Origin: Halanaerobiales bacterium | GTDB lineage: Bacteria > Bacillota > Halanaerobiia > Halanaerobiales > M55B127 | Direction of reading: 5' to 3' | Length of the DNA stretch: 64,000 nt | Assembly (NCBI GenBank): GCA_018399995.1 | Contig: JAGYMU010000003.1 | Coordinates: 2,873-66,872 of the forward strand | In this document: one piece after another, positions 1 through 64,000 of the stretch | How positions within the stretch are numbered: the stretch's first letter is position 1 | Layout of the letters: every line of letters begins with the position of its first letter | Notes under the pieces: generated by a model | Seen by the model: the letters and a program-made list of their open reading frames with translations, nothing else | What the model was told of the DNA's origin: nothing | The model's database searches: none | Position numbers and translations under genes: made by a program

Positions 1-228
1 AAAATGGAAAAATCGATTAAAAAATAAAGCAAAGAACCAAATTGCATATATAATTATAATATCCTTATAGTTAATCTTATGTATCCATGCGAATTTATCA
101 GACATATTGTAATCACCTCTTATTATTTTCTTTATAAATTTTCAAAATCCTTCTTTATAATTCTCACTACAGCATATATAATGTATTATAATAATGAGTG
201 TTTTTATATAAAAGGGGATGGTAAAAAG

Positions 229-996
229 TTGCTCTATTCAATTATCTCTAATATAGTTGATCTTTTTATTGTTGGAGTAATTATATATTTTCTCCTTAAT
301 TTAATCAAAGGCACCCGGGCAGTTCAGTTAATCAAAGGCCTGGTTTTGATCTTCATTGCTTCTGTTGTGAGTCAGCTTTTAAACTTAAATACAGTTCACT
401 GGTTTTTACAAAGTGTATTAACAATGCTCATTGTAGCACTGCCTATAGTTTTTCACCCTGAATTGAGAAGGGCCTTAGAACAGCTGGGCAGAGGGGGATT
501 TTTTAGTAAACAATTGGTGCAGAAATGGTCAGTAAAAGGTATTAATGATATAATAATGGCAGCTGATGAGCTAGCTGAAAATAAAATTGGTGCACTGATT
601 GTATTTGAAAAGAAAGTGGGTCTGCGCACATATATTGAGACAGGTACAAAAATAGATTCTAAAATCAGCAAAGAGCTAATAAAGAATCTATTTTACAAGT
701 CTGCTCCCCTACATGATGGAGCAGTTATAGTAGGTGAAGGAAGGATTAAAGCAGCCGGATGTTTGCTGAATCTTTCCAATAAACCAAGTATCAATCCCAA
801 ACTGGGTACAAGACACAGGGCGGCGATTGGTATTACAGAAGAATCCGATGCTCTGGTAATTGTGGTATCAGAGGAAAGTGGCGTAATTTCACTCGCCCAG
901 GATGGAGAGCTGATTAGATATCTTGATAAGTCCAAATTAAGAGAAATTCTCTTTAAACAATTTATACCTCGCAAAACCAATGATTTCTTTTCCTAA
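229..996 (+). CDS. cdaA: Diadenylate cyclase CdaA (c-di-AMP synthase), three N-terminal TM helices plus DAC domain
   Basis: DAC-domain motifs are present (PLHDGAVIV, TRHRAAIGITEESDALVIVVSEESG). The N-terminus aligns to the CdaA membrane region (KGTRAVQLIKG, HPELRRALEQLGRG). The gene sits in cdaA-cdaR-glmM synteny. The ORF is open from 79, but an in-frame TTG at 229 follows an AAAGGGGATGG RBS; 79-228 looks like AT-rich promoter DNA. Confidence 0.9.
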   Translation: MLYSIISNIVDLFIVGVIIYFLLNLIKGTRAVQLIKGLVLIFIASVVSQLLNLNTVHWFLQSVLTMLIVALPIVFHPELRRALEQLGRGGFFSKQLVQKWSVKGINDIIMAADELAENKIGALIVFEKKVGLRTYIETGTKIDSKISKELIKNLFYKSAPLHDGAVIVGEGRIKAAGCLLNLSNKPSINPKLGTRHRAAIGITEESDALVIVVSEESGVISLAQDGELIRYLDKSKLREILFKQFIPRKTNDFFS

Positions 997-1009
997 AAAT
1001 GAGGGAGAC

Positions 1010-1402
1010 ATGATGAGAGATTTCTATAACAGATATAAAATATTAATAATAGCATTGATGATTGCTGCTGTTCTGTGGTTATATGTTAATTATCAGGAGG
1101 ATAATCTCAGGGAAAGTTTTGATTTGTCTACCAATCAGTTTGAACTAAATATTGAAGCTATTAATCTTGAAGATGATTTATATATAAAGGATATATCTGA
1201 TCAGTATGTATTAATAAAACTAAAGAGATATCGTTTTTTTAATACATACAGTCAAAACGATTTTAAAGCCTATATTGACCTAAGCGAGGTAAGAATTGGA
1301 GATAATATCAGAAAAATTCATATACAATTTCCGGAAGGGGTTGATATAGAAGAGCAAAAACCACTGTTTATAAGGGTTACTATAGAAAAGGATAAAAAAT
1401 AA
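1010..1402 (+). CDS. cdaR: YbbR-domain protein, short CdaR-like regulator of CdaA
   Basis: Lies between cdaA and glmM. It has one N-terminal TM helix (ILIIALMIAAVLWLYV) followed by a single beta-rich YbbR-like repeat. ATG at 1010 follows a GAGGGAG RBS. Confidence 0.6.
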   Translation: MMRDFYNRYKILIIALMIAAVLWLYVNYQEDNLRESFDLSTNQFELNIEAINLEDDLYIKDISDQYVLIKLKRYRFFNTYSQNDFKAYIDLSEVRIGDNIRKIHIQFPEGVDIEEQKPLFIRVTIEKDKK

Positions 1403-1473
1403 ATTCAAAATCAACTGTAAAGAATGATAAAATAAACACCAATTATAATAAGGGTACATTTGAGGTGAAATGG

Positions 1474-2820
1474 ATGGGCAAAATTTTTGGTACAGATGGA
1501 GTACGAGGTATTGCTAACAAAGAATTAACCCCGGAATTAGCTTTAAATTTAGGAAGAGCTGCAGGTAATTTTTTTAAAAAAAATTCCCGGGACAGGGGAA
1601 ATTTTTTTGTGTTAATAGCTAAAGATACCCGCATATCAGGTAGTATGTTAGAAGCTGCTTTAATTGCTGGTTTTAATTCTGTAGGGGTTGATACAGTCAA
1701 ACTGGATATATTAACAACTCCGGCCGTATCTTATCTGACTGATCATTGTAAAGCAAGTGGGGGAGTGATGATATCTGCCTCTCATAACCCAGTTGAAGAT
1801 AATGGGATTAAGTTTTTTAATCATAAAGGATATAAACTAACAGACAAACAGGAGTTGGAAATTGAAGAATATATTTTTGGTAAAAAAGAAATAGATATTC
1901 CCGTGGGGGTAGCTGTAGGCAACACCATAAAAAATAATGAATTGATTAGACAATACAGGCAACATTTGCTTAAGACTGTTGCGGACGATTTAACTAATTT
2001 TAAAATTATCTTAGATTGTGCTAATGGTGCCGCCTATGATATTGCTCCCCAAATTTTTAGAAAACTAGGAGCAGATGTAATTGCTTTAAACGATCAATCG
2101 AATGGGAATGCAATAAATCAAAACTGCGGATCAACTAACCCAGAAATGGTGCTTAGCCAGGTAAAAAAGCATGGGGCAGATTTCGGCATTGCCTATGATG
2201 GTGACGCAGATCGTCTAATTATGGTCGATGAAAGAGCTAATATTATTGATGGCGATCAAATAATGGCACTACTTGCACTCAATATGAAAAAGGAAGGCAA
2301 ATTGAATAAAAATGCATTAGTTACCACCCGATACAGTAATCTCGGCCTGCAAGAGCTATTAGCAAAACATGAAATCAAAGTAAAAAAGTGCAAAAATGGT
2401 GACCGCTATGTATTACAAAAAATGCTTGAAGGAAAATATAATCTGGGTGGTGAGAAATCCGGGCATATAATTATGCTGGATTATAACAAAACAGGTGATG
2501 GAGTTTTGACATCTTTGAAAGTGGCCCATTATCTCAAAAAGTATGATCTTAAATTGAGTTATATAGGGGATTTATTTGAAGCCTGGCCTCAGGAGTTAAT
2601 CAATGTTGCTGTAAAAAATAAAGAAAAATTAACTCAAAATGAACCTATTAATAAGTTAATAAAAAGAATAGAAAGTGATTATGGTAAAGAGGGCAGAATA
2701 TTTGTGAGGGCTTCCGGAACTGAGCCCATAATCAGAATTATGATGGAAGCAAAAGATGAGGAAATGATTAAGAAATGGGCAAAAAGGATAAAAGAAAAAG
2801 TTAAAGGAGAATTAAACTAA
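1474..2820 (+). CDS. glmM: Phosphoglucosamine mutase
   Basis: N-terminus GKIFGTDGVRG. Active-site phosphoserine loop ISASHNPVEDNGIKFF. Metal loop AYDGDADRL. ATG at 1474 follows a GAGGTGA RBS; the ORF is open from a GTG at 1465. Confidence 0.93.
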   Translation: MGKIFGTDGVRGIANKELTPELALNLGRAAGNFFKKNSRDRGNFFVLIAKDTRISGSMLEAALIAGFNSVGVDTVKLDILTTPAVSYLTDHCKASGGVMISASHNPVEDNGIKFFNHKGYKLTDKQELEIEEYIFGKKEIDIPVGVAVGNTIKNNELIRQYRQHLLKTVADDLTNFKIILDCANGAAYDIAPQIFRKLGADVIALNDQSNGNAINQNCGSTNPEMVLSQVKKHGADFGIAYDGDADRLIMVDERANIIDGDQIMALLALNMKKEGKLNKNALVTTRYSNLGLQELLAKHEIKVKKCKNGDRYVLQKMLEGKYNLGGEKSGHIIMLDYNKTGDGVLTSLKVAHYLKKYDLKLSYIGDLFEAWPQELINVAVKNKEKLTQNEPINKLIKRIESDYGKEGRIFVRASGTEPIIRIMMEAKDEEMIKKWAKRIKEKVKGELN

Positions 2821-2848
2821 GCAAGGAGGTGGAAAATAAATAAAAATT

Positions 2849-2997
2849 AAAGCGCCCGGACTCTAGTTGAGAGTTGACGAGGAGGGAATTAATCGATTAT
2901 CGGCGGATTTTCCCAGGCATTTATCGGTATTAGGCCTTAACTGACTGGACAAAACCTGTGAGTAATCACAGGGACAAGATTAGTCAGAAATACTAAT
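2849..2997 (+). ncRNA. glmS ribozyme: glmS ribozyme (GlcN6P-dependent self-cleaving riboswitch)
   Basis: The conserved core is readable: AAAGCGCCCGGACU ... UUGACGAGGAGGGAAUUAAUCGAUUAUCGGCGGAUUUUCCC, then the peripheral P3/P4 helices CCUGUGAGUAAUCACAGG and CUGACUGG..UUAGUCAG. It lies directly 5' of glmS. Confidence 0.85.
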
Positions 2998-3033
2998 TGT
3001 ATAAATAGAATTATAGATAATGGAGGTTATTTT

Positions 3034-4860
3034 ATGTGTGGAATTGTAGGTTATGTTGGTAATAAAAAGGCAGCATCAATTCTATATAATGGATTGAAGC
3101 GTCTTGAATATAGAGGTTATGATTCATCAGGTATTGCCGTTAATGATGGTTTGCATATAGATGTTGTGAAGAGAAAGGGAAAACTCAAAGACTTAAAAAA
3201 TGAGATAAAAAATGACATGAATGGTGGGACTATAGGAATTGGACACACTAGATGGGCAACTCATGGACAGCCTTCTGATATAAATTCACATCCTCACAGT
3301 AACTGTAAGGACAACTTTGTGATTGTTCATAATGGGATAATTGAGAATTTTAGACAGATCAAAGATCATCTCATCAAAAAGGGCCATCACTTTAAATCAG
3401 AAACCGACACTGAAGTTATTGCACATCTATTGGAAGAAAATAATCAAGGTAATATTTTACAGGCACTGAAAAAAACTGCAGAACAGCTGAAAGGTTCATA
3501 TGCCATGACAATTTTAGCAGCTGATGAACCCAATCGTATTTATGCTGCTAGAAAAGACAGCCCTTTAATCATCGGTCTCGGAGAAAATGAAAATTATATT
3601 GCCTCCGATATACCGGCTTTTTTGGGTGAAACCAGAGACTTTTATATTTTAGAAGATAATGAATTTGCCGTAATTAAAAAAGATAAAGTTGATATTTATA
3701 ACAATAATTTAGAACAGATAGATAAAAAGACACACCGGATAGATTGGGATCCTGAGATGGCTGAAAAACAGGGATATGAACACTATATGTTAAAAGAAAT
3801 TCACGAACAACCGGATGCTGTTCGACGTTTGATGGCACATCGAGTTAGCCAGACTGGGATTAATTTAGAAGAACTAAAATTAGATCAGGATTTTTTAAAA
3901 AGGTTGAACAAAATTCATATTATAGCCTGCGGTACTGCTTATCACTCTGCTTTACTGGGCAAATATATGCTGGAAGATTTAGTTGATCTCAAGGTAGAAA
4001 CAGATGTGGCATCAGAATACAGATATAGAAAGGTTCCCATCGAAAAAGATGATTTAGTCATTGCAGTCAGCCAATCTGGAGAAACCTCAGATACTCTAGC
4101 CAGCTTAAGAATGGCTAAAGAAAAGGGAGCTCAGATTTTAGTTTTCACAAATACCAGGGGCAGCAGTATAGCAAGAGAAGCAGACCATTTAATGTTATTG
4201 AAAGCAGGTCCAGAAATTTCAGTGGCTTCTACAAAAGCTTATCTAAATATGATTGTTGCATTTTATATTTTCAGTATATTTCTTGCTTACCAAAAGGCCA
4301 AAATAAGCCTAGAAGAATATAAAAAATTGTCTACTGATTTAATCAAATTACCTGAGCTTATAGAAGAAATAATTGAAGATAGCGGGGAATTGATAAAAAA
4401 AAGAGCTAAAAAGTATGCAGAGAGTAAAAGTGCTTTCTTTATTGGTCGTCATACCGATTATCCTTTGGCCATGGAGGGAGCTTTAAAGCTGAAGGAAATC
4501 TCATATATTCATTCTGAAGCTTATCCGGCCGGAGAATTAAAACACGGGGCTTTAGCTTTAATAGAAAAAGGAGTACCGGTGGTAGCGGTAGCTGTACGAA
4601 AAGATATATTTGAGAAGACCTTAAGTAATATAACTGAGGTAGAGGCCAGACAGGCTGATGTAACTGTAGTTGTCTGTAAAGGAGCACAAGAAATAGAAGA
4701 TATAGTGGATCATGTTATTTATATACCTGATGTTAATCAGTTATTTGCGGGGGCTCTTGCTATTATTCCTCTGCAGCTTTTAGCTTATTATACAGCCTTG
4801 TTAAAAGACTGTGATATTGATCAACCAAGGAACCTTGCTAAAAGTGTAACAGTTGAGTAA
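3034..4860 (+). CDS. glmS: Glutamine--fructose-6-phosphate aminotransferase
   Basis: MCGIVGY N-terminal nucleophile, two SIS domains (SQSGETSDT), and the conserved C-terminus PRNLAKSVTVE. Confidence 0.97.
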   Translation: MCGIVGYVGNKKAASILYNGLKRLEYRGYDSSGIAVNDGLHIDVVKRKGKLKDLKNEIKNDMNGGTIGIGHTRWATHGQPSDINSHPHSNCKDNFVIVHNGIIENFRQIKDHLIKKGHHFKSETDTEVIAHLLEENNQGNILQALKKTAEQLKGSYAMTILAADEPNRIYAARKDSPLIIGLGENENYIASDIPAFLGETRDFYILEDNEFAVIKKDKVDIYNNNLEQIDKKTHRIDWDPEMAEKQGYEHYMLKEIHEQPDAVRRLMAHRVSQTGINLEELKLDQDFLKRLNKIHIIACGTAYHSALLGKYMLEDLVDLKVETDVASEYRYRKVPIEKDDLVIAVSQSGETSDTLASLRMAKEKGAQILVFTNTRGSSIAREADHLMLLKAGPEISVASTKAYLNMIVAFYIFSIFLAYQKAKISLEEYKKLSTDLIKLPELIEEIIEDSGELIKKRAKKYAESKSAFFIGRHTDYPLAMEGALKLKEISYIHSEAYPAGELKHGALALIEKGVPVVAVAVRKDIFEKTLSNITEVEARQADVTVVVCKGAQEIEDIVDHVIYIPDVNQLFAGALAIIPLQLLAYYTALLKDCDIDQPRNLAKSVTVE

Positions 4861-4872
4861 ATAAAAAATAAG

Positions 4873-4900
4873 CAGGGGGATTATCTCCCCCTGTTACTTT
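4873..4900 (+). terminator. Rho-independent terminator after glmS
   Basis: CAGGGGGA-ttatc-TCCCCCTG, an 8-bp GC-rich stem followed by a weak T-rich tail. Confidence 0.6.
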
Positions 4901-4982
4901 CCCTTAACTATTTTTGACAGCTGACTTTAAAGTTTTATTTTCATTTTTTTTAACAAATATTTTCAAAGGGGTAATTTCTGAT

Positions 4983-5432
4983 ATGACCACAGAAAACAGA
5001 CAATCAGATTTGATTAATTCAAAAAATGAAACTGAACGAGTAATTGGTTTAGGTATCGATATATTAGAAGTAGCCAGAATTGAAAATATAATTAAAAAAG
5101 GTGACAATAATTTTATTAATAGGGTATTTACACCTGGTGAAATAGAGTACTGTGAGAGCAAAAAAGAGTCTGCTGAATCATTTGCAGTTAGATTTAGTGC
5201 GAAAGAGGCCTTTATAAAGGCAGTTGAAAGTGATTATAATATTCCCTACAGAGATATTGAAGTGATCAAAAAAGAATCAAAAAAGCCAGCCATAGTTTTA
5301 TCTGGTGTGGCCCAAAAAGCGGCTGAAGAAAAAAATGTTTCAGAAATAATGCTCTCCTTAAGTCATGAAAAAAATTATGTTGTTGCTAACATCATTTTAA
5401 AGGGGGGAAAAAATGATAGTATTAAGTCCTGA
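4983..5432 (+). CDS. acpS: Holo-[acyl-carrier-protein] synthase
   Basis: IGLGIDILEVARIE, RFSAKEAFIKA and SLSHEKNYVVA motifs match 4'-phosphopantetheinyl transferase AcpS. The ORF is open from 4914, but ATG 4983 gives a more typical length. Confidence 0.85.
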   Translation: MTTENRQSDLINSKNETERVIGLGIDILEVARIENIIKKGDNNFINRVFTPGEIEYCESKKESAESFAVRFSAKEAFIKAVESDYNIPYRDIEVIKKESKKPAIVLSGVAQKAAEEKNVSEIMLSLSHEKNYVVANIILKGGKNDSIKS

Positions 5433-6927
5433 TGAAATGGCTAGTTTGGATAAAAAAATAATAAATAAGGGTTTTCCATCTCTTTTGTTGATGGAAACAG
5501 CGGGTAGAAGAACAGCTGAAATAATAAAGGGGAAATACAGCAGAGAAGAAAAAATATTAATATTATCCGGACCTGGCAATAATGGAGGAGATGGTCTGGT
5601 TATTGGTAGAATACTTGATATATGGGATTATGATGTTAAAATAATAGTAGTAGGAAAGTCGGATAAATTAAATGATGATCCTAGAAAAAATTTTAAAATA
5701 TGTCAACTAAGGAATATGAAGATTGAATTTTTACCGGCTGATATTGATTTATTAGATCTTAAAAATAATATTTTAGAATATGATGTGATAGTCGATAGTT
5801 TATTAGGCAATGGCTTAACGGGACAGCTAAGAGAACCATATTTACAAATTGTCAAAATGATCAATACTAGTGGAAAAAATGTTTTATCTGTTGATATACC
5901 AACAGGGGTTAATGGTAGTAATGGCAAGATCATGGGGGAGGCTGTCAGAGCAGAAACAACTGTAACAATGGCCTACAGCAAAGTTGGTCAGTTTGTCTAT
6001 CCCGGGCGAGAATATATAGGTGAATTAATAATAATAGATCTCGGGTTTCCTAAGAATTTGGTTAATTTTAATAAGTATAAGCATCATACTTTAAGATCAA
6101 ATGAGGCGAAAAAGCTATTACCTAAAAGAGAGGTGACCGGTCATAAGGGAACTTTTGGTAAAGTACTTATCCTGGGAGGTTCTTTGGGATATGAAGGTGC
6201 TCCTGCTTTAACAGGCAAAAGTGCTTTAAAGATGGGGTCTGGCCTGGTCAAGATCCTGGCTCCTGTTGATGTATATCAAACGGTCAGTTGTTATTGTGAA
6301 GAGATAACCGGTGGCTACCTTACTATAAAAAAGTTTGAAGAGGCTGTTAAAGATTTTAATGTAGTTGCATTGGGTCCAGGTTTGGGAGTGGGAGATTTCC
6401 AAAGAGAATTAGTTAATACGGTACTTAAAAAGGCTTCAATTCCTATAGTTATTGATGCAGATGGTATAAATAATCTTGATTTAGAAATATTAAAAGAAGC
6501 TGATAACCAGATTGTATTAACTCCACATCCAGGTGAATTTTCAAATCTAATAAATGAACCAATCCCTGATATTGAGGCTAATAGAATTAAATATGTAAGG
6601 GATTTCGCTATTCAATATGGAGTCAATATAGTGTTAAAGGGTGCCAGTTCACTAATTTCAGATCGAGAGGGAAATGTATATATTAACACAACAGGTAATA
6701 ATGGTCTGGCGACTGCTGGCAGTGGTGATGTTTTAACAGGCATAATCAGTTCATTGAGTGGACAAAAACTTAACATATATAAAAGTTCAGTCTTAGGAAC
6801 TTATATACATGGATTAGCTGGAGATTTAGCTGAGCAAAAACTTGGTTCTTATTCACTGATAGCTGAAGATATTATAGAAAACATTGCTCCTGCTATTTCA
6901 AAAATTTTACGGGGGTGTAAAGAATGA
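5413..6927 (+). CDS. nnr: Bifunctional NAD(P)H-hydrate repair enzyme (YjeF_N epimerase plus ADP-dependent dehydratase)
   Basis: N-terminal GPGNNGGDG motif and C-terminal carbohydrate-kinase fold (HKGTFGKVLILGGS, GLATAGSGDVLTG). Confidence 0.9.
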   Translation: MIVLSPDEMASLDKKIINKGFPSLLLMETAGRRTAEIIKGKYSREEKILILSGPGNNGGDGLVIGRILDIWDYDVKIIVVGKSDKLNDDPRKNFKICQLRNMKIEFLPADIDLLDLKNNILEYDVIVDSLLGNGLTGQLREPYLQIVKMINTSGKNVLSVDIPTGVNGSNGKIMGEAVRAETTVTMAYSKVGQFVYPGREYIGELIIIDLGFPKNLVNFNKYKHHTLRSNEAKKLLPKREVTGHKGTFGKVLILGGSLGYEGAPALTGKSALKMGSGLVKILAPVDVYQTVSCYCEEITGGYLTIKKFEEAVKDFNVVALGPGLGVGDFQRELVNTVLKKASIPIVIDADGINNLDLEILKEADNQIVLTPHPGEFSNLINEPIPDIEANRIKYVRDFAIQYGVNIVLKGASSLISDREGNVYINTTGNNGLATAGSGDVLTGIISSLSGQKLNIYKSSVLGTYIHGLAGDLAEQKLGSYSLIAEDIIENIAPAISKILRGCKE

Positions 6928-7379
6928 TTACTGCTAAAGATATTATGACAACTAATGTAATTACAGTAGATCCTGATACAAGTGTAAAGGAAGCGGCTAA
7001 TTTGATGAGTGAACATAAAATAAGTGGATTACCAGTTGTTAAAGACAACCAACTTGTGGGGATAGTTACTGAAAATGATCTAATCATCAAAGATAAAAAA
7101 CTTCATTTTCCAGAGTATATAAATGTCATAGGTGGTATTATCTATTTGGAAAGTTATAAGAAGTTTAAAGAAGAATTCAAAAAATTTGCAGCTGTAAAGG
7201 TCAAGGAACTTATGACGGAAGATGTTATCACGATTAAGCCCAATCAATCAATAGAAAATATGGCTACAATAATGCATCAAAAGGATATAAACAGGCTGCC
7301 GGTTGTGGATAACGAGGGTGAGTTAATCGGGATTGTTACCAGAGGCAATATTGTAAAGCATATTGCCATTGAAGATTAA
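6924..7379 (+). CDS. CBS-domain pair protein
   Basis: Two CBS repeats (ISGLPVV..LVGIVTENDL and INRLPVVDNEGELIGIVTRGNI). Confidence 0.85.
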   Translation: MITAKDIMTTNVITVDPDTSVKEAANLMSEHKISGLPVVKDNQLVGIVTENDLIIKDKKLHFPEYINVIGGIIYLESYKKFKEEFKKFAAVKVKELMTEDVITIKPNQSIENMATIMHQKDINRLPVVDNEGELIGIVTRGNIVKHIAIED

Positions 7380-7405
7380 TTTAAGACAGGGAGTAGATTT
7401 AAGCG

Positions 7406-7948
7406 ATGATTATATCTGATAAAACAATCAAAGATTTAATTAAAAAAGGGGAACTAATCATAGAACCCTTTGAAGATTATTTAATACAGCCTGCTTCAGT
7501 AGATTTAAGGCTGGGTACTCAGTATTTAAAAATTGATGAAAATCAAGTAGAAATCATGACCCTAAATGATAAAATAAATTATAATAAGATAGAAAGTTCT
7601 GAGATTGTAATTCCTCCCCACTCTTTTTTGCTGGCAACCACAGAGGAATACATTAGACTTCCTGAAAATCTAACCGCCTTTGTGGAAGGCAGGAGTTCAA
7701 TTGGTAGGATGGGCTTATTTATTCAAAATGCAGGTTGGGTTGACCCCGGTTTTGCAGGGAAGATTACTTTAGAATTATATAATGCAAACCGTTTGCCCAT
7801 TAAATTGAAAGCGGGACGCAGAATATGTCAATTAGTTATAGCTAAAATGGACCAAAAAGCAGAGTTTCCCTATCAGGGGAAATACCAGGGACAAAATACA
7901 GCGATTGGTAGTAAAGTGTATGAAGATAAAGAGAATATTGAAAAATAA
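7406..7948 (+). CDS. dcd: dCTP deaminase
   Basis: IQPASVDLRLG, EGRSSIGRMGL, DPGFAGKITLEL motifs. Confidence 0.92.
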   Translation: MIISDKTIKDLIKKGELIIEPFEDYLIQPASVDLRLGTQYLKIDENQVEIMTLNDKINYNKIESSEIVIPPHSFLLATTEEYIRLPENLTAFVEGRSSIGRMGLFIQNAGWVDPGFAGKITLELYNANRLPIKLKAGRRICQLVIAKMDQKAEFPYQGKYQGQNTAIGSKVYEDKENIEK

Positions 7949-8004
7949 TGTTTGCATAAGATTCAAGAAAAACACAGTAAACAATAAAACTAGGAGGTGT
8001 TAAT

Positions 8005-10254
8005 ATGCAGAATATTATTATTCGTGATATTAACGAGCATATTGGTCCTGGCGATATTGTTGGTGCTTTTATAAATGAAGTTAATATAAGCAGTAATGAT
8101 ATAGGCAATATTAGTATCAAAGATAATATTGCAGAAGTCGAGGTTAAAAAAGATGTATGTCAAAAAGTTGTAAATGTAATGGATAACAACAAAATTGGTG
8201 GAGTAAAAGTTACTATAACGATAGATGATGATGCTGATAGGCGGAAAAAAATAGAGAAATACTATCAGAAGTTTACCAATTTAGTAGAATTAGAAAGACA
8301 GGAAGAGATGGAGAGGCATGAGATAGAAATTAAAAGATTATCTCCCCGAGAAAGAGAAAAAAAAGGCAGGGCTCTTTTAAATTTAAGAGCGAAAGATGAT
8401 GGCAAAACCTATGACCATAAACACAAAATTAAATTTATGAAAAAAGAAGTCGGTGATAAATTACCAGATACAGAGATCAGTATCGGGGATTTAGTAATGA
8501 TTAGTAAAGACGACCCTTTAAATAGTAATAATCCCACCGGTACTGTGGCAGAAAAAACCAATTATTCGATAACAGTGGTTTTTGATAAAAGGCCTCAAAA
8601 TTTTGTTTATGGTGACTCTCTAAGGGTTGATTTATATGTGAATGATATTACATTTCAACGTATGCTCGAGGCATTAAAAAAGTTTAAAAATGCTGATAAA
8701 GACAAAAGAGTAGGAGAGCTTCAGCAGAAAATGCTCGGTTTAGAAGATGTAAATTGGCGAAAAAATGCGAGTGATAATATTGAATGGATTAATGGAGAGT
8801 TAAACTCTTCTCAGAAAAATGCAGTTAGAAATGCTCTAAAAGCAGAGGACTTTTATTTAATACAGGGTCCACCTGGTACTGGCAAAACCATGACTGCAAT
8901 AGAGATTATCAATCAAGGTGTGCGACAAGATAAAGAGATTTTAGCGACTGCTGATTCAAATGTAGCGGTTGATAATCTTGTAGAACGGCTGGTCAATATG
9001 GGAACAGAGGTCTTAAGATTTGGCCACCCTATAAGAGTTACACCACTTTTGAGGGAACACACCCTTGATTATAAAATTTTGGATCATCCTGATTACAAAA
9101 AAGCTGAAGAATTAAGAGAAAAAGCTTATGAACTTATAGATAAGCAGGATAAATATCAGCACCCTAATGATAGTTTGAGAAGAGGTATGAGCGATGATAT
9201 GATTATTGAGAGAGCTGCGCAGAACAAAGGAGCCAGGGGAGTTAAACCTGCCGAGATCGAAAGCATGGCAGAATGGATTAATTTACAACAAGAAATAGAT
9301 GGGTTATTTAAAGAAGTTGATCAGCTTGAAAATAAGGCTATAAAAGATCTCTTAGATAAGGCAGAAGTGGTCTGTACAACTAATTCAACTTCAGGTTCAG
9401 AGCTGTTTTATGATTATAAATTTGATCTAGTTGTTATTGACGAAGCAACTCAGGCTACTGAACCAGCATCTCTAATTTCATTTATAAAAGGAGATAGAGT
9501 AGTTTTAATCGGTGATCACAAACAGCTTCCTCCTACTATTTTAAATAAAAAAGCAGCAGAAAAAGGTCTGAATAAGTCCATGTTTGAGAGATTATATGAA
9601 ATATATGGAGATAAGATCAGAACAATGTTAGAGATACAGTATAGAATGCATGATGATATCATGAATTTCTCTAATCAGGAATTCTATAATGGCAAACTAA
9701 AAAGCTCAACCGATGTTGCAGAACATACGTTATGGGATCTAGGTTTTAAGACGAAGGGAAAAAAATGTTTTACTGATAAATCTTTAAACCCAGATTATCC
9801 CATTGTTTTCATTGATACAAAAGAAATGACGGCTGAAGAAAGGTCTCTAAAAGGTTCTAACTCTTATGATAATCCGGTGGAGATGGAAGTGCTTTTAGAT
9901 ATAGTAGATGAAGCTTTAAAATCGAAATTAAAGGCTGAAGACATAGCGGTTATAGCACCTTATAAAGACCAGGTAGACTTATTGAAAAAACACAATAATG
10001 TAGAAAATATAGAAATAAATACTGTAGATGGATTTCAGGGTAGAGAAAAAGAACTAATACTGGTTTCTCTGGTACGCAGTAATAGCAGTAATAATATTGG
10101 GTTTTTAAGGGATCTCAGAAGGATAAATGTAACTTTAACCAGAGCGAAGCGCAAATTAATAATAATTGGAGATAGCAGTACTGTGAACACACACCAAACC
10201 TATGAAAATTTGATTAGTTATATCAAAGAAAATGGCCTATATTATCAACTTTAA
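8005..10254 (+). CDS. Upf1/IGHMBP2-like superfamily-1 helicase with N-terminal DbpA/YxiN-type RNA-binding domain
   Basis: SF1 motifs: GPPGTGKT (Walker A), VIDEATQ (motif II), IGDHKQLPP, YRMH, VDGFQGREK, NVTLTRAK. The first ~75 aa (IGPGDIVGAFINEVNISSNDIGNISIKDNIAEVEV...KIGGVKVTITI) resemble the C-terminal RBD of DbpA/YxiN. Confidence 0.85.
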   Translation: MQNIIIRDINEHIGPGDIVGAFINEVNISSNDIGNISIKDNIAEVEVKKDVCQKVVNVMDNNKIGGVKVTITIDDDADRRKKIEKYYQKFTNLVELERQEEMERHEIEIKRLSPREREKKGRALLNLRAKDDGKTYDHKHKIKFMKKEVGDKLPDTEISIGDLVMISKDDPLNSNNPTGTVAEKTNYSITVVFDKRPQNFVYGDSLRVDLYVNDITFQRMLEALKKFKNADKDKRVGELQQKMLGLEDVNWRKNASDNIEWINGELNSSQKNAVRNALKAEDFYLIQGPPGTGKTMTAIEIINQGVRQDKEILATADSNVAVDNLVERLVNMGTEVLRFGHPIRVTPLLREHTLDYKILDHPDYKKAEELREKAYELIDKQDKYQHPNDSLRRGMSDDMIIERAAQNKGARGVKPAEIESMAEWINLQQEIDGLFKEVDQLENKAIKDLLDKAEVVCTTNSTSGSELFYDYKFDLVVIDEATQATEPASLISFIKGDRVVLIGDHKQLPPTILNKKAAEKGLNKSMFERLYEIYGDKIRTMLEIQYRMHDDIMNFSNQEFYNGKLKSSTDVAEHTLWDLGFKTKGKKCFTDKSLNPDYPIVFIDTKEMTAEERSLKGSNSYDNPVEMEVLLDIVDEALKSKLKAEDIAVIAPYKDQVDLLKKHNNVENIEINTVDGFQGREKELILVSLVRSNSSNNIGFLRDLRRINVTLTRAKRKLIIIGDSSTVNTHQTYENLISYIKENGLYYQL

Positions 10255-10318
10255 GTATTGTAATCCAGACGGTTTCAAGTTATAATAGTACTGATAAAGA
10301 AACAGCACAAATGAAATG

Positions 10319-10350
10319 ACAGATGAGAATAAGCCGCTCATCTGTTTTAT
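10319..10350 (+). terminator. Rho-independent terminator after the helicase gene
   Basis: ACAGATGAG-aataagccg-CTCATCTGT followed by TTTTAT. Confidence 0.6.
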
Positions 10351-10367
10351 ATTAATTCTTTCTGGAG

Positions 10368-10652
10368 GTGCGGTTATTGGAAAATAAAAAGGAAATTAAA
10401 GTCAAGATTTCTAAAGACCTGTTAAAAGATGTGAATGATTATATTAAATACCGGAGAGTCACTCGGGATAAGTTTATTAATGACGCACTTTCCCATTTTT
10501 TATGTGAACACAAAAGAATAGAATTGAGAGAGAAGTTGAAAAAGGGATATATAGAAATGAGCGATATAAATTTAGAATTGGCACACGAGGGATTAAAGTG
10601 TGATAGTTATTCAATTCAAATTTATGAAAAATGTTTAGTGGAGTGTGAATAG
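10368..10652 (+). CDS. mazE: RHH/CopG-like antitoxin (EndoAI/MazE-like)
   Basis: Small basic protein 2 nt upstream of mazF, as in the ndoAI-ndoA arrangement. A TTG at 10377 after a GGAGGTG RBS may be the true start. Confidence 0.65.
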
Positions 10653-10654
10653 AT

Positions 10655-11005
10655 ATGGATTTAAAAAGAGGGGATGTATATTATGCTGACCTCAACCCTG
10701 TGGTGGGTTCAGAACAGGGTGGGGTCAGACCTGTTTTGATTATTCAAAATGATATTGGAAATAGGTATAGTCCTACAATAATAGTAGCTGCAATTACTTC
10801 TAGAATTAATAAAGCACAGCTGCCGACTCATGTAGAGATCTCAGCCGGTGATTCAAGTTTAGAAAGAGACTCCGTTATTTTATTGGAACAGATTAGAACG
10901 ATAGATAAGAAGAGGTTAAAAAGTGAAGTTGCTCAATTAGATGATGATATTCTAAAAAGAGTAGATTCTGCTATAGAAATAAGTCTTGGTCTGGTTAAAC
11001 TTTAA
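10655..11005 (+). CDS. mazF: MazF/EndoA (PemK family) mRNA interferase toxin
   Basis: [46 protein letters not shown] closely resembles Bacillus EndoA (NdoA/YdcE). Confidence 0.93.
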
Positions 11006-11040
11006 TACATAACTTTTAGTTGATAATGGGGAGTGTTGAA

Positions 11041-12048
11041 ATGTCTGAATATATTGCAGATGTTTACCGTAATAAACTTATTGAAAGTAGGCATAGAGGA
11101 GATGCTGCTGTAGTTGAGCCTGATGGGCAAATTAGTTATTACTGTGGTAATCCAGAATATAATACATATTTAAGATCAGCCGCTAAACCGTTTCAGATCT
11201 TGCCAGTCATTAATTCTGGAGCAGCTGATTTTTTTAACTTTTCAAGTCAAGAAATAGCCGTGATGTGTTCTTCCCATAATGGTGAAGAAAAGCATATAAA
11301 AGTTGTCAAAAGTATACTAAAAAAAATAGAAGTAGAGGAGGATGAACTTAATTGTGGAGTACATGATCCTATTTTTAAAAAGGCAGCCCACAAATTATAT
11401 TTAGATGGTAAGAAGGCAACCGAGATTCATAATAATTGTTCGGGAAAACATGCTGCATTACTTTCCTTGTGTAAATATATGGATTGGGACATAAAAGATT
11501 ATATAACTCCCACACACCCTGTCCAGAAATTAATGGTAAAGACAGTAAGTGAAGTTACCTCTGTTAAAAAAGAGGATATATATCTGGGAGAAGATGGCTG
11601 TGGAGTTGTAGTCTTTGGTCTGCCTATAAAAAATATGGCCCTCGGCTTTGCCAGACTGGCCAACCCTGATTATTTACCACACCAATATAGAGAAGCTGCC
11701 CAAAGAATTACAAAAAGTATGAGTGATCACCCATATATGGTTGCTGGTAGTGAGAGATTTAACACCGACTTAATTGAGGTTATGGGGAATAAGTTAACTG
11801 GTAAAATGGGGGCTGAAGGGGTTTTCTGTTTGGGGTTATTCGATGGATCAGGTGTTTGTGTAAAGATAGAAGACGGCAACTACAGGGCTTTAGCGCCTGT
11901 AGTAATAGATATATTAAAAAATATAGGAGCAATTTCTTCAGATGAATTGGAAAGATTAAAAAAATACGATAAACCTATCTTAAAAAATCATCACGACCAT
12001 CGTGTTGGTTATATCGAATCAGTATTACAACTAAAAAAAAGGAGTTGA
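11041..12048 (+). CDS. Asparaginase_II-family protein (Rhizobium-etli-type L-asparaginase homologue)
   Basis: RSAAKPFQ and CSGKHAA motifs plus overall length fit that family as I recall it. ATG 11041 follows a GGGGAG RBS. Confidence 0.55.
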   Translation: MSEYIADVYRNKLIESRHRGDAAVVEPDGQISYYCGNPEYNTYLRSAAKPFQILPVINSGAADFFNFSSQEIAVMCSSHNGEEKHIKVVKSILKKIEVEEDELNCGVHDPIFKKAAHKLYLDGKKATEIHNNCSGKHAALLSLCKYMDWDIKDYITPTHPVQKLMVKTVSEVTSVKKEDIYLGEDGCGVVVFGLPIKNMALGFARLANPDYLPHQYREAAQRITKSMSDHPYMVAGSERFNTDLIEVMGNKLTGKMGAEGVFCLGLFDGSGVCVKIEDGNYRALAPVVIDILKNIGAISSDELERLKKYDKPILKNHHDHRVGYIESVLQLKKRS

Positions 12049-12054
12049 ATAATT

Positions 12055-13215
12055 ATGATTTTAATCAAAGACGCTCAGATCATGACAATGGCCGGTACAA
12101 ATTTTAAAAAAGGCTCTATATTAATTAAAAATGGTAAAATAGATAAAATTGCTGAAAAGATTGAAGTAAAAGATGAATATGAAGTTATAAAAGCAAAAGA
12201 CTTAACTGTAATGCCAGGAATAATTGATGCCCATACTCATCTGGGAATCGGAGAAGGAGGAGTGGGCTGGGAAGGTCATGATTACAATGAAATGACCGAT
12301 CCTATCACACCACATCTTAGGGCTATAGATGCTGTCAATCCAGCTGATGTAGATATCAGCGAAGCTTTAGAAAATGGGATAACAACTATTATGACTGGAC
12401 CAGGTAGTGCAAATGTTGTGGGTGGCGAAAATATGGTTATTAAGACTAGCGGGCAGACCATTGATGATATGATTGTTAAAAATCCAGCTGGTATTAAAGC
12501 TGCCTTAGGAGAAAACCCGAAGAGGGTATATAAAGAGAAAAACAAGATTCCTACGACCAGGATGGGTATAGCTGCAGTACTTAGAGAAAATTTAATTAAA
12601 GCTGAGGATTATTTAGAAGAAAAAGAGTCAAACAAAAGTGAAAATAAACCCTTCCAAAGGGATATAAAGATGGAAAGTTTAATTCGAGTTATTAATAAAG
12701 AGATACCTTTAAAAGTTCATGCTCATCGAGCTGATGATATAATGACAGCTATTAGAATTGCCAAAGAATTTGATATTGATATAACTTTAGAACATTGTAC
12801 TGAGGGTCATAAGGTTGCCAAAAAAATTGCTGAGGCAGGTATTCCAGCTATTGTAGGACCATCTATGACAGGCCGGGTAAAGGTTGAATTGAGTGAATTA
12901 AGTTTTAAAACTGCAGGGATCCTAGCCGAAGCTGGTGTAAAGATAGCATTAATGAGTGATCATCCTGTTATTCCTGTTAAAAATGCCCTGGTTTATGCTG
13001 CTTTAGCGGTTAAAGCTGGACTTTCAGAACAAGAAGCATTGAAAGCAATCACTATCAATCCAGCTGAAATTCTGGGTGTGAATGATCGGGTGGGCAGCTT
13101 AGAAGAAGGCAAAGATGCTGATATAATAATTTTAAAGGGCAATCCATTAAATATCAGTTCTCAAATAGTAAAAGTTTTGATAGATGGCAAAGTAGTAAAG
13201 AAAAAGTCTAATTAA
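12055..13215 (+). CDS. Metal-dependent amidohydrolase (amidohydro_1 superfamily)
   Basis: GIIDAHTHLG metal-binding HxH, a later HAH, and C-terminal GSLEEGKDADIIIL. Confidence 0.8.
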   Translation: MILIKDAQIMTMAGTNFKKGSILIKNGKIDKIAEKIEVKDEYEVIKAKDLTVMPGIIDAHTHLGIGEGGVGWEGHDYNEMTDPITPHLRAIDAVNPADVDISEALENGITTIMTGPGSANVVGGENMVIKTSGQTIDDMIVKNPAGIKAALGENPKRVYKEKNKIPTTRMGIAAVLRENLIKAEDYLEEKESNKSENKPFQRDIKMESLIRVINKEIPLKVHAHRADDIMTAIRIAKEFDIDITLEHCTEGHKVAKKIAEAGIPAIVGPSMTGRVKVELSELSFKTAGILAEAGVKIALMSDHPVIPVKNALVYAALAVKAGLSEQEALKAITINPAEILGVNDRVGSLEEGKDADIIILKGNPLNISSQIVKVLIDGKVVKKKSN

Positions 13216-13314
13216 AAAAAACAACTTAAAAGACATATTCCAATTTTGAAAAACAAAACAATGATAAAATTGTATGGAAAAAGAGTATAAATTGAGTTAA
13301 GTGGAGGATAAATA

Positions 13315-13749
13315 TTGCAAGAGAAAAAGGTTATTGAAAGTGAAATCGAAAAAGGATATTTTGCAATTGGAGGCGAATTTTCCAGTCGGTTAAAGAAGAT
13401 TCTAAGAAGATTAGGTGTTGATAGTCAAAAGATAAGATATTTAGCAATTATAGCATATGAACTGGAAATGAATTTGATCATCCATTCTGACGGCGGCAGG
13501 ATATCAGCCCATATTAGTTCTAATGTGATTCAAATAATTTCAAAGGATAGCGGACCGGGTATAAAAGACATTAAAAAAGCATTTCAACCTGGTTATTCAA
13601 CCGCACCGGCTGAGATAAAAGAAATGGGTTTCGGAGCAGGATTGGGTTTAAATAATGTAGAGAAATTTGCGGATAATCTAAATATAAAAAGTGAAGCAGG
13701 TAAATATACAATTTTAAAGGCTGCTGTTAACCTTTCCACCCAAAGTTAA
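13315..13749 (+). CDS. GHKL (HATPase_c) anti-sigma-factor-like serine kinase/ATPase, stand-alone
   Basis: N-box-like YELEMNLIIH, G1 DSGPGI, G2 GFGAGLGL. No DHp/His phosphoacceptor domain. Same size class as SpoIIAB/RsbW. Confidence 0.75.
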   Translation: MQEKKVIESEIEKGYFAIGGEFSSRLKKILRRLGVDSQKIRYLAIIAYELEMNLIIHSDGGRISAHISSNVIQIISKDSGPGIKDIKKAFQPGYSTAPAEIKEMGFGAGLGLNNVEKFADNLNIKSEAGKYTILKAAVNLSTQS

Positions 13750-13814
13750 ATAAATACAGGGTGGGAATTTTTTTAGGATTTAATATTAAGAATCAATATA
13801 AAGCAGGTGTAATA

Positions 13815-15125
13815 ATGAGTGAAAAGCATTCTGTATTACTAAAAGAGGATAAATGTGAGGGTTGTACAAATTGTGTTAAGAACTGTCCGACCAAGGCGAT
13901 TAGAATTCATCAGGGGAAAGCCACTATTATAGAAGAGCTATGCATAGATTGTGCGGAATGTATCAGAACCTGTGAATACCATGCGAAATATGCAAAAACT
14001 AATGATCTGAACCAGCTTACAAATGATCAGTACAGAGTTGCTCTACTGGCACCCAGTTTTTATGGTCAATTTGCTGGTGATATCAAACCACAGCAAATCA
14101 AAAAAGCCGTCTATGAACTTGGTTTTAATGAGGTTTGGGATGTTGCATATGCAGCAGAGGCTACTTCTAAAAAAACATATCAATTTCTCAAAAATAATTC
14201 CGGCACTTATATATCGTCTTCCTGTCCGGTGGTGGTAAGACTAATCAGTTTGTTGTATCCGGAATTGATAGATAATATTGTACCTTTTAATTCACCGGTT
14301 GATTTGATGGCTGATTATGTTAAAAAAGGTCTTGAAAAAAAATCAATAGATAATTATTGCATTACATTTTTTACACCCTGTCCTGCTAAAGTAACGGCAG
14401 TAAAAAATCCTCTAGGCAGAAAAGATTCAAGTATAAATAAGACAATTGCTGTAGATAAAGTTTATCCTCAGATACTAAAGTTAATAAAAACAGACGGATT
14501 CTCAGAAAGGAGCGAGCTGCAGCAGAAATATCAACCATATCTGGGTATTTCTTGGGGGCAAAGCGGTGGTGAAAATGATATTTTGAATAGAGAGGGGATT
14601 ATCGATACGCTGTCTGTTTCGGGAATAAGAAATATCATAGATATTTTCAAAGAAATGAGCGTTGGCAACATACAAGGCCTAAGATACTTAGAATTAGTCG
14701 CCTGTCCTACTGGATGTGTTGGTGGTATATTTAATGTGACTAATCCTTATCAGGCTAAAGTTAATATAAAAAATAATCACAGAGATTATGAGAGGTTTGT
14801 TGATCAAAAAACAAATAATTATGATTTTAGATTAAAAAGCAAGATAGAAGAAGAAAATTATCAAAAATTGGATAAAGACTTCACAAAGGCTATGGAAAAA
14901 TTAGAGCTTTTAGAAAGAGAAATTGAAAGCCTACCTGGCCTTGACTGTGCAGCCTGTGGAGCACCAGACTGTGAAACATTTGCAGCAGATGTCATTAATG
15001 GGTTGGCCCAGCGATCTGACTGTATATTTGTACTAAGAGATGAGATTAAAAGATTAGCTGATAAGCTCTCTCTTTTAACACATGAAGAGCCACCGGTTAT
15101 CAATAATCAAAAATCCGGTGATTAA
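13815..15125 (+). CDS. Sensory-type [FeFe]-hydrogenase homologue (2x[4Fe-4S] ferredoxin domain + H-cluster domain + C-terminal Cx2Cx4Cx16C), no PAS
   Basis: CEGCTNCVKNCP and CIDCAECIRTC clusters. H-domain motif variants SSSCPVV (P1), TPCPAK (P2) and VACPTGCVGG (P3). C-terminal CAACGAPDC-x16-C. ATG 13815 follows an AGGTG RBS; the ORF is open from a GTG at 13761. Confidence 0.8.
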   Translation: MSEKHSVLLKEDKCEGCTNCVKNCPTKAIRIHQGKATIIEELCIDCAECIRTCEYHAKYAKTNDLNQLTNDQYRVALLAPSFYGQFAGDIKPQQIKKAVYELGFNEVWDVAYAAEATSKKTYQFLKNNSGTYISSSCPVVVRLISLLYPELIDNIVPFNSPVDLMADYVKKGLEKKSIDNYCITFFTPCPAKVTAVKNPLGRKDSSINKTIAVDKVYPQILKLIKTDGFSERSELQQKYQPYLGISWGQSGGENDILNREGIIDTLSVSGIRNIIDIFKEMSVGNIQGLRYLELVACPTGCVGGIFNVTNPYQAKVNIKNNHRDYERFVDQKTNNYDFRLKSKIEEENYQKLDKDFTKAMEKLELLEREIESLPGLDCAACGAPDCETFAADVINGLAQRSDCIFVLRDEIKRLADKLSLLTHEEPPVINNQKSGD

Positions 15126-15152
15126 CAGATAATAAAATGAGGTGATTAAACA

Positions 15153-15482
15153 GTGAAATTAGAAGAAATTATAAAAAAAACTGATATGGAAATATTGAAT
15201 ATTGCAGATTCAAACGGTCAAGTTAAGGGATGTTATATTGGTGATTTATTGAGTCGGGTAATGGCAGAAGCTCAAAAGGATGAAATATGGATTACTATAC
15301 AGGGTCATCAAAATATCATTGCTGTTTCTCTTTTAGCTGATTTATCTGCTGTTGTTGTAGTTGAAGAAGTTGAGATCGAAGAAGAGGCTATAAAAAAGGC
15401 TGTTCAGAAAGGAGTTACCCTTTTAAGAACTGATAAATCTGCCTATCAACTGGCCAAAGAACTGAGTAAATTAGGGGTTTAA
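15153..15482 (+). CDS. DRTGG-domain protein
   Basis: Small protein with a GDLLSRVM...IWITIQGHQNIIAVS pattern typical of DRTGG domains, as I recall them. GTG start follows a GAGGTGA RBS. Confidence 0.55.
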   Translation: MKLEEIIKKTDMEILNIADSNGQVKGCYIGDLLSRVMAEAQKDEIWITIQGHQNIIAVSLLADLSAVVVVEEVEIEEEAIKKAVQKGVTLLRTDKSAYQLAKELSKLGV

Positions 15483-15483
15483 A

Positions 15484-16224
15484 ATGAAAAAATACCTGGC
15501 TGATTTACATATTCATACGGTGTTATCACCCTGTTCTGATATATTAATGACTCCTGTTAATATTTTAAACAAGGCAGTCCAAAATAATATAGATATTATA
15601 TCGATAACAGATCATAATTCTGCTGCAAATGTAAAGAGCACGTTAAAAATTGCACAAAGATATGATATCATTATAGTTCCTGGAATTGAAGTTCAGAGTA
15701 GTGAGGATATACATTTGCTCAGTTATTTTGATAGTTATAGTAATTTAAAGTCTTATGCCGATATAATTTATAATGCACTACCTGATATAAAAAATGAGGA
15801 AGAGAAGTTGGGGCAGCAAATATTAGTTGATAAAGATGATAAACTTGTAGCAAAAGAAGATAAATTACTGGCTAATTCTACAAAATATACAATAAAAGAA
15901 CTAATAGATCTCACCTATCAAAACAGCGGGATACCGGTTCCAGCTCATATAGATAGAAGTTTTGGTTTGATTAAAATTTTAGGCTTTATACCTGACATTT
16001 TAGATATTTCTTTTGTTGAAGTCAACCGAAATATTGATCCTCAGAAATATTGTTTAAAATTCCCTTATTTAGAAAAATACAACTTTATAAAAAATTCAGA
16101 CAGTCACTTCTTGCATCAAATTAACCCAACTATGCAGATATTAATTGAAAAAGAACCCTCTGTTGATGGTATTTTTAGTTATATAAAAGAGAACAAAATG
16201 GAGGATTATTTAATAAAACCGTAG
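15484..16224 (+). CDS. PHP-domain metal-dependent phosphoesterase
   Basis: ADLHIHTVLSPCSD, ISITDHNS and PAHIDR metal-ligand motifs. The start is 1 nt after the stop of the DRTGG gene. Confidence 0.8.
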   Translation: MKKYLADLHIHTVLSPCSDILMTPVNILNKAVQNNIDIISITDHNSAANVKSTLKIAQRYDIIIVPGIEVQSSEDIHLLSYFDSYSNLKSYADIIYNALPDIKNEEEKLGQQILVDKDDKLVAKEDKLLANSTKYTIKELIDLTYQNSGIPVPAHIDRSFGLIKILGFIPDILDISFVEVNRNIDPQKYCLKFPYLEKYNFIKNSDSHFLHQINPTMQILIEKEPSVDGIFSYIKENKMEDYLIKP

Positions 16225-16240
16225 AAAATTTTTTTATTGT

Positions 16241-16269
16241 TGACAAAGTGAAAAAATTCACGTATAATG
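16241..16269 (+). promoter_or_regulatory. Consensus sigmaA promoter of the hydrogenase operon with an embedded Rex-like palindrome
   Basis: TTGACA (16241-16246), a 17-nt spacer, then TATAAT (16264-16269). The spacer contains the perfect inverted repeat GTGAA-AAAA-TTCAC (16249-16262), matching the core of the Rex operator TTGTGAA-N4-TTCACAA. Confidence 0.6.
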
Positions 16270-16328
16270 TATTTGTAATAATTTTCACATATGTTATAAA
16301 TAACTACTCACGCTAGGAGGTAATATAA

Positions 16329-16817
16329 ATGGTCTGTAATTGTACTTATGAAGAAAGCACAAAATATTTAGAACCACTGCAAGAAATATTAAAGAATTAT
16401 CAAACAATAGAAAAAAATCTTGTCCCCATTTTACAGGATGTACAAGATGAGTATGGATACCTGCCTCGGGATATTTTAAGTGAAATAGCCACTTATTTAG
16501 ATTTATCTTTAAGTCAGGTATTTGGGGTTGTTACATTTTATTCTCAATTTCATTTAAAACCCCGAGGTGAAAATATAATTAGAGTATGTACCGGTACTGC
16601 CTGTCATGTTAGAGGTGGTTCTGAAGTTTTAGAACAGATTCAAGAAGAACTTAATATTAAAAATGGACAAACAACAGACGATCTATCCTTTACCTTAGAG
16701 ACAGTTGCCTGTATCGGAGCCTGTGGTTTAGCCCCTGTAATAATGATCAATGATGAAACATATGGCAGAATGACTGCTGAAAAAGTTTTAGATGTATTAG
16801 GTGAATATATAGAATAA
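16329..16817 (+). CDS. hydC: NuoE-like [2Fe-2S] subunit of NAD(P)-linked [FeFe]-hydrogenase (HydC)
   Basis: CTGTACHVRG ... CIGACGLAPV four-Cys thioredoxin-like 2Fe-2S pattern of NuoE/HydC. Confidence 0.9.
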   Translation: MVCNCTYEESTKYLEPLQEILKNYQTIEKNLVPILQDVQDEYGYLPRDILSEIATYLDLSLSQVFGVVTFYSQFHLKPRGENIIRVCTGTACHVRGGSEVLEQIQEELNIKNGQTTDDLSFTLETVACIGACGLAPVIMINDETYGRMTAEKVLDVLGEYIE

Positions 16818-17368
16818 TGAGGGAATTAGCTTTGCATATTCTGGATGTTGCTGAGAATTCTATTGAAGCAGGGGCTGATAATTTATGGATTAAAGTTGAG
16901 GAATACTGTAAATTAAATCAACTTTATATCACAATTACTGATGATGGACCCGGTATTAATCAAGAAAGCTTAATAAATATTACAGATCCCTTTATAACGA
17001 GCAGAAGTTTAAGACCGGTTGGTTTGGGACTATCCTTATTTAAAGCAGCCGCTGAGAGATGTGAGGGGCATTTAAAAATTAATTCCAGCCAGGAAGGGAC
17101 AAAAGTAAAAGCGGTGTTCAAATATAATCATATAGATAGAGCCCCTCTGGGTAACATTGCACAGACTATAGTATCTATTCTATTAAGGGCTGATAAATTG
17201 GATTTAAATTATCGCCACATCTATGAGCAGGAGTGTTTTGTTTTTGATAGCAAAAAAATTAAAGATGAACTTAAAGGTGTAAGTTTAAAAAATGGAAAAA
17301 TAATAAGCTGGTTAAAAAAATATATAGAGGATAATGTAAAAGCATTACATGGAGGTGGATTTAGTTGA
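16817..17368 (+). CDS. GHKL (HATPase_c) ATPase embedded in the hydrogenase operon
   Basis: LDVAENSIEAGA (N box), DDGPGI (G1), GLGLSL (G2). The start overlaps the hydC stop (TAATG). No His-kinase dimerisation domain. Confidence 0.75.
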   Translation: MRELALHILDVAENSIEAGADNLWIKVEEYCKLNQLYITITDDGPGINQESLINITDPFITSRSLRPVGLGLSLFKAAAERCEGHLKINSSQEGTKVKAVFKYNHIDRAPLGNIAQTIVSILLRADKLDLNYRHIYEQECFVFDSKKIKDELKGVSLKNGKIISWLKKYIEDNVKALHGGGFS

Positions 17369-17730
17369 AATCTTTAGAGGAATTAAGAGAACTTAGAAAA
17401 AAAGTTGAAAAAGAAATAAAAATGCGCAAAGATAACTCTGCCCCTAAAATTATTATTGGAATGGGTACCTGCGGCATAGCTGCTGGTGCAAGAGAGATTC
17501 TCCAGGCTGTAATGGAGGAGATCAATAAAAGGGATTTAGATGTGGAGGTTTCACAAACGGGCTGTATTGGTATGTGTGAAAAAGAGCCCCTTATGGATGT
17601 TAAATTACCAGGAAAAGATAGAATTACTTATGGTAATTTAAAAAAAGAAGATGTTAAGAGAATCATTGTTAATCATATAATAAATACAAATGTTGTTGCA
17701 GAATTGGTTATAGCAAGATTGGAGGAATAA
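17365..17730 (+). CDS. Thioredoxin-like [2Fe-2S] ferredoxin subunit (HydD-like)
   Basis: GMGTCGIAAGA ... TGCIGMCEKEP Cys pattern. TTG start overlaps the preceding gene. Confidence 0.8.
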   Translation: MKSLEELRELRKKVEKEIKMRKDNSAPKIIIGMGTCGIAAGAREILQAVMEEINKRDLDVEVSQTGCIGMCEKEPLMDVKLPGKDRITYGNLKKEDVKRIIVNHIINTNVVAELVIARLEE

Positions 17731-17749
17731 ATAAAGGAGGTTTGATACA

Positions 17750-19552
17750 GTGAAAGAGAAAATCTATAGATCACATGTGTTAATTTGTACTGGTACCGGC
17801 TGTGTTTCCTCCGGTTCTAAAAATATAAAACATGAGTTACAGGATGAACTCGCAGATAATAATTTATTAGATGAAATAAAAATTGTTGAAACCGGCTGCC
17901 ATGGGTTTTGTGAAAAAGGCCCTATAATGATTGTTTATCCGGAGGGAGTATTTTACTGTCAGCTTAAAAAAGAAGATGTCCAAGAGATAGTACAAGAACA
18001 TCTATTAAAGGGAAGAATCGTTGATAGATTACTTTTTAAAGAGCCTCTTACCGAAGAAAGCATTCCCTCATATAAAGATATTGACTTTTATAAAAAACAG
18101 CACAGGATTGCTCTGGCTAATTGTGGGAAGATCGACCCGGAAAGTATAGAAGAATACATTGCAAATAATGGTTATGAGGCGGCTGGTAAGGCTTTAACTG
18201 AAATGACACCTGCAGAAATTATTGAAGAAGTTAAAAGCTCAGGTCTGCGGGGTAGAGGTGGCGGAGGTTTTCCGACAGGCTTGAAATGGGAATTCGCTTA
18301 TAAGCAGGATAGTGATAAAAAGTATGTAATCTGTAATGCTGATGAAGGAGATCCGGGTGCATTCATGGATCGCAGTATTTTAGAAGGTGATCCTCACAAA
18401 ATAATTGAAGGTATGATAATTTGTGGATATGCGATCGGTGCAGACGAGGGATATGTTTATGTAAGAGCTGAATATCCGCTTGCTATCAAACGCCTGCAAA
18501 AAGCAATAAGCAATGCAGAAGAACTGGGTTTACTGGGAGACAATATATTTAGTTCCGGTTTTAATTTTAAATTAAATATTAAAAAGGGAGCAGGTGCTTT
18601 TGTCTGTGGAGAAGAAACTGCTTTAATGGCTTCAATAGAGGGGAAAAGGGGTATGCCAAATCCCAGACCTCCTTATCCAGCTGAAAAGGGATTATGGGGA
18701 AAACCTACCAATATAAATAATGTAGAAAGTTATGCTAATATTCCTCATATTATAGCAAAAGGAGCAGAAAAATTTTCTTCAATAGGTACTGAAAACAGCA
18801 AGGGGACTAAGGTATTTGCTTTAACAGGTAAGATTAAAAACACAGGTTTAGTGGAGGTTCCAATGGGAACAACACTCAGAGAAGTAGTTTTTGATATTGG
18901 AGGAGGATTAACTGAAGGTAAAAAATTTAAGGCTATCCAAACCGGTGGTCCTTCTGGTGGTTGTATACCATCTAATTATTTGGATTTACCCATTGACTAT
19001 GATTCTTTATTAGAGGTGGGGGCGATGATGGGTTCAGGGGGTATGGTTGTTATGGATGATAGCACCTGTATGGTAGATGTGGCACGCTTCTTTTTATCCT
19101 TTACCCAGAGTGAATCTTGTGGTAAATGCACACCCTGTCGAGAAGGAACAAAGAGGATGCTTGAAATTTTAAACAGGATTTGTCAGGGTGAAGGTGAACA
19201 AGGAGATATTTTGCTTTTAGAGGAATTTGGACACCACATAAAAGAAACAGCCCTTTGCGGATTGGGCCAAAGTGCCCCCAATCCAGTTTTAAGTACGATC
19301 AAGTATTTTAAAAAAGAGTATGAATCTCATATATATGATAAGAGATGTCCGGCTGGTGTTTGTAGTGAACTGTCTGCTGCCTTTGTAATTAATAAAGAAG
19401 AATGTGTAGGATGTGGACAATGTGTTAAGGTCTGTCCAGTAGATGCAGTAATTAGAGATAAAGAAGAAAATTACTCAATTGATGATAATTTATGTATTTC
19501 TTGTGGGGCCTGTGCCCAAAAATGTCCTGTTGATGCTATAAAACAGGGTTGA
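17750..19552 (+). CDS. hydB: NuoF-like flavoprotein subunit (HydB): N-terminal 2Fe-2S, FMN/NADH site, N3-type 4Fe-4S, C-terminal 2x[4Fe-4S]
   Basis: GLRGRGGGGFPTGLKW, NADEGDPGAF, ESCGKCTPCREG, and C-terminal CVGCGQCVKVCP / CISCGACAQKCP. Confidence 0.93.
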   Translation: MKEKIYRSHVLICTGTGCVSSGSKNIKHELQDELADNNLLDEIKIVETGCHGFCEKGPIMIVYPEGVFYCQLKKEDVQEIVQEHLLKGRIVDRLLFKEPLTEESIPSYKDIDFYKKQHRIALANCGKIDPESIEEYIANNGYEAAGKALTEMTPAEIIEEVKSSGLRGRGGGGFPTGLKWEFAYKQDSDKKYVICNADEGDPGAFMDRSILEGDPHKIIEGMIICGYAIGADEGYVYVRAEYPLAIKRLQKAISNAEELGLLGDNIFSSGFNFKLNIKKGAGAFVCGEETALMASIEGKRGMPNPRPPYPAEKGLWGKPTNINNVESYANIPHIIAKGAEKFSSIGTENSKGTKVFALTGKIKNTGLVEVPMGTTLREVVFDIGGGLTEGKKFKAIQTGGPSGGCIPSNYLDLPIDYDSLLEVGAMMGSGGMVVMDDSTCMVDVARFFLSFTQSESCGKCTPCREGTKRMLEILNRICQGEGEQGDILLLEEFGHHIKETALCGLGQSAPNPVLSTIKYFKKEYESHIYDKRCPAGVCSELSAAFVINKEECVGCGQCVKVCPVDAVIRDKEENYSIDDNLCISCGACAQKCPVDAIKQG

Positions 19553-19578
19553 TTTAATCATAAAGGAGGTTAAATAAA

Positions 19579-21300
19579 ATGGACAAAATTAATCTAACTA
19601 TAGATAATAAAGATATAAAAGTTCCCCCGGGTACAACCTTACTAAAGGCGGCTGAAAAAGCTGGTATAGATGTACCTTCACTTTGTTACCATCCTGATTT
19701 AACAATACATGGAGCCTGTAGAGTGTGTGTTATTGAGAACCTAAAAGACAATTCTTTATTGGCCTCTTGTGTAACACCTGTTCAAAATGGTATGGAGTTA
19801 AGTACTCGCAGTATGAAGGCCCGAAAGGCGAGAAGGAGAAATGTAAAACTTTTACTAGCCAACCATCCTAACGATTGTCTGGGATGTGATAGAAATGGGA
19901 GTTGTGAACTGCAGGATATTACACACAACCTCGGTATTTGCAGAGAAGACATTGAAGAAATTCAGGGTGAAGTTCGCAAGGTGCCGCGTGATCAGGTTGG
20001 TCCTGCCTTGAAAAGAGATCCAAATAAATGTATTTTATGTGGGCGTTGTGTTCGGGTTTGTGAAGAGGTTCAAGGGGTTTCAGCTTTACAGTTCAGTAAT
20101 AGGGGTTTTGATTCGATTGTGACAACTGCCTTTGATTTGCCTCAGAGTGAGATAAATTGTGCAAACTGTGGTCAGTGTGCTACGGTATGTCCAGTAGGAG
20201 CGATTACTGAGGTTAGTGAAATTAAAAATGTATGGGAGGCCTTAGAAGATGATAATCTACATGTGGTCTGTCAAACAGCACCTTCTATACAGGCAACTAT
20301 CGGTGAAGAATTTGGATATAAAGCCGGTACGGTCGTAACGGGAAAACTAATTGCAGCTCTGGATAAATTGGGTTTTGACCGTGTATTTTCAACAGAATTT
20401 ACAGCAGATTTAACAATTATGGAAGAGGGAGCAGAGTTTCTTCAGCGTATAACTAAAAATGAGAATTTACCTCATATTACTTCCTGTTGTCCTGGTTGGG
20501 TAAAGTATGCTGAACACAACTATCCTGAGTTATTAAACCATCTATCAAGCGCTAAGTCTCCCCAACAGATGTTTTCTGCTTTATCTAAAACTTACTATGC
20601 TGAGAAAGAAGGCCTTGATCCAGAAAAAATCTATACGGTTTCCATTATGCCCTGTACTGCCAAGAAGTTTGAAAAGGAAAGAGAAGAAATAAATGCATCC
20701 CAATCTAAAGATACAGATGCAGTATTAACGACAAGAGAACTAGCCAGAATGATCAAAGAAGTTGGTATTAAATTTGAAATGTTAGAAGACAAGGAATATG
20801 ATATATTAATGGGTAAACACACGGGTGCCGGCACGATATTTGGAACAACAGGGGGGGTGGCTGAAGCTGCCGTAAGAACTGTTAAAGAAAAACTAACAGG
20901 TGAGCCATTAAACAGATTAGATCTTGGTTTTAAAGGAATAAATAAAGCTGAAGTTGTGATAAATGATAAAATTATAAGAGTTGCTATAGTAAATGGTTTA
21001 AAAAATGCAGAAAAGATCTTAAAAGAAGTGAAAAAAGGTCAATCTAACTATGATTTTGTAGAAATAATGGCCTGTCCACATGGTTGTGTGGGAGGAGGAG
21101 GACAACCCCTCCCGGTTGATGAAAAAACTAAAGAGCTACGTGGGAATAGTCTCTCCCATACAGACCGACAGAGTGTAGTAAGGAGATCACATAAGAATCC
21201 AATGATTGAAAAATTATATTCTGAATATCTCAAAGAACCTAATGGCAGCAAATCTCATCAATTGCTCCATACATCTTATAAAAAGAGAGCTAAGAATTAA
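19579..21300 (+). CDS. hydA: Catalytic [FeFe]-hydrogenase HydA (M3-type with 2Fe-2S and three accessory 4Fe-4S clusters)
   Basis: Canonical H-cluster motifs TSCCPGW, MPCTAKKFE and MACPHGCVGGGGQP. The N-terminus carries plant-type 2Fe-2S and ferredoxin-like Cys clusters. Confidence 0.95.
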   Translation: MDKINLTIDNKDIKVPPGTTLLKAAEKAGIDVPSLCYHPDLTIHGACRVCVIENLKDNSLLASCVTPVQNGMELSTRSMKARKARRRNVKLLLANHPNDCLGCDRNGSCELQDITHNLGICREDIEEIQGEVRKVPRDQVGPALKRDPNKCILCGRCVRVCEEVQGVSALQFSNRGFDSIVTTAFDLPQSEINCANCGQCATVCPVGAITEVSEIKNVWEALEDDNLHVVCQTAPSIQATIGEEFGYKAGTVVTGKLIAALDKLGFDRVFSTEFTADLTIMEEGAEFLQRITKNENLPHITSCCPGWVKYAEHNYPELLNHLSSAKSPQQMFSALSKTYYAEKEGLDPEKIYTVSIMPCTAKKFEKEREEINASQSKDTDAVLTTRELARMIKEVGIKFEMLEDKEYDILMGKHTGAGTIFGTTGGVAEAAVRTVKEKLTGEPLNRLDLGFKGINKAEVVINDKIIRVAIVNGLKNAEKILKEVKKGQSNYDFVEIMACPHGCVGGGGQPLPVDEKTKELRGNSLSHTDRQSVVRRSHKNPMIEKLYSEYLKEPNGSKSHQLLHTSYKKRAKN

Positions 21301-21328
21301 AAAGCCCAAATAATAAATTTATAGCAAT

Positions 21329-21366
21329 TCCCACCTCATAATTTCATAAGGGGTGGGATTCTTGAT
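21329..21366 (+). terminator. Terminator after hydA
   Basis: TCCCACC (21329-21335) pairs with GGTGGGA (21352-21358) and is followed by a T-rich tail. Confidence 0.55.
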
Positions 21367-21432
21367 TTAAGGCAGATACTAAAGTATAATAATAGTAACC
21401 TACTTTTAATTGTATCTAGATATTTTAGGGAA

Positions 21433-21927
21433 GTGAAAATTTTGAATATTATTTCTGAAGATATAGAACAGACTAAAAATTTGGGTAAAAATTTAGCTCT
21501 TTTGATCAAAAAAGATCGTAAAAGGTTTTCTCAAATAATTTTGTTAACAGGTGATTTAGGAGCCGGGAAAACAATATTTGTAAAGGGAATTGCTGATGGA
21601 TTAAATATTGATAAAAATATTACTAGTCCCACTTTCAACTTAATTAATGAATATGATGGTAATCCAGGTCTAATTCACATGGACTTTTATAGATTAAACC
21701 ATAAAAAAGAATTAATAGATATAGGAATAGAAGAGTACTTAAATTTAAATATGGTCAAGGCTGTAGAGTGGCCGCAGTTAATTTTTGACTATATTAATGA
21801 TGAGTTTATTTTTATTAAAATAATAAATATAGCAAAAAATAGGCGAGAAATAATTATAAAAGCAGAAGGAAAGATTAGTAAAAAAATAATTAGAGGACTG
21901 AAAGATAATGTTAATATTAGGAATTGA
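21433..21927 (+). CDS. tsaE: tRNA t6A37 biosynthesis ATPase TsaE
   Basis: GDLGAGKT P-loop, SPTFNLINEY, HMDFYRL. Confidence 0.85.
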   Translation: MKILNIISEDIEQTKNLGKNLALLIKKDRKRFSQIILLTGDLGAGKTIFVKGIADGLNIDKNITSPTFNLINEYDGNPGLIHMDFYRLNHKKELIDIGIEEYLNLNMVKAVEWPQLIFDYINDEFIFIKIINIAKNRREIIIKAEGKISKKIIRGLKDNVNIRN

Positions 21928-22639
21928 TACCAGTACAGATATCTGTTCAATTGGTCTCTGTCAGTCACGAAAATTTTTAGGAGAGATTAATATAAAATTA
22001 AAAAAAAGACACAGTGAGAGGCTTTTACCGCTCATTGATAGATTACTTTCGGAAAGCGGATATGATATTCAAGATATCAATGGGGTTGCCGTTACTAAAG
22101 GCCCTGGATCATTTACCGGTCTACGCATAGGTTTGAGCACTGTTCAGGCTTTTAAACAGGCTCTCGATATACCTGTGTATTCAGTATCTACTCTTAAATA
22201 TATGGCTTTTTCAATCAGTCATTACTATAATAAAGTCATATTAATTCCTACCATAGACGCCCTTAATAAGAGGGTATATACTGCTTTATTTCGCCAAGCT
22301 GATGATAACTTAAACAGAATAACTCAGGATAAAGCAGTCCAGATCACCAGTCTTATTGAAAATATAAATGATTATAATCTTAACAAAATAATATTCGGCT
22401 CAGGAGCAAATCAATATTTTCAATTGTTAAAAGAGGCAGATTTAAAAAACGCCAAATTGATCACAAATAACATGGGCATGGGGGGATTCAATTTGGCTGT
22501 TATGGGGTATCACTTTATACAATATGGTCATGATACAGAGTTTACTGATCTTGTTCCAAAATATTTAAAGAAACCTCAGGCCAGGCTTGATTGGGAAAAG
22601 AAGTATTTACAGGGGGATGAAGATGGAAATATATCTTGA
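21908..22639 (+). CDS. tsaB: tRNA t6A37 biosynthesis protein TsaB
   Basis: ILGIDTS N-terminus and GPGSFTGLRIG motif, placed between tsaE and rimI. Confidence 0.85.
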   Translation: MLILGIDTSTDICSIGLCQSRKFLGEINIKLKKRHSERLLPLIDRLLSESGYDIQDINGVAVTKGPGSFTGLRIGLSTVQAFKQALDIPVYSVSTLKYMAFSISHYYNKVILIPTIDALNKRVYTALFRQADDNLNRITQDKAVQITSLIENINDYNLNKIIFGSGANQYFQLLKEADLKNAKLITNNMGMGGFNLAVMGYHFIQYGHDTEFTDLVPKYLKKPQARLDWEKKYLQGDEDGNIS

Positions 22640-23084
22640 CGTAATGAAGGAAGATGATCTGGGTTGTGTTTTAAAAATAGAAAAAGAGTGTTTTTCTAAT
22701 CCCTGGAATGTTAAGTTTTTTAGAGAAGAATTAATACACAATACTTTTGCTATGTATCTAACTGCAAAGGTTGATAAAATGATTGTGGGCTATGTGGGCT
22801 GCTGGTTTAAAAACCATGTGAAGGAAATTCATGTTGTTAATTTGGCTGTTAAAAGTTTATATAGGAAAAAGGGAATTGGGACTTACTTAATAGAAGAAAT
22901 TATTGACATGGCCCAAAATTTGAAAGCAGATTATGTAACACTTGAAGTTAGAGTTACAAACAAAAAAGCTATCAAACTCTATAAAGAGCTGGGTTTTTAT
23001 GAAGCCGGGCTTACCCCGGATTATTATCTAGATAATAAAGAAGATGCATTATTGATGAAAAAGGAGCTTAATAAAGATGACTGA
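22623..23084 (+). CDS. rimI: Ribosomal-protein-alanine N-acetyltransferase
   Basis: GNAT acetyl-CoA motif (VKSLYRKKGIGTYL) in tsaB-rimI-tsaD synteny. ATG 22623 is preferred over the upstream in-frame start at 22587. Confidence 0.85.
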   Translation: MEIYLDVMKEDDLGCVLKIEKECFSNPWNVKFFREELIHNTFAMYLTAKVDKMIVGYVGCWFKNHVKEIHVVNLAVKSLYRKKGIGTYLIEEIIDMAQNLKADYVTLEVRVTNKKAIKLYKELGFYEAGLTPDYYLDNKEDALLMKKELNKDD

Positions 23085-24090
23085 TGATGTTAAAATTTTA
23101 GCTATAGAAACCTCCTGTGATGAGACCGCTGCCGCTGTTAGTCAGAACGGATTGAATATCCTTTCCAGTATTGTAGCTTCCCAGGTTGATTGGCATCGTA
23201 AGTATGGAGGAGTAGTTCCAGAAATTGCTTCACGCAAACATATGGAGTTTATCGAGCCTGTAATCGAAGAAGCCCTTAATAAAGCCGAGGTACAACTTAA
23301 AGATCTTGATGCTGTGGCAGCCACCTATGGACCGGGCTTAGTTGGTTCGTTATTAGTAGGTTTATCTTACGGAAAATCTTTAGCTTATGCCCTCCATAAA
23401 CCTTTTATTGGTGTGAACCATATAGCGGGTCATATCTATGCGAATTTCATTTCAAAGAAAGATATTAAAAAACCAGTAGTATGTTTAACTGTTTCTGGCG
23501 GACATACAGACCTCCTTTATTTTGAAGGGTATGGAGAATATCAAATAATGGGTAGAACAAAAGATGATGCAGCTGGAGAAGCCTTTGATAAAATAGCAAG
23601 ATATTTAGGTTTGGGTTATCCCGGCGGTCCAATAATTGAAAAAAAAGCTAAAAAAGGCCAGGAAGATGCAATTGATTTTCCCAGACCTTTTTTAAATAAA
23701 GATAATTATGATTTTAGCTTTAGTGGATTAAAGACTGCGGTTATCAATTATATTCATACACAAACACAGAAGGGTAATGAATTAAATATATATGATATAG
23801 CTGCAAGCTTTCAAAGAGCTGTTATAGATATTTTGACTGAAAAAACAGTCAAAGCGGCTTTAGATAAAAAGGTAAGAACTGTAATATTGTCGGGGGGAGT
23901 TGCAGCAAATAAAAGATTTAGAGAGGTTCTTAAAAAAAGATTGAATCAATATAAAATTCCATTATATTACCCCGAACTTAAATTGTGTACCGATAATGCT
24001 GCTATGATAAGTACTGTTGCATATTATCAGTATCTAAAAGATGATTTTGCGGAACTTAATCTAAATGCGGATCCTAATCTTAAATTATAG
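23077..24090 (+). CDS. tsaD: tRNA N6-adenosine threonylcarbamoyltransferase TsaD
   Basis: ILAIETSCDETAAAV, VNHIAGHI, SGGHT, GEAFDK, SGGVAAN motifs. Confidence 0.95.
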   Translation: MTDDVKILAIETSCDETAAAVSQNGLNILSSIVASQVDWHRKYGGVVPEIASRKHMEFIEPVIEEALNKAEVQLKDLDAVAATYGPGLVGSLLVGLSYGKSLAYALHKPFIGVNHIAGHIYANFISKKDIKKPVVCLTVSGGHTDLLYFEGYGEYQIMGRTKDDAAGEAFDKIARYLGLGYPGGPIIEKKAKKGQEDAIDFPRPFLNKDNYDFSFSGLKTAVINYIHTQTQKGNELNIYDIAASFQRAVIDILTEKTVKAALDKKVRTVILSGGVAANKRFREVLKKRLNQYKIPLYYPELKLCTDNAAMISTVAYYQYLKDDFAELNLNADPNLKL

Positions 24091-24099
24091 GTGATCTAT

Positions 24100-25449
24100 A
24101 TGCAAAAAAACCAAAGAGAATATTATTTATATAAAAGTGTGCAGGAAGATAACATTTTGCCTTTGACTTCAAAATGTAACCTATCCTGTATTTTTTGCAG
24201 TCATAAGCAGAATCCCCCTGAGGTAGAGATAATTAGAATGGGAGATCTCGGTTTTAATAAAGCAGTTGAGCTAATTGATTTTTTAAACCCTGATAAGCCT
24301 ATAGTTATAGGTGAATCAGCTACAAAAATTATTGAGGGGGAACCACTACTTCATCCCAACAAAATAAAAATATTAAAAGCAATCAGAAAAAAATATGAAA
24401 ATACAGAAATAAAGATAACAACTAATGGACTTCTTATCGATCAAAAATTTATTAATTTTATTAAAAATAACAAGAAGATTACTTTAAATATTTCTGTTAA
24501 TTATATAGAAGATAGTCTAAGAAAAGAAGTAATGGGCAAACAGGTTGGGCCACCTATATTAGATATAATTAATAAAATTAGGCAAAATGGATTTGACTAC
24601 CATTTTAGTACAGTAGCCCTACCGCATCTTTTTGGATATGAAAAAATTAAAAAAGAATTAATAAAGATGGCCGAATATGATCCTTTAACCATCAGGGTAT
24701 TTATGCCGGGATTTACAAAATATACTTCTGAAAAACTAAAGTTTAATCACAGAAAGGTCTATGATAAACTAGCTGCTATAATTCATAAGCTGAATTTATT
24801 GAACGAAGTCCCCATTATAATAGAACCTCCCCGCCTACAGAACTTAAATAAGATCATTATTGGAGTTATTAAAAAAAGTCCTGCTGATAAAGCGGGCCTT
24901 AAATACTTAGATGAGATAATTGAAGTGAATAATAGAGTAACAATTTCAAGGGTCGAGACTTTTAATCTAATTAAGAGTTTAAAAAACCCTCTGTTAAAGT
25001 TAAAAAGAGGTCACAGTGAAATAAAAAAGGTTCTCAATAAAGGAGTGGGAAAGTCGTCCGGTATAATTATGAATTTTGATTTGCCCTTAGAGAAGATTAA
25101 TGAGTTAGATAGGTTATTATCTGTAAATCAAGATAAAAGAATTTTAATTTTGAGTTCAGAATTGGGTTATCAGTTCATGAAGTATCTGGTGAGAAAATAT
25201 TTAGATTACCAAAGCAAAGAAAAGATAAAGATCAAAGGTGTAAAAAACAGTTTGATGAAGGGCTCAATTATATCAGCGGGCTTGATTACTAACTGTGATG
25301 TTGAACAATTTTTAAAAAATAATATTGATACTTCCTTTGATCTATTAATCTTACCCGCAATAATGTATGATATTTTTAATAATGATCTCTGTGGAGAGAG
25401 TTATAAAAATCTAAAAGAAAAGTTCAATATTCAGGTTGAAATTATATAA
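24100..25449 (+). CDS. Radical SAM protein with PDZ domain (DUF512-like)
   Basis: CNLSCIFCSH (CxxxCxxC) near the N-terminus and a central PDZ-like segment (IIGVIKKSPADKAGLKYLDEIIEVNN). Confidence 0.7.
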   Translation: MQKNQREYYLYKSVQEDNILPLTSKCNLSCIFCSHKQNPPEVEIIRMGDLGFNKAVELIDFLNPDKPIVIGESATKIIEGEPLLHPNKIKILKAIRKKYENTEIKITTNGLLIDQKFINFIKNNKKITLNISVNYIEDSLRKEVMGKQVGPPILDIINKIRQNGFDYHFSTVALPHLFGYEKIKKELIKMAEYDPLTIRVFMPGFTKYTSEKLKFNHRKVYDKLAAIIHKLNLLNEVPIIIEPPRLQNLNKIIIGVIKKSPADKAGLKYLDEIIEVNNRVTISRVETFNLIKSLKNPLLKLKRGHSEIKKVLNKGVGKSSGIIMNFDLPLEKINELDRLLSVNQDKRILILSSELGYQFMKYLVRKYLDYQSKEKIKIKGVKNSLMKGSIISAGLITNCDVEQFLKNNIDTSFDLLILPAIMYDIFNNDLCGESYKNLKEKFNIQVEII

Positions 25450-25541
25450 TGAATTATATATTATATGGGAGATATATAGAGTAATTATGATTATAAGTGT
25501 CTTAATCTTATTTAGGAGCTTTTTATAGTATTTAAGAGTGT

Positions 25542-25570
25542 TTGATTTTAATTAAATACTTAGATATTAT
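25542..25570 (+). promoter_or_regulatory. SigmaA-type promoter of groESL
   Basis: TTGATT, a 17-nt spacer, then TATTAT, 15 nt upstream of CIRCE. Confidence 0.55.
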
Positions 25571-25584
25571 TAATACAGTAATTA

Positions 25585-25611
25585 TTAGCACTCAACTCAA
25601 ATGAGTGCTAA
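25585..25611 (+). promoter_or_regulatory. CIRCE operator (HrcA binding site)
   Basis: Perfect consensus TTAGCACTC-N9-GAGTGCTAA upstream of groES. Confidence 0.95.
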
Positions 25612-25661
25612 TAACAGGTATAAAATATAAATTATATATAAAACTAAAGGGGGTTCATTAA

Positions 25662-25943
25662 ATGAATGTTAAACCATTAGGAGACAGAGTAGCAGTAAAA
25701 TTAGTAGAAAGAGAAGAAAAAACAGAAGGTGGTATCGTAATACCTGATACAGCAAAAAAAGACAAGCCACAAACAGGTGAAGTTTTTGATGTAGGTAGAG
25801 ATTGTTATACTGATGACGAAACACCCGAGGTTAAAAAAGGCGATATGGTGGTATTTGACAAATTTGCTGGTACAGAAGTGACAGTTGATAGTGTAGAGTA
25901 TAAGATAGTAAATATTGAGGATATTGTTGCAGTAATTGGTTAA
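25662..25943 (+). CDS. groES: Co-chaperonin GroES
   Basis: KPLGDRV...EEKTEGGIVIPDTAKKDKPQTGEV typical GroES. Confidence 0.97.
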   Translation: MNVKPLGDRVAVKLVEREEKTEGGIVIPDTAKKDKPQTGEVFDVGRDCYTDDETPEVKKGDMVVFDKFAGTEVTVDSVEYKIVNIEDIVAVIG

Positions 25944-25982
25944 TTTAAAAAAAGCAATCACAAATACAGGGAGGGTTTATAA

Positions 25983-27647
<1,665 letters not shown>

Positions 27648-27668
27648 TAGATAAATAAAATGAAAGCA

Positions 27669-27703
27669 AAGCGGTATACTAAAAAAAGTATACCGCTTTT
27701 TTA
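27669..27703 (+). terminator. Rho-independent terminator of groESL
   Basis: GCGGTATACT-aaaaaaa-AGTATACCGC followed by TTTTTT. Confidence 0.85.
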
Positions 27704-27861
27704 AATGAACTGTTAATTTATATGAAACACTTATTTTATAATTTTAGAGTTAAATTTAATGCTAATAGAGTATCTTTTTTAAAAATAAAGTTTCAACTTA
27801 TTTAATGATATATATTATATTAATCTTAATATCAAAATTATAAAATGATTAACTGAAGTCC

Positions 27862-27900
27862 TAACCTGCAGGAATGTTACATTCCTTCGGGTTTTTTTAT
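27862..27900 (+). terminator. Orphan terminator-like hairpin in the groEL-guaA intergenic region
   Basis: CCTGCAGGAATG-tta-CATTCCTTCGGG followed by TTTTTTT. No annotated ORF lies upstream of it. Confidence 0.5.
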
Positions 27901-28137
27901 ATGCGCATATAAAATATTTTATACTCTTGCTGAACTTCATAATTGTTAAATATACAATTATAAAGGCACAGGCAAATACATTTAATTACAAATTGATTTG
28001 AAATCAGTATTTAAGAGAACTATATATGTTATTCACTGAGAGATCTCAGTTGAAAAGCTCATCTAACTCTATTTACATTTTGTGGTTTTTACCTTATAAT
28101 ATAAATTGTGGTTAAATGTATTTGGGAGGAGATTTTT

Positions 28138-29673
28138 GTGGTTGAAAATAAAGTATTAATTATCGATTTTGGAGGTCAATATAGTCAATTAATTGCCAGA
28201 AGAATAAGAGAATTTAATGTTTATTCAATGATCAAATCATATAAAATATCAAGTCAAGAAATTGCAGAAATAAACCCAATTGCCCTTATTTTTTCAGGTG
28301 GTCCGAACAGTGTTACAGGTCCTGATTCTCCTCATATAGATCCCGATATCTTTAATTTGGGGATACCTATTTTAGGCATTTGTTATGGTATGCAACTGAT
28401 GGCCTCAATGTTGAGAGGTGGAATTGTTAAAAAGGCTGTTCAGGGGGAATATGGCAAGGCAAGCTTACATATTAAAAAAGATACTGGTATTTTATACAAT
28501 ATTGAAGACAAAACTCAGGTGTGGATGAGCCACGGTGATCAGGTTGTAAAACTACCTGAGGGTTTTGAAAATATAGCCGATACAGAGGTTACAGATGTAG
28601 CAGTAATGGCTAATTCCAAAAAGAAATTCTATGGTGTTCAGTTTCATCCAGAAGTGTTACATACTTTAAAGGGTAAAGACATATTACATAACTTTCTTTT
28701 TAGAGAATGTAATGCTCAAGCAGAATGGACCATGGCCGATTATATCTATGAAGAAATCAATAAAATTAGCGATGAGGTTAAAGAAGAAAAGGTAATCTGT
28801 GGTTTATCGGGAGGAGTGGATTCTTCTGTAGCATCTGCTATAGTATATAAGGCGATTAAAGAACAGTTAACCTGTATTTTTGTGGACCACGGCCTATTAA
28901 GAAAGGGAGAAGCAAAAGAAGTTAGAAGAACTTTTGAAGAAGAATTTAACATTCCTCTAGTATATGTAAATGCTAAAGATAGATTTTTAAATAAATTAAC
29001 TGGAGTTATTGATCCGGAAGAAAAAAGAAAGATCATTGGAGAAGAATTCATTCGAATTTTTGAAGAGGAGGCTTCTAAAATCAAGGGTGCCCGTTATCTG
29101 GTACAGGGGACTATTTATTCAGATGTCATCGAAAGTGGGAGTGAACATGCTGCAATGATTAAAAGCCATCATAATGTAGGTGGTTTACCAGAAGATATGG
29201 ATCTTAAATTAATTGAGCCACTGAGGATGCTTTTTAAAGATGAAGTCAGAAAAATCGGAGAAGTGTTGGGACTTCCAGAAGAAATTGTTTGGAGACAGCC
29301 CTTTCCAGGTCCGGGACTTGCCATAAGAATTATTGGAGAAATAGATTCTAAAAAGCTTACCATCTTGCAAAATGCAGATGCTATCTTTAGGGAAGAAATC
29401 AGAGAAGCTGGATTATCGAGAGAGATCTGGCAGTCTTTTGCAGTTTTACCTGATCTGAGAAGTGTGGGAGTTATGGGAGATGATAGAACATATGGTTTTC
29501 CTATTATTTTAAGAGCAGTCAAGAGTGATGATGCGATGACTGCTGATTGGGCTCAACTACCTTATGATCTTTTGGAAGAAGTTTCAAATCGAATTGTTAA
29601 TGAAGTTAATGAAGTAAATAGAGTGGTTTATGATATTACTTCAAAACCACCAGCAACAATTGAATGGGAATAG
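28138..29673 (+). CDS. guaA: GMP synthase (glutamine-hydrolysing)
   Basis: GATase CYGMQ, ATP-PPase SGGVDSS, and C-terminus [12 protein letters not shown] 28138 follows a GGGAGGAG RBS; the ORF is open from 28108. Confidence 0.96.
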
Positions 29674-29692
29674 GATGGGAGTGGACAGATCA

Positions 29693-31084
29693 ATGAGTAA
29701 AGAAAAATATGATGTAATAATTGTGGGAACAGGTCCTACCGGTATATTTACAGTTTTAGAATTATTAAAAATTAATGCTGATTTAGATATATTGATGTTG
29801 GAAAAAGGTAAAGATATTAATGAAAGAGAGTGTCCAATGAAACAAAATCCCGGTCAGGGTTGCCTTAACTGTGATAGTTGTTCAGTTGTTTCTGGTTGGG
29901 GCGGTGCTGGAGCATACAGTGATGGTAAGCTATCATTATCTCCTAAAATAGGTGGCCATCTGGAAGAATATATCGGATTGGATAGTTTAAAAACCCTTAT
30001 ATCTTATGCAGATAAAATTTATCTTAAGTTTGGTGCGCCTGACAGGGTATTTGGAGGAGACAAATCTAAAATAGAAGATATAAAGGGAAAGGCTATCAAA
30101 TCACAATTAAAATTCATACCCGCTAAGTTAAGACATCTGGGAACAGGCTATACAAGAACAGTTTTAACAAATATGAAAGAATATATTGAAAGCAAGGGTG
30201 TAGAAATTAAGTTTAGAGTCAATGTAAAAGAATTTATAATAAAAGATGAAAAAATAAAAGGAGTTATAAGCTCAGATGGACAAAAATATAAGGGTAAATA
30301 TATAGTAACAGCCCCGGGTAGAGAAAATGCAGATTGGTTAAGCTCACTGGCACCAAAATTAGGTATAAATACGAGTATTAATCCTGTTGATATTGGAATA
30401 AGAGTTGAAACGTCTGCAGTTATAACAGAGCAACTTACAGAAAGCCTCTATGAGTCAAAGTTAATTTATCAAACCCCTACATTTGATGATAAGGTTAGAA
30501 CCTTTTGTATGTCACCCTATGGAGAAGTTGTTAATGAAAATAATCAGGGTCTGATTACTGTAAATGGACACAGCCATTCTGATATTAAGACAGAAAATAC
30601 TAATTTTGCCTTATTAGTCAGCAAAACATTTACGGAGCCATTCCATGAACCTATTACATATGGTAAAAATATAGCTAAACTGGCTAATTTATTGGGTGGA
30701 GGAGTTTTGATTCAGAGATTAGGTGATCTACTGGAGGGGCATCGCTCAACTCCCGAGAGGATTAATAGAGGAATTATAGAGCCGACCTTAAAAGAAGCAA
30801 CCCCCGGTGATTTAAGCTTGGTTTTTCCTTACCGGCATCTAAAAGGTCTAATTGAAATGCTGGATGCTTTAGATAATTTAGCCCCGGGACTCTATTCAAG
30901 GGATACCCTTTTATACGGTGTTGAGGTTAAATTTTATTCAAATAGAATTGAAGTGAACAATAATCTAGAAACAAAAATAAATAATTTATATACAGCTGGT
31001 GATGGAGCAGGAATAACGCGTGGATTAATGCAAGCGTCTGTTTCCGGTATAGTAATTGCCAGAAATATACTTGATAAGGAATAA
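29693..31084 (+). CDS. FAD-dependent oxidoreductase (COG2509-like)
   Basis: YDVIIVGTGPTG dinucleotide-binding motif and C-terminal YTAGDGAGITRG. ATG 29693 follows GGGAGTGG; the upstream part of the ORF overlaps guaA. Confidence 0.8.
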   Translation: MSKEKYDVIIVGTGPTGIFTVLELLKINADLDILMLEKGKDINERECPMKQNPGQGCLNCDSCSVVSGWGGAGAYSDGKLSLSPKIGGHLEEYIGLDSLKTLISYADKIYLKFGAPDRVFGGDKSKIEDIKGKAIKSQLKFIPAKLRHLGTGYTRTVLTNMKEYIESKGVEIKFRVNVKEFIIKDEKIKGVISSDGQKYKGKYIVTAPGRENADWLSSLAPKLGINTSINPVDIGIRVETSAVITEQLTESLYESKLIYQTPTFDDKVRTFCMSPYGEVVNENNQGLITVNGHSHSDIKTENTNFALLVSKTFTEPFHEPITYGKNIAKLANLLGGGVLIQRLGDLLEGHRSTPERINRGIIEPTLKEATPGDLSLVFPYRHLKGLIEMLDALDNLAPGLYSRDTLLYGVEVKFYSNRIEVNNNLETKINNLYTAGDGAGITRGLMQASVSGIVIARNILDKE

Positions 31085-31088
31085 TAGC

Positions 31089-31772
31089 ATGTATCCCTGT
31101 AATAATATTAAAAAAACTATGGGTTTAAAAGATGGTTTAGAGACTGTATTTAAAATTTTATATGAAAATTTCGGACCGCAAGATTGGTGGCCGGCGGAAA
31201 GCAGATTGGAAATCATAATCGGTGCGATTTTGACACAGGCTGTTAGTTGGTCTAATGTTGAGATTGCTTTAAATAATTTAAAAAATAATAATTTGTTAGA
31301 TATTGATAGTTTAGATAAGCTCGACCAAGATAAACTGGCTGAGTTAATCAAGGCTTCTGGATATTATAATATGAAAGCAAAAAAGATCAAAGCTTTTACC
31401 CATTTTATTATAAAAGAATACAATGGAAATTTAGATAATCTCGTTAACTGTAATTCCCAAAAGATCAAAAAAGAACTACTTGAAGTATATGGAATTGGAC
31501 CAGAAACAGCTGATTCAATATTATTATATGCTTATCAAAAGCCTTTTTTTATTATTGATAGTTATACCAGAAGAGTATTAACAAGGATAGGCTATATAAA
31601 AGAGGACATAACATATGATCGTTTACAATATTTGTTTATAAATAATCTATCAAAGGATCCTCAACTATATAATGAATTCCATGCATTATTAGTAAATCTG
31701 GGCAAAAATTACTGCTTAAAAAATTCACCTATGTGTAGTGAATGTCCGCTAAAAAAAATTGAGGAGGAGTAA
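31089..31772 (+). CDS. Endonuclease III-related HhH-GPD DNA glycosylase with Fe-S loop
   Basis: HhH segment (LLEVYGIGPETADSILLY) and C-terminal C-x6-C-x2-C-P (CLKNSPMCSECP). Confidence 0.8.
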   Translation: MYPCNNIKKTMGLKDGLETVFKILYENFGPQDWWPAESRLEIIIGAILTQAVSWSNVEIALNNLKNNNLLDIDSLDKLDQDKLAELIKASGYYNMKAKKIKAFTHFIIKEYNGNLDNLVNCNSQKIKKELLEVYGIGPETADSILLYAYQKPFFIIDSYTRRVLTRIGYIKEDITYDRLQYLFINNLSKDPQLYNEFHALLVNLGKNYCLKNSPMCSECPLKKIEEE

Positions 31773-31776
31773 AGCA

Positions 31777-32103
31777 ATGTTAATAGTTAATACCCAAGAA
31801 ATTGTAGGTAAAAAAGTCACTGAGGTTTTGGGATTGGTCAGAGGTAATACTATTAGAGCTAGACATATTGGGAATGATATTGTGGCTGGACTAAGAAATA
31901 TAGTGGGCGGTGAAGTTAAAGAATATACTAAGATGATTAGTGAAGCCCGGGAAGAATCTCTTAAAAGAATGATCGAAGAAGCAGAAGATTTAAATGCTGA
32001 TGCTGTTTTAAATGTAAGGTTCACCACTTCACAGGTTATGGGTGGGGCTGCAGAAATACTAGTCTATGGTACCGCTGTCAAAATGGAAAAAAAGAACAAA
32101 TAA
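31777..32103 (+). CDS. YbjQ/UPF0145 family protein
   Basis: Typical pattern ...GLVRGNTIRARHIGNDI..GLRNIVGGE...A.NVRF. ATG follows a GAGGAGGAG RBS. Confidence 0.85.
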   Translation: MLIVNTQEIVGKKVTEVLGLVRGNTIRARHIGNDIVAGLRNIVGGEVKEYTKMISEAREESLKRMIEEAEDLNADAVLNVRFTTSQVMGGAAEILVYGTAVKMEKKNK

Positions 32104-32176
32104 AGGGTCAATAAGCTTCACTATTAGTTTTTAAAAAAGAGAAAAGAAAATACTAGTATTGCTGGGAGTGTAAATA

Positions 32177-33937
32177 ATGGAAATGAGATGGGCTTTAGAT
32201 TCTTTGTATCCAGGATTAGACTTAGATGAATTTCAAAATGACAGAAAGAAATTTAATGATAATATTGAAGGATTGACTGAATATAATTTTTCAGAAAATG
32301 ATAATCAAATTAAAACTGCTGAAAAGTTTGTTGAGTTATTAAAGGAACACTACAAATTATCTTTAAAAATGCTTGCCTTTTTGAGATTATCAGTTAGCGT
32401 GGATGCACAAAACGAATCGGCCTTAAAGATGAGTGAAATATTGGAAAAAGAAATGGTCAAAATTACAAAAAAAATGGTTGAATTCCAAACCTGGCTGAGC
32501 AAAATAAAAGATAGGAATAGATTATATCAGAATTCTGATCTTTTAAAAGAACACAAATTTTTAATAGAAGAAATGGTAGAAAAAAGCGAGTATCTTCTTT
32601 CTGAAGATGAAGAAGAAATTATTGCTGAAATGAAACAAACTGGTTCTTCAGCCTGGACGAAATTACAGGAAAAACTTACCTCTACTTTACAGGTGCCTAT
32701 TGAAATTGAGGGAGAAAGTAAAAAAATGCCTTTGCCGGTAGTAAGAAATATGGCCTATAAGAAGGATCCCGAAATCAGAAAAAAGGCCTATCAAGCTGAA
32801 CTAGAATCCTATAAAAAAATTGAAAAAGGAGTTGCAGCAGCTTTAAATGGTATAAAAGGAGAAGTAATTACTATAACTAAAAGAAGAGGTTATAGTTCAC
32901 CCCTTGAGGAGGCTCTTATTAACTCTAGATTGAAAAAAGAGACACTGCAGGCTTTACTTAAAGCTATAAAAGACAAGTTATATATTTTTAGAGATTTTTA
33001 TAAAACAAAAGCAAAAATACTAGGCCATAAAAATGGTTTAGCTTATTATGATTTATTTGCACCGCTGGGTGAAAAAGAAATGGAATTTAGTTATCAAGAA
33101 GCGCGCGAATTCATTATTTCAAACATCAAAGAATTTAGTCCAGATATGGCAGATTTATATCTTACCGCCTTTCAGAATAACTGGATAGATGCAGAGCCCA
33201 GGGAAGGTAAAAGAGGTGGCGCCTTTTGTTATAATCTGCACCCAATTAAAGAAAGCAGAATTTTAAGCAACTTCACCGGGTCTTTTAGCGATGTTACTAC
33301 TTTGGCTCATGAATTAGGACATGCTTATCACGGTCACTGTCTGGAAGATGAAAGTATACTCAATTCTAATTATCCGATGCCCTTAGCTGAAACAGCTTCC
33401 ATATTTAGTGAAACAATCGTGACGGAGGCGGCTTTAAACAAAGCAGATAAAGAACAGGCATATTCAATTTTAGAAAATTATATAACATCAGCTGCTCAGG
33501 TGATCGTTGATATTTACAGCAGATTTCTTTTTGAAGAAGAGCTCTTTGAAAAGAGAAAGTTAAGTTCTTTAAGTGTAAAAGAATTGAAAAACATGGTTGA
33601 AAGGGCTCAGAAAAAAGCGTATGGAGATGGATTGAATCACAATTATTTGCATCCATATATGTGGCTTAATAAACCACATTATTATTCTGCAGATAATAAT
33701 TATTATAACTTTCCCTATGCATTTGGTCTTCTGTTTGGTCTTGGAATATATGCTCTAAGCAAGGAGACAGAAGATGATTTTATGTCTCAATACAGAAATT
33801 TATTGAAAGAGACCGGTAAAAACAAAATAGAAGATGTAGCAAAAATTTTTGAGATTGATATCAATACAAAAGAATTCTGGCTTAATTCTTTAAAAGTAAT
33901 AGAAACTAAGATAAATGAGTTTAAAAAATTAGTATAA
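32177..33937 (+). CDS. pepF: M3B oligoendopeptidase F family
   Basis: Zn-binding HELGHAYH and a downstream E ligand (PLAETASIFSE). Length ~590 aa. Confidence 0.88.
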   Translation: MEMRWALDSLYPGLDLDEFQNDRKKFNDNIEGLTEYNFSENDNQIKTAEKFVELLKEHYKLSLKMLAFLRLSVSVDAQNESALKMSEILEKEMVKITKKMVEFQTWLSKIKDRNRLYQNSDLLKEHKFLIEEMVEKSEYLLSEDEEEIIAEMKQTGSSAWTKLQEKLTSTLQVPIEIEGESKKMPLPVVRNMAYKKDPEIRKKAYQAELESYKKIEKGVAAALNGIKGEVITITKRRGYSSPLEEALINSRLKKETLQALLKAIKDKLYIFRDFYKTKAKILGHKNGLAYYDLFAPLGEKEMEFSYQEAREFIISNIKEFSPDMADLYLTAFQNNWIDAEPREGKRGGAFCYNLHPIKESRILSNFTGSFSDVTTLAHELGHAYHGHCLEDESILNSNYPMPLAETASIFSETIVTEAALNKADKEQAYSILENYITSAAQVIVDIYSRFLFEEELFEKRKLSSLSVKELKNMVERAQKKAYGDGLNHNYLHPYMWLNKPHYYSADNNYYNFPYAFGLLFGLGIYALSKETEDDFMSQYRNLLKETGKNKIEDVAKIFEIDINTKEFWLNSLKVIETKINEFKKLV

Positions 33938-33997
33938 AAATAAAATTTTTTTAAGTATTATTTTAATGGATATCTTCTGTAAGAAGGTGAATTTAAA

Positions 33998-34471
33998 TTG
34001 ATAGAATTTGAAATCCCCGGTTTTAAAGAATTTAAAATAGAAAATATTGTCCTAGATTATAATGGAACTTTAGCATACCATGGTCAGTTAATAGAAGGGA
34101 TAGAGGAAAAATTAAACTTTTTAAGCAAAAAAGCCGATATACATATTGTTACCGCAGATACATTTGGATGTGTAAAAGAGGAAATTAAAAATAAAGCATT
34201 GAATATTGTAGTTTTAGATAAAAAAACAAATGGTAGTGAAAACAAGCGAAATTTTATTAATAGTCTAAATGCAGAAAGAACGATTGCTATTGGAAATGGA
34301 AGTAATGATGCAGCTATGCTCAAAACAGCCGCTATTGGAATTGCAGTTATGGGCAAAGAAGGTGTATCAAAAAAATGTCTTACAAATTCTGATTTGCTAA
34401 TCGGTGATATACATAACGCCCTTGATTTATTTATTAATGTTAAGAGTTTAATAGCAACATTAAGAAAGTAG
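33998..34471 (+). CDS. HAD-superfamily hydrolase (soluble P-type-ATPase-like, COG4087-like)
   Basis: VLDYNGT (DxxGT-like motif I variant) and GNGSNDAAMLKTAAIGIAV (motif III/IV). Confidence 0.7.
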   Translation: MIEFEIPGFKEFKIENIVLDYNGTLAYHGQLIEGIEEKLNFLSKKADIHIVTADTFGCVKEEIKNKALNIVVLDKKTNGSENKRNFINSLNAERTIAIGNGSNDAAMLKTAAIGIAVMGKEGVSKKCLTNSDLLIGDIHNALDLFINVKSLIATLRK

Positions 34472-34480
34472 GTTATTTTT

Positions 34481-35380
34481 ATGAAAATAAATAGCTTAAG
34501 AACTTTTGTCCAGTTGATTGACACTGGTAGTTATTCAATTGCAGCTGATAGAATAGGTTTAACTCAACCTGCTGTTAGTATGCAGATTAAAAAGTTAGAA
34601 GACAATTTTGCTACAGATTTAATAATAAAAGAAGAGGGTGCTTTGATTTTAACGCCAGCCGGTAAAGCTGTTTATGATTATAGCAAAGACATTTTAGACA
34701 AGTGGGAGAAATTAGTTTTCGAAGTTGAAAATAAAAAGAATAAACATTATAAAAATATCATTATAGGAGCAAGTACTATACCTTCAGAATATATATTGCC
34801 TGATATATTGGCTGAATTATCTAAAAATAGGCCGGAGATAAAATCTTCAATTGAAGTTGGAGACAGTGCGGAGATGATCGAATTATTAGAAAAAAAGGAA
34901 GTTGATTTGATATTAGTGGGTTATAAGCCAACGTCCTCTAAATTTGAAATTATAGAAGTAGTAGAAGATAAAGTAAAGTTAATTATACCTTTAGAACATT
35001 CCTTAGCAGAAAGGGATGTAGTTAAGTTAATTAACCTCAAAGAAGAAGATATTGTAATTAGAGAAACTGGTTCGGGTACCAGAAAAGCGATGTTGAGTGT
35101 TTTTAAAAGAGCTAATTTAAATATAAATGACTTAAATATAAAATGCAAATTGGGTAGTACAGAAGCAGTAATATCAGCAGTACAGGCGGGATTAGGCATC
35201 TCTTTTGTTTCTAAATTTGCTTCTTCTAAGGCTCAAAAATGTGGTAGAATAAGAGAAATAAGTGTAGAAGATGTGAATTTAACACGTAAATTTTATCTGG
35301 CATATAATAAAAATAAAAAAGATGACGAATTAATTAAAAAACTTATTAGTATATGTAAAAAAATGGTTAATTTAGTTTAG
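34481..35380 (+). CDS. LysR-family transcriptional regulator
   Basis: N-terminal wHTH (FVQLIDTGSYSIAADRIGLTQPAVSMQIKKLE) plus a LysR substrate-binding domain. Confidence 0.9.
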   Translation: MKINSLRTFVQLIDTGSYSIAADRIGLTQPAVSMQIKKLEDNFATDLIIKEEGALILTPAGKAVYDYSKDILDKWEKLVFEVENKKNKHYKNIIIGASTIPSEYILPDILAELSKNRPEIKSSIEVGDSAEMIELLEKKEVDLILVGYKPTSSKFEIIEVVEDKVKLIIPLEHSLAERDVVKLINLKEEDIVIRETGSGTRKAMLSVFKRANLNINDLNIKCKLGSTEAVISAVQAGLGISFVSKFASSKAQKCGRIREISVEDVNLTRKFYLAYNKNKKDDELIKKLISICKKMVNLV

Positions 35381-35702
35381 AAAACTGATATTTTTTGTAA
35401 TAAAAGAATTGATTAAAATTTATAAGTCATAGAAAAAATCTTAGATATATGCAATATTAATGGAAATAAGGCTATTATAATTATGTATTTGAAAAAATAT
35501 CCAAAGGATTATAAAACAATACTGGATAGTTTGTATTATATATAAAAATACTTTATATGTTTAAACCATGCGATTTATTTTATCTAAAACAGCCAAGAAT
35601 ATACCACCTAAAGCTGCGATCTAGGTGGTAATAAATTGGCTATTTTAAATTTAATTAAATATTGAATTTACAAATTATAAAAAATTATGAATAATCTCAG
35701 GT

Positions 35703-35852
35703 ATGTGTATAAAATGTGGAAATTGTGTAGAAGAATGTCCAAATTTTTCTCTTCATTTAGGAGAAAAAAGTACAGAGGTAGATTATTCAAAATGTGTTTA
35801 ATGCGTATACTGTAACAGGGTATGTTCTGAATTAGCGATTAGAATTGTTTAA
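35703..35852 (+). pseudogene. Small 2x[4Fe-4S] ferredoxin interrupted by an in-frame TAA
   Basis: The translation reads MCIKCGNCVEECP...SKCV*CVYCNRVCSE. The stop (35799-35801) sits at an x position of the second CxxCxxCxxxC motif. Confidence 0.6.
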
Positions 35853-35931
35853 ATATTGATTGAACCAATCCTTTATTACCAAAGAAGACATCTATTTAAT
35901 TTATAAAATATATTTTAAGCGAGGGAATTTA

Positions 35932-37158
35932 ATGAATATAGCAGGAATTATTATTGGATTCATGTTAATTTTAATACTTAACTATAGGGATGTAAACTTA
36001 GGTCTTTCCATAATTTTGGGAGCTATAATAGGTGGTTTACTAAGTGGGATTGATTTATTACGCCTACCTCAAATCTTATTTTTTACATTAAGGGAATATA
36101 CTACAATAAGATTAGCGTTAATGATGATATTAATTAGTGGATTGGGTTATATATTGGAACAAAATGATGATTTGAATATTATGGTTAATTCTTTTTTAAA
36201 AATTTTCAGTAGTAGCAAACCATTAATTGTTTTATTTCCATCACTTATTGCAACCTTATCTGTACCGGGAGGAGCTATACTTTCTGCTCCTATGGTTGAT
36301 AAGAGTGGAGATGCGATTGAATTATCTTATGCAAATAAGACCGCTTCCAATCTCTTTTATCGACATATATTTTTTTTAGTATATCCTTTATATCCTTCTT
36401 TAATAGTAGCAGCTGATTTATTTGATGTACATGAATTATCTCTCATTAAATATAATATCTTTATAACCTTAGTTGGATTAGTTGTTGCTTATTTTATATT
36501 TTTTTATGACAATGATAGCAAAGTATCGGCCGAAAAAAACGAAGTTAATATTGAATATTTTCAGGAGATTAAACAGATCTTATTAAGTCTTAGTCCGATC
36601 ATAATTGTATTAGTTTTATCTTTAATCTTTAATGTAGAATTTGTTATCTCACTTTTTATAGCTACTATTTGGGGCTTCTTTAGATATTTATATAAACAGA
36701 GAAGAGATTATAAAATAATATACAACTACTTTACCAATGGTATTAATTATAATTTAGTAGCGGTGATAATTGGTGTTATGATTTTTAAAAATATTGTCGA
36801 AGTAAGTGGATTTTCATCTATAATTGCAAACATGCTTAATCAAATAGGGCTTCCTTTAATTATGATAATTCCTGTCTTGGGTCTGGTTGTTAGTTTCTTT
36901 CTTGGTTCTAATATAGCAGCTTTGGGAATACTAGCACCTATATTCATCCCCTTATTTCCCGCAGGCAATTTGGCTCCATATTTGTCATTTTTATTTATTT
37001 CAACGTATATTGGCTATAATTTATCACCAATACATTTATGTCTGGTATTAACAAAAGAATATTTTGATATAGGTTATTTTGAAACCTATAGTAAACTAGT
37101 TATGCCTTTTGCAGCTATGTTATTTGCTGCAATTTTTCAATTTATATATTTGAGTTGA
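35932..37158 (+). CDS. Polytopic membrane protein, transporter-like (DUF401-like)
   Basis: About 10-12 hydrophobic helices. ATG 35932 follows a GAGGGA RBS. The family assignment is tentative. Confidence 0.55.
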   Translation: MNIAGIIIGFMLILILNYRDVNLGLSIILGAIIGGLLSGIDLLRLPQILFFTLREYTTIRLALMMILISGLGYILEQNDDLNIMVNSFLKIFSSSKPLIVLFPSLIATLSVPGGAILSAPMVDKSGDAIELSYANKTASNLFYRHIFFLVYPLYPSLIVAADLFDVHELSLIKYNIFITLVGLVVAYFIFFYDNDSKVSAEKNEVNIEYFQEIKQILLSLSPIIIVLVLSLIFNVEFVISLFIATIWGFFRYLYKQRRDYKIIYNYFTNGINYNLVAVIIGVMIFKNIVEVSGFSSIIANMLNQIGLPLIMIIPVLGLVVSFFLGSNIAALGILAPIFIPLFPAGNLAPYLSFLFISTYIGYNLSPIHLCLVLTKEYFDIGYFETYSKLVMPFAAMLFAAIFQFIYLS

Positions 37159-37176
37159 TGAATAAAAAAGGAAGAT

Positions 37177-37269
37177 GATTCACTAGGATTTCTTTGCTCT
37201 AAACGGGTAAGTTATCTAGATGGTGTTTCAATTGTATTGGATGGCGGTGGCAGTCATTCCAACTTATAA
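37177..37269 (+). pseudogene. C-terminal remnant of a short-chain dehydrogenase/reductase gene
   Basis: The frame reads DSLGFLCSKRVSYLDGVSIVLDGGGSHSNL*, resembling the SDR C-terminal FL.S..ASYITG..L.VDGG signature. No N-terminal part is present. Confidence 0.5.
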
Positions 37270-37448
37270 TACAGGTTATTATTTATTTTATATTCGGGTA
37301 AATAATAAATTTATAAGATTTTAACTAATGATTTTGTATATCAATAAAGAGGATATCTAAAAGAAATATCCAATATTTATTATAGAAGGGATGATTTAAA
37401 TAGCAGAAGTTTTCACTATTTATTTTAAAAATGAAAGGAAGTGTCAAG

Positions 37449-37892
37449 ATGATCAGAGTAGGAGATAGGCTGCCTGACTTTTGTTTAAAAGACCAAAGTG
37501 GAAATGAATATAATCGTGCAGATTTTTCAGATCAAAGATTGGTGTTGTTCTTTTATATTAAAGATAATACACCTGGCTGAAAAAAGGAAGCAGTTGCTTT
37601 TCAAAAGCAGCTAAAAACCCTGGAGGGGTTAGAGACAAAAATTGTAGGTGTAAGTAAAGATGGGGTAGAGTCTCATAGAAAATTTGCAGAAGAATATGAC
37701 TTGACCTATCCTTTATTGGCTGATGTTGATAAAAAGTTAGCAGAAAAATTTGGCGTTCTTAACTTTATGGGAATATTTAAAAGAACGACATTCGTAATTT
37801 CTAAAGAACAAAATGTGATAAAGATATTTGATAAAGTAAAAGTAGCCGGTCACGCTGAGAAAGTAGTGGAGTATATTGAGAGTTTAGATTAA
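37449..37892 (+). CDS. bcp: Bcp-type peroxiredoxin with in-frame TGA at the peroxidatic Cys position (candidate selenocysteine; alternatively a pseudogene)
   Basis: Reading from ATG 37449 gives MIRVGDRLPDFCLKDQSG...LVLFFYIKDNTPG[TGA 37578-37580]KKEAVAFQ...VGVSKDGVESHRKFAEEYDLTYPLLADVDKK..., continuous with ORF 37701..37892 in the same frame. The Bcp consensus is FYPKDxTPGCTxEA. Confidence 0.7.
37592..37612 (+). other. Candidate bacterial SECIS hairpin
   Basis: AGUUGCUU-uucaa-AAGCAGCU (8 bp including one G.U) starts 11 nt after the UGA. An alternative small hairpin GGAAGC-aguu-GCUUUU lies at 37586-37601. Confidence 0.35.
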
Positions 37893-37911
37893 GAATAAAG
37901 CATTAAAAAAG

Positions 37912-37947
37912 AGTGATCTTGAAAGATAATCAGAGATCACTTTTTTT
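37912..37947. terminator. Bidirectional rho-independent terminator between the peroxiredoxin gene and tRNA-Pro
   Basis: An A-run, then AGTGATCT, a 14-nt loop, AGATCACT, then TTTTTTT. Confidence 0.8.
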
Positions 37948-38065
37948 GTTATTTTTTAATTTTAATTACTATAATCAAGAAAAATTATGCTGGTTGGTTT
38001 TTCTTTCCACGACATGCAAACAGGTGTAATTTATGTTATAATTATTAGGCATCATAAAATAAAAA

Positions 38066-38142
38066 TGGTCTGGCTACCCGGATTTGAACCGGGGACCTCT
38101 TGCTCCCGAAGCAAGCGCGCTACCAAGCTGCGCTATAGCCAG
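38066..38142 (-). tRNA. tRNA-Pro (anticodon CGG)
   Basis: The reverse complement folds as a cloverleaf: acceptor CUGGCUA/UAGCCAG, D arm GCGC/GCGC, anticodon arm CUUGC-UUCGGGA-GCAAG, T arm CCCGG-UUCAAAU-CCGGG. It has C1-G72, A73 and an encoded CCA. Confidence 0.93.
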
Positions 38143-38275
38143 ATAAAAATGCTTTACTCTTTTATTTTAACTACATTCTATTATAACATTAATAAATTCT
38201 ATAGTAAAGATTGAAAATATCAAACAGTAGCAATTATTAAAAACATAGAAGCTTTAAATAATTAGGGGATAGCAA

Positions 38276-38698
38276 ATGACTGATGAAAATAAGGGTATTT
38301 ATTTATTAGTTATCGAGCTTAATAGAGATAAAAAAATTAAAATAGGTGCTCTGGGTAATATTAATTTTTCAGAAGGTTATTATTACTATGTTGGTTCTGC
38401 CCAGAATAATTTACAGAACAGAATAGAAAGACATTCAAGATCTGATAAAAATTTCCACTGGCATATCGATTATTTTTTAGATGAAAGTGCATTAATAGAT
38501 TATTATACTCTTTTAGCAGAAAAAAGATTTGAATGTAAATTATTTAATTATCTTAAAGAAAATGATAGAATGCAAATTCCGGTCATTGGTTTTGGTTCTA
38601 GTGATTGTAAATGCCCCGCACATTTTCTTTATTCTCAGCGGTTAATAAATATAAAAGAATTAATATATAAGTTCAAAGATCAATATTTGAAAAGCTAA
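38276..38698 (+). CDS. GIY-YIG superfamily protein (DUF123-like)
   Basis: GIYLLVIEL...YYYVGSAQNNLQNRIERH pattern of GIY-YIG/Uri-type nucleases, plus HWHIDYF. Confidence 0.65.
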   Translation: MTDENKGIYLLVIELNRDKKIKIGALGNINFSEGYYYYVGSAQNNLQNRIERHSRSDKNFHWHIDYFLDESALIDYYTLLAEKRFECKLFNYLKENDRMQIPVIGFGSSDCKCPAHFLYSQRLINIKELIYKFKDQYLKS

Positions 38699-38716
38699 TC
38701 AGGAGTGAATAAATTA

Positions 38717-40870
38717 ATGATCAAAGCAGATAATATTCTAAAAAGATTAAATAAAGAACAAAAAAGAGCTGTTCAATTATATCAAGGGCCTGGTCTAATC
38801 ATTGCAGGGGCTGGTTCCGGCAAAACAAGAGTTTTAACAAATCGTATTGCTTATTTAATTGAGGTATATAATGTAAGTCCTTTTAATATTTTAGGACTAA
38901 CCTTTACCAATAAGGCTGCAGATGAAATGAAAAATAGGGTAAATAAGATGACGGGCAGTAAGGCTGAAGATATATTTTTAGGTACCTTTCATTCTTTTTG
39001 TGTACGTATTTTAAGACGTGAGATTAATAAAATAGATTTCAAAAGAAACTTCACAATATATGACACTTATGATCAAAAGAAGTTAATTAAAAATATTTTA
39101 AAAGATTTAAATTACGATGTTAAAAAACACAAGCCGGCCATAGTTTTAAATAAGATCAGTAATGTAAAAAATGAACTTATGGAAGCTGAGGATTATCAAA
39201 AACAGCCCTTATCTTACTTTCAAAAAATAGTATCGGCTGTATACCAAGAGTATGAGATAAGACTAAGAAAAAACAATGCCCTTGATTTTGATGATTTGAT
39301 TATGAAGGCTGTGCAGATATTTTTAGATTTTCCAGATGTATTAAATTATTATCAAATGAGATACAAATATATCCTTATTGATGAATATCAGGATGTAAAC
39401 TTTGCTCAATATAAGTTTGCCCAGTTATTAGCTGATAAACATAGAAATATTTTTGTGGTCGGCGACCCTGACCAGAGCATATATGCTTTTAGGGGGGCTG
39501 ATATTAAAAATATATTACATTTTGAAGAAGACTATCCAGAGGCTGAAGTGATTAAATTAGAACAGAACTATAGGTCTCATAAAAAGATACTGGATATTGC
39601 AGATAATGTAATTAGAAACAATAATGATAGGGTTCCCAAAAATCTCAAAGCAGCCCGAGGCAAAGGTGGAAATGTATATTACAAAAATCTTAAAACTGCT
39701 GAAAAAGAAGCCCAATTCATCGCACAAAAAATGAAATTTTTAAAGGGCGAATATAGGTATAATGAGATGGCGGTTTTGTATAGAACAAATGCTCAGTCCC
39801 GCCAGATAGAAGATGCCATGATAAATTATGGGATACCCTACCAGATTATTGGGGGTTTTAAATTTTATGAAAGAAAAGAGATCAAGGATTTGCTTGCTTA
39901 TTTGAAACTTATTAATAATAATTCAGACGATTTGAGCTTGATAAGGATAATAAATAGCCCTAAAAGAGGTATTGGAAAGAGTACTTTAGAAAACATACGA
40001 AAATATGCCGAGCAGGAGGAAATAAGCCTATTACAGGCTGTCCGAAGATCTGATCAAAACCCAAATCTGAGTGGCGCATATCAAAAAAGGGTTAGACAAT
40101 TTTCTGAAATGATTTATGAATTGATTCAAATAAATAAGGATTCAGGTCTGACGGCTTTATTTAAAGCCCTCTGTAAAAAGACAAAGTATATTGAACAATT
40201 AAAAAACAGTGGTACCAAAGAAGATAAAAGCAGGATTGAAAATATTGATGAACTGTATAATGTAATAGAAGAACACATCAGAAAAAATGCAGATAATAAT
40301 CTCAGTACTTTTTTAGAAGAGGTTTCTTTAATAGCTGATGTTGATAATTTAGAAGAGGAGAAAGATATTGTGACTTTAATGACTTTACATTCTGCCAAAG
40401 GTCTGGAGTTTCCAGTTGTTTTTATGAGTGGAATGGAGGATGGTCTATTTCCCCACTCCAATTCCTATAAAGAAAAGGATGGTATGGAAGAGGAAAGACG
40501 CCTTTGTTATGTGGGTATAACCAGGGCTGAGGATATACTCTATTTAACAAATGCTAAAAAAAGAAGGAGATATGGTAGTTATGAGTATAATTCCCCCTCT
40601 AAATTTTTAGATGAGATTCCGGATGGTTTAATAGATAATCAAAAAGAAGAAAAAAGTTTTTCTGTAGAGGTTGAAGAATCTATAAATGTATATAACTATA
40701 ATAAAAAGAGCCATAGATATAAAGTTGGGCAGGAAGTTGTACACAGTCGTTGGGGACGAGGGAAAATTATAAAGATTTCTGACAACAATGATTTAGAACT
40801 AACCATCGATTTTGGCAGAGGCTCTCCCAAAACACTACTTGAAAAATATGCTCCAATTCAAAGGGCTTAA
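38717..40870 (+). CDS. pcrA: ATP-dependent DNA helicase PcrA
   Basis: AGAGSGKT, LIDEYQDVN, VGDPDQSIYAFRGA, QNYRS, LMTLHSAKGLEF, RRLCYVGITRA. The ORF is open from a GTG at 38705. Confidence 0.95.
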   Translation: MIKADNILKRLNKEQKRAVQLYQGPGLIIAGAGSGKTRVLTNRIAYLIEVYNVSPFNILGLTFTNKAADEMKNRVNKMTGSKAEDIFLGTFHSFCVRILRREINKIDFKRNFTIYDTYDQKKLIKNILKDLNYDVKKHKPAIVLNKISNVKNELMEAEDYQKQPLSYFQKIVSAVYQEYEIRLRKNNALDFDDLIMKAVQIFLDFPDVLNYYQMRYKYILIDEYQDVNFAQYKFAQLLADKHRNIFVVGDPDQSIYAFRGADIKNILHFEEDYPEAEVIKLEQNYRSHKKILDIADNVIRNNNDRVPKNLKAARGKGGNVYYKNLKTAEKEAQFIAQKMKFLKGEYRYNEMAVLYRTNAQSRQIEDAMINYGIPYQIIGGFKFYERKEIKDLLAYLKLINNNSDDLSLIRIINSPKRGIGKSTLENIRKYAEQEEISLLQAVRRSDQNPNLSGAYQKRVRQFSEMIYELIQINKDSGLTALFKALCKKTKYIEQLKNSGTKEDKSRIENIDELYNVIEEHIRKNADNNLSTFLEEVSLIADVDNLEEEKDIVTLMTLHSAKGLEFPVVFMSGMEDGLFPHSNSYKEKDGMEEERRLCYVGITRAEDILYLTNAKKRRRYGSYEYNSPSKFLDEIPDGLIDNQKEEKSFSVEVEESINVYNYNKKSHRYKVGQEVVHSRWGRGKIIKISDNNDLELTIDFGRGSPKTLLEKYAPIQRA

Positions 40871-40889
40871 AATTTAGGAGTGGATTATT

Positions 40890-42899
40890 ATGGTTGAAGA
40901 AAAAATAGAAAATAGGGTTAAAGAACTTAGAAAATCATTAAGAAAGCATGAATACAAATACTATGTTTTAGATAATCCTACTATTTCTGATTATGAATAT
41001 GATCAATTAATGGAAGAATTAAAAAAAATAGAAGAAGAAAACCCGGAGCTAATAACAGAGGATTCTCCTACCCAAAGAGTTGGTGGTGAACCCAGGGATG
41101 AATTTAAAAAAGTAGAACACAGTTCGCGTATTTTAAGCTTAGATAATGCTTTTAATGCACAAGAACTTAGAGAATTTGATAAAAGGGTTCAGAGAAATCT
41201 TGATACAAAACAGTATGAATATATAGTTGAACACAAGATTGACGGACTTTCTGCGATCCTACATTATGAAGATAGTATTTTCACTTTAGGTGCAACCAGG
41301 GGTAATGGCAGAGTGGGTGAAGATGTTACTCATAACCTCAAAACAATCAACACTATACCTTTAAAGTTAAGGGAGGTTGGTGTCAATTTACAGTTAAGGG
41401 GAGAAATCTTTATTAAAAAAGATGATTTCAAAAAAATGAACAAAAAGCGTGAAGAAGAGGGGAAAAACCCTTTTGCGAATCCCAGAAATGCTGCTGCAGG
41501 ATCTGTCAGACAACTTGATCCCCAAGTGGCGGCAGAAAGGTCTTTATCATTTATAGCCTATGATTTAGTAGAATTTACAGATCAAAATAAAAAAATCAGT
41601 AAACACGAGCAGGCTTTAAATTTTTTAAAGGACCTCGGGTTTAATATCAATTGGTATAAAAAGTGTAATGATATAACTGAAGTGATAAAAGTCTGTGAAA
41701 AGTGGGTTGAAAAACGAGAGGAGATCGATTTTGAAATCGATGGGATGGTTCTTAAGATTAATCAACTAACTTTGCGTGAAAAACTGGGTAGTACTTCTAA
41801 AAATCCCCGCTGGGCAATAGCATATAAATTTCCAGCTCAACAAAAAACAACTCAGGTTAAAGATATAATAGTAACTGTGGGTAGAACGGGAGCATTGACT
41901 CCAAGTGCTGTTCTTAAACCGGTTTTAATAGATGGTTCTACTGTTAGTCGCGCAACCTTACATAATGAAGATGAGGTTAAGAGAAAAGATGTTAGAATCA
42001 ACGATACTGTTTTAATACAGAAAGCCGGAGATGTTATTCCTGAAATCGTTAAGGTGATTAAAGAGGAAAGAACGGGTAATGAAGAAAAATTTGAGATGCC
42101 TGAGCACTGTCCAGTCTGTGGGGAACCTGTTTACAGAGAAGAAGGTGAAGCCGTAACAAGGTGTACCAATATAAGCTGTCCTGCCCAGCGCAGAGAAAGC
42201 ATTTTGCATTTTGTGTCCAGGGACGCTATGGATATTGAAGGTGTGGGTCCTTCTCTTGTTGATCAATTGTTGGATAATAATTTAATAGAAGATTATGCAG
42301 ATCTTTATTACTTAGAAAAACAGGACTTAATTAATTTAGAAAGAATGGCAGAAAAGTCTTCTAACAATGTGCTCAGAGCCATTGCGGCAAGCAAAGATAG
42401 AGAATTAAACAGGTTGATCTATGCCCTGGGGATTAGACATGTAGGTAGTAGTGCTTCTCGTATATTGGCTGATGAATTTGGTTCAATAGAAGATTTAAAA
42501 GGGCTAAGTGAAGAAGATTTAATTGAAATAGATGAAATAGGACCTGCCATAGCTGAAAGTATAATCAACTTCTTTAAGAGTAAACATAATTTAGAAGCTT
42601 TAAAAAAATTAAAAAAAGCTGATGTCAGGATGGAAAAAAGGACACAGAAAGAAAACTATAGTCAGCATTTAAAGGATAAATCTTTTGTTTTTACAGGTGC
42701 TTTAGATCAGTACAGTCGGAAAGAAGCCTCCCGTTTAATCAGACAGTATGGAGGAGATGTGAAGTCAAGTGTGAGTTCTAAAACAACTTACCTAATAGTG
42801 GGAGAAAACCCTGGCTCTAAATATGAAAAGGCTCAGGATCTGAATATAAAAATTATTGATGAAGATGCTTTCGAAGATTTATTAAAAGGAGGTCATTGA
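40890..42899 (+). CDS. ligA: NAD-dependent DNA ligase
   Basis: Adenylation motif EHKIDGLS, Zn finger CPVCGEP..C..C, HhH repeats and a C-terminal BRCT (FVFTGAL). Confidence 0.97.
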   Translation: MVEEKIENRVKELRKSLRKHEYKYYVLDNPTISDYEYDQLMEELKKIEEENPELITEDSPTQRVGGEPRDEFKKVEHSSRILSLDNAFNAQELREFDKRVQRNLDTKQYEYIVEHKIDGLSAILHYEDSIFTLGATRGNGRVGEDVTHNLKTINTIPLKLREVGVNLQLRGEIFIKKDDFKKMNKKREEEGKNPFANPRNAAAGSVRQLDPQVAAERSLSFIAYDLVEFTDQNKKISKHEQALNFLKDLGFNINWYKKCNDITEVIKVCEKWVEKREEIDFEIDGMVLKINQLTLREKLGSTSKNPRWAIAYKFPAQQKTTQVKDIIVTVGRTGALTPSAVLKPVLIDGSTVSRATLHNEDEVKRKDVRINDTVLIQKAGDVIPEIVKVIKEERTGNEEKFEMPEHCPVCGEPVYREEGEAVTRCTNISCPAQRRESILHFVSRDAMDIEGVGPSLVDQLLDNNLIEDYADLYYLEKQDLINLERMAEKSSNNVLRAIAASKDRELNRLIYALGIRHVGSSASRILADEFGSIEDLKGLSEEDLIEIDEIGPAIAESIINFFKSKHNLEALKKLKKADVRMEKRTQKENYSQHLKDKSFVFTGALDQYSRKEASRLIRQYGGDVKSSVSSKTTYLIVGENPGSKYEKAQDLNIKIIDEDAFEDLLKGGH

Positions 42900-42900
42900 T

Positions 42901-43308
42901 TTGTGGAGAGGCAAGTTATATCATTATGCCCTCAGTGTATCGGTATTGTCAATAATTTTTATCAAAATTTTTAATCCTCAATATTTCTGGCCGTGGTCGA
43001 TCACTGTATTTATATTTCAAGTTATAGCTGTATTAATAACAGATTGGTTATTAAAATTGATCAGGACTAAATATACAAAAAGTAAATATATTGCGCCTGG
43101 AATTTTGCTTTACCGCAGATTTTTTGCTATAAGTCTAAGTTTTTACTTAATACTGGGGCTTTTTAATCAAGCAGAAAGTCTGTTGGCAAGGTTTTATGTA
43201 TTCTTTTTAATTATTGGATTTATGGGTATCAGCATAGCAATACTTTACAGGATTATGATAGCCGGAGATCTTTTAGATAGATTTAATGATGATGATAAAA
43301 AGGAGTGA
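42901..43308 (+). CDS. Small hypothetical membrane protein (about four TM helices)
   Basis: Hydrophobic profile only. It is tightly packed between ligA and gatC with a TTG start. Confidence 0.45.
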   Translation: MWRGKLYHYALSVSVLSIIFIKIFNPQYFWPWSITVFIFQVIAVLITDWLLKLIRTKYTKSKYIAPGILLYRRFFAISLSFYLILGLFNQAESLLARFYVFFLIIGFMGISIAILYRIMIAGDLLDRFNDDDKKE

Positions 43309-43604
43309 TGAAATTGATTAATGAAGAAGAGGTAAGGTATATAGCAGATCTGGCAAGTCTAAAATTAAGTAAAAAAGAGGTTGAAATGTTTTCTAAGCAG
43401 TTAAGTGATATTGTGGACTACGTAGAGAAACTTGATGAGCTTGATACTAAAGATATAGTCCCAACGGCCTATACAATACCCGTTAAAAATGTCTTTAGAG
43501 AAGATAAAGTAAAAGGGTCACTTAGTTTAGAAAAAGTTTTAAAAAATGCCCCCGAAAAACAGGCAGATCAATTTCGGGTGCCAAAAATTATAGAGGAAGA
43601 TTAA
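43305..43604 (+). CDS. gatC: Asp/Glu-tRNA amidotransferase subunit C
   Basis: INEEEVRYIADLASLKLSKKE typical GatC N-terminus. The real start may be the TTG at 43314. Confidence 0.9.
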   Translation: MMKLINEEEVRYIADLASLKLSKKEVEMFSKQLSDIVDYVEKLDELDTKDIVPTAYTIPVKNVFREDKVKGSLSLEKVLKNAPEKQADQFRVPKIIEED

Positions 43605-43640
43605 TATGGAGGTGTCAATCCCAAGACAGGGAATTAAACT

Positions 43641-45083
43641 ATGAAATTATATAAATGTTCATTAACAGAGCTTAAAAATATGATAGAGGAAAAAAGGGTT
43701 AAATTACAGGATATTCATGAGTCAATCTCATATCGTACAACTAGTACGGATCCTAAAATTAAAGCCTATGTTAACAAAAATGAGGCATATAATATTGATG
43801 AATTAGATCAAAAAGATTATAAAGACACCTATCTAAAAGGTTTACCGATAGCTATCAAAGATAATATTTCTATAGAAGATATTAATACAACCTGTTCTTC
43901 TAAAATGCTTGAAGAATATATCCCACCGTATAATGCAACAGTGGTCGAAAAAATAAAAGAAGCAGGTGGTATAATAACCGGAAAAACCAATATGGATGAG
44001 TATGCTATGGGTTCTTCTACAGAAAATTCTGCTTTTTTTCCAACTGTGAATCCCTGGGGAAAAAACAGGGTACCGGGTGGTTCAAGTGGTGGTTCTGCAG
44101 CAGCAGTTGCTGCTGGCATGGTGCCTGTTTCATTAGGTTCCGATACAGGTGGATCGATTAGACAACCTGCTTCCTTTTGTGGTGTTGTGGGTTTAAAACC
44201 TACTTATGGGGCAGTTTCCCGTTATGGACTGGTAGCTTTTGCTTCATCTCTAGATCAAATTGGACCTCTTGCACGTAATGTAGAGGATATTGCACTGATG
44301 ATGAATGTCATAACAGGCAGAGATGAAAAGGATTCTACCTGTGTTAACAGAGAATATCCTGATTTTACTGAGTATTTAAAAAATGATGTTACGGATATGA
44401 AAATAGGTATACCTGATCAATATTTTGATATTGAATTTGATCAAGAGGTTAGAGAATCCGTCTTAAATGCTGTTGAAAAATTAAAAAAAGCAGGGGCTAA
44501 GATTGAAAGAGTGAGCCTTACAGGTGCTGAGTATGCACTAGCAGCTTACTATATTATTGCTACTGCTGAGGCGAGTTCCAATCTGGCGAGATATGATGGG
44601 GTTCGCTATGGATTAAGAGCAGCCGGGGCAGATAACTTAGAGAAGATGTTTACAGAAACCAGACAACAGGGCTTTGGCGAAGAAGTTAAAAGACGTATTA
44701 TGCTGGGTACTTATGTGCTTAGTTCAGGTTACTATGATGATTTTTATCTTAAAGCACAAAAAGTCAGAACCCTGATTAAAAATGATTTTGATCAACTATT
44801 TGCAGATTATGATTTAATACTTTCTCCTACTACTCCTACAACTGCTTTTAAAATAGGTGAAAAAAGAGATCCTCTTAAGATGTATGCTGCTGATATTTTT
44901 ACTGTTCCTGTAAATATTGCAGGAATTCCAGCAATATCTGTGCCTTGTGGTTTTGATCAAAAAGGATTACCGATTGGGCTGCAGTTGATGGGTGCTCACT
45001 TTAAGGAAGAGAAGTTAATACAGGCGGCTTTTAGTTTAGAGAAGATACTGAATCTGGATATTAAATATCCGGCTTTAAAATAG
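43641..45083 (+). CDS. gatA: Asp/Glu-tRNA amidotransferase subunit A
   Basis: Amidase signature [14 protein letters not shown]...[12 protein letters not shown]. Confidence 0.96.
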
Positions 45084-45099
45084 AGATGGAGGTGTCAAA

Positions 45100-46542
45100 A
45101 TGGATGATAAATATGAAACAATAATTGGATTGGAAGTACATGCACAACTTGATACAGAATCTAAGATATTTTGTTCATGTAGTACAGAATTTGGGAGTGA
45201 ACCGAATACAAATACTTGCCCGGTTTGCCTTGGTTTACCAGGAACGCTGCCGGTTTTAAATAAGAAGGCAGTTGATTATTTGATCATAACTGGTCTGGCT
45301 TTAAATTGTGAGATTGCATCCTATAGTAAGTTTGACCGTAAAAACTATTTTTATCCTGATTTACCAAAGGCCTATCAAATTTCTCAATTTGATTTACCAC
45401 TGGCTAAAAATGGTTATATTAAAGTGGAAACTGAAGAAGGGATTCACAGGATAGGGATAACCCGTATTCATTTAGAAGAAGATGCTGGTAAGTTAATACA
45501 TGAAGGAAGTATTGATCAATCTTCAGGCAGCCTGGTGGATTATAATAGAACCGGCGTACCCCTGGCTGAAATAGTCAGCGAACCCGATATCAGGACACCA
45601 GAACAGGCGCGTGAATATCTTAATTATTTAAAAAAGACTTTAGAATACCTAAAGGTTTCGGATTGTAATATGGAAGAGGGATCTTTAAGGTGTGATGCAA
45701 ATATTTCTCTACGCCTGCATGGGAATAAAAAGTTTGGTACAAAAGTAGAACTAAAAAACATGAATTCATTTAAGGCCATAGAAAAGGCCTTAGCTTATGA
45801 ACAAAAGAGGCAGAGAAAGATGCTTGAAAATGATAAAAAGATCGTTCAGGAAACCAGGACCTGGGATGAAAGTAAGTCTAAAACAATCTCTATGAGGGGC
45901 AAAGAAGAGGCTAATGACTACAGATATTTCCCCGAACCCGATCTAGTCCCTTTAGAAATAGATGAAAGATGGAAAAAAGATATTGAAGACCGCCTGCCTG
46001 AACTGCCTGCTGTCAAAAGAAAGCGATTTATTGATGAATATAATTTACCTGAATATGATGCAGATGTTATAACCGACAGTCGGGATTTAGCAGACTTTTT
46101 TGAGGATAGTGTGTCTGAATATAAGGATGCTAAGGTAGTCAGTAACTGGATAATGGGTGAGTTTTTAAGACTAATAAATGAAGAAAAAATGGCTATTGAA
46201 GATACAAAAATAACAGGACAGCTGCTGGCTAAAATGTTAAAAATGATTGATCAAGATGTAATAAGTTCAAAAATTGCCAAAACTGTTTTTGAAGAGATCT
46301 TTTATACCGGCAAAGATCCTGAAGAAATAGTCAAAGAAAAAGGTTTAAAACAGATTAGTGATCAGGATGAACTGGAAAGTTTAGTGGAAAAAATAATAGA
46401 TGAAAACCCTTCGGTAATAGAAGACATTAAAAATGGTAAGGATAAAGCAGTCGGTTATCTTGTTGGCCAAGTTATGAAAGAAACAAAAGGTAAGGCCAAT
46501 CCCCAGATGGTCAATAAAATGTTTAAAGAAAAGATAAAGTAG
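45100..46542 (+). CDS. gatB: Asp/Glu-tRNA amidotransferase subunit B
   Basis: [38 protein letters not shown]. Confidence 0.96.
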
Positions 46543-46555
46543 AGGAGATATTAAG

Positions 46556-48586
46556 ATGGCTGTCATCACAAGTCTAAGCCTGGTCGCTGGTACGGAACAA
46601 ACCAGACAGACCCTGGTTAAACAGTTAAGAGAATATATTTCTGAAGAGATACCAATTAAAAGTTTTGTAATTGATAAAGGTATTGATCAAATAATCTCTG
46701 ATGATTTGGTTGTACTATCCAGTAATATAGTTGCAAAAGAGCTCAAAAATAAAGATGTTTTAGATAGTAATTGTGAAATCATCAATGCCGGAAGAACTAT
46801 TAATTATGATGTTATAGATGAGATAATGTTTTTAGAAACAGGAACTGATGTATTATTTGTTAATGATGTCAAAGAAACTGCTCTAAATGGTATAAAGGCC
46901 TTCCAAGATTTGCAGATTGATCACATTAACTTATATCCGTGTTACCCGGATATGGAAGAAGATCCTCAAATGGTAGAAGTTGCTATAACCCCGGGTGAGG
47001 TTAATAAAGTACCTGATTTTATTAAAGAAGTATATAATATTGGCCCTAGGATAATGGATCAGACAACTATTTTAAAGATCTTAAATAGAATGGGGATTCT
47101 TGAAATAAAAGCAGGAAAGTTTTCCCATTCTTATTTACATAAAATAATAAATATTGCGAAAAAGTTTGCTCAGTCTGCCAAAGATGTATCTAATTTAAAT
47201 GAACATCTGTCTACTGTAATCAACAGCCTTAATGATGCACTTGTAGTCTATGATAATAAGGGTTATATAAGTGTAAACAATAAGAATTTTGCAGAATTGT
47301 TTAATCATTCTTCCACTAGCCTTCATGGTAAATATATTAAAAACATAGTATATAGTAGAAAGCTGTTGGGTTTTCTTATGTCCGAAAAAATGAAAAAAGA
47401 AGTTTATCAAATAGCTAATAAGAATTATATTGTAAGCAAATTCTCCCTACCTGATTCCCGTTTTCACACGGCTGTTTTTAAAAGTGAAAAAGAAACAATT
47501 GATGATAGCAAAAGAATTAATCAGGAATTTATTAATAAGGGTTTTTATGCAAAGTATAATTTTGCTGATATTATTGGGGAAAGCGAAAAGAATAAGGAAA
47601 TTAAAGAAGTTGCTAAGAAACTGGCAAAAACTGATTTAACAATATTGATAGAGGGTGAAAGTGGTACAGGTAAAGAACTATTTGCTAATGCAATTCACAA
47701 TAGTTCAAACAGAAAAAACGGACCCTTTCTGGCAATTAATTTTAGCGCTTTACCCGACAAATTGATTGAAAGTGAACTATTTGGCTATGAATCCGGTGCC
47801 TTTACTGGTGCTAAAAAGGAAGGTAAAAAGGGGCTATTTGAAGAAGTAGATGGAGGCACTATCTTTTTAGATGAGATTGGTGATATATCAATAGAAGTTC
47901 AGGCCAGGTTACTGAGGGTTCTTCAGGAAAAAGAGTTAATGCGAATAGGGAGCAATAGAATTAATAGAGTTGATGTTAGAGTAATAGCTGCAACTAATAA
48001 AAATCTTTGGAATTTAATTGAAGAAGGCAAATTTAGAAAGGACTTATATTATCGTTTAAAAATTGGATATCTTAAAATACCACCGCTGCGGGAGAGAAAA
48101 GAAGACCTCAGAGAGCTTATTGAATATTTTATCAAAGTCGAGAGTACTCCATCTATAAAGATGGAGGATGCAGTCTATGATGAATTATTAAAATACAACT
48201 GGTATGGTAATGTTAGAGAATTAAAAAACACTCTCAGCTATATGCTGGCTGTTAAAGAAGGAACAACAATTAGATTGTCTGACATACCAAACAGAGATTT
48301 CTTCAAGGGAGAGATAACAGCTAACCTTGATATGATTGAGCCAAGCTTATCTTTAAGCGAAGAAGAGCAATTTTTGTTAGGGCTAATTGATAAGCTTAAA
48401 AAGGAAAATAATCTGGTAGGTAGGAGATTGCTGGCAGATAAATCCCAAAATACATCTTTTCCCCTTACAAAATATCAAGTTAGAAATAGACTTGATAAAC
48501 TAAAAGATAAGTCTTTAATTGAAAAAGGTAAAGGAAAAAAAGGAACAAATCTGACGGCTTTAGGGCGCAAATACTTAAACCAATAA
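46556..48586 (+). CDS. Sigma54-dependent transcriptional activator (N-terminal sensory region + PAS-like + AAA+ + C-terminal wHTH-like)
   Basis: GESGTGKE Walker A, the GAFTGA sigma54-contact loop (ESELFGYESGAFTGA), FLDEIG Walker B, and RVIAATN. Confidence 0.9.
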   Translation: MAVITSLSLVAGTEQTRQTLVKQLREYISEEIPIKSFVIDKGIDQIISDDLVVLSSNIVAKELKNKDVLDSNCEIINAGRTINYDVIDEIMFLETGTDVLFVNDVKETALNGIKAFQDLQIDHINLYPCYPDMEEDPQMVEVAITPGEVNKVPDFIKEVYNIGPRIMDQTTILKILNRMGILEIKAGKFSHSYLHKIINIAKKFAQSAKDVSNLNEHLSTVINSLNDALVVYDNKGYISVNNKNFAELFNHSSTSLHGKYIKNIVYSRKLLGFLMSEKMKKEVYQIANKNYIVSKFSLPDSRFHTAVFKSEKETIDDSKRINQEFINKGFYAKYNFADIIGESEKNKEIKEVAKKLAKTDLTILIEGESGTGKELFANAIHNSSNRKNGPFLAINFSALPDKLIESELFGYESGAFTGAKKEGKKGLFEEVDGGTIFLDEIGDISIEVQARLLRVLQEKELMRIGSNRINRVDVRVIAATNKNLWNLIEEGKFRKDLYYRLKIGYLKIPPLRERKEDLRELIEYFIKVESTPSIKMEDAVYDELLKYNWYGNVRELKNTLSYMLAVKEGTTIRLSDIPNRDFFKGEITANLDMIEPSLSLSEEEQFLLGLIDKLKKENNLVGRRLLADKSQNTSFPLTKYQVRNRLDKLKDKSLIEKGKGKKGTNLTALGRKYLNQ

Positions 48587-48671
48587 AACCATTTAATCTT
48601 AATGGTTAAACCAAAAAACCCCATTAAAGAACATATCTGGTCTGCATGACCGTCAAATAAGCACTATTAAT

Positions 48672-48687
48672 TGGCATGGTAATTGCA
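48672..48687 (+). promoter_or_regulatory. Sigma54 (-24/-12) promoter
   Basis: TGGCAT-ggtaa-TTGCA matches TGGCAC-N5-TTGCW in all but one position, 40 nt upstream of the ATG at 48727. Confidence 0.8.
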
Positions 48688-48726
48688 TTTTAAATATTAT
48701 AGATATTTTAGAAAGGAGTTTTACCA

Positions 48727-49899
48727 ATGAATTTCATAATAAAAAACGCAGAGGTATATTCTCCTGCTTATTTAGGTAAAAAAGATATAATGATTATCGG
48801 AGATAAAATAATAAAAATTCAGGATGAAATCACGATCAATAATAATTTAAATTTTTTAAATTTTCAGCTAATTGATGGAAGCCATAAATATATAGTTCCA
48901 GGTTTTATTGACAGTCATGAACATTTTCTGGGTGGAGGCGGTGAAGGTGGTTTTCATACCCGCACTCCTGAAATTCAACTGACAGATATAACAAAAGGTG
49001 GTGTTACAACGGCTATTGGTTGTCTGGGCACAGATAGTGTGGCTAGAAATTTAAGGGCTCTTTTGGCTAAAACTCGCGCCTTAGAAGAAGAAGGAATTAC
49101 TACATATATGTATACCGGTTCCTATAGAATACCTGTAGACACTATTACAGAAGGAATAAGAGAAGATATAATGATTATTGATAAGGTTATAGGGGTTGGT
49201 GAAATTGCTTTAGAAGACCACAGGTCTTCACAGCCGTGCTATGAAGAGTTTAACAAAGTTGTCGCAGAGGCTAATATAGGTGGTATGCTGGCGGGTAAAG
49301 CTGGTGTGGTTGATGTACATATGGGTAAAGGCAAAAATGGCTTAGAGTATCTTTATAGGATAATTGAAGAGGGAATACTGTCAGTTAAGAACATTTTACC
49401 CACCCATATTAATCGTAACCAAAATCTGTTAGACCAGGGTAAAGATTATACTAAAACAGGGGGTTTTATTGATTTAACGACAAGTTCTTCTAAAGTAAAA
49501 AGCCAAGAAAATCAGTGTGCAGCATCTCTTAAGTATTTATTAGAAGAGGATGTGCCTATCGATAATATCACATTTAGCTCAGATGCTCAGGGGAGTTTAC
49601 CCAAATTTGATAAAAACGGAAATATGATAGGCATGAAAATTGGTCAGGTCAGTTCCCTATATGCTGCTGTGAGAAGTGCGGTCCTCAATTATGGTATTGA
49701 TTTAGAATCTGCTTTAAAGGTTATTACTAAAAATCCAGCTCAGATATTTAAATTAAAAAACAAAGGAAGGGTAAAAGAAAATAATGAGGCTGACTTAGTT
49801 ATCTTAAATAGAGATGATCTGTTAATAGAAAGTGTAATTGCGCGTGGCAAAGTGATGATTAAAAATAAAGAGGCGGTAGTTGAAGGTACCTTTGAATAG
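48727..49899 (+). CDS. iadA: Isoaspartyl (beta-aspartyl) dipeptidase
   Basis: GFIDSHEHFLGGGGEGGFHTRTPE resembles the IadA signature (HVH..GGGGE.G..TRTPE), within an amidohydrolase fold. Confidence 0.8.
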   Translation: MNFIIKNAEVYSPAYLGKKDIMIIGDKIIKIQDEITINNNLNFLNFQLIDGSHKYIVPGFIDSHEHFLGGGGEGGFHTRTPEIQLTDITKGGVTTAIGCLGTDSVARNLRALLAKTRALEEEGITTYMYTGSYRIPVDTITEGIREDIMIIDKVIGVGEIALEDHRSSQPCYEEFNKVVAEANIGGMLAGKAGVVDVHMGKGKNGLEYLYRIIEEGILSVKNILPTHINRNQNLLDQGKDYTKTGGFIDLTTSSSKVKSQENQCAASLKYLLEEDVPIDNITFSSDAQGSLPKFDKNGNMIGMKIGQVSSLYAAVRSAVLNYGIDLESALKVITKNPAQIFKLKNKGRVKENNEADLVILNRDDLLIESVIARGKVMIKNKEAVVEGTFE

Positions 49900-49913
49900 G
49901 GAGGCAGAACAAA

Positions 49914-50846
49914 ATGTCTAATAGAAAAAAATACTGGACAAATAAGATAATTAGAACTATTATTACTGCTATTGGAGTTACCCTAATTGCTTTTCTAATC
50001 TTACATTTAACACCGGGAGATCCGGCTCGGATTATGTTGGGCTCTTATGCTAGTGAAGAAAACTTGGAAGCTGTTAGGGAGAAATATAATTTAAATGAAC
50101 CACTTCACATCCAATATTGGGCCTGGGTATCCAGTCTTGCAAAAGGTGATTTGGGTACTTCAATCCGCTATAATAGATCGGTTAATACATTGATAAAAAA
50201 TAGGATAGGTCCTACTTTAGTCTTAACTCTAACTGGTTTGATTATTTCTGTGGTACTGGGAGTGGTGATGGGTATTCTAGCTGCCCTTAAGCGTAATAGC
50301 TGGCTGGATTATCTAACAACTGTTCAAGCCATATTTTGGATTTCAATACCATCTTTTTGGCTGGGTATTTTATTTTTATATATTTTTGGTTTACAATTAA
50401 GATGGGTACCAATAGCAGGAATGGTGAGTTATACATCTGTAATTTTGCCAGCTCTAAGCCTGGGGTTGCGTCAGGAAGCCTGGTTTGCACGACCGATGAG
50501 GGCTGAAATGCTGGAAGTTTTAAATCAGGAATATATTAGAGCTGCTAAGGCTAAAGGATTAAAATATTACATAGTTGTTACTAAACATGCTTTAAGAAAT
50601 GCCCTTATACCTATCATTACCATGCTTGCTCTACGCTTGCCCTGGATAATTGGTGGCTCAGTGGTTATAGAGGTAGTTTTTTCCTGGGGAGGAATCGGTT
50701 CTCTGCTTGTTAACAGTGTTAAGGCAAGGGATTATCCTGTAGTTCAGGCCATTTTACTTTTAATTTCTATAGCGGTTGTTTTAGCCAACCTTTTTGCTGA
50801 TATTATATATACCTGGGTAGATCCCCGCATAAGAACGGAGGGATGA
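49914..50846 (+). CDS. Peptide/nickel ABC transporter permease (DppB/OppB-like)
   Basis: BPD_transp_1 pattern (EYIRAAKAKGL) and six TM segments. Confidence 0.9.
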   Translation: MSNRKKYWTNKIIRTIITAIGVTLIAFLILHLTPGDPARIMLGSYASEENLEAVREKYNLNEPLHIQYWAWVSSLAKGDLGTSIRYNRSVNTLIKNRIGPTLVLTLTGLIISVVLGVVMGILAALKRNSWLDYLTTVQAIFWISIPSFWLGILFLYIFGLQLRWVPIAGMVSYTSVILPALSLGLRQEAWFARPMRAEMLEVLNQEYIRAAKAKGLKYYIVVTKHALRNALIPIITMLALRLPWIIGGSVVIEVVFSWGGIGSLLVNSVKARDYPVVQAILLLISIAVVLANLFADIIYTWVDPRIRTEG

Positions 50847-51748
50847 GATTGAGTGAAGTCAATGTAGAAGAAATCAAGATGGAACTAGCCAATTTGAAAA
50901 ACAAAAAGTCCAGCCAGCTCAGTCTGGTCTGGAAGAGATTTAAGAGCAATCGACTTGCTCTGCTTGGTTTTGTATTTGTTATGATAATAATATTTATAGC
51001 CATATTTGCTCCTTTTTTAACCCCATATAAACCGTATGCTACTGATCCCAGCAACAGGTTAATGGGACCTTCTCGCACACATTTATTAGGAACAGATTCT
51101 CTGGGTAGAGATGTTTTAACCAGATTATTTTATGGGTCACGTATAGCCCTACAAATTGGAGTATTAATAATTTTATTTGAGGGCTTTATTGGAATTATGA
51201 TGGGGGTTTTATCAGGCTTTTTTGGAGGCATTATCGACAGTATTATTATGAGACTTGTTGATATTTTAAGATCTTTTCCGGTAATTATACTGGCCATGGC
51301 AATTGCGGGAATAATGGGGCAGGGAATATATAATGTTGTTATTGCCCTGGGGATAGTAGGTTGGACTACCTATGCCAGGATGGTAAGGAGCAAAATACTA
51401 TCTATTAAAGAGGCTGATTATATAGAGGCAGGTTACTCGATTGGAGAAAGTACTTATTCAATTATTACAAGATATATTGTGCCTAATGCTATACCAACTG
51501 CAATAGTTATGATCAGTATTATGATGCCTACAGCTTTAATTGCTTCTGCTACACTGAGTTTTCTCGGTTTAGGTGTACAGCCACCAATTCCTTCCTGGGG
51601 GTCAATGGTTGCAGCCGGTAGGAATTATCTTCTGCAAGCACCCTGGATTTCCACTTCAGCAGGCTTTTTTATCATGTTTACTGTTTTAGGATTTAACTTT
51701 ATCGGAGATGGTTTAAGAGATGCACTTGATCCAACCACAAAACATTAA
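50843..51748 (+). CDS. Peptide/nickel ABC transporter permease (DppC/OppC-like)
   Basis: N-terminal OppC-type segment, EADYIEAGYSIGES motif, and ATGA overlap with the upstream permease. Confidence 0.9.
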   Translation: MRLSEVNVEEIKMELANLKNKKSSQLSLVWKRFKSNRLALLGFVFVMIIIFIAIFAPFLTPYKPYATDPSNRLMGPSRTHLLGTDSLGRDVLTRLFYGSRIALQIGVLIILFEGFIGIMMGVLSGFFGGIIDSIIMRLVDILRSFPVIILAMAIAGIMGQGIYNVVIALGIVGWTTYARMVRSKILSIKEADYIEAGYSIGESTYSIITRYIVPNAIPTAIVMISIMMPTALIASATLSFLGLGVQPPIPSWGSMVAAGRNYLLQAPWISTSAGFFIMFTVLGFNFIGDGLRDALDPTTKH

Positions 51749-51768
51749 AAAGTTAAAGGAGATATATA

Positions 51769-52731
51769 ATGAGTGAATTACTCTATATTAAGGATTTGAA
51801 GGTATATTTCAATACTGAAGAAGGTGTGGTAAAAGCCCTGGCAGGAGTAAACTTTGAGATAGTAAAAGGTAGTTTCCACGGTTTAATCGGTGAAACTGGT
51901 TGTGGTAAAAGTGTTACAGGTCTTTCTATCTTAAAACTGCTGGATAATAATGCCTTAATTGAAGGTGGCGAGATTATATATAAAGATGAAAATTTATTAG
52001 ATAAAACGGAAAAACAGATGCAGAAAGATTTTAGAGGAAATGAAATAGCAATGATCTTTCAAGATCCCGGTTCTTCTTTAAATCCTGTCTTTACAATCCA
52101 GGACCAGATTCAAGAATCAGTTAAGATGTATAAGAAGGCATCTAAACAGGAATATAGAAATATAGTAATAGAAGAACTTAAAAAGGTAAAATTGCCTGAT
52201 GTAGAAGGCCTTTTAGATAAATATCCTCATCAGTTAAGTGGGGGCATGAAGCAGAGGGTTATGATAGCAATGATGCTGGCCTGCAATCCCAATCTTTTAA
52301 TAGCAGATGAACCCACAACTGCATTAGATGTTTCAATTCAAGCTCAGTTTTTGCAGGTTTTGAAAAATTTAAAAGATAAATTCGATATGACCGTTTTATA
52401 TATCACCCATGATTTGGCAGTAGTTAGTGAGATTTGTGATTATGTATCAGTTATGTATGCAGGCAGGATTGTAGAAAATGTCCCGGTTAGAGAACTCTTC
52501 AAAAACCCTGTCCATCCTTATAGTTATAAGTTAGTTCATTCGGTTTTAGGTGTCAAAACATTTTTAGAAGATCTAGAAGAGATACCAGGTTCTGTACCAA
52601 GATTAATAGATCCACCTTCAGGATGTAGATTCCACCCTCGCTGTGAAGAAGCAATAGATATTTGCAAAACAAAGGTACCACAACTTAAAAAGATAGGTAA
52701 AAATCATTATGTAGCCTGTCATAGAAGGTGA
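51769..52731 (+). CDS. Peptide ABC transporter ATP-binding protein (DppD/OppD-like)
   Basis: GETGCGKS Walker A, LSGGMKQR signature, LIADEPTTALD Walker B, and a C-terminal oligopeptide Cys motif. Confidence 0.93.
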   Translation: MSELLYIKDLKVYFNTEEGVVKALAGVNFEIVKGSFHGLIGETGCGKSVTGLSILKLLDNNALIEGGEIIYKDENLLDKTEKQMQKDFRGNEIAMIFQDPGSSLNPVFTIQDQIQESVKMYKKASKQEYRNIVIEELKKVKLPDVEGLLDKYPHQLSGGMKQRVMIAMMLACNPNLLIADEPTTALDVSIQAQFLQVLKNLKDKFDMTVLYITHDLAVVSEICDYVSVMYAGRIVENVPVRELFKNPVHPYSYKLVHSVLGVKTFLEDLEEIPGSVPRLIDPPSGCRFHPRCEEAIDICKTKVPQLKKIGKNHYVACHRR

Positions 52732-53693
52732 TAAAATTGGCAAATACTATAATTGAAACCAAGGATTTAAAAAAATATTTTGATACACTCAAAGGCCCCT
52801 GCAAAGCTGTTAATAAAGTTAATTTAAGAATTAAACAGGGAGAGACATTTGGCCTGGTTGGAGAGTCGGGATGCGGCAAATCTACACTTGTACGCACAAT
52901 TTTAAAATTAATTGAACCCACTTCAGGACAAATCTTTTTAGATGGTGTAGATATTACTGATTATAAGAAAAAAAAGTTGATGGCATTGAGAAAAAAAATG
53001 TCACTTGTATTTCAGGATCCTCATTCTTCTTTAAATCCGAGGATGACAGTTTTTGATACCCTGTCAAGACCTCTAAAAATACATAACTTAACTAAAAATA
53101 ATGAAGAAACAATGATTGAAATTACAAAGTTACTGAAGTTAATGGGCATGCAGCCGGAACATATGATTAGATTCCCCCATGAATTAAGTGGAGGACAGAA
53201 ACAAAGAATTGGTATTGCGCGGGCTCTAGCAGTCAAACCTGAGCTAATATTTTTAGACGAACCAACTTCTGCTCTTGATGTATCGGTACAAACCAAAATA
53301 TTAAAGTTATTGAATAAAACAAAAAAGATCAGAGACCTCACTTATTTTTATATTTCACATGACATTAATTTAATCAGGGTTGTATCTGATCGTATTGGTG
53401 TGATGTATTTAGGTCAAATAGTTGAAATTGGGGAGGTTGATCTAATATATAATAATCCCATACACCCCTATACAAAAGGCTTATTCGCATCTGTACCTGA
53501 ACCTGATCCTGATAAGAAGATTAAAGGCGAGCCATTGAGCGGTGAGGTGCCCAGTCCTGTTAATCCACCCATGGGATGTAGTTTTGCACCACGATGTCCC
53601 TTTGTAGAGCCGAAATGTAGAGAGGAAAAACCAAAACTTAAACTACTTTCAGATGGAAGGAGGGTTGCCTGTCATAAGGATAACTTAAGATAA
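52728..53693 (+). CDS. Peptide ABC transporter ATP-binding protein (DppF/OppF-like)
   Basis: GESGCGKST, LSGGQKQR, FLDEPTSALD. Confidence 0.93.
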   Translation: MIKLANTIIETKDLKKYFDTLKGPCKAVNKVNLRIKQGETFGLVGESGCGKSTLVRTILKLIEPTSGQIFLDGVDITDYKKKKLMALRKKMSLVFQDPHSSLNPRMTVFDTLSRPLKIHNLTKNNEETMIEITKLLKLMGMQPEHMIRFPHELSGGQKQRIGIARALAVKPELIFLDEPTSALDVSVQTKILKLLNKTKKIRDLTYFYISHDINLIRVVSDRIGVMYLGQIVEIGEVDLIYNNPIHPYTKGLFASVPEPDPDKKIKGEPLSGEVPSPVNPPMGCSFAPRCPFVEPKCREEKPKLKLLSDGRRVACHKDNLR

Positions 53694-53731
53694 GAATAGC
53701 TTTTTTAAAAATCTAATTAGGAGGTTTTAAT

Positions 53732-55276
53732 GTGAAAAAGACTATTTCATTATTTTTAACATTTTCATTATTGATTGGTTTGATGATCTTTTCTGTAGTT
53801 GTCACAGCTCAGGAAGATGACACCGTTCATATTGCTATTCAAACTGAACCCTCTAAATTAAATCCCATTACCTATCAAGATACTGAAACAGACTTTGTAT
53901 TAAGTCAAATCTGTGATCCTCTAGTAGAGGTTTCAACTGAGGGTTCTTATACAGCAGAGGGAGCTATTATCGAAGATTATAGGATTGAAGAGGGTGGTAA
54001 GGTATATGTTTTTGAAATTAGAGAAGGGATTAAATTTCATAATGGAGAAGATCTGACAGGTGAAGATGTAAAATTCACATACGAATCCTTAAAAGATAAA
54101 GAACTTGCTTCACCACATAGAAGTTATTATGAAGGTATTGAAGATATAGTCTTAGTTGATGAATATACTGTGAAAGTTATCCTGGGAGATACAAATGTTA
54201 CATTTTTGACTAATGCCAGGTTACGTAATCATGTATTACCTAAGGATTATATTGAAGAAGTAGGTTGGGATGGGTATGAGAAACATCCTGTTGGTAGTGG
54301 GCCATATGAGTTTATCGAACATGATCCTGGTCAAAGGATAGTCCTGAAGAAATTTGAAGATTTTTGGGGAGAGAATGCAAAGATAGACAATCTAATATTT
54401 AGATTTTATCCAGAGACGACTTCAGCAGTTATGGCTTTACAGACCAAAGAAATAGACTTTATTGCAGAGATGCCGGCTGAAGTATTCGAAGATCTAAAAA
54501 GCAAAGAAGATGTGGGCTTAAAATTTGGCACATATAATAAATTTGAGGATCATAGGATTTGCTTCAATAAGCGCGAAGATAGTATATTTAGTGATGTACG
54601 CTTGCGGAAAGCAGTTGCTTATGCTGTCAATAGATATGAACTTATTGAGTTAACACGAGGAGATATGGCTGTACCGGCTGCTGGTAGGGTTCCCAGCTTC
54701 CATCCTGCTACTGCACCCAATGCTAATGCCTATGAAGAAAATCTTGAAAAAGCGCAAGAATTAATGGCAGAAGCAGGTTATCCTGATGGATTTAAGACAA
54801 AGATTTTTGCTCCTTCCGGTTATAGAGAAAGGGTTCTGGAAGTTCAGCAGATCCAGCAGCAGTTAGCAAGAATTAATATTGATCTGGAGGTTGTAACATT
54901 AGAATGGGGTACTTATCTAGATGTTACAGCAGATGGCCAGGCACCGATGTTTAGAGAAAGATGGTCAGCAGGTGTCCCTTCCCCTTATAGTTTTGTAGAA
55001 AACTGGCATTCTGAATCAGGATGGAATGCGATATTTGGTACTTATGAAAATGATGAGGTTGATGCTTTAATTGATTTAATCAAGGTCACCACAGATCAAG
55101 AAGAGAGATGGCAGTTATATAGAACCGTACAAAATCTAGCTATGGATGAAGTTGCCTGTTATCCATTATATTGGCCTGTAATAGGTGAAGCATATAATGA
55201 TGAAATTACCATTCCAGAAGATGTATGGAATGTCTTCAAAAGACCGATTTATAATGTTGATAAATGGCATTTTTAA
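53732..55276 (+). CDS. Family-5 peptide/nickel substrate-binding protein, secreted
   Basis: N-terminal signal/TM helix and SBP_bac_5-like length and motifs (GSGPYEF). Confidence 0.9.
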   Translation: MKKTISLFLTFSLLIGLMIFSVVVTAQEDDTVHIAIQTEPSKLNPITYQDTETDFVLSQICDPLVEVSTEGSYTAEGAIIEDYRIEEGGKVYVFEIREGIKFHNGEDLTGEDVKFTYESLKDKELASPHRSYYEGIEDIVLVDEYTVKVILGDTNVTFLTNARLRNHVLPKDYIEEVGWDGYEKHPVGSGPYEFIEHDPGQRIVLKKFEDFWGENAKIDNLIFRFYPETTSAVMALQTKEIDFIAEMPAEVFEDLKSKEDVGLKFGTYNKFEDHRICFNKREDSIFSDVRLRKAVAYAVNRYELIELTRGDMAVPAAGRVPSFHPATAPNANAYEENLEKAQELMAEAGYPDGFKTKIFAPSGYRERVLEVQQIQQQLARINIDLEVVTLEWGTYLDVTADGQAPMFRERWSAGVPSPYSFVENWHSESGWNAIFGTYENDEVDALIDLIKVTTDQEERWQLYRTVQNLAMDEVACYPLYWPVIGEAYNDEITIPEDVWNVFKRPIYNVDKWHF

Positions 55277-55306
55277 AGAAAAGATAACAGTTTAATTTTT
55301 TGATCA

Positions 55307-55335
55307 AAGGCAGCCCATTTGGGTTGCCTTTTTGC
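55307..55335 (+). terminator. Terminator of the sigma54-driven peptide operon
   Basis: AAGGCAGCCC-attt-GGGTTGCCTT followed by TTTT. Confidence 0.8.
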
Positions 55336-55383
55336 CTTTATTTATATTATAATGTAATAAGTAAAGGATTTCGAGGTGAAAAC

Positions 55384-56007
55384 ATGTACATAGATACGAT
55401 CAAAAAACGAATTAAAAACAGTATAATAAGACCATTAGGGGTAAAAGGTGAGTTTGCTGTTCTTTTGCCCTTAGTCAAATTAGAAGAAGAATTACATTTG
55501 ATTTATGAAGTGAGAGCAGAGGAGATGGGAACTCAACCAGGTGAAATATCCTTTCCGGGAGGACGCATTGAAGCTAATGAGACTGTAAGAGAAGCTGCCT
55601 TAAGAGAAACTGAAGAAGAGCTGGGTATAGACAGGTCAAATATAGAATTATTTGGTCAACTGGATTATCTAATCCCCGTCTTTAATATTGCTCTTTATCC
55701 CTTTTTAGCCAATATCAATGTACCGTCATTAAATGTATTAGATATTAATGAAGCTGAGGTTAAAGAGGTATTCAGTGTACCTCTCAATTTCTTTTTACAA
55801 AATGAGCCAGAAACCCATATAATAAACTGCAGATATGAAATAAATGATAATTTTCCTTACCATTTAATCCGTAATGGAGAAGATTATGATTGGCGAGATG
55901 GTCAATATCCCGTTCATTTTTATGAATATAATAATTATGTAATTTGGGGTATGACAGCCCGATTTACAAGAAACTTGATTGATAAAATTAAAAAAGAAAA
56001 CATTTAA
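55384..56007 (+). CDS. NUDIX hydrolase (CoA pyrophosphatase-like)
   Basis: Nudix box GGRIEANETVREAALRETEEELG. ATG 55384 is preferred, because the upstream ORF part covers the terminator. Confidence 0.8.
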   Translation: MYIDTIKKRIKNSIIRPLGVKGEFAVLLPLVKLEEELHLIYEVRAEEMGTQPGEISFPGGRIEANETVREAALRETEEELGIDRSNIELFGQLDYLIPVFNIALYPFLANINVPSLNVLDINEAEVKEVFSVPLNFFLQNEPETHIINCRYEINDNFPYHLIRNGEDYDWRDGQYPVHFYEYNNYVIWGMTARFTRNLIDKIKKENI

Positions 56008-56019
56008 AAGGAGGTTATT

Positions 56020-56424
56020 ATGGAAAAAAAGATTTATCGTTCCCAAAAAAACAAAGTTATTGGTGGGGTTTGTGGAGGTATTGGAGAGTATTTTGATATT
56101 GACCCCGTTCTTATCAGATTAATATTTATAATTTTATTTTTTTCTGCAGGAGTCGGTTTCTTAGGATACATTATAGCCTGGATTATCATACCAGAAAAGC
56201 CTTTGGATAAAGCAAATATAGAGGTTGAAAATGATGAGGAAACCATAAAAAGAAAAAAAGCAAAAAGAACTAAAGTGATAGGATATATCTTATTCGGGTT
56301 GGGTATCTTTTTCATTTTGAATTTATGGTTTAATATAAATTTAAAATTAAGCCCTGAATTTTTAGCTATTGCAATAATATTAATCGGTTTAATATTGATA
56401 TTTAAAAATAAGTCTAAGCCTTAA
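56020..56424 (+). CDS. PspC-domain membrane protein
   Basis: KIYRSQKNKVIGGVCGGIGEYFDIDPVLIRLIFII is a typical PspC domain. Confidence 0.85.
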   Translation: MEKKIYRSQKNKVIGGVCGGIGEYFDIDPVLIRLIFIILFFSAGVGFLGYIIAWIIIPEKPLDKANIEVENDEETIKRKKAKRTKVIGYILFGLGIFFILNLWFNINLKLSPEFLAIAIILIGLILIFKNKSKP

Positions 56425-56435
56425 TTCCACTAACT

Positions 56436-57833
56436 TTAATTTTGTGAGTATTCTGGGATTTCTTTTCTGTTCTTCATTTCTAGCTGAATTTTATTTAATG
56501 TTATTTTGAGCCAAATTACAGCTGGAATAATACTAATTACCTCAGAAACGGGGAAAGCATACCACAAATAACCTAGGCCATAAAAGCGTCCTAGCAAATA
56601 CATAAGGGGTAAGAGGATGACAATCTGTCTTAAAAATGACAAAAAGAGACTGGGTAGACCTCTACCTAATGCCTGAAATGTGGTAGAAACAATAATAGCA
56701 GGTCCGATTATAGGAAAGGCTATACTTATTTTTTTTAAAGCTTCTGAACCAATTCTTATTAATTCTGGATCATTATTAAAAAGAGCGACTAACTGGGATG
56801 GTATAGTTTGGAATAAGATAAATCCAGTCATTGTGAAAACAAAGCCAATCAATAAAGCTAATTTAATGGTTTTATGCACTCTTTCAGGATTATTGTGACC
56901 GTAGTTATAGCCTATTATGGGCATATAGCCCTGGTTTAAACCGAATACAGGCATAAAAATAAAAGACTGTAATCTAAAATAAATTCCTCCTGCTGCAATA
57001 GCCGTAGTAGTAAATGAGGCTAATATTCTATTCATACCTGATAACATTAGACTGGCTAATAGCTGCATAACCATAGCTGGAAAACCGACTTTATACACTT
57101 CTATTATCACACTAAAATCGAATTTAAATGTTTTAAGGTTTAACTTCAATTCATTTTTATCACTAAATAACATAATAACTAAAAACACACCACTTAACAG
57201 ACGTGCACTAACAGTAGCAACTGCAGCTCCCTGTATGCCCATCTGAGGGAAGAACCATAAGCCGAATATTAAAAATGGATCGAGGATAATATTAATGATT
57301 GCTCCAATTACCATCACAACCATCGGTATGAAGGTATTGCCTTCACCCCTTAGTATGTTGTTTGAAATCATAGGAAAGAAGAGGGCTAAAGAGCCCATTA
57401 AGATTATTGAGATATATTGAGTACCTAAATTAATTAAGTTGGGGTCATCTGTAAACAATAAGAATAACTTATCAGCAAAAAAGTAACCAACTGCTCCCAT
57501 AATAAGGCTGTAAAGCAGAGATATTATTATCACATGCTCAGCTGCATTGGCTGCTTTATTTTTATTTCCTTTGCCCAGCATTCTGGATATTAAGGAACTG
57601 GTCCCCACACCTGTTCCAACTGCAATAGCTATTATAATCATCTGGAGAGGAAAGCTTAAAGAGAGTGCTGATAATGGATCTGTCCCCAGGCGTCCTACAT
57701 ATATGCTGTCCACAACATTATATAAAGCTTGAATGAGCATCGCTATTATTGATGGGATTGATAGTCTAAATAAAAGGGGAAAAATTGGTTCAGTTCCCAA
57801 TCGTTTTGAACTGTGCTTTTGCAATATGATCAC
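56436..57833 (-). CDS. MATE family multidrug efflux transporter
   Basis: 12-TM profile and an N-terminal motif pattern (PSIIAMLIQALYNVVDSIYVGRLG) typical of NorM/MatE. Confidence 0.92.
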   Translation of the reverse strand: MIILQKHSSKRLGTEPIFPLLFRLSIPSIIAMLIQALYNVVDSIYVGRLGTDPLSALSLSFPLQMIIIAIAVGTGVGTSSLISRMLGKGNKNKAANAAEHVIIISLLYSLIMGAVGYFFADKLFLLFTDDPNLINLGTQYISIILMGSLALFFPMISNNILRGEGNTFIPMVVMVIGAIINIILDPFLIFGLWFFPQMGIQGAAVATVSARLLSGVFLVIMLFSDKNELKLNLKTFKFDFSVIIEVYKVGFPAMVMQLLASLMLSGMNRILASFTTTAIAAGGIYFRLQSFIFMPVFGLNQGYMPIIGYNYGHNNPERVHKTIKLALLIGFVFTMTGFILFQTIPSQLVALFNNDPELIRIGSEALKKISIAFPIIGPAIIVSTTFQALGRGLPSLFLSFLRQIVILLPLMYLLGRFYGLGYLWYAFPVSEVISIIPAVIWLKITLNKIQLEMKNRKEIPEYSQN

Positions 57834-57941
57834 CTCAGCTGATTTGTGTCAATCTGTATAAATGATATATTATTATAATTTTAATGTCAATTTTCTGTAA
57901 AGTTAAATAGTCTAAAATTATAGGAATAAGGAGAAATTAAG

Positions 57942-58280
57942 ATGAAAGAGAAAACAACTTTTGCAACCTTTGAAAAATTAGATATAAGGGTTGGCATAAT
58001 TAAAAAGGTTAAATCATTTCCTAAAGCCAAAAAACCTGCTTATAAACTCTGGGTTGATTTTGGCGAAAAAATAGGTATAAAAAAATCCAGTGCACAGATT
58101 ACAGAAAAATATACAAAAGATGAATTGGAGGGAAAAAAAGTAATAGCAGTTATTAATTTTCCTCCCTTACAGATCGCTGAATTTAAATCTGAAGTTTTAG
58201 TACTGGGTATTTATGCAAATGGGGGAGTTGTTTTATTAAGCCCTGATAAAGATACAAGATTAGGAGATAAAATTGGCTAA
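57942..58280 (+). CDS. csaA: tRNA-binding domain protein (CsaA-like)
   Basis: FEKLDIRVG...A.K....KL.VDFGE OB-fold tRNA_bind pattern, ~110 aa. Confidence 0.8.
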   Translation: MKEKTTFATFEKLDIRVGIIKKVKSFPKAKKPAYKLWVDFGEKIGIKKSSAQITEKYTKDELEGKKVIAVINFPPLQIAEFKSEVLVLGIYANGGVVLLSPDKDTRLGDKIG

Positions 58281-58302
58281 AAGGAAGGGAGATTTATACT
58301 AT

Positions 58303-59487
58303 ATGTTAAAGAAAGAAATTATTAATAATAAGGCAGAAGAAATACAAAAAGATTTAGTAAAATGGAGGAGAAGAATTCATCAAAACCCCGAAACGGGTTT
58401 TAATGAGGTAGAAACTTCTAATTTTATAGCAGAAAAGTTAGAAGATTTTAATATTCCATACCAGAGGGTATGTAAAACAGGTATAACTGGCTTAATTAAA
58501 GGTAGTAAACCTGGTGAAACCTTGGCTATTAGGGCAGATATAGATGCTTTAGCTATGGAAGAAAAAAATAATGTAATTTATAAATCGAAAAATAAGCAGG
58601 CTATGCATGCCTGTGGTCATGATGGTCATACTACAATTTTATTGGGAACAGCCAAACTTTTATCTAAAATGAAAGAAAAAATTAGGGGAAATGTAAAATT
58701 ACTATTCCAACCAGCCGAAGAGGGGCCAGGAGGAGCAAAGCCAATGATTGAAGCAGGTGTGTTAAATAATCCAGATGTGGATTATATGTTAGCTCTACAC
58801 ATCAACCCTGATATAGAAAAAAACATGGTAGGGATCAAACAAAATGTAATGATGGCAGCACCAGATATTTTCGAAATTACTATCAAAGGCAAGGGGGCAC
58901 ATGGAGCCCATCCCGAAAAGGGAGTAGATCCTATATCTATAGGTGCTCAAATTGTATTAGGGTTACAGCATATAAAGAGTAGAGAGCTAAATACACATCA
59001 ACCTGTTGTGATTAGTTGTGGTTCGTTTCAGGCGGGCAATGTATTTAATGTAATACCAGAAGTAGCTAAACTTAAAGGGACTGTACGAACATTTGATCAT
59101 GAGCTGCGGCAAAAAATTAAAACAAGGATTATTGAAATGGTTGAAAATATTACAAAAGCATATCGAGCAGAATGTAGTTGTGATTATGATTTCCGATATC
59201 CTCCTCTAATTAATGATAAAGAGCTGACCAGGCTGATGAAACAGGTTATAAAAAAAGATCTGGGAGAAAAGTACCTTTATGAAATTGCACAACCATCTAT
59301 GGGAGGAGAGGATTTTGCTTATTTTGCCCAGAAGGTACAGTCAACATATATGCTTTTGGGTACCAGAAATGAAGAGATGGGGATAACTCATGCACTTCAT
59401 TCACCTTATTTCGATTTTGATGAGGACATATTAAAACAGGGGGTTAAACTTTTTGTTCATGGAGTTAATAGAATATTAAATTGTTAA
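58303..59487 (+). CDS. M20D amidohydrolase (N-acyl-L-amino-acid amidohydrolase/hippuricase family)
   Basis: HQNPETGF, MHACGHDGH, FQPAEEG motifs. ATG 58303 follows an AAGGAAGGGAG RBS; the ORF is open from a TTG at 58273. Confidence 0.9.
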   Translation: MLKKEIINNKAEEIQKDLVKWRRRIHQNPETGFNEVETSNFIAEKLEDFNIPYQRVCKTGITGLIKGSKPGETLAIRADIDALAMEEKNNVIYKSKNKQAMHACGHDGHTTILLGTAKLLSKMKEKIRGNVKLLFQPAEEGPGGAKPMIEAGVLNNPDVDYMLALHINPDIEKNMVGIKQNVMMAAPDIFEITIKGKGAHGAHPEKGVDPISIGAQIVLGLQHIKSRELNTHQPVVISCGSFQAGNVFNVIPEVAKLKGTVRTFDHELRQKIKTRIIEMVENITKAYRAECSCDYDFRYPPLINDKELTRLMKQVIKKDLGEKYLYEIAQPSMGGEDFAYFAQKVQSTYMLLGTRNEEMGITHALHSPYFDFDEDILKQGVKLFVHGVNRILNC

Positions 59488-59956
59488 AATAATTATCATA
59501 AAAACAATATATGTTGTAAATCTTTATTAATTTTTAAACTGATGAAAAATTATAATATAAGGCCATTTTAGTTATTAATTGGTATGCTATGTGAACAAAG
59601 ATATAATTGTAAAATTTATCAAAGTATAATAAATTTGATCACAGATTTAAATACATACCTAGAAAAGTTTTAATTTCAACAATATTCCCAATGTTCCTAC
59701 AAGAATAGGATGAAAGGCAAATAACCTTTATTTATTTAGTGAAAAAAATAACATAAACAATAGATTGGCATTGATTTCTATTGTAATTGAAGGTATAATT
59801 ATAATAGATAAAGGGTAAATATTTAAATATAAGATTATTTTTCAATATTATTTGAATAAAAATTAAAGTGATTAACAAAATTGAATTATTAACTTTTATC
59901 TCAGAGTATGATGTATCAAAAATACAAGTTATCTAAAAATTATTCTTTTTATAATT

Positions 59957-62608
59957 TTGTTTTTCACTAAAATAAATTTTAGCAAAGGGGCGATTAGTAT
60001 TAATAACTTAGTTACAACTATAAAAGATTCCTGTCATGAGTGTTATGCTTGTGTAAGGAACTGTCCCGTAAAAGCCCTACAGGTTAAGGATGGCCAGGCA
60101 GAGGTGATTGATCACCGCTGTATTAATTGTACTAATTGTGTAACTATATGTTCACAAGGTGCTAAAGAAGTAAAAAACTATAAAGAGCACATAAGCTCCT
60201 TATTAAAAACAGGAAAAGAAAATATTGTTATTGGTTTGGCTCCCAGCTTTCCTGCTTTCGACACAGATTTGAGCTTAAAAGATTGGCAGAACATATTACT
60301 GCAGGCAGGTTTTAAAGAGGTTTATGAGGTTGCCTGGGGAGCTCAATTAATAATTGATGAATATAAGAAATACTTAAAAGAAAGTGATGAACCTGTTATA
60401 AGCAGCGCCTGTCCGGTTGTTGTTAATTATATTAGGAAATATTATTCTGAGTTAGTAAAATATTTAGCACCGTTTGTTTCACCAATGGGTGCCCTTGTTA
60501 GATATTTAGAAGAAATATTGGATTCTGAAGAGAAAATTGTTCTGGTTGGCCCCTGTCATGCAAAAAAATCAGAATTTTCCGAAAGCAGTATGGTTGAGGG
60601 AGTTTTGACATTTACAGAGTTTTTTGAAATGTTAAATGAAGATTTCAATATTAATTTTTCAAAAAAGAATAGCAGTATTGAAAATGACGTTAATCCAGCC
60701 TCAATAATAACGGATTATTCCCGCCAGATTCCTATAGCAGGAGGCCTAAAAGACGCATTAGTAGAAAATACAGATGATCAATATATTAAGGTTGAAGACA
60801 GTAAAAAATTATGCGCGCTTTTTGATATGATGTCAGAAGGGGAAATAAGACCTGATTTTGTTGATGCACTATTTTGCGATGGCTGTATAAACGGTGTGGA
60901 TTTAACTGAAAAGAGTCATTTTAAAAAGGAAATAGCCGTTAATCAATTTATCAACAAGAGAGAAAGGACTGAGCAATTAAAATATAAGGCTGAGTTGGCT
61001 TCAGATATAGACTATAGCTTTCTGTACACTGAAGACTATCAAAAACTAGAAGAACCAAGTCAAGCAGAAATTTGGAAAATTCTTGCAAAGACTAATAAAT
61101 ACTGTGAAGATGATTTATTAAACTGTGGGGCATGTGGCTATGATTCATGTGAAGAAAAAGCAGTTGCTGTTTATCAAGGTATAGCAGAAGTTGAAATGTG
61201 TTTACCTTTTTTACTTGATGAAAGAAGAAATGAAGTAGAAGATATTAAAAACTTAAATCTGGAACTTGATAGTATTATTAATTCTTCCTATGATGGAATG
61301 TTATTAGTTGATAATAAGTTAAGTGTTGAAAAAGTAAATGATGCTTATTTAGATATGATTGACCTCACAGAAGAAGAGTTGCTTAATTTAGACCTTTATG
61401 AATTAGAGGAAGAAAAAATTATTTATCCCTCGGCAGCTTTGTTAGCTTTTAAGGAAAAAAGGGATATTACTATTGTACAAAATACAGATAATAAAAAACT
61501 ACTAACTACTGCTACTCCAGTCTTATCTGACGATAATGAAATTATCAGAGTTATTGTTAACGCCAGGGATATAAATGAACTAGATGTGAGTGTAGACACA
61601 AATTTATCAGGTCATGAGAAAGTAAAATTATCAATTAAAGATGGTGACAATAAGCATAATAAGATGTCTCATATTGTCTGTAAATCAGATAAAATGAAAC
61701 GGATATTAAATATTGCTGAAAAAATCGGTGATACAAATTCTACAGTTTTAATTACGGGTGATTCAGGAGTTGGTAAAGAAGTAATAGCTAGATATATTCA
61801 CAAATTAGATAATAAAAGAGAAGAACTTGTAAAGATTAATTGTGGCGCAATACCAGAGAGGTTACTAGAATCGGAGTTATTCGGTTATGAAACCGGTGCA
61901 TTTAGTGGGGCAAGAAGAGAAGGCAAACCCGGCTTAATTGAAAAAGCTAATAATGGTACTTTGTTTTTAGATGAAATTGGAGAGATGCCTGTCAATATGC
62001 AGGTAAAATTACTTCAAGTTATTCAGGAACATCGTCTGACAAGAATTGGTGGAGTTGAGGCAATTGAAGTTAATTTTAGATTGATAGCAGCTACAAATAG
62101 AAATTTAAAGAAAAGCGTAGAGGCGGGAGAATTTAGAGAGGATCTCTTTTATAGGTTGAATGTGATACCAATAAACATACCACCTTTGTCTGAAAGGCCG
62201 CAGGACATAATACCTTTATTTGAATATTATATAGATAAATTTAATGAAAAATATAATAAAAAAGCTCATTTTGACCCCGGGGTTAAGGATATTTTAATAA
62301 AATACGATTGGCCGGGCAATGTGAGGGAAATGATTAACTTAATTGAGAGATTGGTAGTGACCAGTGAAAAATCACAGATTATTACTGTAAAGAATGTTGA
62401 AGAGTTTCTTAATACCAAAAAAAATGAGGGGGAGGACAGTAATATAGTAGTTAAGGATATTGTTCCTTTAAGAGAAGCGGTTGATTTAGTTGAAAAAGAA
62501 CTGCTCAAGTTGGCTAAAGGCAAGAATAAGACTACTTATGAGATTGCTGATATACTGGGTGTTAATCAATCCACTGTAGTAAGAAAGTTAAAAAAGTACT
62601 TTGATTGA
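59957..62608 (+). CDS. Fusion protein: 2x[4Fe-4S] + sensory-type [FeFe]-hydrogenase H-domain + Cx2Cx4Cx16C + PAS + sigma54 AAA+ activator + HTH
   Basis: CHECYACVRNCP / CINCTNCVTIC. H-domain motif variants SSACPVV, GPCHAKK, FCDGCINGV. CGACGYDSC-x16-C. PAS-like segment ~aa 430-545. GDSGVGKE, ESELFGYETGAFSGA, FLDEIGE, RLIAATN. C-terminal HTH (TTYEIADILGVNQSTVVRKLKKY). The exact start codon is uncertain (TTG 59957 is the first in-frame start). Confidence 0.85.
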   Translation: MFFTKINFSKGAISINNLVTTIKDSCHECYACVRNCPVKALQVKDGQAEVIDHRCINCTNCVTICSQGAKEVKNYKEHISSLLKTGKENIVIGLAPSFPAFDTDLSLKDWQNILLQAGFKEVYEVAWGAQLIIDEYKKYLKESDEPVISSACPVVVNYIRKYYSELVKYLAPFVSPMGALVRYLEEILDSEEKIVLVGPCHAKKSEFSESSMVEGVLTFTEFFEMLNEDFNINFSKKNSSIENDVNPASIITDYSRQIPIAGGLKDALVENTDDQYIKVEDSKKLCALFDMMSEGEIRPDFVDALFCDGCINGVDLTEKSHFKKEIAVNQFINKRERTEQLKYKAELASDIDYSFLYTEDYQKLEEPSQAEIWKILAKTNKYCEDDLLNCGACGYDSCEEKAVAVYQGIAEVEMCLPFLLDERRNEVEDIKNLNLELDSIINSSYDGMLLVDNKLSVEKVNDAYLDMIDLTEEELLNLDLYELEEEKIIYPSAALLAFKEKRDITIVQNTDNKKLLTTATPVLSDDNEIIRVIVNARDINELDVSVDTNLSGHEKVKLSIKDGDNKHNKMSHIVCKSDKMKRILNIAEKIGDTNSTVLITGDSGVGKEVIARYIHKLDNKREELVKINCGAIPERLLESELFGYETGAFSGARREGKPGLIEKANNGTLFLDEIGEMPVNMQVKLLQVIQEHRLTRIGGVEAIEVNFRLIAATNRNLKKSVEAGEFREDLFYRLNVIPINIPPLSERPQDIIPLFEYYIDKFNEKYNKKAHFDPGVKDILIKYDWPGNVREMINLIERLVVTSEKSQIITVKNVEEFLNTKKNEGEDSNIVVKDIVPLREAVDLVEKELLKLAKGKNKTTYEIADILGVNQSTVVRKLKKYFD

Positions 62609-62723
62609 TGCAGTCTTGCATTAAGGTGATGTAGTTGTGCATTAATGATAAAGCCTGTTATTACAACTAAACGTGATTAATAATGTGAAAAAAATATCTA
62701 AAGTCGATGCGCGACTGCATTAT
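62609..62723 (+). repeat. Three copies of a 16-19 nt motif GATG-N6-TGCATTA (candidate enhancer/UAS sites)
   Basis: tGATGCAGTCTTGCATTAA (core 62609-62624), tGATGTAGTTGTGCATTAA (62630-62645) and cGATGCGCGACTGCATTAT (62708-62723). Copies 1 and 2 are offset by exactly 21 bp. Confidence 0.5.
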
Positions 62724-62877
62724 ATAGTGTTTTTTTAGAAAAGAGTGGTGAATTATTAGGATATTTTTATTCTTATTCATTATTTAAAAAATATATTAAG
62801 GTTAAAAATACTTAAAACAGGCTATTTTGACTAAAAAATGAACATTTTAAGGATTTAAATCTAAGATATTTACATTC

Positions 62878-62893
62878 TGGTACAATATATGCA
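62878..62893 (+). promoter_or_regulatory. Sigma54 (-24/-12) promoter candidate
   Basis: TGGTAC-aatat-ATGCA has GG and GC at the canonical spacing (TGGCAC-N5-TTGCA). It lies 91 nt upstream of the ATG at 62984 and 155-270 nt downstream of the repeats. Confidence 0.7.
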
Positions 62894-62983
62894 TAATATA
62901 ATAAACAGAAGTAATTAGGCAAGTTAGTGTTTTTTTTAACAAAATAAGAGAATTTATTCACAAAAAAGGAGGTTTGTATTTAG

Positions 62984-63394
62984 ATGAATAGTGATAAGTT
63001 TTTAGACAGGGCTCATGATATTCAGGACACTTATGGTTATATTCCAGAAGGTGAAATAGACAAAATGGCCAAAGAATTTGATGTACCGAGAGCGAAGGTA
63101 TATGGCAGCATCCGTTTTTATTCGATGTTTTATACGGAACCGACGGGTAAGTATATCATTAGGGTATGTGACAGTCTTTCCTGTCACATTAATGATTCAA
63201 AATCTATTGTGGAAAGTATAAAAAATTATTTAGGCATTGATGATGGAGAAACTACAAAAAACAAAAAATTTACACTTGAAGTGGTAGAATGTCTAGGACA
63301 CTGTGGAGAAGGTCCGGTTATGATGGTAAATGATGAAATGTATACTCATGTTAGTGAAAATATGGCCTTAGATATTATCAAAGATTGCACATAA
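62984..63394 (+). CDS. NuoE-like [2Fe-2S] subunit (second copy)
   Basis: CDSLSCHIN ... CLGHCGEGPV four-Cys pattern. Paralogous to 16329..16817. AAGGAGG RBS. Confidence 0.9.
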   Translation: MNSDKFLDRAHDIQDTYGYIPEGEIDKMAKEFDVPRAKVYGSIRFYSMFYTEPTGKYIIRVCDSLSCHINDSKSIVESIKNYLGIDDGETTKNKKFTLEVVECLGHCGEGPVMMVNDEMYTHVSENMALDIIKDCT

Positions 63395-63411
63395 AAGGAG
63401 GTAAGCTTTAA

Positions 63412-64000
63412 ATGAGTGAAAAATATTTTTTGAAAGAAAACATGGTAAAAAGTATTTCGGATTATGATTTTTCTGCTTTTAAAAAAGCCCTTAAGATGGG
63501 ACAAAGTAAGGTTGTAAAAGAAATTGAAGATTCAGGTTTAAAAGGAAGGGGCGGTGCGGGCTTTCCTACTGGCTTTAAATGGAAGCTTGCCTCACAGCAA
63601 GAATCTGATTTGAAATATTTTATCTGTAATGGTGATGAAGGTGAACCGGGAACTTTTAAAGACCGCTTATTAATGGAAGATAGTCCCGTTAGGGTTTTAG
63701 AAGGGATAATGATAGGTGCATTTGCAGTTGGTGCCAGCCAGGGATATATATATATAAGAGGAGAATATGCAAAGTCAATTAAAATATTTAATGACATAAT
63801 TAAGGAAGCTAAAAAAGAACAGGTATTAGGTGAAAATATATTCGGCAGTGATTTCAGTTTTGACATGAAACTTATTAAAGGTGCCGGTGCTTATGTATGT
63901 GGAGATGAAACTTCTTTAATTAATTCGATAGAAGGTCACAGAGGAATATCTCGTATTAAACCACCTTATCCTATTGAAAAAGGACTATTCGATAAACCTA
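63412..64000 (+). CDS. NuoF-like flavoprotein subunit (second copy), 5' partial, runs off the window
   Basis: My own translation from ATG 63412 reads MSEKYFL...GLKGRGGAGFPTGFKWK...ICNGDEGEPGTFKDR...GAGAYVCGDETSLINSIEG. It follows an AAGGAGG RBS. It is absent from the ORF track because there is no stop inside the window. Confidence 0.9.
   Translation, partial: MSEKYFLKENMVKSISDYDFSAFKKALKMGQSKVVKEIEDSGLKGRGGAGFPTGFKWKLASQQESDLKYFICNGDEGEPGTFKDRLLMEDSPVRVLEGIMIGAFAVGASQGYIYIRGEYAKSIKIFNDIIKEAKKEQVLGENIFGSDFSFDMKLIKGAGAYVCGDETSLINSIEGHRGISRIKPPYPIEKGLFDKP

Follow-up and report, generated by a model that had tools for sequence, protein, structure and literature searches.

The locus lies on the + strand of a 64-kb stretch of DNA (64,000 nucleotides, here termed the window) from a Halanaerobiales bacterium. 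Translation from the ATG at 37449 to the TAA at 37890-37892 gives 147 codons with a sole internal stop, a TGA found between FFYIKDNTPG and KKEAVAF (Table 1). The initial annotation had read here a full-length Bcp-type frame with a single interruption, and the coordinates of that frame hold on translation. The list of open reading frames contains only two pieces at this locus, the C-terminal fragment that had been noticed initially (37701-37892, 63 aa, TTG start) and an N-terminal piece that ends at the TGA (37431-37580, 49 aa). In the upstream regions of 18 orthologous loci, a purine-rich block (GAAAGGAAG/GGAGG) is found with the same spacing to the start codon, which supports the start at 37449 and not the upstream ATG at 37431. 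On the 3' side of the gene, a hairpin followed by a U7 tract may act as a terminator. A scan for consensus terminators listed nothing 3' of the gene, presumably because the stem of this hairpin is bulged and contains few G-C pairs.

Table 1. Features of the peroxiredoxin locus, with positions given in the window.
Feature	Positions	Strand	Basis or description
Ribosome-binding site, GAAAGGAAG	37433..37441	+	Sequence read-out; 7 nt 5' of the ATG at 37449
CDS, predicted 147-residue Sec peroxiredoxin of the BCP/PrxQ type	37449..37892	+	Translation, PF00578, collinear full-length orthologues, dN/dS
UGA codon 44, peroxidatic position (T41-P-G-U44), predicted Sec	37578..37580	+	Alignment with the Cp Cys of TPGC
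Predicted SECIS hairpin 1, AGUUGCUUU-UCA-AAAGCAGCU	37592..37612	+	9-bp stem, loop UCA, 11 nt past the UGA
Predicted SECIS hairpin 2, AACCCU-GGA-GGGGUU	37616..37630	+	Invariant U-GGA loop at 37621-37624
Terminator-like hairpin, then U7 tract	37906..37950	+	-16.4 kcal/mol, z = -4.8; 14 nt past the stop codon

We then analyzed the sequence of the encoded protein. When Cys was substituted at codon 44, the search with the AhpC-TSA profile (PF00578) gave a match of 124.3 bits (E = 3e-36; cut-off, 26 bits) that covered positions 1 to 122 of the 124 of the profile. The top 12 matches among solved structures were 11 peroxiredoxins of the BCP/PrxQ type and 1 BCP-NADH dehydrogenase fusion; Cys-type BCP/PrxQ proteins of known structure (PDB 3DRN, 3IXR, 5ENU, and 3GKK) were matched over nearly their full length, with E values from 1e-22 to 1e-19. 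The best NCBIfam models were PrxQ and Bcp, both scoring under their equivalog cut-offs (114 versus 260 and 107 versus 140, respectively), and the Cys-type families NF053650 and NF006960 were the best sequence matches, with Cp, Thr, and Arg in alignment. A fragment of the gene also bears the label "peroxiredoxin Q/BCP" at JGI. By these matches, the protein is assigned to the BCP/PrxQ branch of the peroxiredoxins. Codon 44 aligns with the peroxidatic Cys (Cp) of the TPGC motif, both in homologues and in solved BCP structures, which bears out the initial placement of the TGA exactly at this codon. The active-site Arg (R112) is invariant in an alignment of 28 sequences, and T41 of the active site is conserved as well.

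The Pro of the PxxxTxxC motif (Cp-7) is Ile37 in the window protein, and Ile is also found in the Halanaerobiales loci L006 to L017 and L039 to L052; the position is occupied by Val in L021, and Pro is kept in the Sec forms L082 and L085. Since the Cys-type relative P0026 also has Ile at Cp-7, this residue is compatible with the peroxiredoxin family. At Cp+5, the usual position of the resolving Cys, the window protein has Val49, whereas its nearest Cys homologues display a C-x-x-x-x-C motif in which the resolving Cys is present. Val, Lys, or Asn occupies this position in L085 and in the remaining Sec forms from Halanaerobiales and Synergistota, and the lipoprotein-like L083 is the only one among the Sec forms that keeps Cys. 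The replacement of the resolving Cys by Val49 points to a 1-Cys-type variant, in this case a predicted 1-Sec peroxiredoxin, and 1-Cys-type variants occur within the BCP/PrxQ subfamily. Cys12 of the window protein is not conserved, being Tyr or Ser in some orthologues.

We then looked into the identity of codon 44 among orthologues. In a scan of one genome per species, TGA was found at this codon in 12/12 Halanaerobiales species genomes that harbor the gene (55 to 92% identity) and in 2 Synergistota genomes (L018 and L021), and the remaining 19 genome relatives, all at ≤49% identity, carry TGT or TGC. A scan of metagenomes yielded 14 further TGA loci and 19 loci with a Cys codon (TGT/TGC), and TGA is also present in the ENA and JGI contigs L001 to L005 and in more distant forms (L082, with 51% identity, L083/L084, and L085). 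Hence, all the Halanaerobiales-clade orthologues that we recovered, which span 51 to 93% amino acid identity, have the TGA, and no Cys-codon orthologue closer than ∼49% identity was found in the genome and metagenome scans. Such a recurrence of the TGA at one and the same codon goes far beyond what chance would give. None of the orthologues contains a frameshift or a second stop. Across 19 distinct coding sequences, the median dN/dS was 0.13 for codons 1 to 43 and 0.10 for codons 62 to 146, showing that the part of the gene past the TGA is at least as constrained as the part that precedes it. As these 19 sequences are distinct and come from different assemblies, the orthologue set does not result from contamination or from copies of a single sequence. 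The alternation of Cys and Sec codons at this position and the conservation past the TGA, which the initial annotation had proposed to look for in an alignment of orthologues, are therefore both observed, and the frameshifts or raised substitution rates that it had regarded as signs against a selenoprotein are not. That a UGA is kept at the catalytic codon of a gene under purifying selection in >12 species constitutes strong indirect evidence that this UGA is decoded.

Protein databases gave a different picture of the same gene. Our search retrieved 18 full-length orthologues (68 to 92% identity), all with W in the catalytic column, and 6 fragments of 80 to 95 aa that start downstream of this column. 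At the DNA level, the W of the database orthologues is a TGA. The W forms are all located on contigs of ≤8 kb, while long contigs give code-11 fragments, with the gene being called as two pieces of 43 aa and 93 aa. The restriction of the W forms to contigs of ≤8 kb suggests that the W most likely stems from gene calling under code 4, in which TGA encodes Trp. In the window, TGA ends 13 of the 43 long ORFs, and the lengths of PcrA (721 aa) and of LigA (669 aa, ending with TGA) equal those of the code-11 calls in L001. From these two observations, the genetic code is standard and a reassignment of TGA is excluded.

We also searched for the Sec machinery; these searches covered the window and the orthologous loci, and their outcome applies to that DNA only. 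Scans with ARAGORN and Rfam, and with NCBIfam and Pfam over ∼50 ORFs, revealed no selA, selB, selD, or tRNA-Sec in the 64-kb window. ARAGORN found no tRNA-Sec in 16 orthologous loci, and tblastn with the E. coli SelA, SelB, and SelD sequences gave no match in the window or in L001 to L081. At the level of the order, the Sec machinery is documented, from the literature only: in Secmarker, the entry for Halanaerobium praevalens DSM 2228 comprises 2 tRNA-Sec candidates together with 5 selenoprotein genes that are predicted.

We then analyzed the region downstream of the UGA at the RNA level. In a profile computed from 13 orthologous coding sequences, the synonymous diversity was 0.11 to 0.17 in codons 45 to 52 and 0.12 to 0.20 in codons 57 to 61, compared to ∼0.35 to 0.55 through most of the gene. 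The 19 distinct coding sequences gave a dS of 0.48 in codons 45 to 61 versus 1.1 to 1.5 in the flanks. The 54 nt located 3' of the UGA are thus constrained at the RNA level. Every Halanaerobiales sequence that was folded adopted a fold with two hairpins, for which 92% of the alignment cells were paired in register versus 27 to 59% when the 3' partners were shifted by 1 to 3 columns, and compensatory changes were found in both hairpins. In the window, the two hairpins jointly amount to -15.4 kcal/mol; a 63-nt stretch gave an unremarkable z of -1.6 against dinucleotide shuffles, and a 57-nt stretch gave a z of -3.5 against mononucleotide shuffles. As a control, we compared the folding of the 57-nt segment beginning with the Cp codon in Sec and Cys forms: the median z, from mononucleotide shuffles, was -3.3 for 20 Sec forms versus +0.08 for 32 Cys forms (Mann-Whitney p = 7e-8, a value that ignores the relatedness of the sequences). 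Rfam, run at a permissive threshold on positions 37540 to 37680, returned only chance-level matches and no SECIS family.

The first hairpin is the one that the initial annotation had reported 11 nt past the UGA, and our analysis confirmed it. Taken alone, it has a stability of -9.0 kcal/mol (z = -4.3), and 0/200 dinucleotide shuffles were as stable. Its stem reaches 10 bp in many orthologues (37591-37613 in the window). In the alignment, hairpin 1 occupies columns 14/15 to 35/36, counted from the U of the UGA, with 88% of the cells paired in 16 sequences. In 5 sequences, C-G replaces the U-A of pair 21-29, through a synonymous change on one side (GCU/GCC) and a Lys/Arg change on the other, and several further G-C/G-U and U-G/U-A switches are found. 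At the same place, L017 (55% identity) and L082 (51%) have a hairpin of unrelated sequence, GUCUC-(C/A)UUUA-GAGAC, which in L017 reaches -14.6 kcal/mol (z = -4.6). The loop, located 20 nt past the UGA, differs among lineages (UCA, CUUUA, or AUUUA) and contains no G.

The second hairpin begins 3 nt after the first one and had been overlooked. It corresponds to columns 39 to 53, in which 99% of the cells are paired. Columns U44, G45, G46, and A47 are invariant in 17/17 distinct sequences, and the distance between the loop and the UGA is also constant. Only L082, a divergent lineage, shows compensatory changes in the stem of hairpin 2: A-U is replaced by G-C and C-G by U-A, with no change in the loop or in its spacing to the UGA. 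The hairpin is built with the minor codons ACC, CUG, GAG, and GGG (usage of 19, 11, 24, and 12%, respectively), which are fixed in nearly all orthologues. Apart from prx itself, neither the window nor the Halanaerobiales loci gave another copy of its core, CCCTGGAGGGG, in a search allowing ≤1 mismatch. The initial observation that the hairpin loop lacks the expected G is correct for hairpin 1; hairpin 2 presents the G-G loop of the published bacterial consensus.

We compared these hairpins to the published consensus of bacterial SECIS elements, for which a 2026 review gives an apical loop of 3 to 9 nt with a G within the first two positions, usually as G-[G/U], a stem of 4 to 16 bp, a distance of 16 to 37 nt between the UGA and the loop, and a minimum free energy of ≤-7.5 kcal/mol; according to the same review, a subset of bacterial elements departs from this consensus. 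Hairpin 1 fits the model in spacing, stem, and energy and has no G in its loop. Hairpin 2 fits in loop and stem, its U-G-G-A-G/A sequence being an exact match to N1-G-[G/U]-N-N2, including the U-G to U-A change of the closing pair, and falls outside the limits with a loop that starts 40 to 41 nt past the UGA and an energy, when folded alone, of -6.4 kcal/mol. Like the consensus element of the bSECISearch model and that of E. coli fdhF, the structure is part of the coding sequence and immediately follows the UGA, with a stem-loop 11 nt after it, and one of its two hairpins has a small G-G apical loop. It differs by being composed of two separate hairpins instead of a single extended stem-loop, with the G loop 40 to 41 nt away and no G in the loop of the correctly spaced hairpin. 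In the Synergistota forms L018 and L021, a single extended stem-loop carries a GGC or CGUGC loop 27 to 28 nt past the UGA, and in L083 a GUU loop is found at 17 nt, so that all three possess a G-containing apical loop inside the consensus spacing. In L085, the place of hairpin 1 is taken by an H1-like hairpin, GGUCUC-AUUUA-GAGACC, and no obvious hairpin 2 is seen.

Altogether, these data indicate that the locus is very probably an intact and functional selenoprotein gene that encodes a BCP/PrxQ-type peroxiredoxin with Sec at codon 44. The initial proposal of a missed selenoprotein is supported by the conservation of the TGA, by the low dN/dS downstream of it, and by the Cys/Sec alternation. 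The caveat attached to that proposal was a recent pseudogene, in which a TGY-to-TGA nonsense mutation would have killed a Cys-type bcp in a decaying neighborhood. The mutation needs one base change only, public gene calls do fragment the gene, and two adjoining loci are truly decayed, probably those that had been noticed initially: a ferredoxin-like ORF (∼35703-35852) has an in-frame TAA at 35799, and positions 37189 to 37266 hold a 26-codon remnant of an SDR gene, the one located 5' of prx in relatives. However, an intact prx amid decayed neighbors is more telling, not less, and the fixation of the TGA in every orthologue, the downstream frame that is intact and constrained in all of them, and the failure to find a close Cys-codon orthologue make a pseudogene very improbable. 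Even harder to sustain is a split gene, in which an N-terminal peptide of 43 residues and a C-terminal fragment with its own start would be made as two polypeptides. Downstream starts are indeed called, such as the TTG at 37701 in the window and other positions in orthologues, but they vary among orthologues and have no conserved ribosome-binding site, the resulting fragments would be devoid of the catalytic residue, and the stretch between the UGA and the start, which is the best conserved part of the protein, would stay untranslated. Decoding of the UGA as something other than Sec, either by reassignment to Trp or Gly (code 4 or 25) or by near-cognate read-through with Trp or Cys, would agree with the W recorded at codon 44 in 18 database orthologues and with the fact that we did not see the Sec machinery in the window and orthologous loci. 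We consider it highly unlikely, given that TGA serves as an ordinary stop in the window, that the L001 lengths match under code 11, and that the W forms are restricted to short contigs. In addition, a Trp at the peroxidatic position would inactivate the enzyme, which is at odds with the purifying selection on the gene, and a conserved RNA structure immediately past the UGA is a hallmark of SelB-dependent decoding.

For a selenoprotein gene, the question becomes which part of the RNA element SelB would recognize. Hairpin 1 alone might be the SECIS element, with hairpin 2 fulfilling another role, such as ribosome pausing or mRNA stability. Its start 11 nt past the UGA, the position of its loop within the 16- to 37-nt range, and its energy are in line with such a role, as is the Sec form L085, in which only an H1-like hairpin is apparent. 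On the other hand, the hairpin 1 loop has no G and varies between lineages, whereas the U-GGA loop of hairpin 2 is invariant in both sequence and distance in 17 sequences and fits the G-[G/U] consensus, and we regard a SECIS formed by hairpin 1 alone as rather unlikely. We lean slightly toward hairpin 2 as the likelier SelB contact, because the site of a conserved protein is expected to be invariant and because its loop matches the consensus. A more specific proposal, which we put forward tentatively and hold to be somewhat doubtful, is that Halanaerobiales use a distinct bipartite SECIS, in which SelB would bind the hairpin that carries the U-GGA loop, ∼40 nt past the UGA, and hairpin 1, constant in structure and variable in sequence, would serve as a folded spacer.

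We propose the following mechanism for the synthesis and activity of the predicted selenoprotein. The RNA element located within the 54 nt past the UGA would recruit SelB-GTP with its Sec-tRNA(Sec), and SelB would deliver Sec once the UGA enters the ribosomal A site. Hairpin 1, 11 nt past the UGA, would then sit at the mRNA entrance of the ribosome, and if hairpin 2 is the SelB site, hairpin 1 could act as the folded spacer that brings it within reach. In the protein, T41 and R112 would activate the selenolate of U44, which would attack the hydroperoxide and be converted to a selenenic acid. As the resolving Cys is absent (Val49), recycling of the selenenic acid would probably involve an external thiol, as in 1-Cys-type enzymes, and thioredoxin is the obvious candidate reductant for the BCP/PrxQ subfamily.

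Peroxiredoxins with a TxxU motif are an established family of prokaryotic selenoproteins (Prx), for which several independent Cys-to-Sec conversions have been reported. The window protein resembles this family by its AhpC/TSA domain, by the predicted Sec in place of the peroxidatic Cys in T-x-x-U, by its anaerobic hosts, and by the Sec/Cys alternation among homologues, and it differs by the Ile that replaces the Pro of PxxxTxxU. The initial annotation had referred to PrxU of Eubacterium acidaminophilum, an experimentally verified Sec-peroxiredoxin. The two proteins would share a peroxidatic Sec and thioredoxin dependence (both predicted here) and an origin in an anaerobic Firmicute. However, PrxU does not qualify as a close relative: the window protein scored 36.8 bits with the PrxU model NF040737 (cut-off, 270; model length, 233, versus 147 aa here) and belongs to another Prx subfamily, the BCP/PrxQ branch. 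With respect to Cys-type BCP/PrxQ proteins, it differs by the predicted Sec at Cp, in addition to Val49. In the publications that we consulted, Prx is treated as one family, and we found no BCP/PrxQ-type or Halanaerobiales Sec member named there. Therefore, the class of Sec-peroxiredoxins is already known, and what is new is a member of the BCP/PrxQ branch in a clade for which we found no description.

The finding of a predicted Sec-peroxiredoxin does not overturn current understanding and adds, for the BCP/PrxQ branch, one more independent case of an anaerobe in which Sec is predicted to be the peroxidatic residue. Public collections store the gene either as fragments of 43 aa and 80 to 95 aa or with a spurious Trp in the active site, and with a corrected annotation, an entire clade of anaerobes from hypersaline environments would gain an antioxidant selenoenzyme. 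Most of the Sec forms have lost the resolving Cys (Cr), and together with L083, which combines Sec and Cr, and with the Cys homologues, they provide a natural series to study the benefit of Sec in a peroxiredoxin. The predicted tandem-hairpin SECIS, which is somewhat unusual, is the only part that might go beyond what is known in kind. Each of the two hairpins fails the standard filter for bacterial SECIS elements, which bears on selenoproteome prediction. If the bipartite reading is true, SECIS-based predictors would systematically miss selenoproteins in Halanaerobiales, and SelB could be positioned through a folded spacer and not only through a continuous stem.

The window is otherwise an ordinary chromosomal stretch, from a genome with 33% GC. 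It contains cdaA, glmM, a glmS ribozyme with glmS, a HydABC-type hydrogenase, tsaEBD, and groEL, as well as guaA, pcrA, ligA, gatCAB, and opp. We considered other candidates for UGA-containing genes. The ferredoxin-like ORF mentioned above was rejected, as its in-frame stop is a TAA. Among the other TGA-bridged frames of the + strand, the one at 12046 corresponds to adjacent asparaginase and amidohydrolase genes and the one at 57730 is an antisense artifact. The TGA-bridged frames of the minus strand are antisense to + strand genes.

The gene order downstream of prx, the peroxiredoxin gene whose catalytic TGA is predicted to be read as Sec, is tightly conserved. We scanned 16 orthologous loci, and 12 of them have the tRNA-Pro(CGG) gene directly 3' of prx and on the opposite strand; the genes that follow it are, in order, DUF123, pcrA, ligA, and gatCAB, both in the window and in the orthologous locus L001. 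On the upstream side, the immediate neighbor of prx in five loci (L001, L008, L010, L042, and L043) is an SDR gene. In the window, a DUF401 gene occupies this position and a 26-codon remnant (37189-37266) has 77% identity to the C terminus of the SDR gene, so the latter was lost or displaced. Although the intervening gene differs, the window and L001 both have a LysR-family regulator gene upstream of prx, whose product might control prx in response to peroxide.

Features in the window and TGA-containing relatives of prx in other loci
Feature	Location	Strand	Remarks
glmS ribozyme	2840-2997		Rfam RF00234, 101.8 bits
NADH-dependent [FeFe] hydrogenase cluster	13761-21300		HydABC-type, group A6; includes NuoE- and NuoF-like subunits
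Second hydrogenase-like protein	13761-15125		Part of HydABC-type cluster
PHP-family phosphoesterase-like ORF	15484-16224		Part of HydABC-type cluster
Histidine-kinase-like ATPase	16817-17368		Part of HydABC-type cluster
LysR-family regulator gene	34481-35380		Upstream of prx
2x[4Fe-4S] ferredoxin-like ORF (small)	about 35703-35852		Reads CIKCGNCVEECP ... CV*CVYCNRVC
DUF401 gene	35860-37158		In place of SDR gene, upstream of prx
tRNA-Pro(CGG) gene	38066-38142	-	Directly 3' of prx
883-aa fusion protein gene	59957-62608
NuoE-like 2Fe-2S protein	62984-63394		About 380 nt downstream of fusion gene
Further Sec-type PrxQ	L083 264-806, also L084		VVLYFYIKDDTPG-TGA-TKQACGF
TGA form of prx branch	L085 2809-3255		Adjoins 2-hydroxyacyl-CoA dehydratase genes

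Public protein collections hold the prx orthologues (P0001-P0024, P0052, and P0201-P0203) in two misannotated states. Entries from contigs of 8 kb or less carry a Trp at the active site, probably as a result of code-4 gene calls, and on long contigs the gene is split into fragments of 43 aa and 80 to 95 aa. This annotation artifact is systematic, and one could search for it to find selenoproteins that have been missed.

Inside BCP/PrxQ, there seem to have been several events in which Sec at the peroxidatic position arose or spread. The further Sec-type PrxQ in L083 and L084 has a lipoprotein-like N-terminal signal (LSAGCGG), retains the resolving Cys at Cp+5 (counted from the peroxidatic residue), and has a hairpin whose GUU loop lies 17 nt after the UGA, inside the consensus spacing. 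The TGA form in L085 has only a hairpin like H1, which starts 11 nt after the UGA in prx, and those of two Synergistota genomes (L018 and L021) have single extended stem-loops; these further TGA forms of the branch look independent.

The ferredoxin-like ORF was rejected as a recoding candidate, as its in-frame stop (35799) is a TAA; the ORF is either a pseudogene or the product of a sequencing error.

Elsewhere in the window, the 883-aa protein has a catalytic domain of the [FeFe]-hydrogenase-like kind, together with Fe-S and PAS domains, fused to the AAA+ domain of a sigma-54 activator and to an HTH. It looks like a hydrogenase-type sensor joined directly to a sigma-54 enhancer-binding protein. 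In the HydABC-type cluster, the second hydrogenase-like protein, the PHP-family ORF, and the histidine-kinase-like ATPase together suggest a sensory or regulatory module adjoining the catalytic one. The glmS ribozyme lies directly upstream of glmS (3034-4860).

What the first reader, a model, noticed from the sequence alone, without database searches (positions are those of the whole stretch)
59957..62608. Sensory-type [FeFe]-hydrogenase domain fused directly to a sigma54 enhancer-binding protein: candidate one-component H2-responsive activator
Seen in sequence: one 883-aa ORF contains the following, in order.
- Two ferredoxin-type CxxCxxCxxxC motifs (C26-C65).
- A region aligning to the H-cluster domain, with SSACP (C152), GPCHAKK (C200) and FCDGC (C307/C310). 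These sit at the positions of the canonical motifs TSCCPGW, MPCTAKKFE and MACPHGC, which the bona fide HydA at 19579-21300 in this same window carries in full.
- A Cx2Cx4Cx16C motif (C390, C393, C398, C415).
- A PAS-like segment.
- A complete sigma54 AAA+ module (GDSGVGKE, GAFSGA loop, FLDEIGE).
- A C-terminal HTH.
The residue before the cluster-ligating Cys in motif 1 is Ala rather than the proton-relay Cys of catalytic enzymes.
Established knowledge: H-domain plus Cx2Cx4Cx16C plus PAS is the hallmark of putative sensory (HydS, group C) [FeFe]-hydrogenases. As far as I recall, their described signalling partners are kinases, phosphatases or chemotaxis modules.
Inference: here the sensor is wired straight into a bEBP, so H2 or redox state at the H-cluster could gate sigma54 open-complex formation without a phosphorelay. 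I am not aware of any experimentally characterised example.
Basis: partly seen in the sequence, partly recalled or inferred. Interest (0 to 1): 0.88.

Follow-up and report, generated by a model that had tools for sequence, protein, structure and literature searches.

The report
Hydrogenase-like sensor fused to sigma54 activator
One gene joins a non-catalytic-looking [FeFe]-hydrogenase domain to a sigma54 transcription activator that sits, with its own binding sites and a sigma54 promoter, directly in front of a hydrogenase operon; this makes it a strong but untested candidate for a single-protein hydrogen sensor that switches hydrogenase genes on or off.

Summary
ORF 59957-62608 (+) encodes 2x[4Fe-4S] ferredoxin motifs, an [FeFe]-hydrogenase H-domain, a Cx2Cx4Cx16C cluster, PAS, a sigma54 AAA+ module and an HTH (Pfam E 2e-37 for the H-domain, 2e-66 for the AAA+ module).

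It is not a one-off. At least 120 database clusters share the full architecture across Halanaerobiales, Thermoanaerobacterales, Negativicutes and Peptococcaceae. All 16 cluster cysteines are invariant, and the proton-relay Cys is never present.

In 8 of 8 PAS-type loci examined, the gene lies directly upstream of a NuoE-NuoF-HydA hydrogenase operon. Between them are 2-3 conserved TAATGCA-N4-TGCATTA palindromes and a -24/-12 sigma54 promoter. In this window the target is a predicted non-bifurcating NADH-dependent (group A6) hydrogenase, followed in the close relative by rex.

In a PAS-less relative, hydF-hydE-hydG sit immediately upstream of the regulator and a [NiFe] uptake hydrogenase sits downstream. 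This argues that the domain receives a [2Fe] subcluster and that the signal is H2.

Caveats: the clade has a one-residue deletion next to the bridging Cys (C-x-G-C), no member has been characterised, and H2 responsiveness is inferred.

The literature I could search holds only a domain listing (Nie 2019). I rate it a new variant of a known kind, interest about 0.7.

The parts
59957..62608 (+). Gene for the H-domain/sigma54 activator fusion (883 aa from TTG 59957; the likely real start is ATT at 59993 or 59999, after the SD at 59984-59990)
60023..60163 (+). N-terminal 2x[4Fe-4S] ferredoxin-like domain (aa 23-69; C26/29/32/36 and C55/58/61/65)
   Evidence: Pfam Fer4_10/Fer4_7. The cysteines are invariant wherever the N-terminus is present in the 121-sequence alignment.
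60236..60895 (+). [FeFe]-hydrogenase H-domain (aa 94-313) with putative H-cluster ligands C152, C200, C307 and C310
   Evidence: Pfam PF02906, E 2.4e-37. Aligns to CpI. The four Cys plus A95, P96, S175, P176, G198, P199, K203, E206, L305 and G309 are invariant. AF2 pLDDT 84.9; the top 50 Foldseek hits in the PDB are all [FeFe] hydrogenases.
61118..61207 (+). C-terminal Cx2Cx4Cx16C [4Fe-4S] motif (aa 388-417), running into a long helix (aa 417-443) that enters the PAS domain
   Evidence: Pfam PF04060; invariant Cys; AF2 secondary structure
61262..61579 (+). PAS domain (aa 436-541), followed by a low-confidence linker (aa 545-570)
   Evidence: Pfam PAS_9/PAS; AF2
61673..62437 (+). Sigma54-interaction AAA+ module and lid (aa 573-827): Walker A 601-608, GAFSGA 647-652, Walker B 670-676
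   Evidence: Pfam PF00158, E 2.1e-66, and PF25601. The loop is GAFSGA or GAFTGA, 64:57 in the family.
62468..62599 (+). C-terminal HTH_50 DNA-binding domain (aa 838-881)
   Evidence: Pfam PF18024
62608..62621 (.). Candidate upstream activator site 1: palindrome ATGCAGTCTTGCAT, overlapping the stop codon
62629..62642 (.). Candidate upstream activator site 2: ATGTAGTTGTGCAT, 21 bp from site 1
62707..62720 (.). Candidate upstream activator site 3: ATGCGCGACTGCAT
62878..62893 (+). Candidate sigma54 -24/-12 promoter TGGTACAATATATGCA, ending 91 nt before the hydC start codon
   Evidence: the equivalent site is present in 8/8 PAS-type loci
62946..62963 (.). Weak Rex-operator-like site AAGAGAATTTATTCACAA (11/14 to TTGTGAA-N4-TTCACAA) between the promoter and the RBS
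   Evidence: same position in L001, L018 and L023; tentative
62984..63394 (+). First target gene: NuoE/HydC-like [2Fe-2S] subunit (136 aa)
   Evidence: Pfam PF01257, E 2.5e-44
63412..64000 (+). Second target gene (cut by the window end): short NuoF/HydB-like flavoprotein. It has no N-terminal [2Fe-2S] domain and carries the PG-T-F-K non-bifurcating signature.
   Evidence: the full operon hydC-hydB(410 aa)-hydA(570 aa, NCBIfam group A6)-rex is seen in the 92% ortholog L001

Best explanation
The gene encodes a one-component, sigma54-dependent transcription activator whose regulatory module is a group-C-like ('sensory') [FeFe]-hydrogenase.

Shown by sequence and comparison:
- The complete domain chain is present.
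- There is no receiver domain.
- All cluster-ligand cysteines are invariant across the family.
- Conserved palindromic binding sites and a -24/-12 promoter lie directly upstream of a hydrogenase operon.

Inferred:
- The H-domain carries a real H-cluster, matured by HydEFG.
- H2 binding or oxidation changes the redox or conformational state of the H-cluster and accessory clusters.
- The change passes through the Cx2Cx4Cx16C domain, the helix at aa 417-443 and the PAS domain to the AAA+ module, controlling its oligomerisation and ATPase activity.
- The active oligomer, bound at the three TGATGCA-N4-TGCATTA sites (62608-62720), loops to sigma54-RNA polymerase at 62878-62893 and drives open-complex formation for hydC-hydB-hydA-rex.

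In this organism the target is predicted to be a non-bifurcating NADH-dependent hydrogenase. NADH-driven H2 production is only feasible at very low H2, so I predict, with low confidence, that the activator is ON at low H2 and OFF at high H2. The sign of the response is not determined by anything I could compute.
For: Architecture and family:
- Domain architecture.
- At least 120 90%-identity clusters have the identical architecture at 41-92% identity, including complete genomes.
- In 121 sequences the 8+4+4 cysteines are invariant, as are G198, P199, K203, E206, A95, P96, S175 and P176. Position 151 (CpI C299) is A/P/T/S and never C.
- Published group C/D hallmarks are matched.
- The fold model is confident, and the 50 listed (best-scoring) PDB matches are all [FeFe] hydrogenases.

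Gene context:
- The regulator is immediately upstream, on the same strand, of NuoE-NuoF-HydA in the window, L001, L018, L020, L021, L022, L023 and L025.

Binding sites and promoter:
- A sigma54 site scoring 7-11 of 11 and 2-3 palindromes of one consensus occur in all eight loci. The first two palindromes are about 20 bp apart.
- In the window, perfect ATGC-N6-GCAT occurs 4 times against 0.72 expected, and two of the four lie in this 113-bp stretch.
- Over 112 kb of related loci, 11 of 14 perfect sites lie in this intergenic region.

H2 link:
- In L024 a PAS-less family member is preceded, 12 bp away, by hydF-hydE-hydG. All three are NCBIfam equivalogs above cutoff. It is followed by a sigma54 promoter and a [NiFe] hydrogenase with cytochrome b and hyp genes.
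- L026 repeats the [NiFe] link.

Target identity:
- The L001 HydA matches NCBIfam 'NADH-dependent [FeFe] hydrogenase group A6' at 885 bits against a cutoff of 765.
- The short HydB carries the T/K signature of Losey 2020.
Against: - No member of this clade has been studied. I found no biochemical work on any H-domain with the C-x-G-C spacing next to the bridging cysteine. A 2024 paper doubts that group C1 proteins keep the H-cluster motifs.
- The conserved Lys/Glu and the four Cys are, from my own recollection, also kept in eukaryotic Nar1/NARF proteins, which bind only [4Fe-4S]. Conservation alone therefore does not prove a [2Fe] site.
- For TamHydS the C-terminal cluster is not reduced by H2, so the signalling route is unclear even in studied relatives.
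- rpoN and hydEFG are not in this window, so their presence in this genome is assumed.
- The window's sigma54 site is imperfect (9/11, TGGTAC...ATGCA), and the ortholog's is 7/11.
- The hydEFG linkage comes from a relative only about 39% identical in the sensor region and lacking PAS.
Confidence: 0.6

Rival explanations
1. Redox, iron-sulfur or O2 sensor rather than H2 sensor. The H-domain binds only a [4Fe-4S] cluster, Nar1-like, without the [2Fe] subcluster. The four or five clusters report the ferredoxin/NAD(P)H redox poise or oxidative damage, and that state gates the AAA+ module.
For: - One-residue deletion in the loop carrying the bridging Cys (C-x-G-C), shared by 23/25 EBP-, 31/38 kinase- and 5/5 GGDEF-fused proteins but by only 1/70 PAS-only HydS.
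- Published doubt about the group C1 motifs.
- Fe-S-cluster redox sensing by a sigma54 activator has a precedent in OrpR (listed).
- The target operon carries rex and a Rex-like operator, so it sits in a redox regulon.
Against: - hydF-hydE-hydG, whose only known role is to build the [2Fe] subcluster, are adjacent to and co-oriented with a family member. No other H-domain gene lies within 7 kb.
- The targets are always hydrogenases, of two unrelated classes, and their common denominator is H2.
- The second-sphere residues that contact the CN ligands in CpI are invariant.
Confidence: 0.25
2. The fusion protein regulates something other than the adjacent operon, or is only an autoregulator, and the neighbourhood is coincidental.
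For: In L028 the regulator lies tail-to-tail with the hydrogenase genes. In L026 no sigma54 site lies between the regulator and the [NiFe] genes.
Against: The same gene order, the same palindromes and a sigma54 site are conserved in 8/8 PAS-type loci spanning 42-92% protein identity and several orders. The palindrome is nearly confined to this intergenic region.
Confidence: 0.07
3. The N-terminal part is a working, catalytic hydrogenase that happens to be fused to a regulator.
For: TmHydS and TamHydS retain low H2 turnover.
Against: The proton-relay Cys is absent in 121/121 sequences, and M353 and M497 are replaced. The NCBIfam hydrogenase models score far below their cutoffs (151 against 450). 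The H-domain is compact, as in sensory enzymes.
Confidence: 0.03

Closest known systems
TmHydS (Thermotoga maritima) and other PAS-only group C putative sensory [FeFe] hydrogenases
   Same: N-terminal 2x[4Fe-4S], a compact H-domain, Ala at the C299 position, Gly at the M353 position, Cx2Cx4Cx16C, then PAS. The genes sit next to multimeric [FeFe]-hydrogenase genes.
   Different: - TmHydS-type proteins end after PAS (about 565 aa) and have no known output partner. Here PAS continues into a sigma54 AAA+ module and an HTH.
- L3 is D-x-L-F-C-x-G-C here and E-x-M/L-x-C-x-G-G-C in 69/70 PAS-only representatives.
Histidine-kinase-fused H-domain proteins (HydDB group C1 type, e.g. Swol_1040 of Syntrophomonas wolfei) and GGDEF-fused ones
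   Same: These are the best non-EBP matches to the sensor region (36-42% identity, 264-291 bits). They share the C-x-G-C variant and the Fer4-H-FeS core. Swol_1040 has been proposed to regulate H2 production.
   Different: Their output is a phosphorelay or c-di-GMP. Here the output is direct ATP-driven activation of sigma54-RNA polymerase, with the target promoter next door.
HoxBC-HoxJ-HoxA (Cupriavidus necator) and HupUV-HupT-HupR H2-sensing systems
   Same: H2 sensing controls transcription of hydrogenase genes. From my own knowledge, HoxA is an NtrC-family activator acting at a sigma54 promoter. The L024/L026 relatives sit in front of [NiFe] uptake hydrogenases in the same way.
   Different: Those systems use a regulatory [NiFe] hydrogenase, a separate kinase and a response regulator, which is three or four proteins and a phosphorelay. 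Here an [FeFe]-type domain and the activator are one polypeptide.
One-component metal- or cluster-sensing bEBPs: NorR (non-haem iron, NO), OrpR (Fe-S cluster, redox), FhlA (formate, formate-hydrogenlyase genes)
   Same: An N-terminal sensory module directly controls the AAA+ domain without phosphorylation. OrpR and NorR use iron centres (titles and abstracts).
   Different: None of them uses a hydrogenase domain or has multiple clusters. Their signals are NO, redox or formate.
TherJR_2992 of Thermincola potens (Nie et al. 2019, supplementary table)
   Same: Listed there as an EBP with an N-terminal 'Fer4-Fe_hyd_lg_C-FeS', GAFTGA and HTH_8. This is the PAS-less form of the same family.
   Different: It is only a table entry. 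No regulon, binding motif or function was assigned.

Membership tests
[quoted passage not shown] | H-domain (PF02906) with the four H-cluster cysteines | tested here: met
   Pfam E 2.4e-37. C152, C200, C307 and C310 align to CpI C300, C355, C499 and C503 and are invariant in 121 sequences.
[quoted passage not shown] | Proton-relay Cys (CpI C299) absent; M353 replaced by a small residue | tested here: met
   A151 (A/P/T/S in the family, never C); G198 invariant; criteria taken.
[quoted passage not shown] | N-terminal 2x[4Fe-4S], C-terminal Cx2Cx4Cx16C, then PAS | tested here: met
[quoted passage not shown] | Canonical L3 motif spacing C-x-x-G-C | tested here: not met
   C307-D-G-C310. The spacing is two residues in 23/25 EBP-fused representatives, against three in group A, group D and 69/70 PAS-only HydS.
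[quoted passage not shown] | Phylogenetic placement within group C | tested here: inconclusive
   The protein scores far better against PAS-, kinase- and GGDEF-linked H-domains (250-290 bits) than against the window's group D HydS (130 bits, 27% identity) or group A HydA (58 bits). The NJ tree has no reference HydDB sequences, and bootstraps do not resolve the sub-clades.
[quoted passage not shown] | Binds an H-cluster and reacts with H2 | not testable with these tools
   There is only indirect support: hydFEG lies adjacent to a family member in L024.
Bacterial enhancer-binding protein (sigma54 activator) | Sigma54-interaction AAA+ domain with Walker A/B and the GAFTGA loop | tested here: met
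   PF00158, E 2.1e-66, full length 1-167/168. The loop is GAFSGA; Ser and Thr occur 64:57 in the family.
Bacterial enhancer-binding protein (sigma54 activator) | C-terminal DNA-binding HTH and cognate upstream activator sites | tested here: met
   HTH_50. Three palindromes at 62608-62720, conserved in 8 loci. Actual binding was not tested.
Bacterial enhancer-binding protein (sigma54 activator) | -24 GG / -12 GC promoter at the target | tested here: met
   TGGTACAATATATGCA at 62878. Related loci score 7-11 of 11, and the site is perfect in H. orenii and Abyssisolibacter.
Bacterial enhancer-binding protein (sigma54 activator) | rpoN present in the genome | not tested
   rpoN is not in the window. 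A second EBP (46556-48586) with a perfect sigma54 site at 48672 suggests an active sigma54 regulon.
PrdR (best NCBIfam hit) | Score above the equivalog cutoff | tested here: not met
   373 bits against a cutoff of 795. The match covers only the PAS-AAA+-HTH part.
Catalytic [FeFe] hydrogenase (groups A/B) | Score above the NCBIfam cutoffs; TSCCP / MPC / ExMxCxxGC motifs | tested here: not met
   FeFe_hydrog_B1 scores 151 bits against a cutoff of 450. The motifs are altered.

The most novel reading that the evidence does not exclude
This would be the first one-component H2-sensing transcription factor: an [FeFe] H-cluster wired directly to a sigma54 AAA+ motor.

In this organism it may also form a thermodynamic AND gate with Rex. 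The activator would read pH2. Rex, encoded in the same operon and with a Rex-like operator over the 5' leader, would read NADH/NAD+. Together they would allow expression of a non-bifurcating NADH-dependent hydrogenase only when both terms of its reaction quotient (high NADH, low H2) make NADH-driven H2 formation feasible.

The same sensor-activator family has been re-used to control [NiFe] uptake hydrogenases. There it appears to keep hydEFG solely to mature the sensor.
Probability: 0.4. Interest if true: 0.85.

Novelty: new variant of a known kind. Interest (0 to 1): 0.7.

Why it matters
Putative sensory [FeFe] hydrogenases were proposed more than a decade ago. As of 2026 there is still no demonstrated signalling partner or output, and the latest study calls identifying the partners critical.

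In this family the output is in the same polypeptide, and its DNA sites, promoter and target operon are next door. H2 sensing by an H-cluster could therefore be tested with simple readouts:
- ATPase activity;
- in vitro sigma54 transcription;
- a reporter in E. coli, which has sigma54, with HydEFG co-expressed.

The family would also give a compact genetic H2 biosensor. It would explain how fermenters choose between bifurcating and NADH-dependent hydrogenases. The [NiFe]-linked relatives suggest cross-talk between the two hydrogenase worlds.

Tried and rejected
1. The genome-contig scan with the single protein returned mostly AAA+-only matches. Only L001 was a true ortholog.
2. L004 (Bacteroidales), reported as covering residues 23-881, is two separate genes: a GAF-PAS EBP next to a PAS-only HydS with a SpoIIE phosphatase. 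It is not a fusion.
3. PrdR, NifA and the other NCBIfam names all score below their cutoffs and reflect only the AAA+ module.
4. Monophyly of the EBP-fused H-domains is not supported by the NJ tree with 100 bootstraps (best-split Jaccard 0.53-0.58). I make no claim about a single origin of the fusion.
5. I looked for hydE/F/G and rpoN in the window and found neither.
6. An Rfam scan of 59300-64000 at E <= 0.1 found nothing, so there is no riboswitch or leader RNA of a known family.
7. The TGGCAGAATGACTGC match at 16763 lies inside the NuoE gene of the other hydrogenase operon. I dismissed it as chance, because matches to the relaxed pattern are no more frequent than expected.
9. The Greening 2016 / HydDB paper is not held. 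The C1/C2/C3 definitions come from secondary citations and my own knowledge.
Full report
**1. The observation**

The ORF 59957..62608 (+) is real and uninterrupted. Pfam finds, in order:
- a 2x[4Fe-4S] ferredoxin-like domain (aa 23-69);
- Fe_hyd_lg_C (aa 94-313, E 2.4e-37);
- the PF04060 'FeS' motif (aa 388-417);
- PAS (aa 436-541);
- Sigma54_activat (aa 573-739, E 2.1e-66, full-length match);
- the AAA+ lid and HTH_50 (aa 838-881).

The bona fide HydA at 19579-21300 carries the canonical TSCCPGW / MPCTAKKFE / MACPHGC motifs.

Two refinements apply.
- The third H-cluster motif has two residues, not three, between its cysteines (C307-D-G-C310).
- The annotated TTG start is probably wrong. A strong Shine-Dalgarno (59984-59990) is followed in frame only by ATT codons. 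The 92% ortholog has the same arrangement, and the DNA upstream of it does not align. Other homologues start 9-12 residues before the first Cys.

**2. It is a family, not an accident of this genome**

A search of 5.8 billion proteins gave at least 120 clusters (90% identity) with the identical full-length architecture, at 41-92% identity. They come from Halanaerobiales, Halothermothrix orenii, Iocasia, Thermoanaerobacteraceae, Tepidanaerobacteraceae, Lucifera (Negativicutes), Peptococcaceae, Mahellales and others. Where named, they are called 'sigma 54-interacting transcriptional regulator'.

In a 121-sequence alignment:
- the eight ferredoxin cysteines are invariant (where the N-terminus is present), as are the four H-cluster cysteines and the four C-terminal cysteines;
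- A95-P96, S175-P176, G198-P199, K203, E206, L305 and G309 are also invariant. These align with CpI residues around the H-cluster (APS, SPQ, MPCxxKxxE) in the HMMER alignment;
- the position of the proton-relay Cys is A/P/T/S, never Cys.

An AlphaFold model of residues 1-430 is confident (pLDDT 84.9, pTM 0.85). Its 50 best PDB matches are all [FeFe] hydrogenases (TM 0.56-0.66). No group C or D structure appears among the solved ones.

The full-length model shows a continuous helix (aa 417-443) running from the last cluster ligand (C415) into the PAS domain. The PAS-AAA+ linker (aa 545-570) is of low confidence.

**3. Where the sensor domain belongs**

An exhaustive HMMER search with residues 1-545 against 1.84 billion representatives found 633 clusters at E <= 1e-30. 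Among the best 150:
- 16 carry the sigma54 AAA+ module. Six have PAS (about 845-883 aa) and ten lack PAS (about 717-765 aa), of which the one scanned (P0127) has HTH_8 and another (P0122) HTH_50;
- about 38 are fused to HisKA/HATPase, some with REC or GAF;
- 5 are fused to GGDEF;
- about 70 are PAS-only proteins of about 565 aa, the TmHydS type.

The best non-EBP matches are the kinase- and GGDEF-fused proteins. They rank first even though the PAS-only proteins share an extra domain with the query.

The C-x-G-C spacing is found in 23/25 EBP-fused, 31/38 kinase-fused and 5/5 GGDEF-fused representatives. It is found in only 1/70 PAS-only ones, and not in the window's group A HydA or group D HydS.

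The sensor is only 27% identical to the window's group D HydS, and 30% over a partial match to its HydA. A rough NJ tree separates the output-fused set from the PAS-only set. Bootstraps do not support a single origin of the EBP fusions.

The protein therefore has the published group C hallmarks. It belongs, however, to the uncharacterised, output-fused branch with an altered L3 motif. A 2024 study doubted whether group C1 proteins keep the H-cluster motifs at all.

**4. What it controls**

In the window the gene is followed by a 375-bp spacer. Then come a NuoE-like gene (62984-63394) and a NuoF-like gene (63412 to the window end). The 92% ortholog L001 shows the whole operon:
- hydC (136 aa);
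- hydB (410 aa);
- hydA (570 aa; NCBIfam 'NADH-dependent [FeFe] hydrogenase, group A6', 885 bits against a cutoff of 765);
- rex (above cutoff).

The short HydB aligns to residues 168-551 of T. maritima HydB. It therefore lacks both the N-terminal [2Fe-2S] domain and the C-terminal 2x[4Fe-4S] domain. It has Thr and Lys at the two positions where bifurcating enzymes have Ala/Glu and Met. That is the non-bifurcating signature of Losey et al. 2020.

The same regulator-then-hydrogenase order is found in H. orenii, a Thermoanaerobacteraceae genome, Lucifera, Abyssisolibacter, Halanaerobium sp. Z-7514 and a Peptococcaceae MAG. In four of these the HydB is instead fused to a GltD-like domain and, in the three checked (L020, L021, L023), carries the bifurcating-type signature.

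**5. The cis elements**

The spacer contains three copies of a palindrome, at 62608, 62629 and 62707. The consensus across loci is TAATGCA-N4-TGCATTA. It also contains a -24/-12 element, TGGTACAATATATGCA, at 62878-62893.

- Perfect ATGC-N6-GCAT occurs four times in the 64-kb window against 0.72 expected. Two of the four are in this 113-bp stretch.
- In 112 kb of related loci, 11 of 14 perfect sites lie in the equivalent spacer.
- All eight PAS-type loci have 2-3 such palindromes directly after the regulator's stop codon, the first two about 20 bp apart. All eight also have a sigma54-type site (7-11 of 11 consensus positions; perfect in H. orenii and Abyssisolibacter) 36-132 nt before the first operon gene.

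This is the classical bEBP layout. Its conservation across orders is the strongest evidence for the regulatory link.

No Rfam family matches the region.

**6. Is the signal H2?**

This cannot be shown by computation, but one context speaks to it. In L024, a PAS-less family member (P0127, 730 aa) is preceded by hydF, hydE and hydG on the same strand with a 12-bp gap. All three are NCBIfam equivalogs well above their cutoffs. It is followed by a sigma54 promoter (TGGCATAGTAATTGCA), a small ORF and a [NiFe] hydrogenase operon (small and large subunits, cytochrome b, HycI, HypA/B/F). No other H-domain gene lies in the 16-kb locus. L026 repeats the [NiFe] link, and L027 the NuoE/NuoF link.

The maturases' only known role is to build the [2Fe] subcluster, and they are linked here to the regulator. 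The targets are hydrogenases of two unrelated classes. Together these make H2 the most economical signal.

It remains an inference, drawn partly from relatives about 39% identical in the sensor region.

**7. Mechanism proposed**

- Shown: the domain chain, the absence of a receiver domain, and the sites, promoter and target.
- Inferred: H2 acting at the H-cluster changes the state of the sensor. The Cx2Cx4Cx16C domain, helix and PAS transmit the change. The AAA+ module assembles at the palindromes and remodels sigma54-RNAP at the promoter.

The sign is unknown. The target here is predicted to be an NADH-dependent, non-bifurcating enzyme that can make H2 only at very low pH2. I therefore predict activation at low H2.

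A Rex-like operator (62946-63, 11/14) lies between the promoter and the RBS in four Halanaerobiales loci, and rex is in the operon. This suggests combined control by pH2 and NADH/NAD+. It is tentative.

**8. Comparison and novelty**

Ten full-text searches found no paper that links sensory [FeFe] hydrogenases with sigma54.
- Nie et al. 2019 list Fer4, Fe_hyd_lg_C and FeS among EBP regulatory domains, and have one table row (TherJR_2992). They give no regulon or function.
- Hydrogenase reviews and the latest HydS work mention only PAS, kinases, phosphatases or chemotaxis modules, and state that the partners are unknown.

I therefore rate this a new variant of a known kind: a group-C-like sensor with a new, self-contained output, and a bEBP with a new input. 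It is widespread, so the window itself is not special.

Its value is that it makes the H2-sensing question directly testable.

**9. Limits**

- rpoN and hydEFG were not seen in this window.
- Phylogeny used no curated reference set.
- The literature library lacks most subscription papers, for example Greening 2016, Poudel 2016 and Calusinska 2010.

Noticed in passing
window 59957-60001: The regulator probably starts at a non-canonical ATT codon (59993 or 59999) after the SD AAAGGGG (59984-59990), not at the TTG that opens the ORF. The 92% ortholog has AAAGGAGG followed by ATT ATT GTT at the same place, with no ATG/GTG/TTG in frame, and the sequence upstream does not align.
   Followed up: partly
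window 13315-21300: There is a second, different putative H2-sensing cluster. It has an anti-sigma-like HATPase (13315-13749), a group D-type HydS without PAS (13761-15125; SSSCP, TPCPAK, canonical CPTGC), DRTGG (15153) and PHP (15484). Then comes a bifurcating-type operon: NuoE, HATPase, a [2Fe-2S] protein, a 600-aa HydB with the PG-A-F-M signature, and HydA (16329-21300). The genome thus pairs each of its two multimeric hydrogenases with its own sensor type.
   Followed up: partly
window 62946-62963; L001 12966, L018 13121, L023 10930; rex at L001 16372-16992 and L018 16528-17172: rex is the fourth gene of the target operon in L001 and H. orenii. A Rex-operator-like site (11-12 of 14 to TTGTGAA-N4-TTCACAA) lies between the sigma54 promoter and the RBS in four Halanaerobiales loci. 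Only 6 sites this good exist in the 64-kb window.
   Followed up: partly
window 46556-48586, 48672-48687, 48727-55276: A second sigma54 activator (676 aa; no Pfam family matched its N-terminal part at the 1e-6 cutoff used) is followed by a perfect TGGCATGGTAATTGCA site. After that come an amidohydrolase gene (48727-49899) and a run of same-strand ORFs to 55276 that I did not annotate.
   Followed up: no
L018 (H. orenii CP001098) 12817-13052: A 50-nt unit is repeated 4.7 times at 98% identity, between the activator-binding palindromes and the sigma54 promoter of the hydrogenase operon. It lengthens the UAS-promoter distance to about 300 bp. Its function is unknown.
   Followed up: no
L024 3483-16193; L026 209-6493: PAS-less H-domain/sigma54 activators sit directly upstream of [NiFe] hydrogenase operons (small and large subunits, cytochrome b, hyp genes). 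In L024, hydF-hydE-hydG are fused into the regulator's own transcription unit. This implies an [FeFe]-type sensor controlling a [NiFe] enzyme.
   Followed up: partly
L020, L021, L023, L025 (downstream of the regulator): In four loci the target operon's NuoF/HydB is fused to a GltD-like NAD(P)H/FAD domain (1010-1037 aa). In the three loci checked (L020, L021, L023) it keeps the bifurcating-type PG-A-F-M signature. In the window, L001, L018 and L022 it is a short 408-431-aa form with PG-T-F-K.
   Followed up: partly
L004 9518-19446 (Bacteroidales MAG): This is an unfused arrangement: a GAF-PAS sigma54 activator next to a PAS-only HydS, a SpoIIE-type phosphatase, AdhE and a small [FeFe] hydrogenase. 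It is a possible multi-protein counterpart of the fusion.
   Followed up: no
representatives P0126, P0131, P0206, P0232, P0258: H-domain plus Cx2Cx4Cx16C is fused directly to a GGDEF diguanylate cyclase domain. I did not see this output type mentioned in the hydrogenase papers I read.
   Followed up: no

Follow-up and report, generated by a model that had tools for sequence, protein, structure and literature searches.

A putative enhancer and sigma-54 promoter module between a hydrogenase-domain activator gene and an [FeFe] hydrogenase operon in Halanaerobiales

In a 64,000-nucleotide stretch of a Halanaerobiales contig (hereafter the window, the whole of the DNA that we analyzed), the gene of a regulator with an [FeFe]-hydrogenase domain is separated from a NuoE/NuoF operon by a spacer carrying three near-identical palindromic repeats. 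This raises the question of which protein uses the repeats, and from which promoter the operon is transcribed. Sigma-54 activators (bEBPs) bind tandem dyad UAS sites approximately 80–300 bp upstream of -24/-12 promoters, and the first-pass annotation had proposed that the repeats are such sites, read by the product of the adjacent gene:

59957–62608, plus strand: regulator gene, 883 aa, assigned from Pfam matches, alignment with the CpI hydrogenase and invariance among homologues

The Pfam domain order of the regulator is 2x[4Fe-4S] ferredoxin, [FeFe]-hydrogenase H-domain, 4-Cys FeS domain (PF04060, residues 388–417), PAS (residues 436–542), sigma-54 AAA+, AAA lid and C-terminal HTH (approximately residues 830–883), with no kinase or receiver domain among the Pfam matches. 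The AAA+ domain (Sigma54_activat, PF00158) scored 223 bits against a cut-off of 20.2, the lid (PF25601) 72 bits and the HTH (PF18024) 28 bits against a cut-off of 27. No NCBIfam model reached its cut-off for this protein, the best being PrdR (373 bits vs 795). The sigma-54 contact loop reads GAFSGA in the window and in all aligned Halanaerobiales homologues, and GAFTGA in more distant ones; GAFSGA is a functional variant of the GAFTGA loop in two comparative studies (PMC6615313, PMC4641369). The HTH recognition helix, GVNQSTVVRK, is unchanged throughout the regulator family. Judged from these domains, the regulator is a genuine sigma-54 activator.

Its N-terminal half was compared with CpI. 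Residues C152, C200, C307 and C310 align with the H-cluster ligands C300, C355, C499 and C503 and are invariant in 16 homologues, as are C390, C393, C398 and C415 of the 4-Cys domain. CpI positions C299, M353 and M497 are occupied by A151, G198 and L305, respectively, which are non-catalytic substitutions, two of them of sensory type. The N-terminal module thus resembles the putative sensory [FeFe] hydrogenases of the HydS kind (group C/M2f).

The repeats begin at the end of this gene, and their features, together with those of the AT-rich sequence around them, are:

62606–62623, unstranded: putative enhancer site 1, TGATGCAGTCTTGCATTA, with a perfect ATGCA-N4-TGCAT core
62627–62644, unstranded: putative enhancer site 2, TGATGTAGTTGTGCATTA, with one core mismatch, its centre 21 bp from that of site 1
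62684–62695, unstranded: conserved box TGTGAAAAAAAT, between sites 2 and 3, resembling a Rex half-site
62705–62722, unstranded: putative enhancer site 3, CGATGCGCGACTGCATTA, with one core mismatch, its centre 78 bp from that of site 2
62724–62877, unstranded: AT-rich spacer between enhancer and promoter, 18.8% G+C

Described as GATG-N6-TGCATTA, the repeats are GATGCAGTCTTGCATTAA (62607–62624), GATGTAGTTGTGCATTAA (62628–62645, 21 bp after the first) and GATGCGCGACTGCATTAT (62706–62723, 78 bp after the second), so that both the sequences and the spacings of the first-pass annotation were found as quoted. It had placed the first repeat right after the regulator stop codon; in fact this repeat overlaps the TGA (62606–62608), whose G and A are the first two bases of GATG. 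The motif is better written as a dyad, ATGCA-N4-TGCAT, or TRATGCA-N4-TGCATYA in its extended form; the alternative form TGCA-N6-TGCA misses the sites, the spacing that fits being N4.

The pattern GATGNNNNNNTGCATTA has three exact matches on both strands of the 64 kb, all within 116 bp, compared with 0.04 ± 0.20 in shuffled sequences, and a count of three was reached in 0 of 100 shuffles; the repeats thus exceed chance. Also as described, the spacer downstream of site 3 is AT-rich (18.8% G+C vs 33.5% window-wide), but as a potentially bendable stretch it is not distinctive, since another intergenic stretch (59488–59956) has the same 18.8%. In an alignment of the window with its orthologs L081 and L084, the AT-rich spacer is conserved in A+T richness only and not in sequence, and the box TGTGAAAAAAAT is conserved. 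In L082, L085, L086, L087 and L090 a similar box lies instead just downstream of the promoter.

The promoter region and the start of the operon contain the following features:

62869–62897, plus strand: sigma-70-like match TTTACA-17-CATAAT (10/12), overlapping the -24/-12 element, a rival or auxiliary promoter
62878–62893, plus strand: predicted sigma-54 (-24/-12) promoter, TGGTAC-AATAT-ATGCA, with a predicted start near 62903
62946–62963, unstranded: Rex-like box AAGAGAATTTATTCACAA, in the leader, 38 nt before the ATG
62966–62972, plus strand: ribosome-binding site AAGGAGG, 11 nt before the ATG
62984–63394, plus strand: hydC, NuoE-like [2Fe-2S] thioredoxin-like subunit, 136 aa (Pfam PF01257), first gene of the operon
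63412–64000, plus strand: hydB, NuoF-like FMN subunit (Pfam PF01512), running off the window end

The TGGTAC-N5-ATGCA element had been noted approximately 155 bp past the third repeat with canonical GG/GC spacing, and this holds: it starts 154 bp after that repeat, with GG at 62879–80, GC at 62891–92 and 10 nt between them. The centres of the three sites lie 165.5, 243.5 and 264.5 bp upstream of the GG, and the sites as a whole fall 165–271 bp upstream of the promoter. The element deviates from TGGCAC-N5-TTGCW at two of 11 specified positions, with T for C in the -24 element and ATGCA instead of TTGCA at -12; the -24 element of L081 reads CGG. The pattern TGGYAYNNNNNWTGCW matched twice in the window (0.63 expected), and the copy outside the spacer, at 48672, likewise comes after a sigma-54 activator gene (46556–48687), where it reads TGGCAT-N5-TTGCA. 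No ATGCA dyads were found at this second activator locus, indicating that the motif is specific to the spacer of the hydrogenase-domain regulator. The window holds two activator genes with sigma-54 interaction domains, which lends indirect support to the presence of rpoN/sigL in the genome. Six-frame translation of the 64 kb revealed no RpoN box.

The leader had been given as 90 nt, which is the distance from the promoter end to the ATG; counted from the predicted start it is approximately 80 nt. It is unstructured (z = +1.45). The AAGGAGG ribosome-binding site and the NuoE-like gene behind it are where they had been reported, with the start codon at 62984. The Rex-like box differs from TTGTGAA-N4-TTCACAA at three of 14 positions, all in its left half, the right half being perfect, and a similar box occurs 33–38 nt before the start codon in L081, L084, L082, L087 and L089. 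It is possible that this box provides a second, redox-dependent input.

HydC falls just below the cut-off of the NCBIfam NuoE family. The remainder of the operon can be read from L081, whose regulator is 92% identical and in which hydB (410 aa) is followed by hydA (570 aa) and then rex; rex is also the last operon gene in L084, L089 and L090. The hydC-hydB-hydA(-rex) operon encodes an electron-bifurcating-type [FeFe] hydrogenase. No radical-SAM CxxxCxxC motif of the HydE/G kind was found inside a long ORF of the 64-kb window.

To examine conservation, we gathered by exact-protein look-ups 11 related loci besides the window, comprising ten with dyads, from Halanaerobiales, Thermoanaerobacteraceae and Abyssisolibacter, whose regulators are 44–92% identical, and L088. 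The gene order regulator, spacer, hydC(NuoE)-hydB(NuoF)-hydA is kept in all 11. The dyad cluster lies straight after the regulator stop codon in ten of them, each with a GG-N10-GC promoter downstream, and the conservation test suggested with the first-pass annotation thus agrees with its reading. Allowing at most one mismatch, and with the window included, there are 29 dyads in 4.5 kb of spacers versus four in the other 184 kb, an approximately 300-fold higher density than in the flanking DNA; shuffled spacers contained a mean of 0.12 and a maximum of three. Synteny, this enrichment and the invariant HTH support the proposal that the repeats are the UAS of the adjacent activator and that a sigma-54 promoter serves the NuoE/NuoF operon.

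The architecture of the cluster is conserved as well. Among 31 sites, ATG and CAT are invariant, and the 4-nt spacer varies freely. In the window, L081, L082, L084, L085, L087 and L090 a site begins at the final base of the stop codon; in L086 it begins 5 bp further on. The spacing between sites 1 and 2 is 20–21 bp in nine of the 11 dyad loci (the window plus ten), that is, in all nine with two adjacent sites of at most one mismatch. A third site follows 69–89 bp beyond site 2 in seven of the eight other Halanaerobiales loci with sites, that of H. orenii (L089) having only two. The last site is 60–298 bp upstream of the GG in the loci other than the window. All 11 dyad loci contain GG-N10-GC, mostly as TGGCAC/T-N5-(A/T)TGCA, and in the region reaching 20 bp to either side of the promoter only the columns TGG.A.A.....TGCA are conserved in at least nine of the 11. 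In L082 and L090, site 3 is separated from the promoter by intrinsic terminators, indicating that the operon has its own promoter there; the dyads of these two loci are upstream of the regulator's terminator and hence transcribed. The invariant recognition helix fits the constancy of the motif across orders. In the loci compared, conservation of the module extends over at least three anaerobic Firmicutes orders. It is not universal: in L088, a syntenic locus whose regulator has an identical HTH helix, regulator and operon are present, but dyads and a -24/-12 element are absent from all 12.6 kb, indicating that the regulator can exist without an adjacent cis module.

Two wider scans were also run. 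One, of a genome collection, used the aligned full regulator as query and was keyed on universal AAA+ peptides (ESELFGYE, DEIG...), and the matches listed were 80 generic sigma-54 activators (L001–L080). A metagenome-wide scan for two perfect dyads 20–21 bp apart used a pattern that also fits (ATGC)n and (ATGCATAC)n microsatellites, and the matches listed were mostly eukaryote-like simple repeats; relatives of the regulator or of NuoE were absent from the 80 matches listed from this microsatellite-dominated scan. One non-repeat match, L168, is an unrelated array with a 21-bp period.

We propose that the three TRATGCA-N4-TGCATYA dyads are the UAS of the upstream regulator and that TGGTAC-N5-ATGCA is the sigma-54 promoter of hydC-hydB-hydA(-rex), a reading to which we assign a probability of roughly 80%. 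That the locus is an enhancer/sigma-54 module is well supported by the sequence comparisons; that the adjacent regulator, rather than another protein, binds the dyads is what we infer from its position and its conservation. This assignment rests on proximity and co-conservation, and the dyads might instead be operators of a different protein, such as a global redox or metal regulator, lying near the activator gene only as a result of joint control of the hydrogenase operon. L088 is an example of a regulator uncoupled from the sites, and the Rex-like boxes in the spacer indicate that more than one regulator probably acts. However, transcription from a sigma-54 promoter depends on an activator bound at an enhancer, and the locus has no activator gene other than the adjacent one; the motif is constant over the same taxa in which the recognition helix is invariant; and the dyad does not fit the Rex consensus TTGTGAA-N4-TTCACAA. 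In NtrC-type enhancers, phased dyads are sites of activator oligomerization, and the three phased dyads seen here are typical of such sites. We therefore consider a different DNA-binding protein unlikely. We also regard as quite unlikely that operon transcription in the window starts at the overlapping sigma-70 promoter or reads through from the regulator gene, with the -24/-12 element non-functional or auxiliary. The sigma-70 match scores 10/12, the window promoter is off consensus in both of its elements, and in the window no terminator was detected from the end of the regulator gene to the promoter, so read-through could also feed the operon. Yet four sigma-70-like matches were found in the AT-rich stretch against 4.0 expected in shuffles; the -35-like hexamer is conserved in no ortholog, whereas none of the 11 loci departs from GG and GC; and conservation of enhancer sites would make no sense for a sigma-70 promoter at least 165 bp away.

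The palindromes could also act as RNA, the 3' UTR of the regulator mRNA folding into hairpins or a long-range helix with an effect on message stability or termination. The segment 62600–62735 folds better than shuffled sequences (-34 kcal/mol, z = -3.1), site 1 folding on itself as a hairpin and sites 2 and 3 pairing with each other, and the sites of L082 and L090 are transcribed. Nevertheless, any set of similar palindromes yields such a fold, and the 5-bp stem is weak. Covariation between the arms of the 31 sites is no greater than in column shuffles, the ATG and CAT are constant, and the mismatches for the most part disrupt pairing and are uncompensated; there was no Rfam match either. Because the palindromes lack compensatory changes, we judge an RNA role highly improbable. 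Finally, the view that the repeats are functionless products of chance or of recent local duplication has nothing in its favor except the shortness of the motif, and it is effectively refuted by the three copies observed against 0.04 expected and by the persistence of the cluster, in position and sequence, in ten of the 11 related loci, even where the regulator is as little as 44% identical.

If the dyads are indeed the UAS of the regulator, its dimers would bind the two adjacent dyads, which are 21 bp apart and on the same helix face, through the C-terminal HTH, and a further dimer would occupy the distal dyad 78 bp further on; the three dimers could form one AAA+ hexamer. The AT-rich 155 bp would loop out, allowing the hexamer to touch the sigma-54 holoenzyme in the closed complex at -24/-12, and ATP hydrolysis by the hexamer would then open the promoter. 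The N-terminal module (ferredoxin clusters, H-cluster domain, 4-Cys cluster and PAS) would gate AAA+ activity, so that H2 or redox state would set transcription of the catalytic hydrogenase, turning the operon either on or off. Control by NADH/NAD+ may be superimposed through the Rex-like box of the leader. More tentatively, and with odds that we put somewhat below even, the regulator may be a one-component sensor of H2 (or of H-cluster redox state), in which a sensory-type [FeFe] module directly gates an AAA+ activator acting on three enhancers and thereby switches a bifurcating-hydrogenase operon.

The cis elements are a textbook enhancer and sigma-54 promoter in an ordinary layout; it is their context that gives them value. 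The sensory [FeFe] hydrogenases, HydS of groups C and D, are still called putative, their role is described as unclear, and the transduction routes proposed for them are untested or challenged (PMC10055695, PMC13104023). We found no earlier description of the binding motif or regulon of this regulator in the freely accessible literature, the only mention being an entry for its domain architecture (PMC6615313). In this locus the sensor module is fused to the activator, and the predicted sites, promoter and target operon lie within 380 bp, an arrangement conserved in many anaerobes that would give a direct test of what "sensory" [FeFe] hydrogenases do. Should the one-component sensor reading be true, it would provide the first defined signaling output with known DNA targets for these putative sensors. 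The motif could be used for regulon prediction in Halanaerobiales, Thermoanaerobacterales and related genomes, and the locus is a candidate H2-responsive genetic switch.

Several known systems share parts of this design. NtrC/NifA-type modules, such as those of glnAp2 and nifH, likewise have several dyads 100–250 bp upstream of a GG-N10-GC promoter, and an activator gene that adjoins its single target operon and encodes an AAA+ domain bearing a GAFTGA-type loop together with a C-terminal HTH; they differ in that here site 1 overlaps the stop codon of the activator gene and the Halanaerobiales proteins carry GAFSGA. The Rex-repressed fermentative hydrogenase operons of Firmicutes are a possible parallel, given the Rex-like box in the leader here and the rex gene that ends orthologous operons; the three dyads are not Rex boxes, however, and the putative Rex-like box has its 3/14 mismatches. 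FhlA senses formate through GAF domains and controls an [NiFe] hydrogenase. At the E. coli hyc/hyp sigma-54 promoters it resembles the present regulator as a one-component activator with an N-terminal sensor, upstream dyads and hydrogenase genes as targets. Its UAS is of the TGT-N10-ACA type as given in PMC6615313, and it thus differs in signal, in target and in site, which here are ATGCA-N4-TGCAT dyads and an [FeFe] enzyme.

Among Clostridia, most activators control one adjacent operon through several sites 100–250 bp upstream (Nie et al. 2019, PMC6615313), and a TGT-N10-12-ACA motif type is common to 15 of the 39 groups in that study. ATGCA-N4-TGCAT is not of this type, the comparison with the other group motifs, which Nie et al. 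give in a figure and a supplementary table, being incomplete: ATGCA had no text match in the supplementary file. Activators with a hydrogenase domain appear there solely in a supplementary table (CFE_2753, TherJR_2992), without regulon or motif.

The HoxBC-HoxJ-HoxA cascade of Cupriavidus necator would have in common with this locus the path from a hydrogenase-like sensor through an NtrC-family activator to hydrogenase genes. In the description given in PMC5707799, the [NiFe] regulatory hydrogenase HoxBC passes its signal through a histidine kinase to a response regulator, both of them separate proteins, whereas here an [FeFe]-type sensor module, AAA+ and HTH form one polypeptide, which is not a member of that family. 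The closest likeness is to group C HydS/HfsB (M2f; Thermotoga maritima, Ruminococcus albus HydS), with which the N-terminal 560 aa of the regulator share the layout 2x[4Fe-4S], H-domain, 4-Cys and PAS. As in the regulator, T. maritima HydS has Ala at the position of CpI C299 and Gly at that of M353 (A131 and G177), and at the M497 position it has Ser where the regulator has Leu (PMC10055695). HydS genes, like the regulator gene, adjoin a hydABC-type operon. Stand-alone HydS ends after the PAS domain and is thought to signal via neighbouring Ser/Thr kinases or phosphatases (PMC10055695, PMC13104023, PMC5707799), whereas the regulator continues from the PAS domain directly into a transcription activator whose predicted DNA targets can be identified.

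All three 18-mers quoted by the first-pass annotation were found in the window at the spacings claimed, as were the predicted promoter, AAGGAGG and the start codon of the NuoE-like gene. Repeat 1, said to lie right after the stop codon of the regulator (the 883-aa hydrogenase-domain sigma-54 activator, 59957-62608), instead overlaps its TGA (62606-62608).

Features of the regulator-hydC spacer, found by sequence match unless noted
62607-62624, putative enhancer repeat 1 (18-mer)
62628-62645, putative enhancer repeat 2 (18-mer), starting 21 bp after repeat 1
62706-62723, putative enhancer repeat 3 (18-mer), starting 78 bp after repeat 2
62878-62893, TGGTAC-N5-ATGCA, predicted sigma-54 promoter
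62966-62972, AAGGAGG
62984, ATG of the NuoE-like gene
62984-63394, hydC, the NuoE-like gene downstream of the regulator (Pfam)

On both strands of the 64 kb window, GATGNNNNNNTGCATTA gave three exact matches against 0.04 expected, a count reached by 0 shuffles, and no extra sites appeared with one mismatch allowed. TGGYAYNNNNNWTGCW gave two matches against 0.63 expected, the second at 48672, likewise shortly 3' of a sigma-54 activator gene. The spacer is indeed AT-rich, as claimed (18.8% G+C at 62724-62877 versus 33.5% for the window), but this is not a special feature, because another intergenic stretch has the same 18.8% G+C. No intrinsic terminator was detected between regulator and promoter in the window.

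The second activator (46556-55276 region) has 676 aa and a canonical GAFTGA. TGGCAT-GGTAA-TTGCA, at 48672-48687, lies 86 bp after its gene and precedes an amidohydrolase and then an Opp/Dpp-type ABC transporter operon, an activator-then-target layout as here but without ATGCA dyads. This pair supports, indirectly, that the organism uses sigma-54; rpoN was not seen in the 64-kb window. A 470-bp stretch (59488-59956; 18.8% G+C) that separates the regulator gene from the M20 peptidase gene contains no ORF. At this position loci L081-L086, L089 and L090 have a Mem_trans/AEC-family gene of about 310 aa on the minus strand, no remnant of which was found in the window by tblastn, so it was cleanly lost or replaced.

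More than 120 full-length relatives share the regulator's architecture, mostly in Halanaerobiales, and also in Thermoanaerobacteraceae, Tepidanaerobacteraceae, Abyssisolibacter and Lucifera. Exact-protein look-ups yielded 12 related loci, counted as 11 because L082 and L083 do not differ in protein or spacer. Regulator identity was 92-57% in L081-L088, 52% in L089 (Halothermothrix orenii), 53% in L090 (Iocasia), and 44% in both L091 (Thermoanaerobacteraceae MAG) and L092 (Abyssisolibacter).

In every related locus the genes downstream of the regulator, all in its orientation, are, in order, hydC (NuoE-like), hydB (NuoF-like; about 410 aa or, when fused to a GltD-like module, about 1030 aa) and hydA (570-576 aa, with Fer2, NADH-G_4Fe-4S_3, Fe_hyd_lg_C and Fe_hyd_SSU domains). 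This gene content identifies the target as an [FeFe] hydrogenase operon of the HydABC, electron-bifurcating type. The rex gene directly follows hydA in L081, L084, L089 and L090. The window's NuoF-like gene is cut by the window end, and L081, the 92%-identical locus (91.5% DNA identity over about 4 kb), is the basis for predicting hydA and rex in its genome. The short hydB occurs in the window, L081, L084 and L089, and the Fer4_20/Pyr_redox_2 fusion in L082, L085-L088, L090 and L091, where it may confer a different nucleotide specificity. Among loci with the fusion, those most closely related (L082, L085-L087) have an enhancer-promoter distance of approximately 115-120 bp, versus approximately 166 bp, and a longer leader (approximately 120-180 nt) with an internal Shine-Dalgarno-like AAAGGGAGGGAT.

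The first-pass annotation had proposed conservation in orthologous loci as a check. When the spacers were read and searched for ATGCA-N4-TGCAT, allowing up to one mismatch, a dyad cluster appeared immediately 3' of the stop codon in 10 of the 11 loci: nine have two or three dyads, and L092 has one, with a second, weaker copy located at the stop codon. A GG-N10-GC element also occurs in the window and in each of the ten dyad-bearing loci. Across the window and these ten loci, 29 sites fell within 4.5 kb of spacer and four in the other 184 kb; shuffled spacers averaged 0.12 sites (maximum 3). The first base of site 1 is the final base of the stop codon in the window and in six others, and wherever two adjacent sites exist (nine loci, window included), sites 1 and 2 are separated by 20-21 bp centre to centre. 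The distance between sites 2 and 3 in Halanaerobiales is 69, 77-80 or 89 bp, steps of about 10 bp that hint that helical phase may be preserved. A 31-site matrix gave wTT(A/G)ATGCA-nnnn-TGCAT(T/C)Aw, in which ATG and CAT never vary and the 4-nt spacer is free; the GATG...TGCATTA motif originally described is thus present, but only as the local form of an 18-bp palindrome. Most Halanaerobiales have TGGCAC/T-N5-ATGCA at the promoter; the form in H. orenii, L091 and L092 is TGGCAC/T-N5-TTGCA. Over the element and 20 bp to each side of it, no columns other than TGG.A.A.....TGCA are shared by 9 or more of the 11 loci. In H. orenii (CP001098; L089 8817-9052), a 50-bp tandem repeat (4.7 copies, 98% identical) between the enhancer pair and the promoter stretches their distance to about 300 bp.

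An intrinsic terminator directly follows site 3 in L082 (7764-7792) and L090 (8761-8773); therefore, the regulator transcript stops there, the operon needs its own promoter, and the regulator mRNA carries all three sites in its 3' UTR. That the palindromes act as RNA hairpins is nevertheless very improbable: folding of the repeat region is better than that of shuffled sequence (z = -3.1), but this is expected of any similar palindromes, covariation across the 31 sites did not exceed that of column shuffles, mismatches mostly break pairing, Rfam gave no match and the leader is unstructured. Transcription of the operon from an overlapping sigma-70 promoter, or by read-through from the regulator gene, is unlikely, if slightly less so. 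TTTACA-17-CATAAT does overlap the -24/-12 element in the window, but shuffled sequence yields sigma-70-like matches at least as often, and no ortholog keeps the -35 hexamer. About equally doubtful, or marginally less, is binding of the dyads by a different regulator, since the motif is constant wherever the regulator HTH helix GVNQSTVVRK is constant and sigma-54 promoters need an activator bound at an enhancer.

Locus L088 is the exception. It is syntenic, with a 57% identical regulator and the same HTH helix as in the window, but has no dyad in its spacer even at two mismatches and, over the whole 12.6 kb, no -24/-12 element; the spacer (7601-7964) contains instead a sigma-70-like TTGACT-N17-TAGTAT promoter and Rex-like boxes. 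The regulatory module therefore can be lost or replaced, and here appears to have been replaced. In the window, a Rex-like box, AAGAGAATTTATTCACAA, lies at 62946-62963, 38 nt before the hydC start codon, and a similar box occurs at the same distance in L081, L084, L082, L087 and L089, while rex closes several of the orthologous operons; the box may provide a second, NADH-dependent control layer. The dyads themselves were rejected as Rex boxes, this separate box occupying a conserved leader position.

Another conserved box, TGTGAAAAAAAT (window 62684-62695; L082 7901, L085 7801, L086 7868, L087 3724, L090 8935), varies in position: the window, L081 and L084 have it between sites 2 and 3, and loci carrying the long NuoF-GltD fusion have it just 3' of the sigma-54 promoter. 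A metagenome contig (L168 13020-13200) carries about nine head-to-tail 21-bp units, GATGCAyAACTGCATnnnnTT, sharing the dyad core, next to transposase-like and caspase/CHAT-like ORFs and with no activator nearby; this array is probably unrelated to the enhancer module.

Pfam domains of the regulator are, in order, 4Fe-4S ferredoxin, Fe_hyd_lg_C, 4-Cys 'FeS', PAS, Sigma54_activat (223 bits), AAA lid and HTH_50; no NCBIfam model names it. Alignment to Clostridium pasteurianum hydrogenase I (CpI) equates C152, C200, C307 and C310 with H-cluster ligands C300, C355, C499 and C503, and places Ala, Gly and Leu at CpI C299, M353 and M497. The putative sensory hydrogenase TmHydS has A131, G177 and S267 there (PMC10055695), sharing two of the three substitutions and differing in the third, Ser versus Leu. 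The H-cluster cysteines and the 4-Cys cluster are unchanged in 16 homologues. The sigma-54 contact loop is GAFSGA, a functional variant according to two comparative studies (PMC6615313, PMC4641369). This loop (residues 647-652; window about 61895-61912) is common to all Halanaerobiales homologues, mostly with an ATGCA -12 element; in more distant homologues GAFTGA goes with TTGCA, a combination also seen in the second activator/promoter pair of the window, and H. orenii is an exception (GAFSGA with TTGCA), in a sample too small to call a correlation.

We favor the dyads as enhancer sites of the adjacent regulator. Its dimers would occupy two abutting dyads on one helix face plus a third, distal dyad; the active AAA+ hexamer could be made up of three dimers and would contact sigma-54 holoenzyme at -24/-12 through looping of the AT-rich DNA. 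The HydS-like N-terminal module would gate ATPase activity or oligomerisation by H2 or redox state, and the leader Rex-like box may contribute NADH/NAD+ control.

As cis elements, the predicted enhancer and sigma-54 promoter belong to a known kind: clostridial sigma-54 activators are described as having a single adjacent target operon with several sites 100-250 bp upstream (PMC6615313), the same layout as here. Activators with the Fer4-Fe_hyd_lg_C-FeS architecture appear in that study in a supplementary table only, without motif or regulon, and we found no earlier description of the regulator's sites in the openly searchable literature. By analogy, the module functionally resembles the HoxBC-HoxJ-HoxA H2 sensor of Cupriavidus, but would use an [FeFe]-type sensor in a single polypeptide. 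The same sensor module occurs in stand-alone HydS proteins, which lack a known output (PMC10055695, PMC13104023, PMC5707799), and the module described here opens the role of sensory [FeFe] hydrogenases to direct testing.
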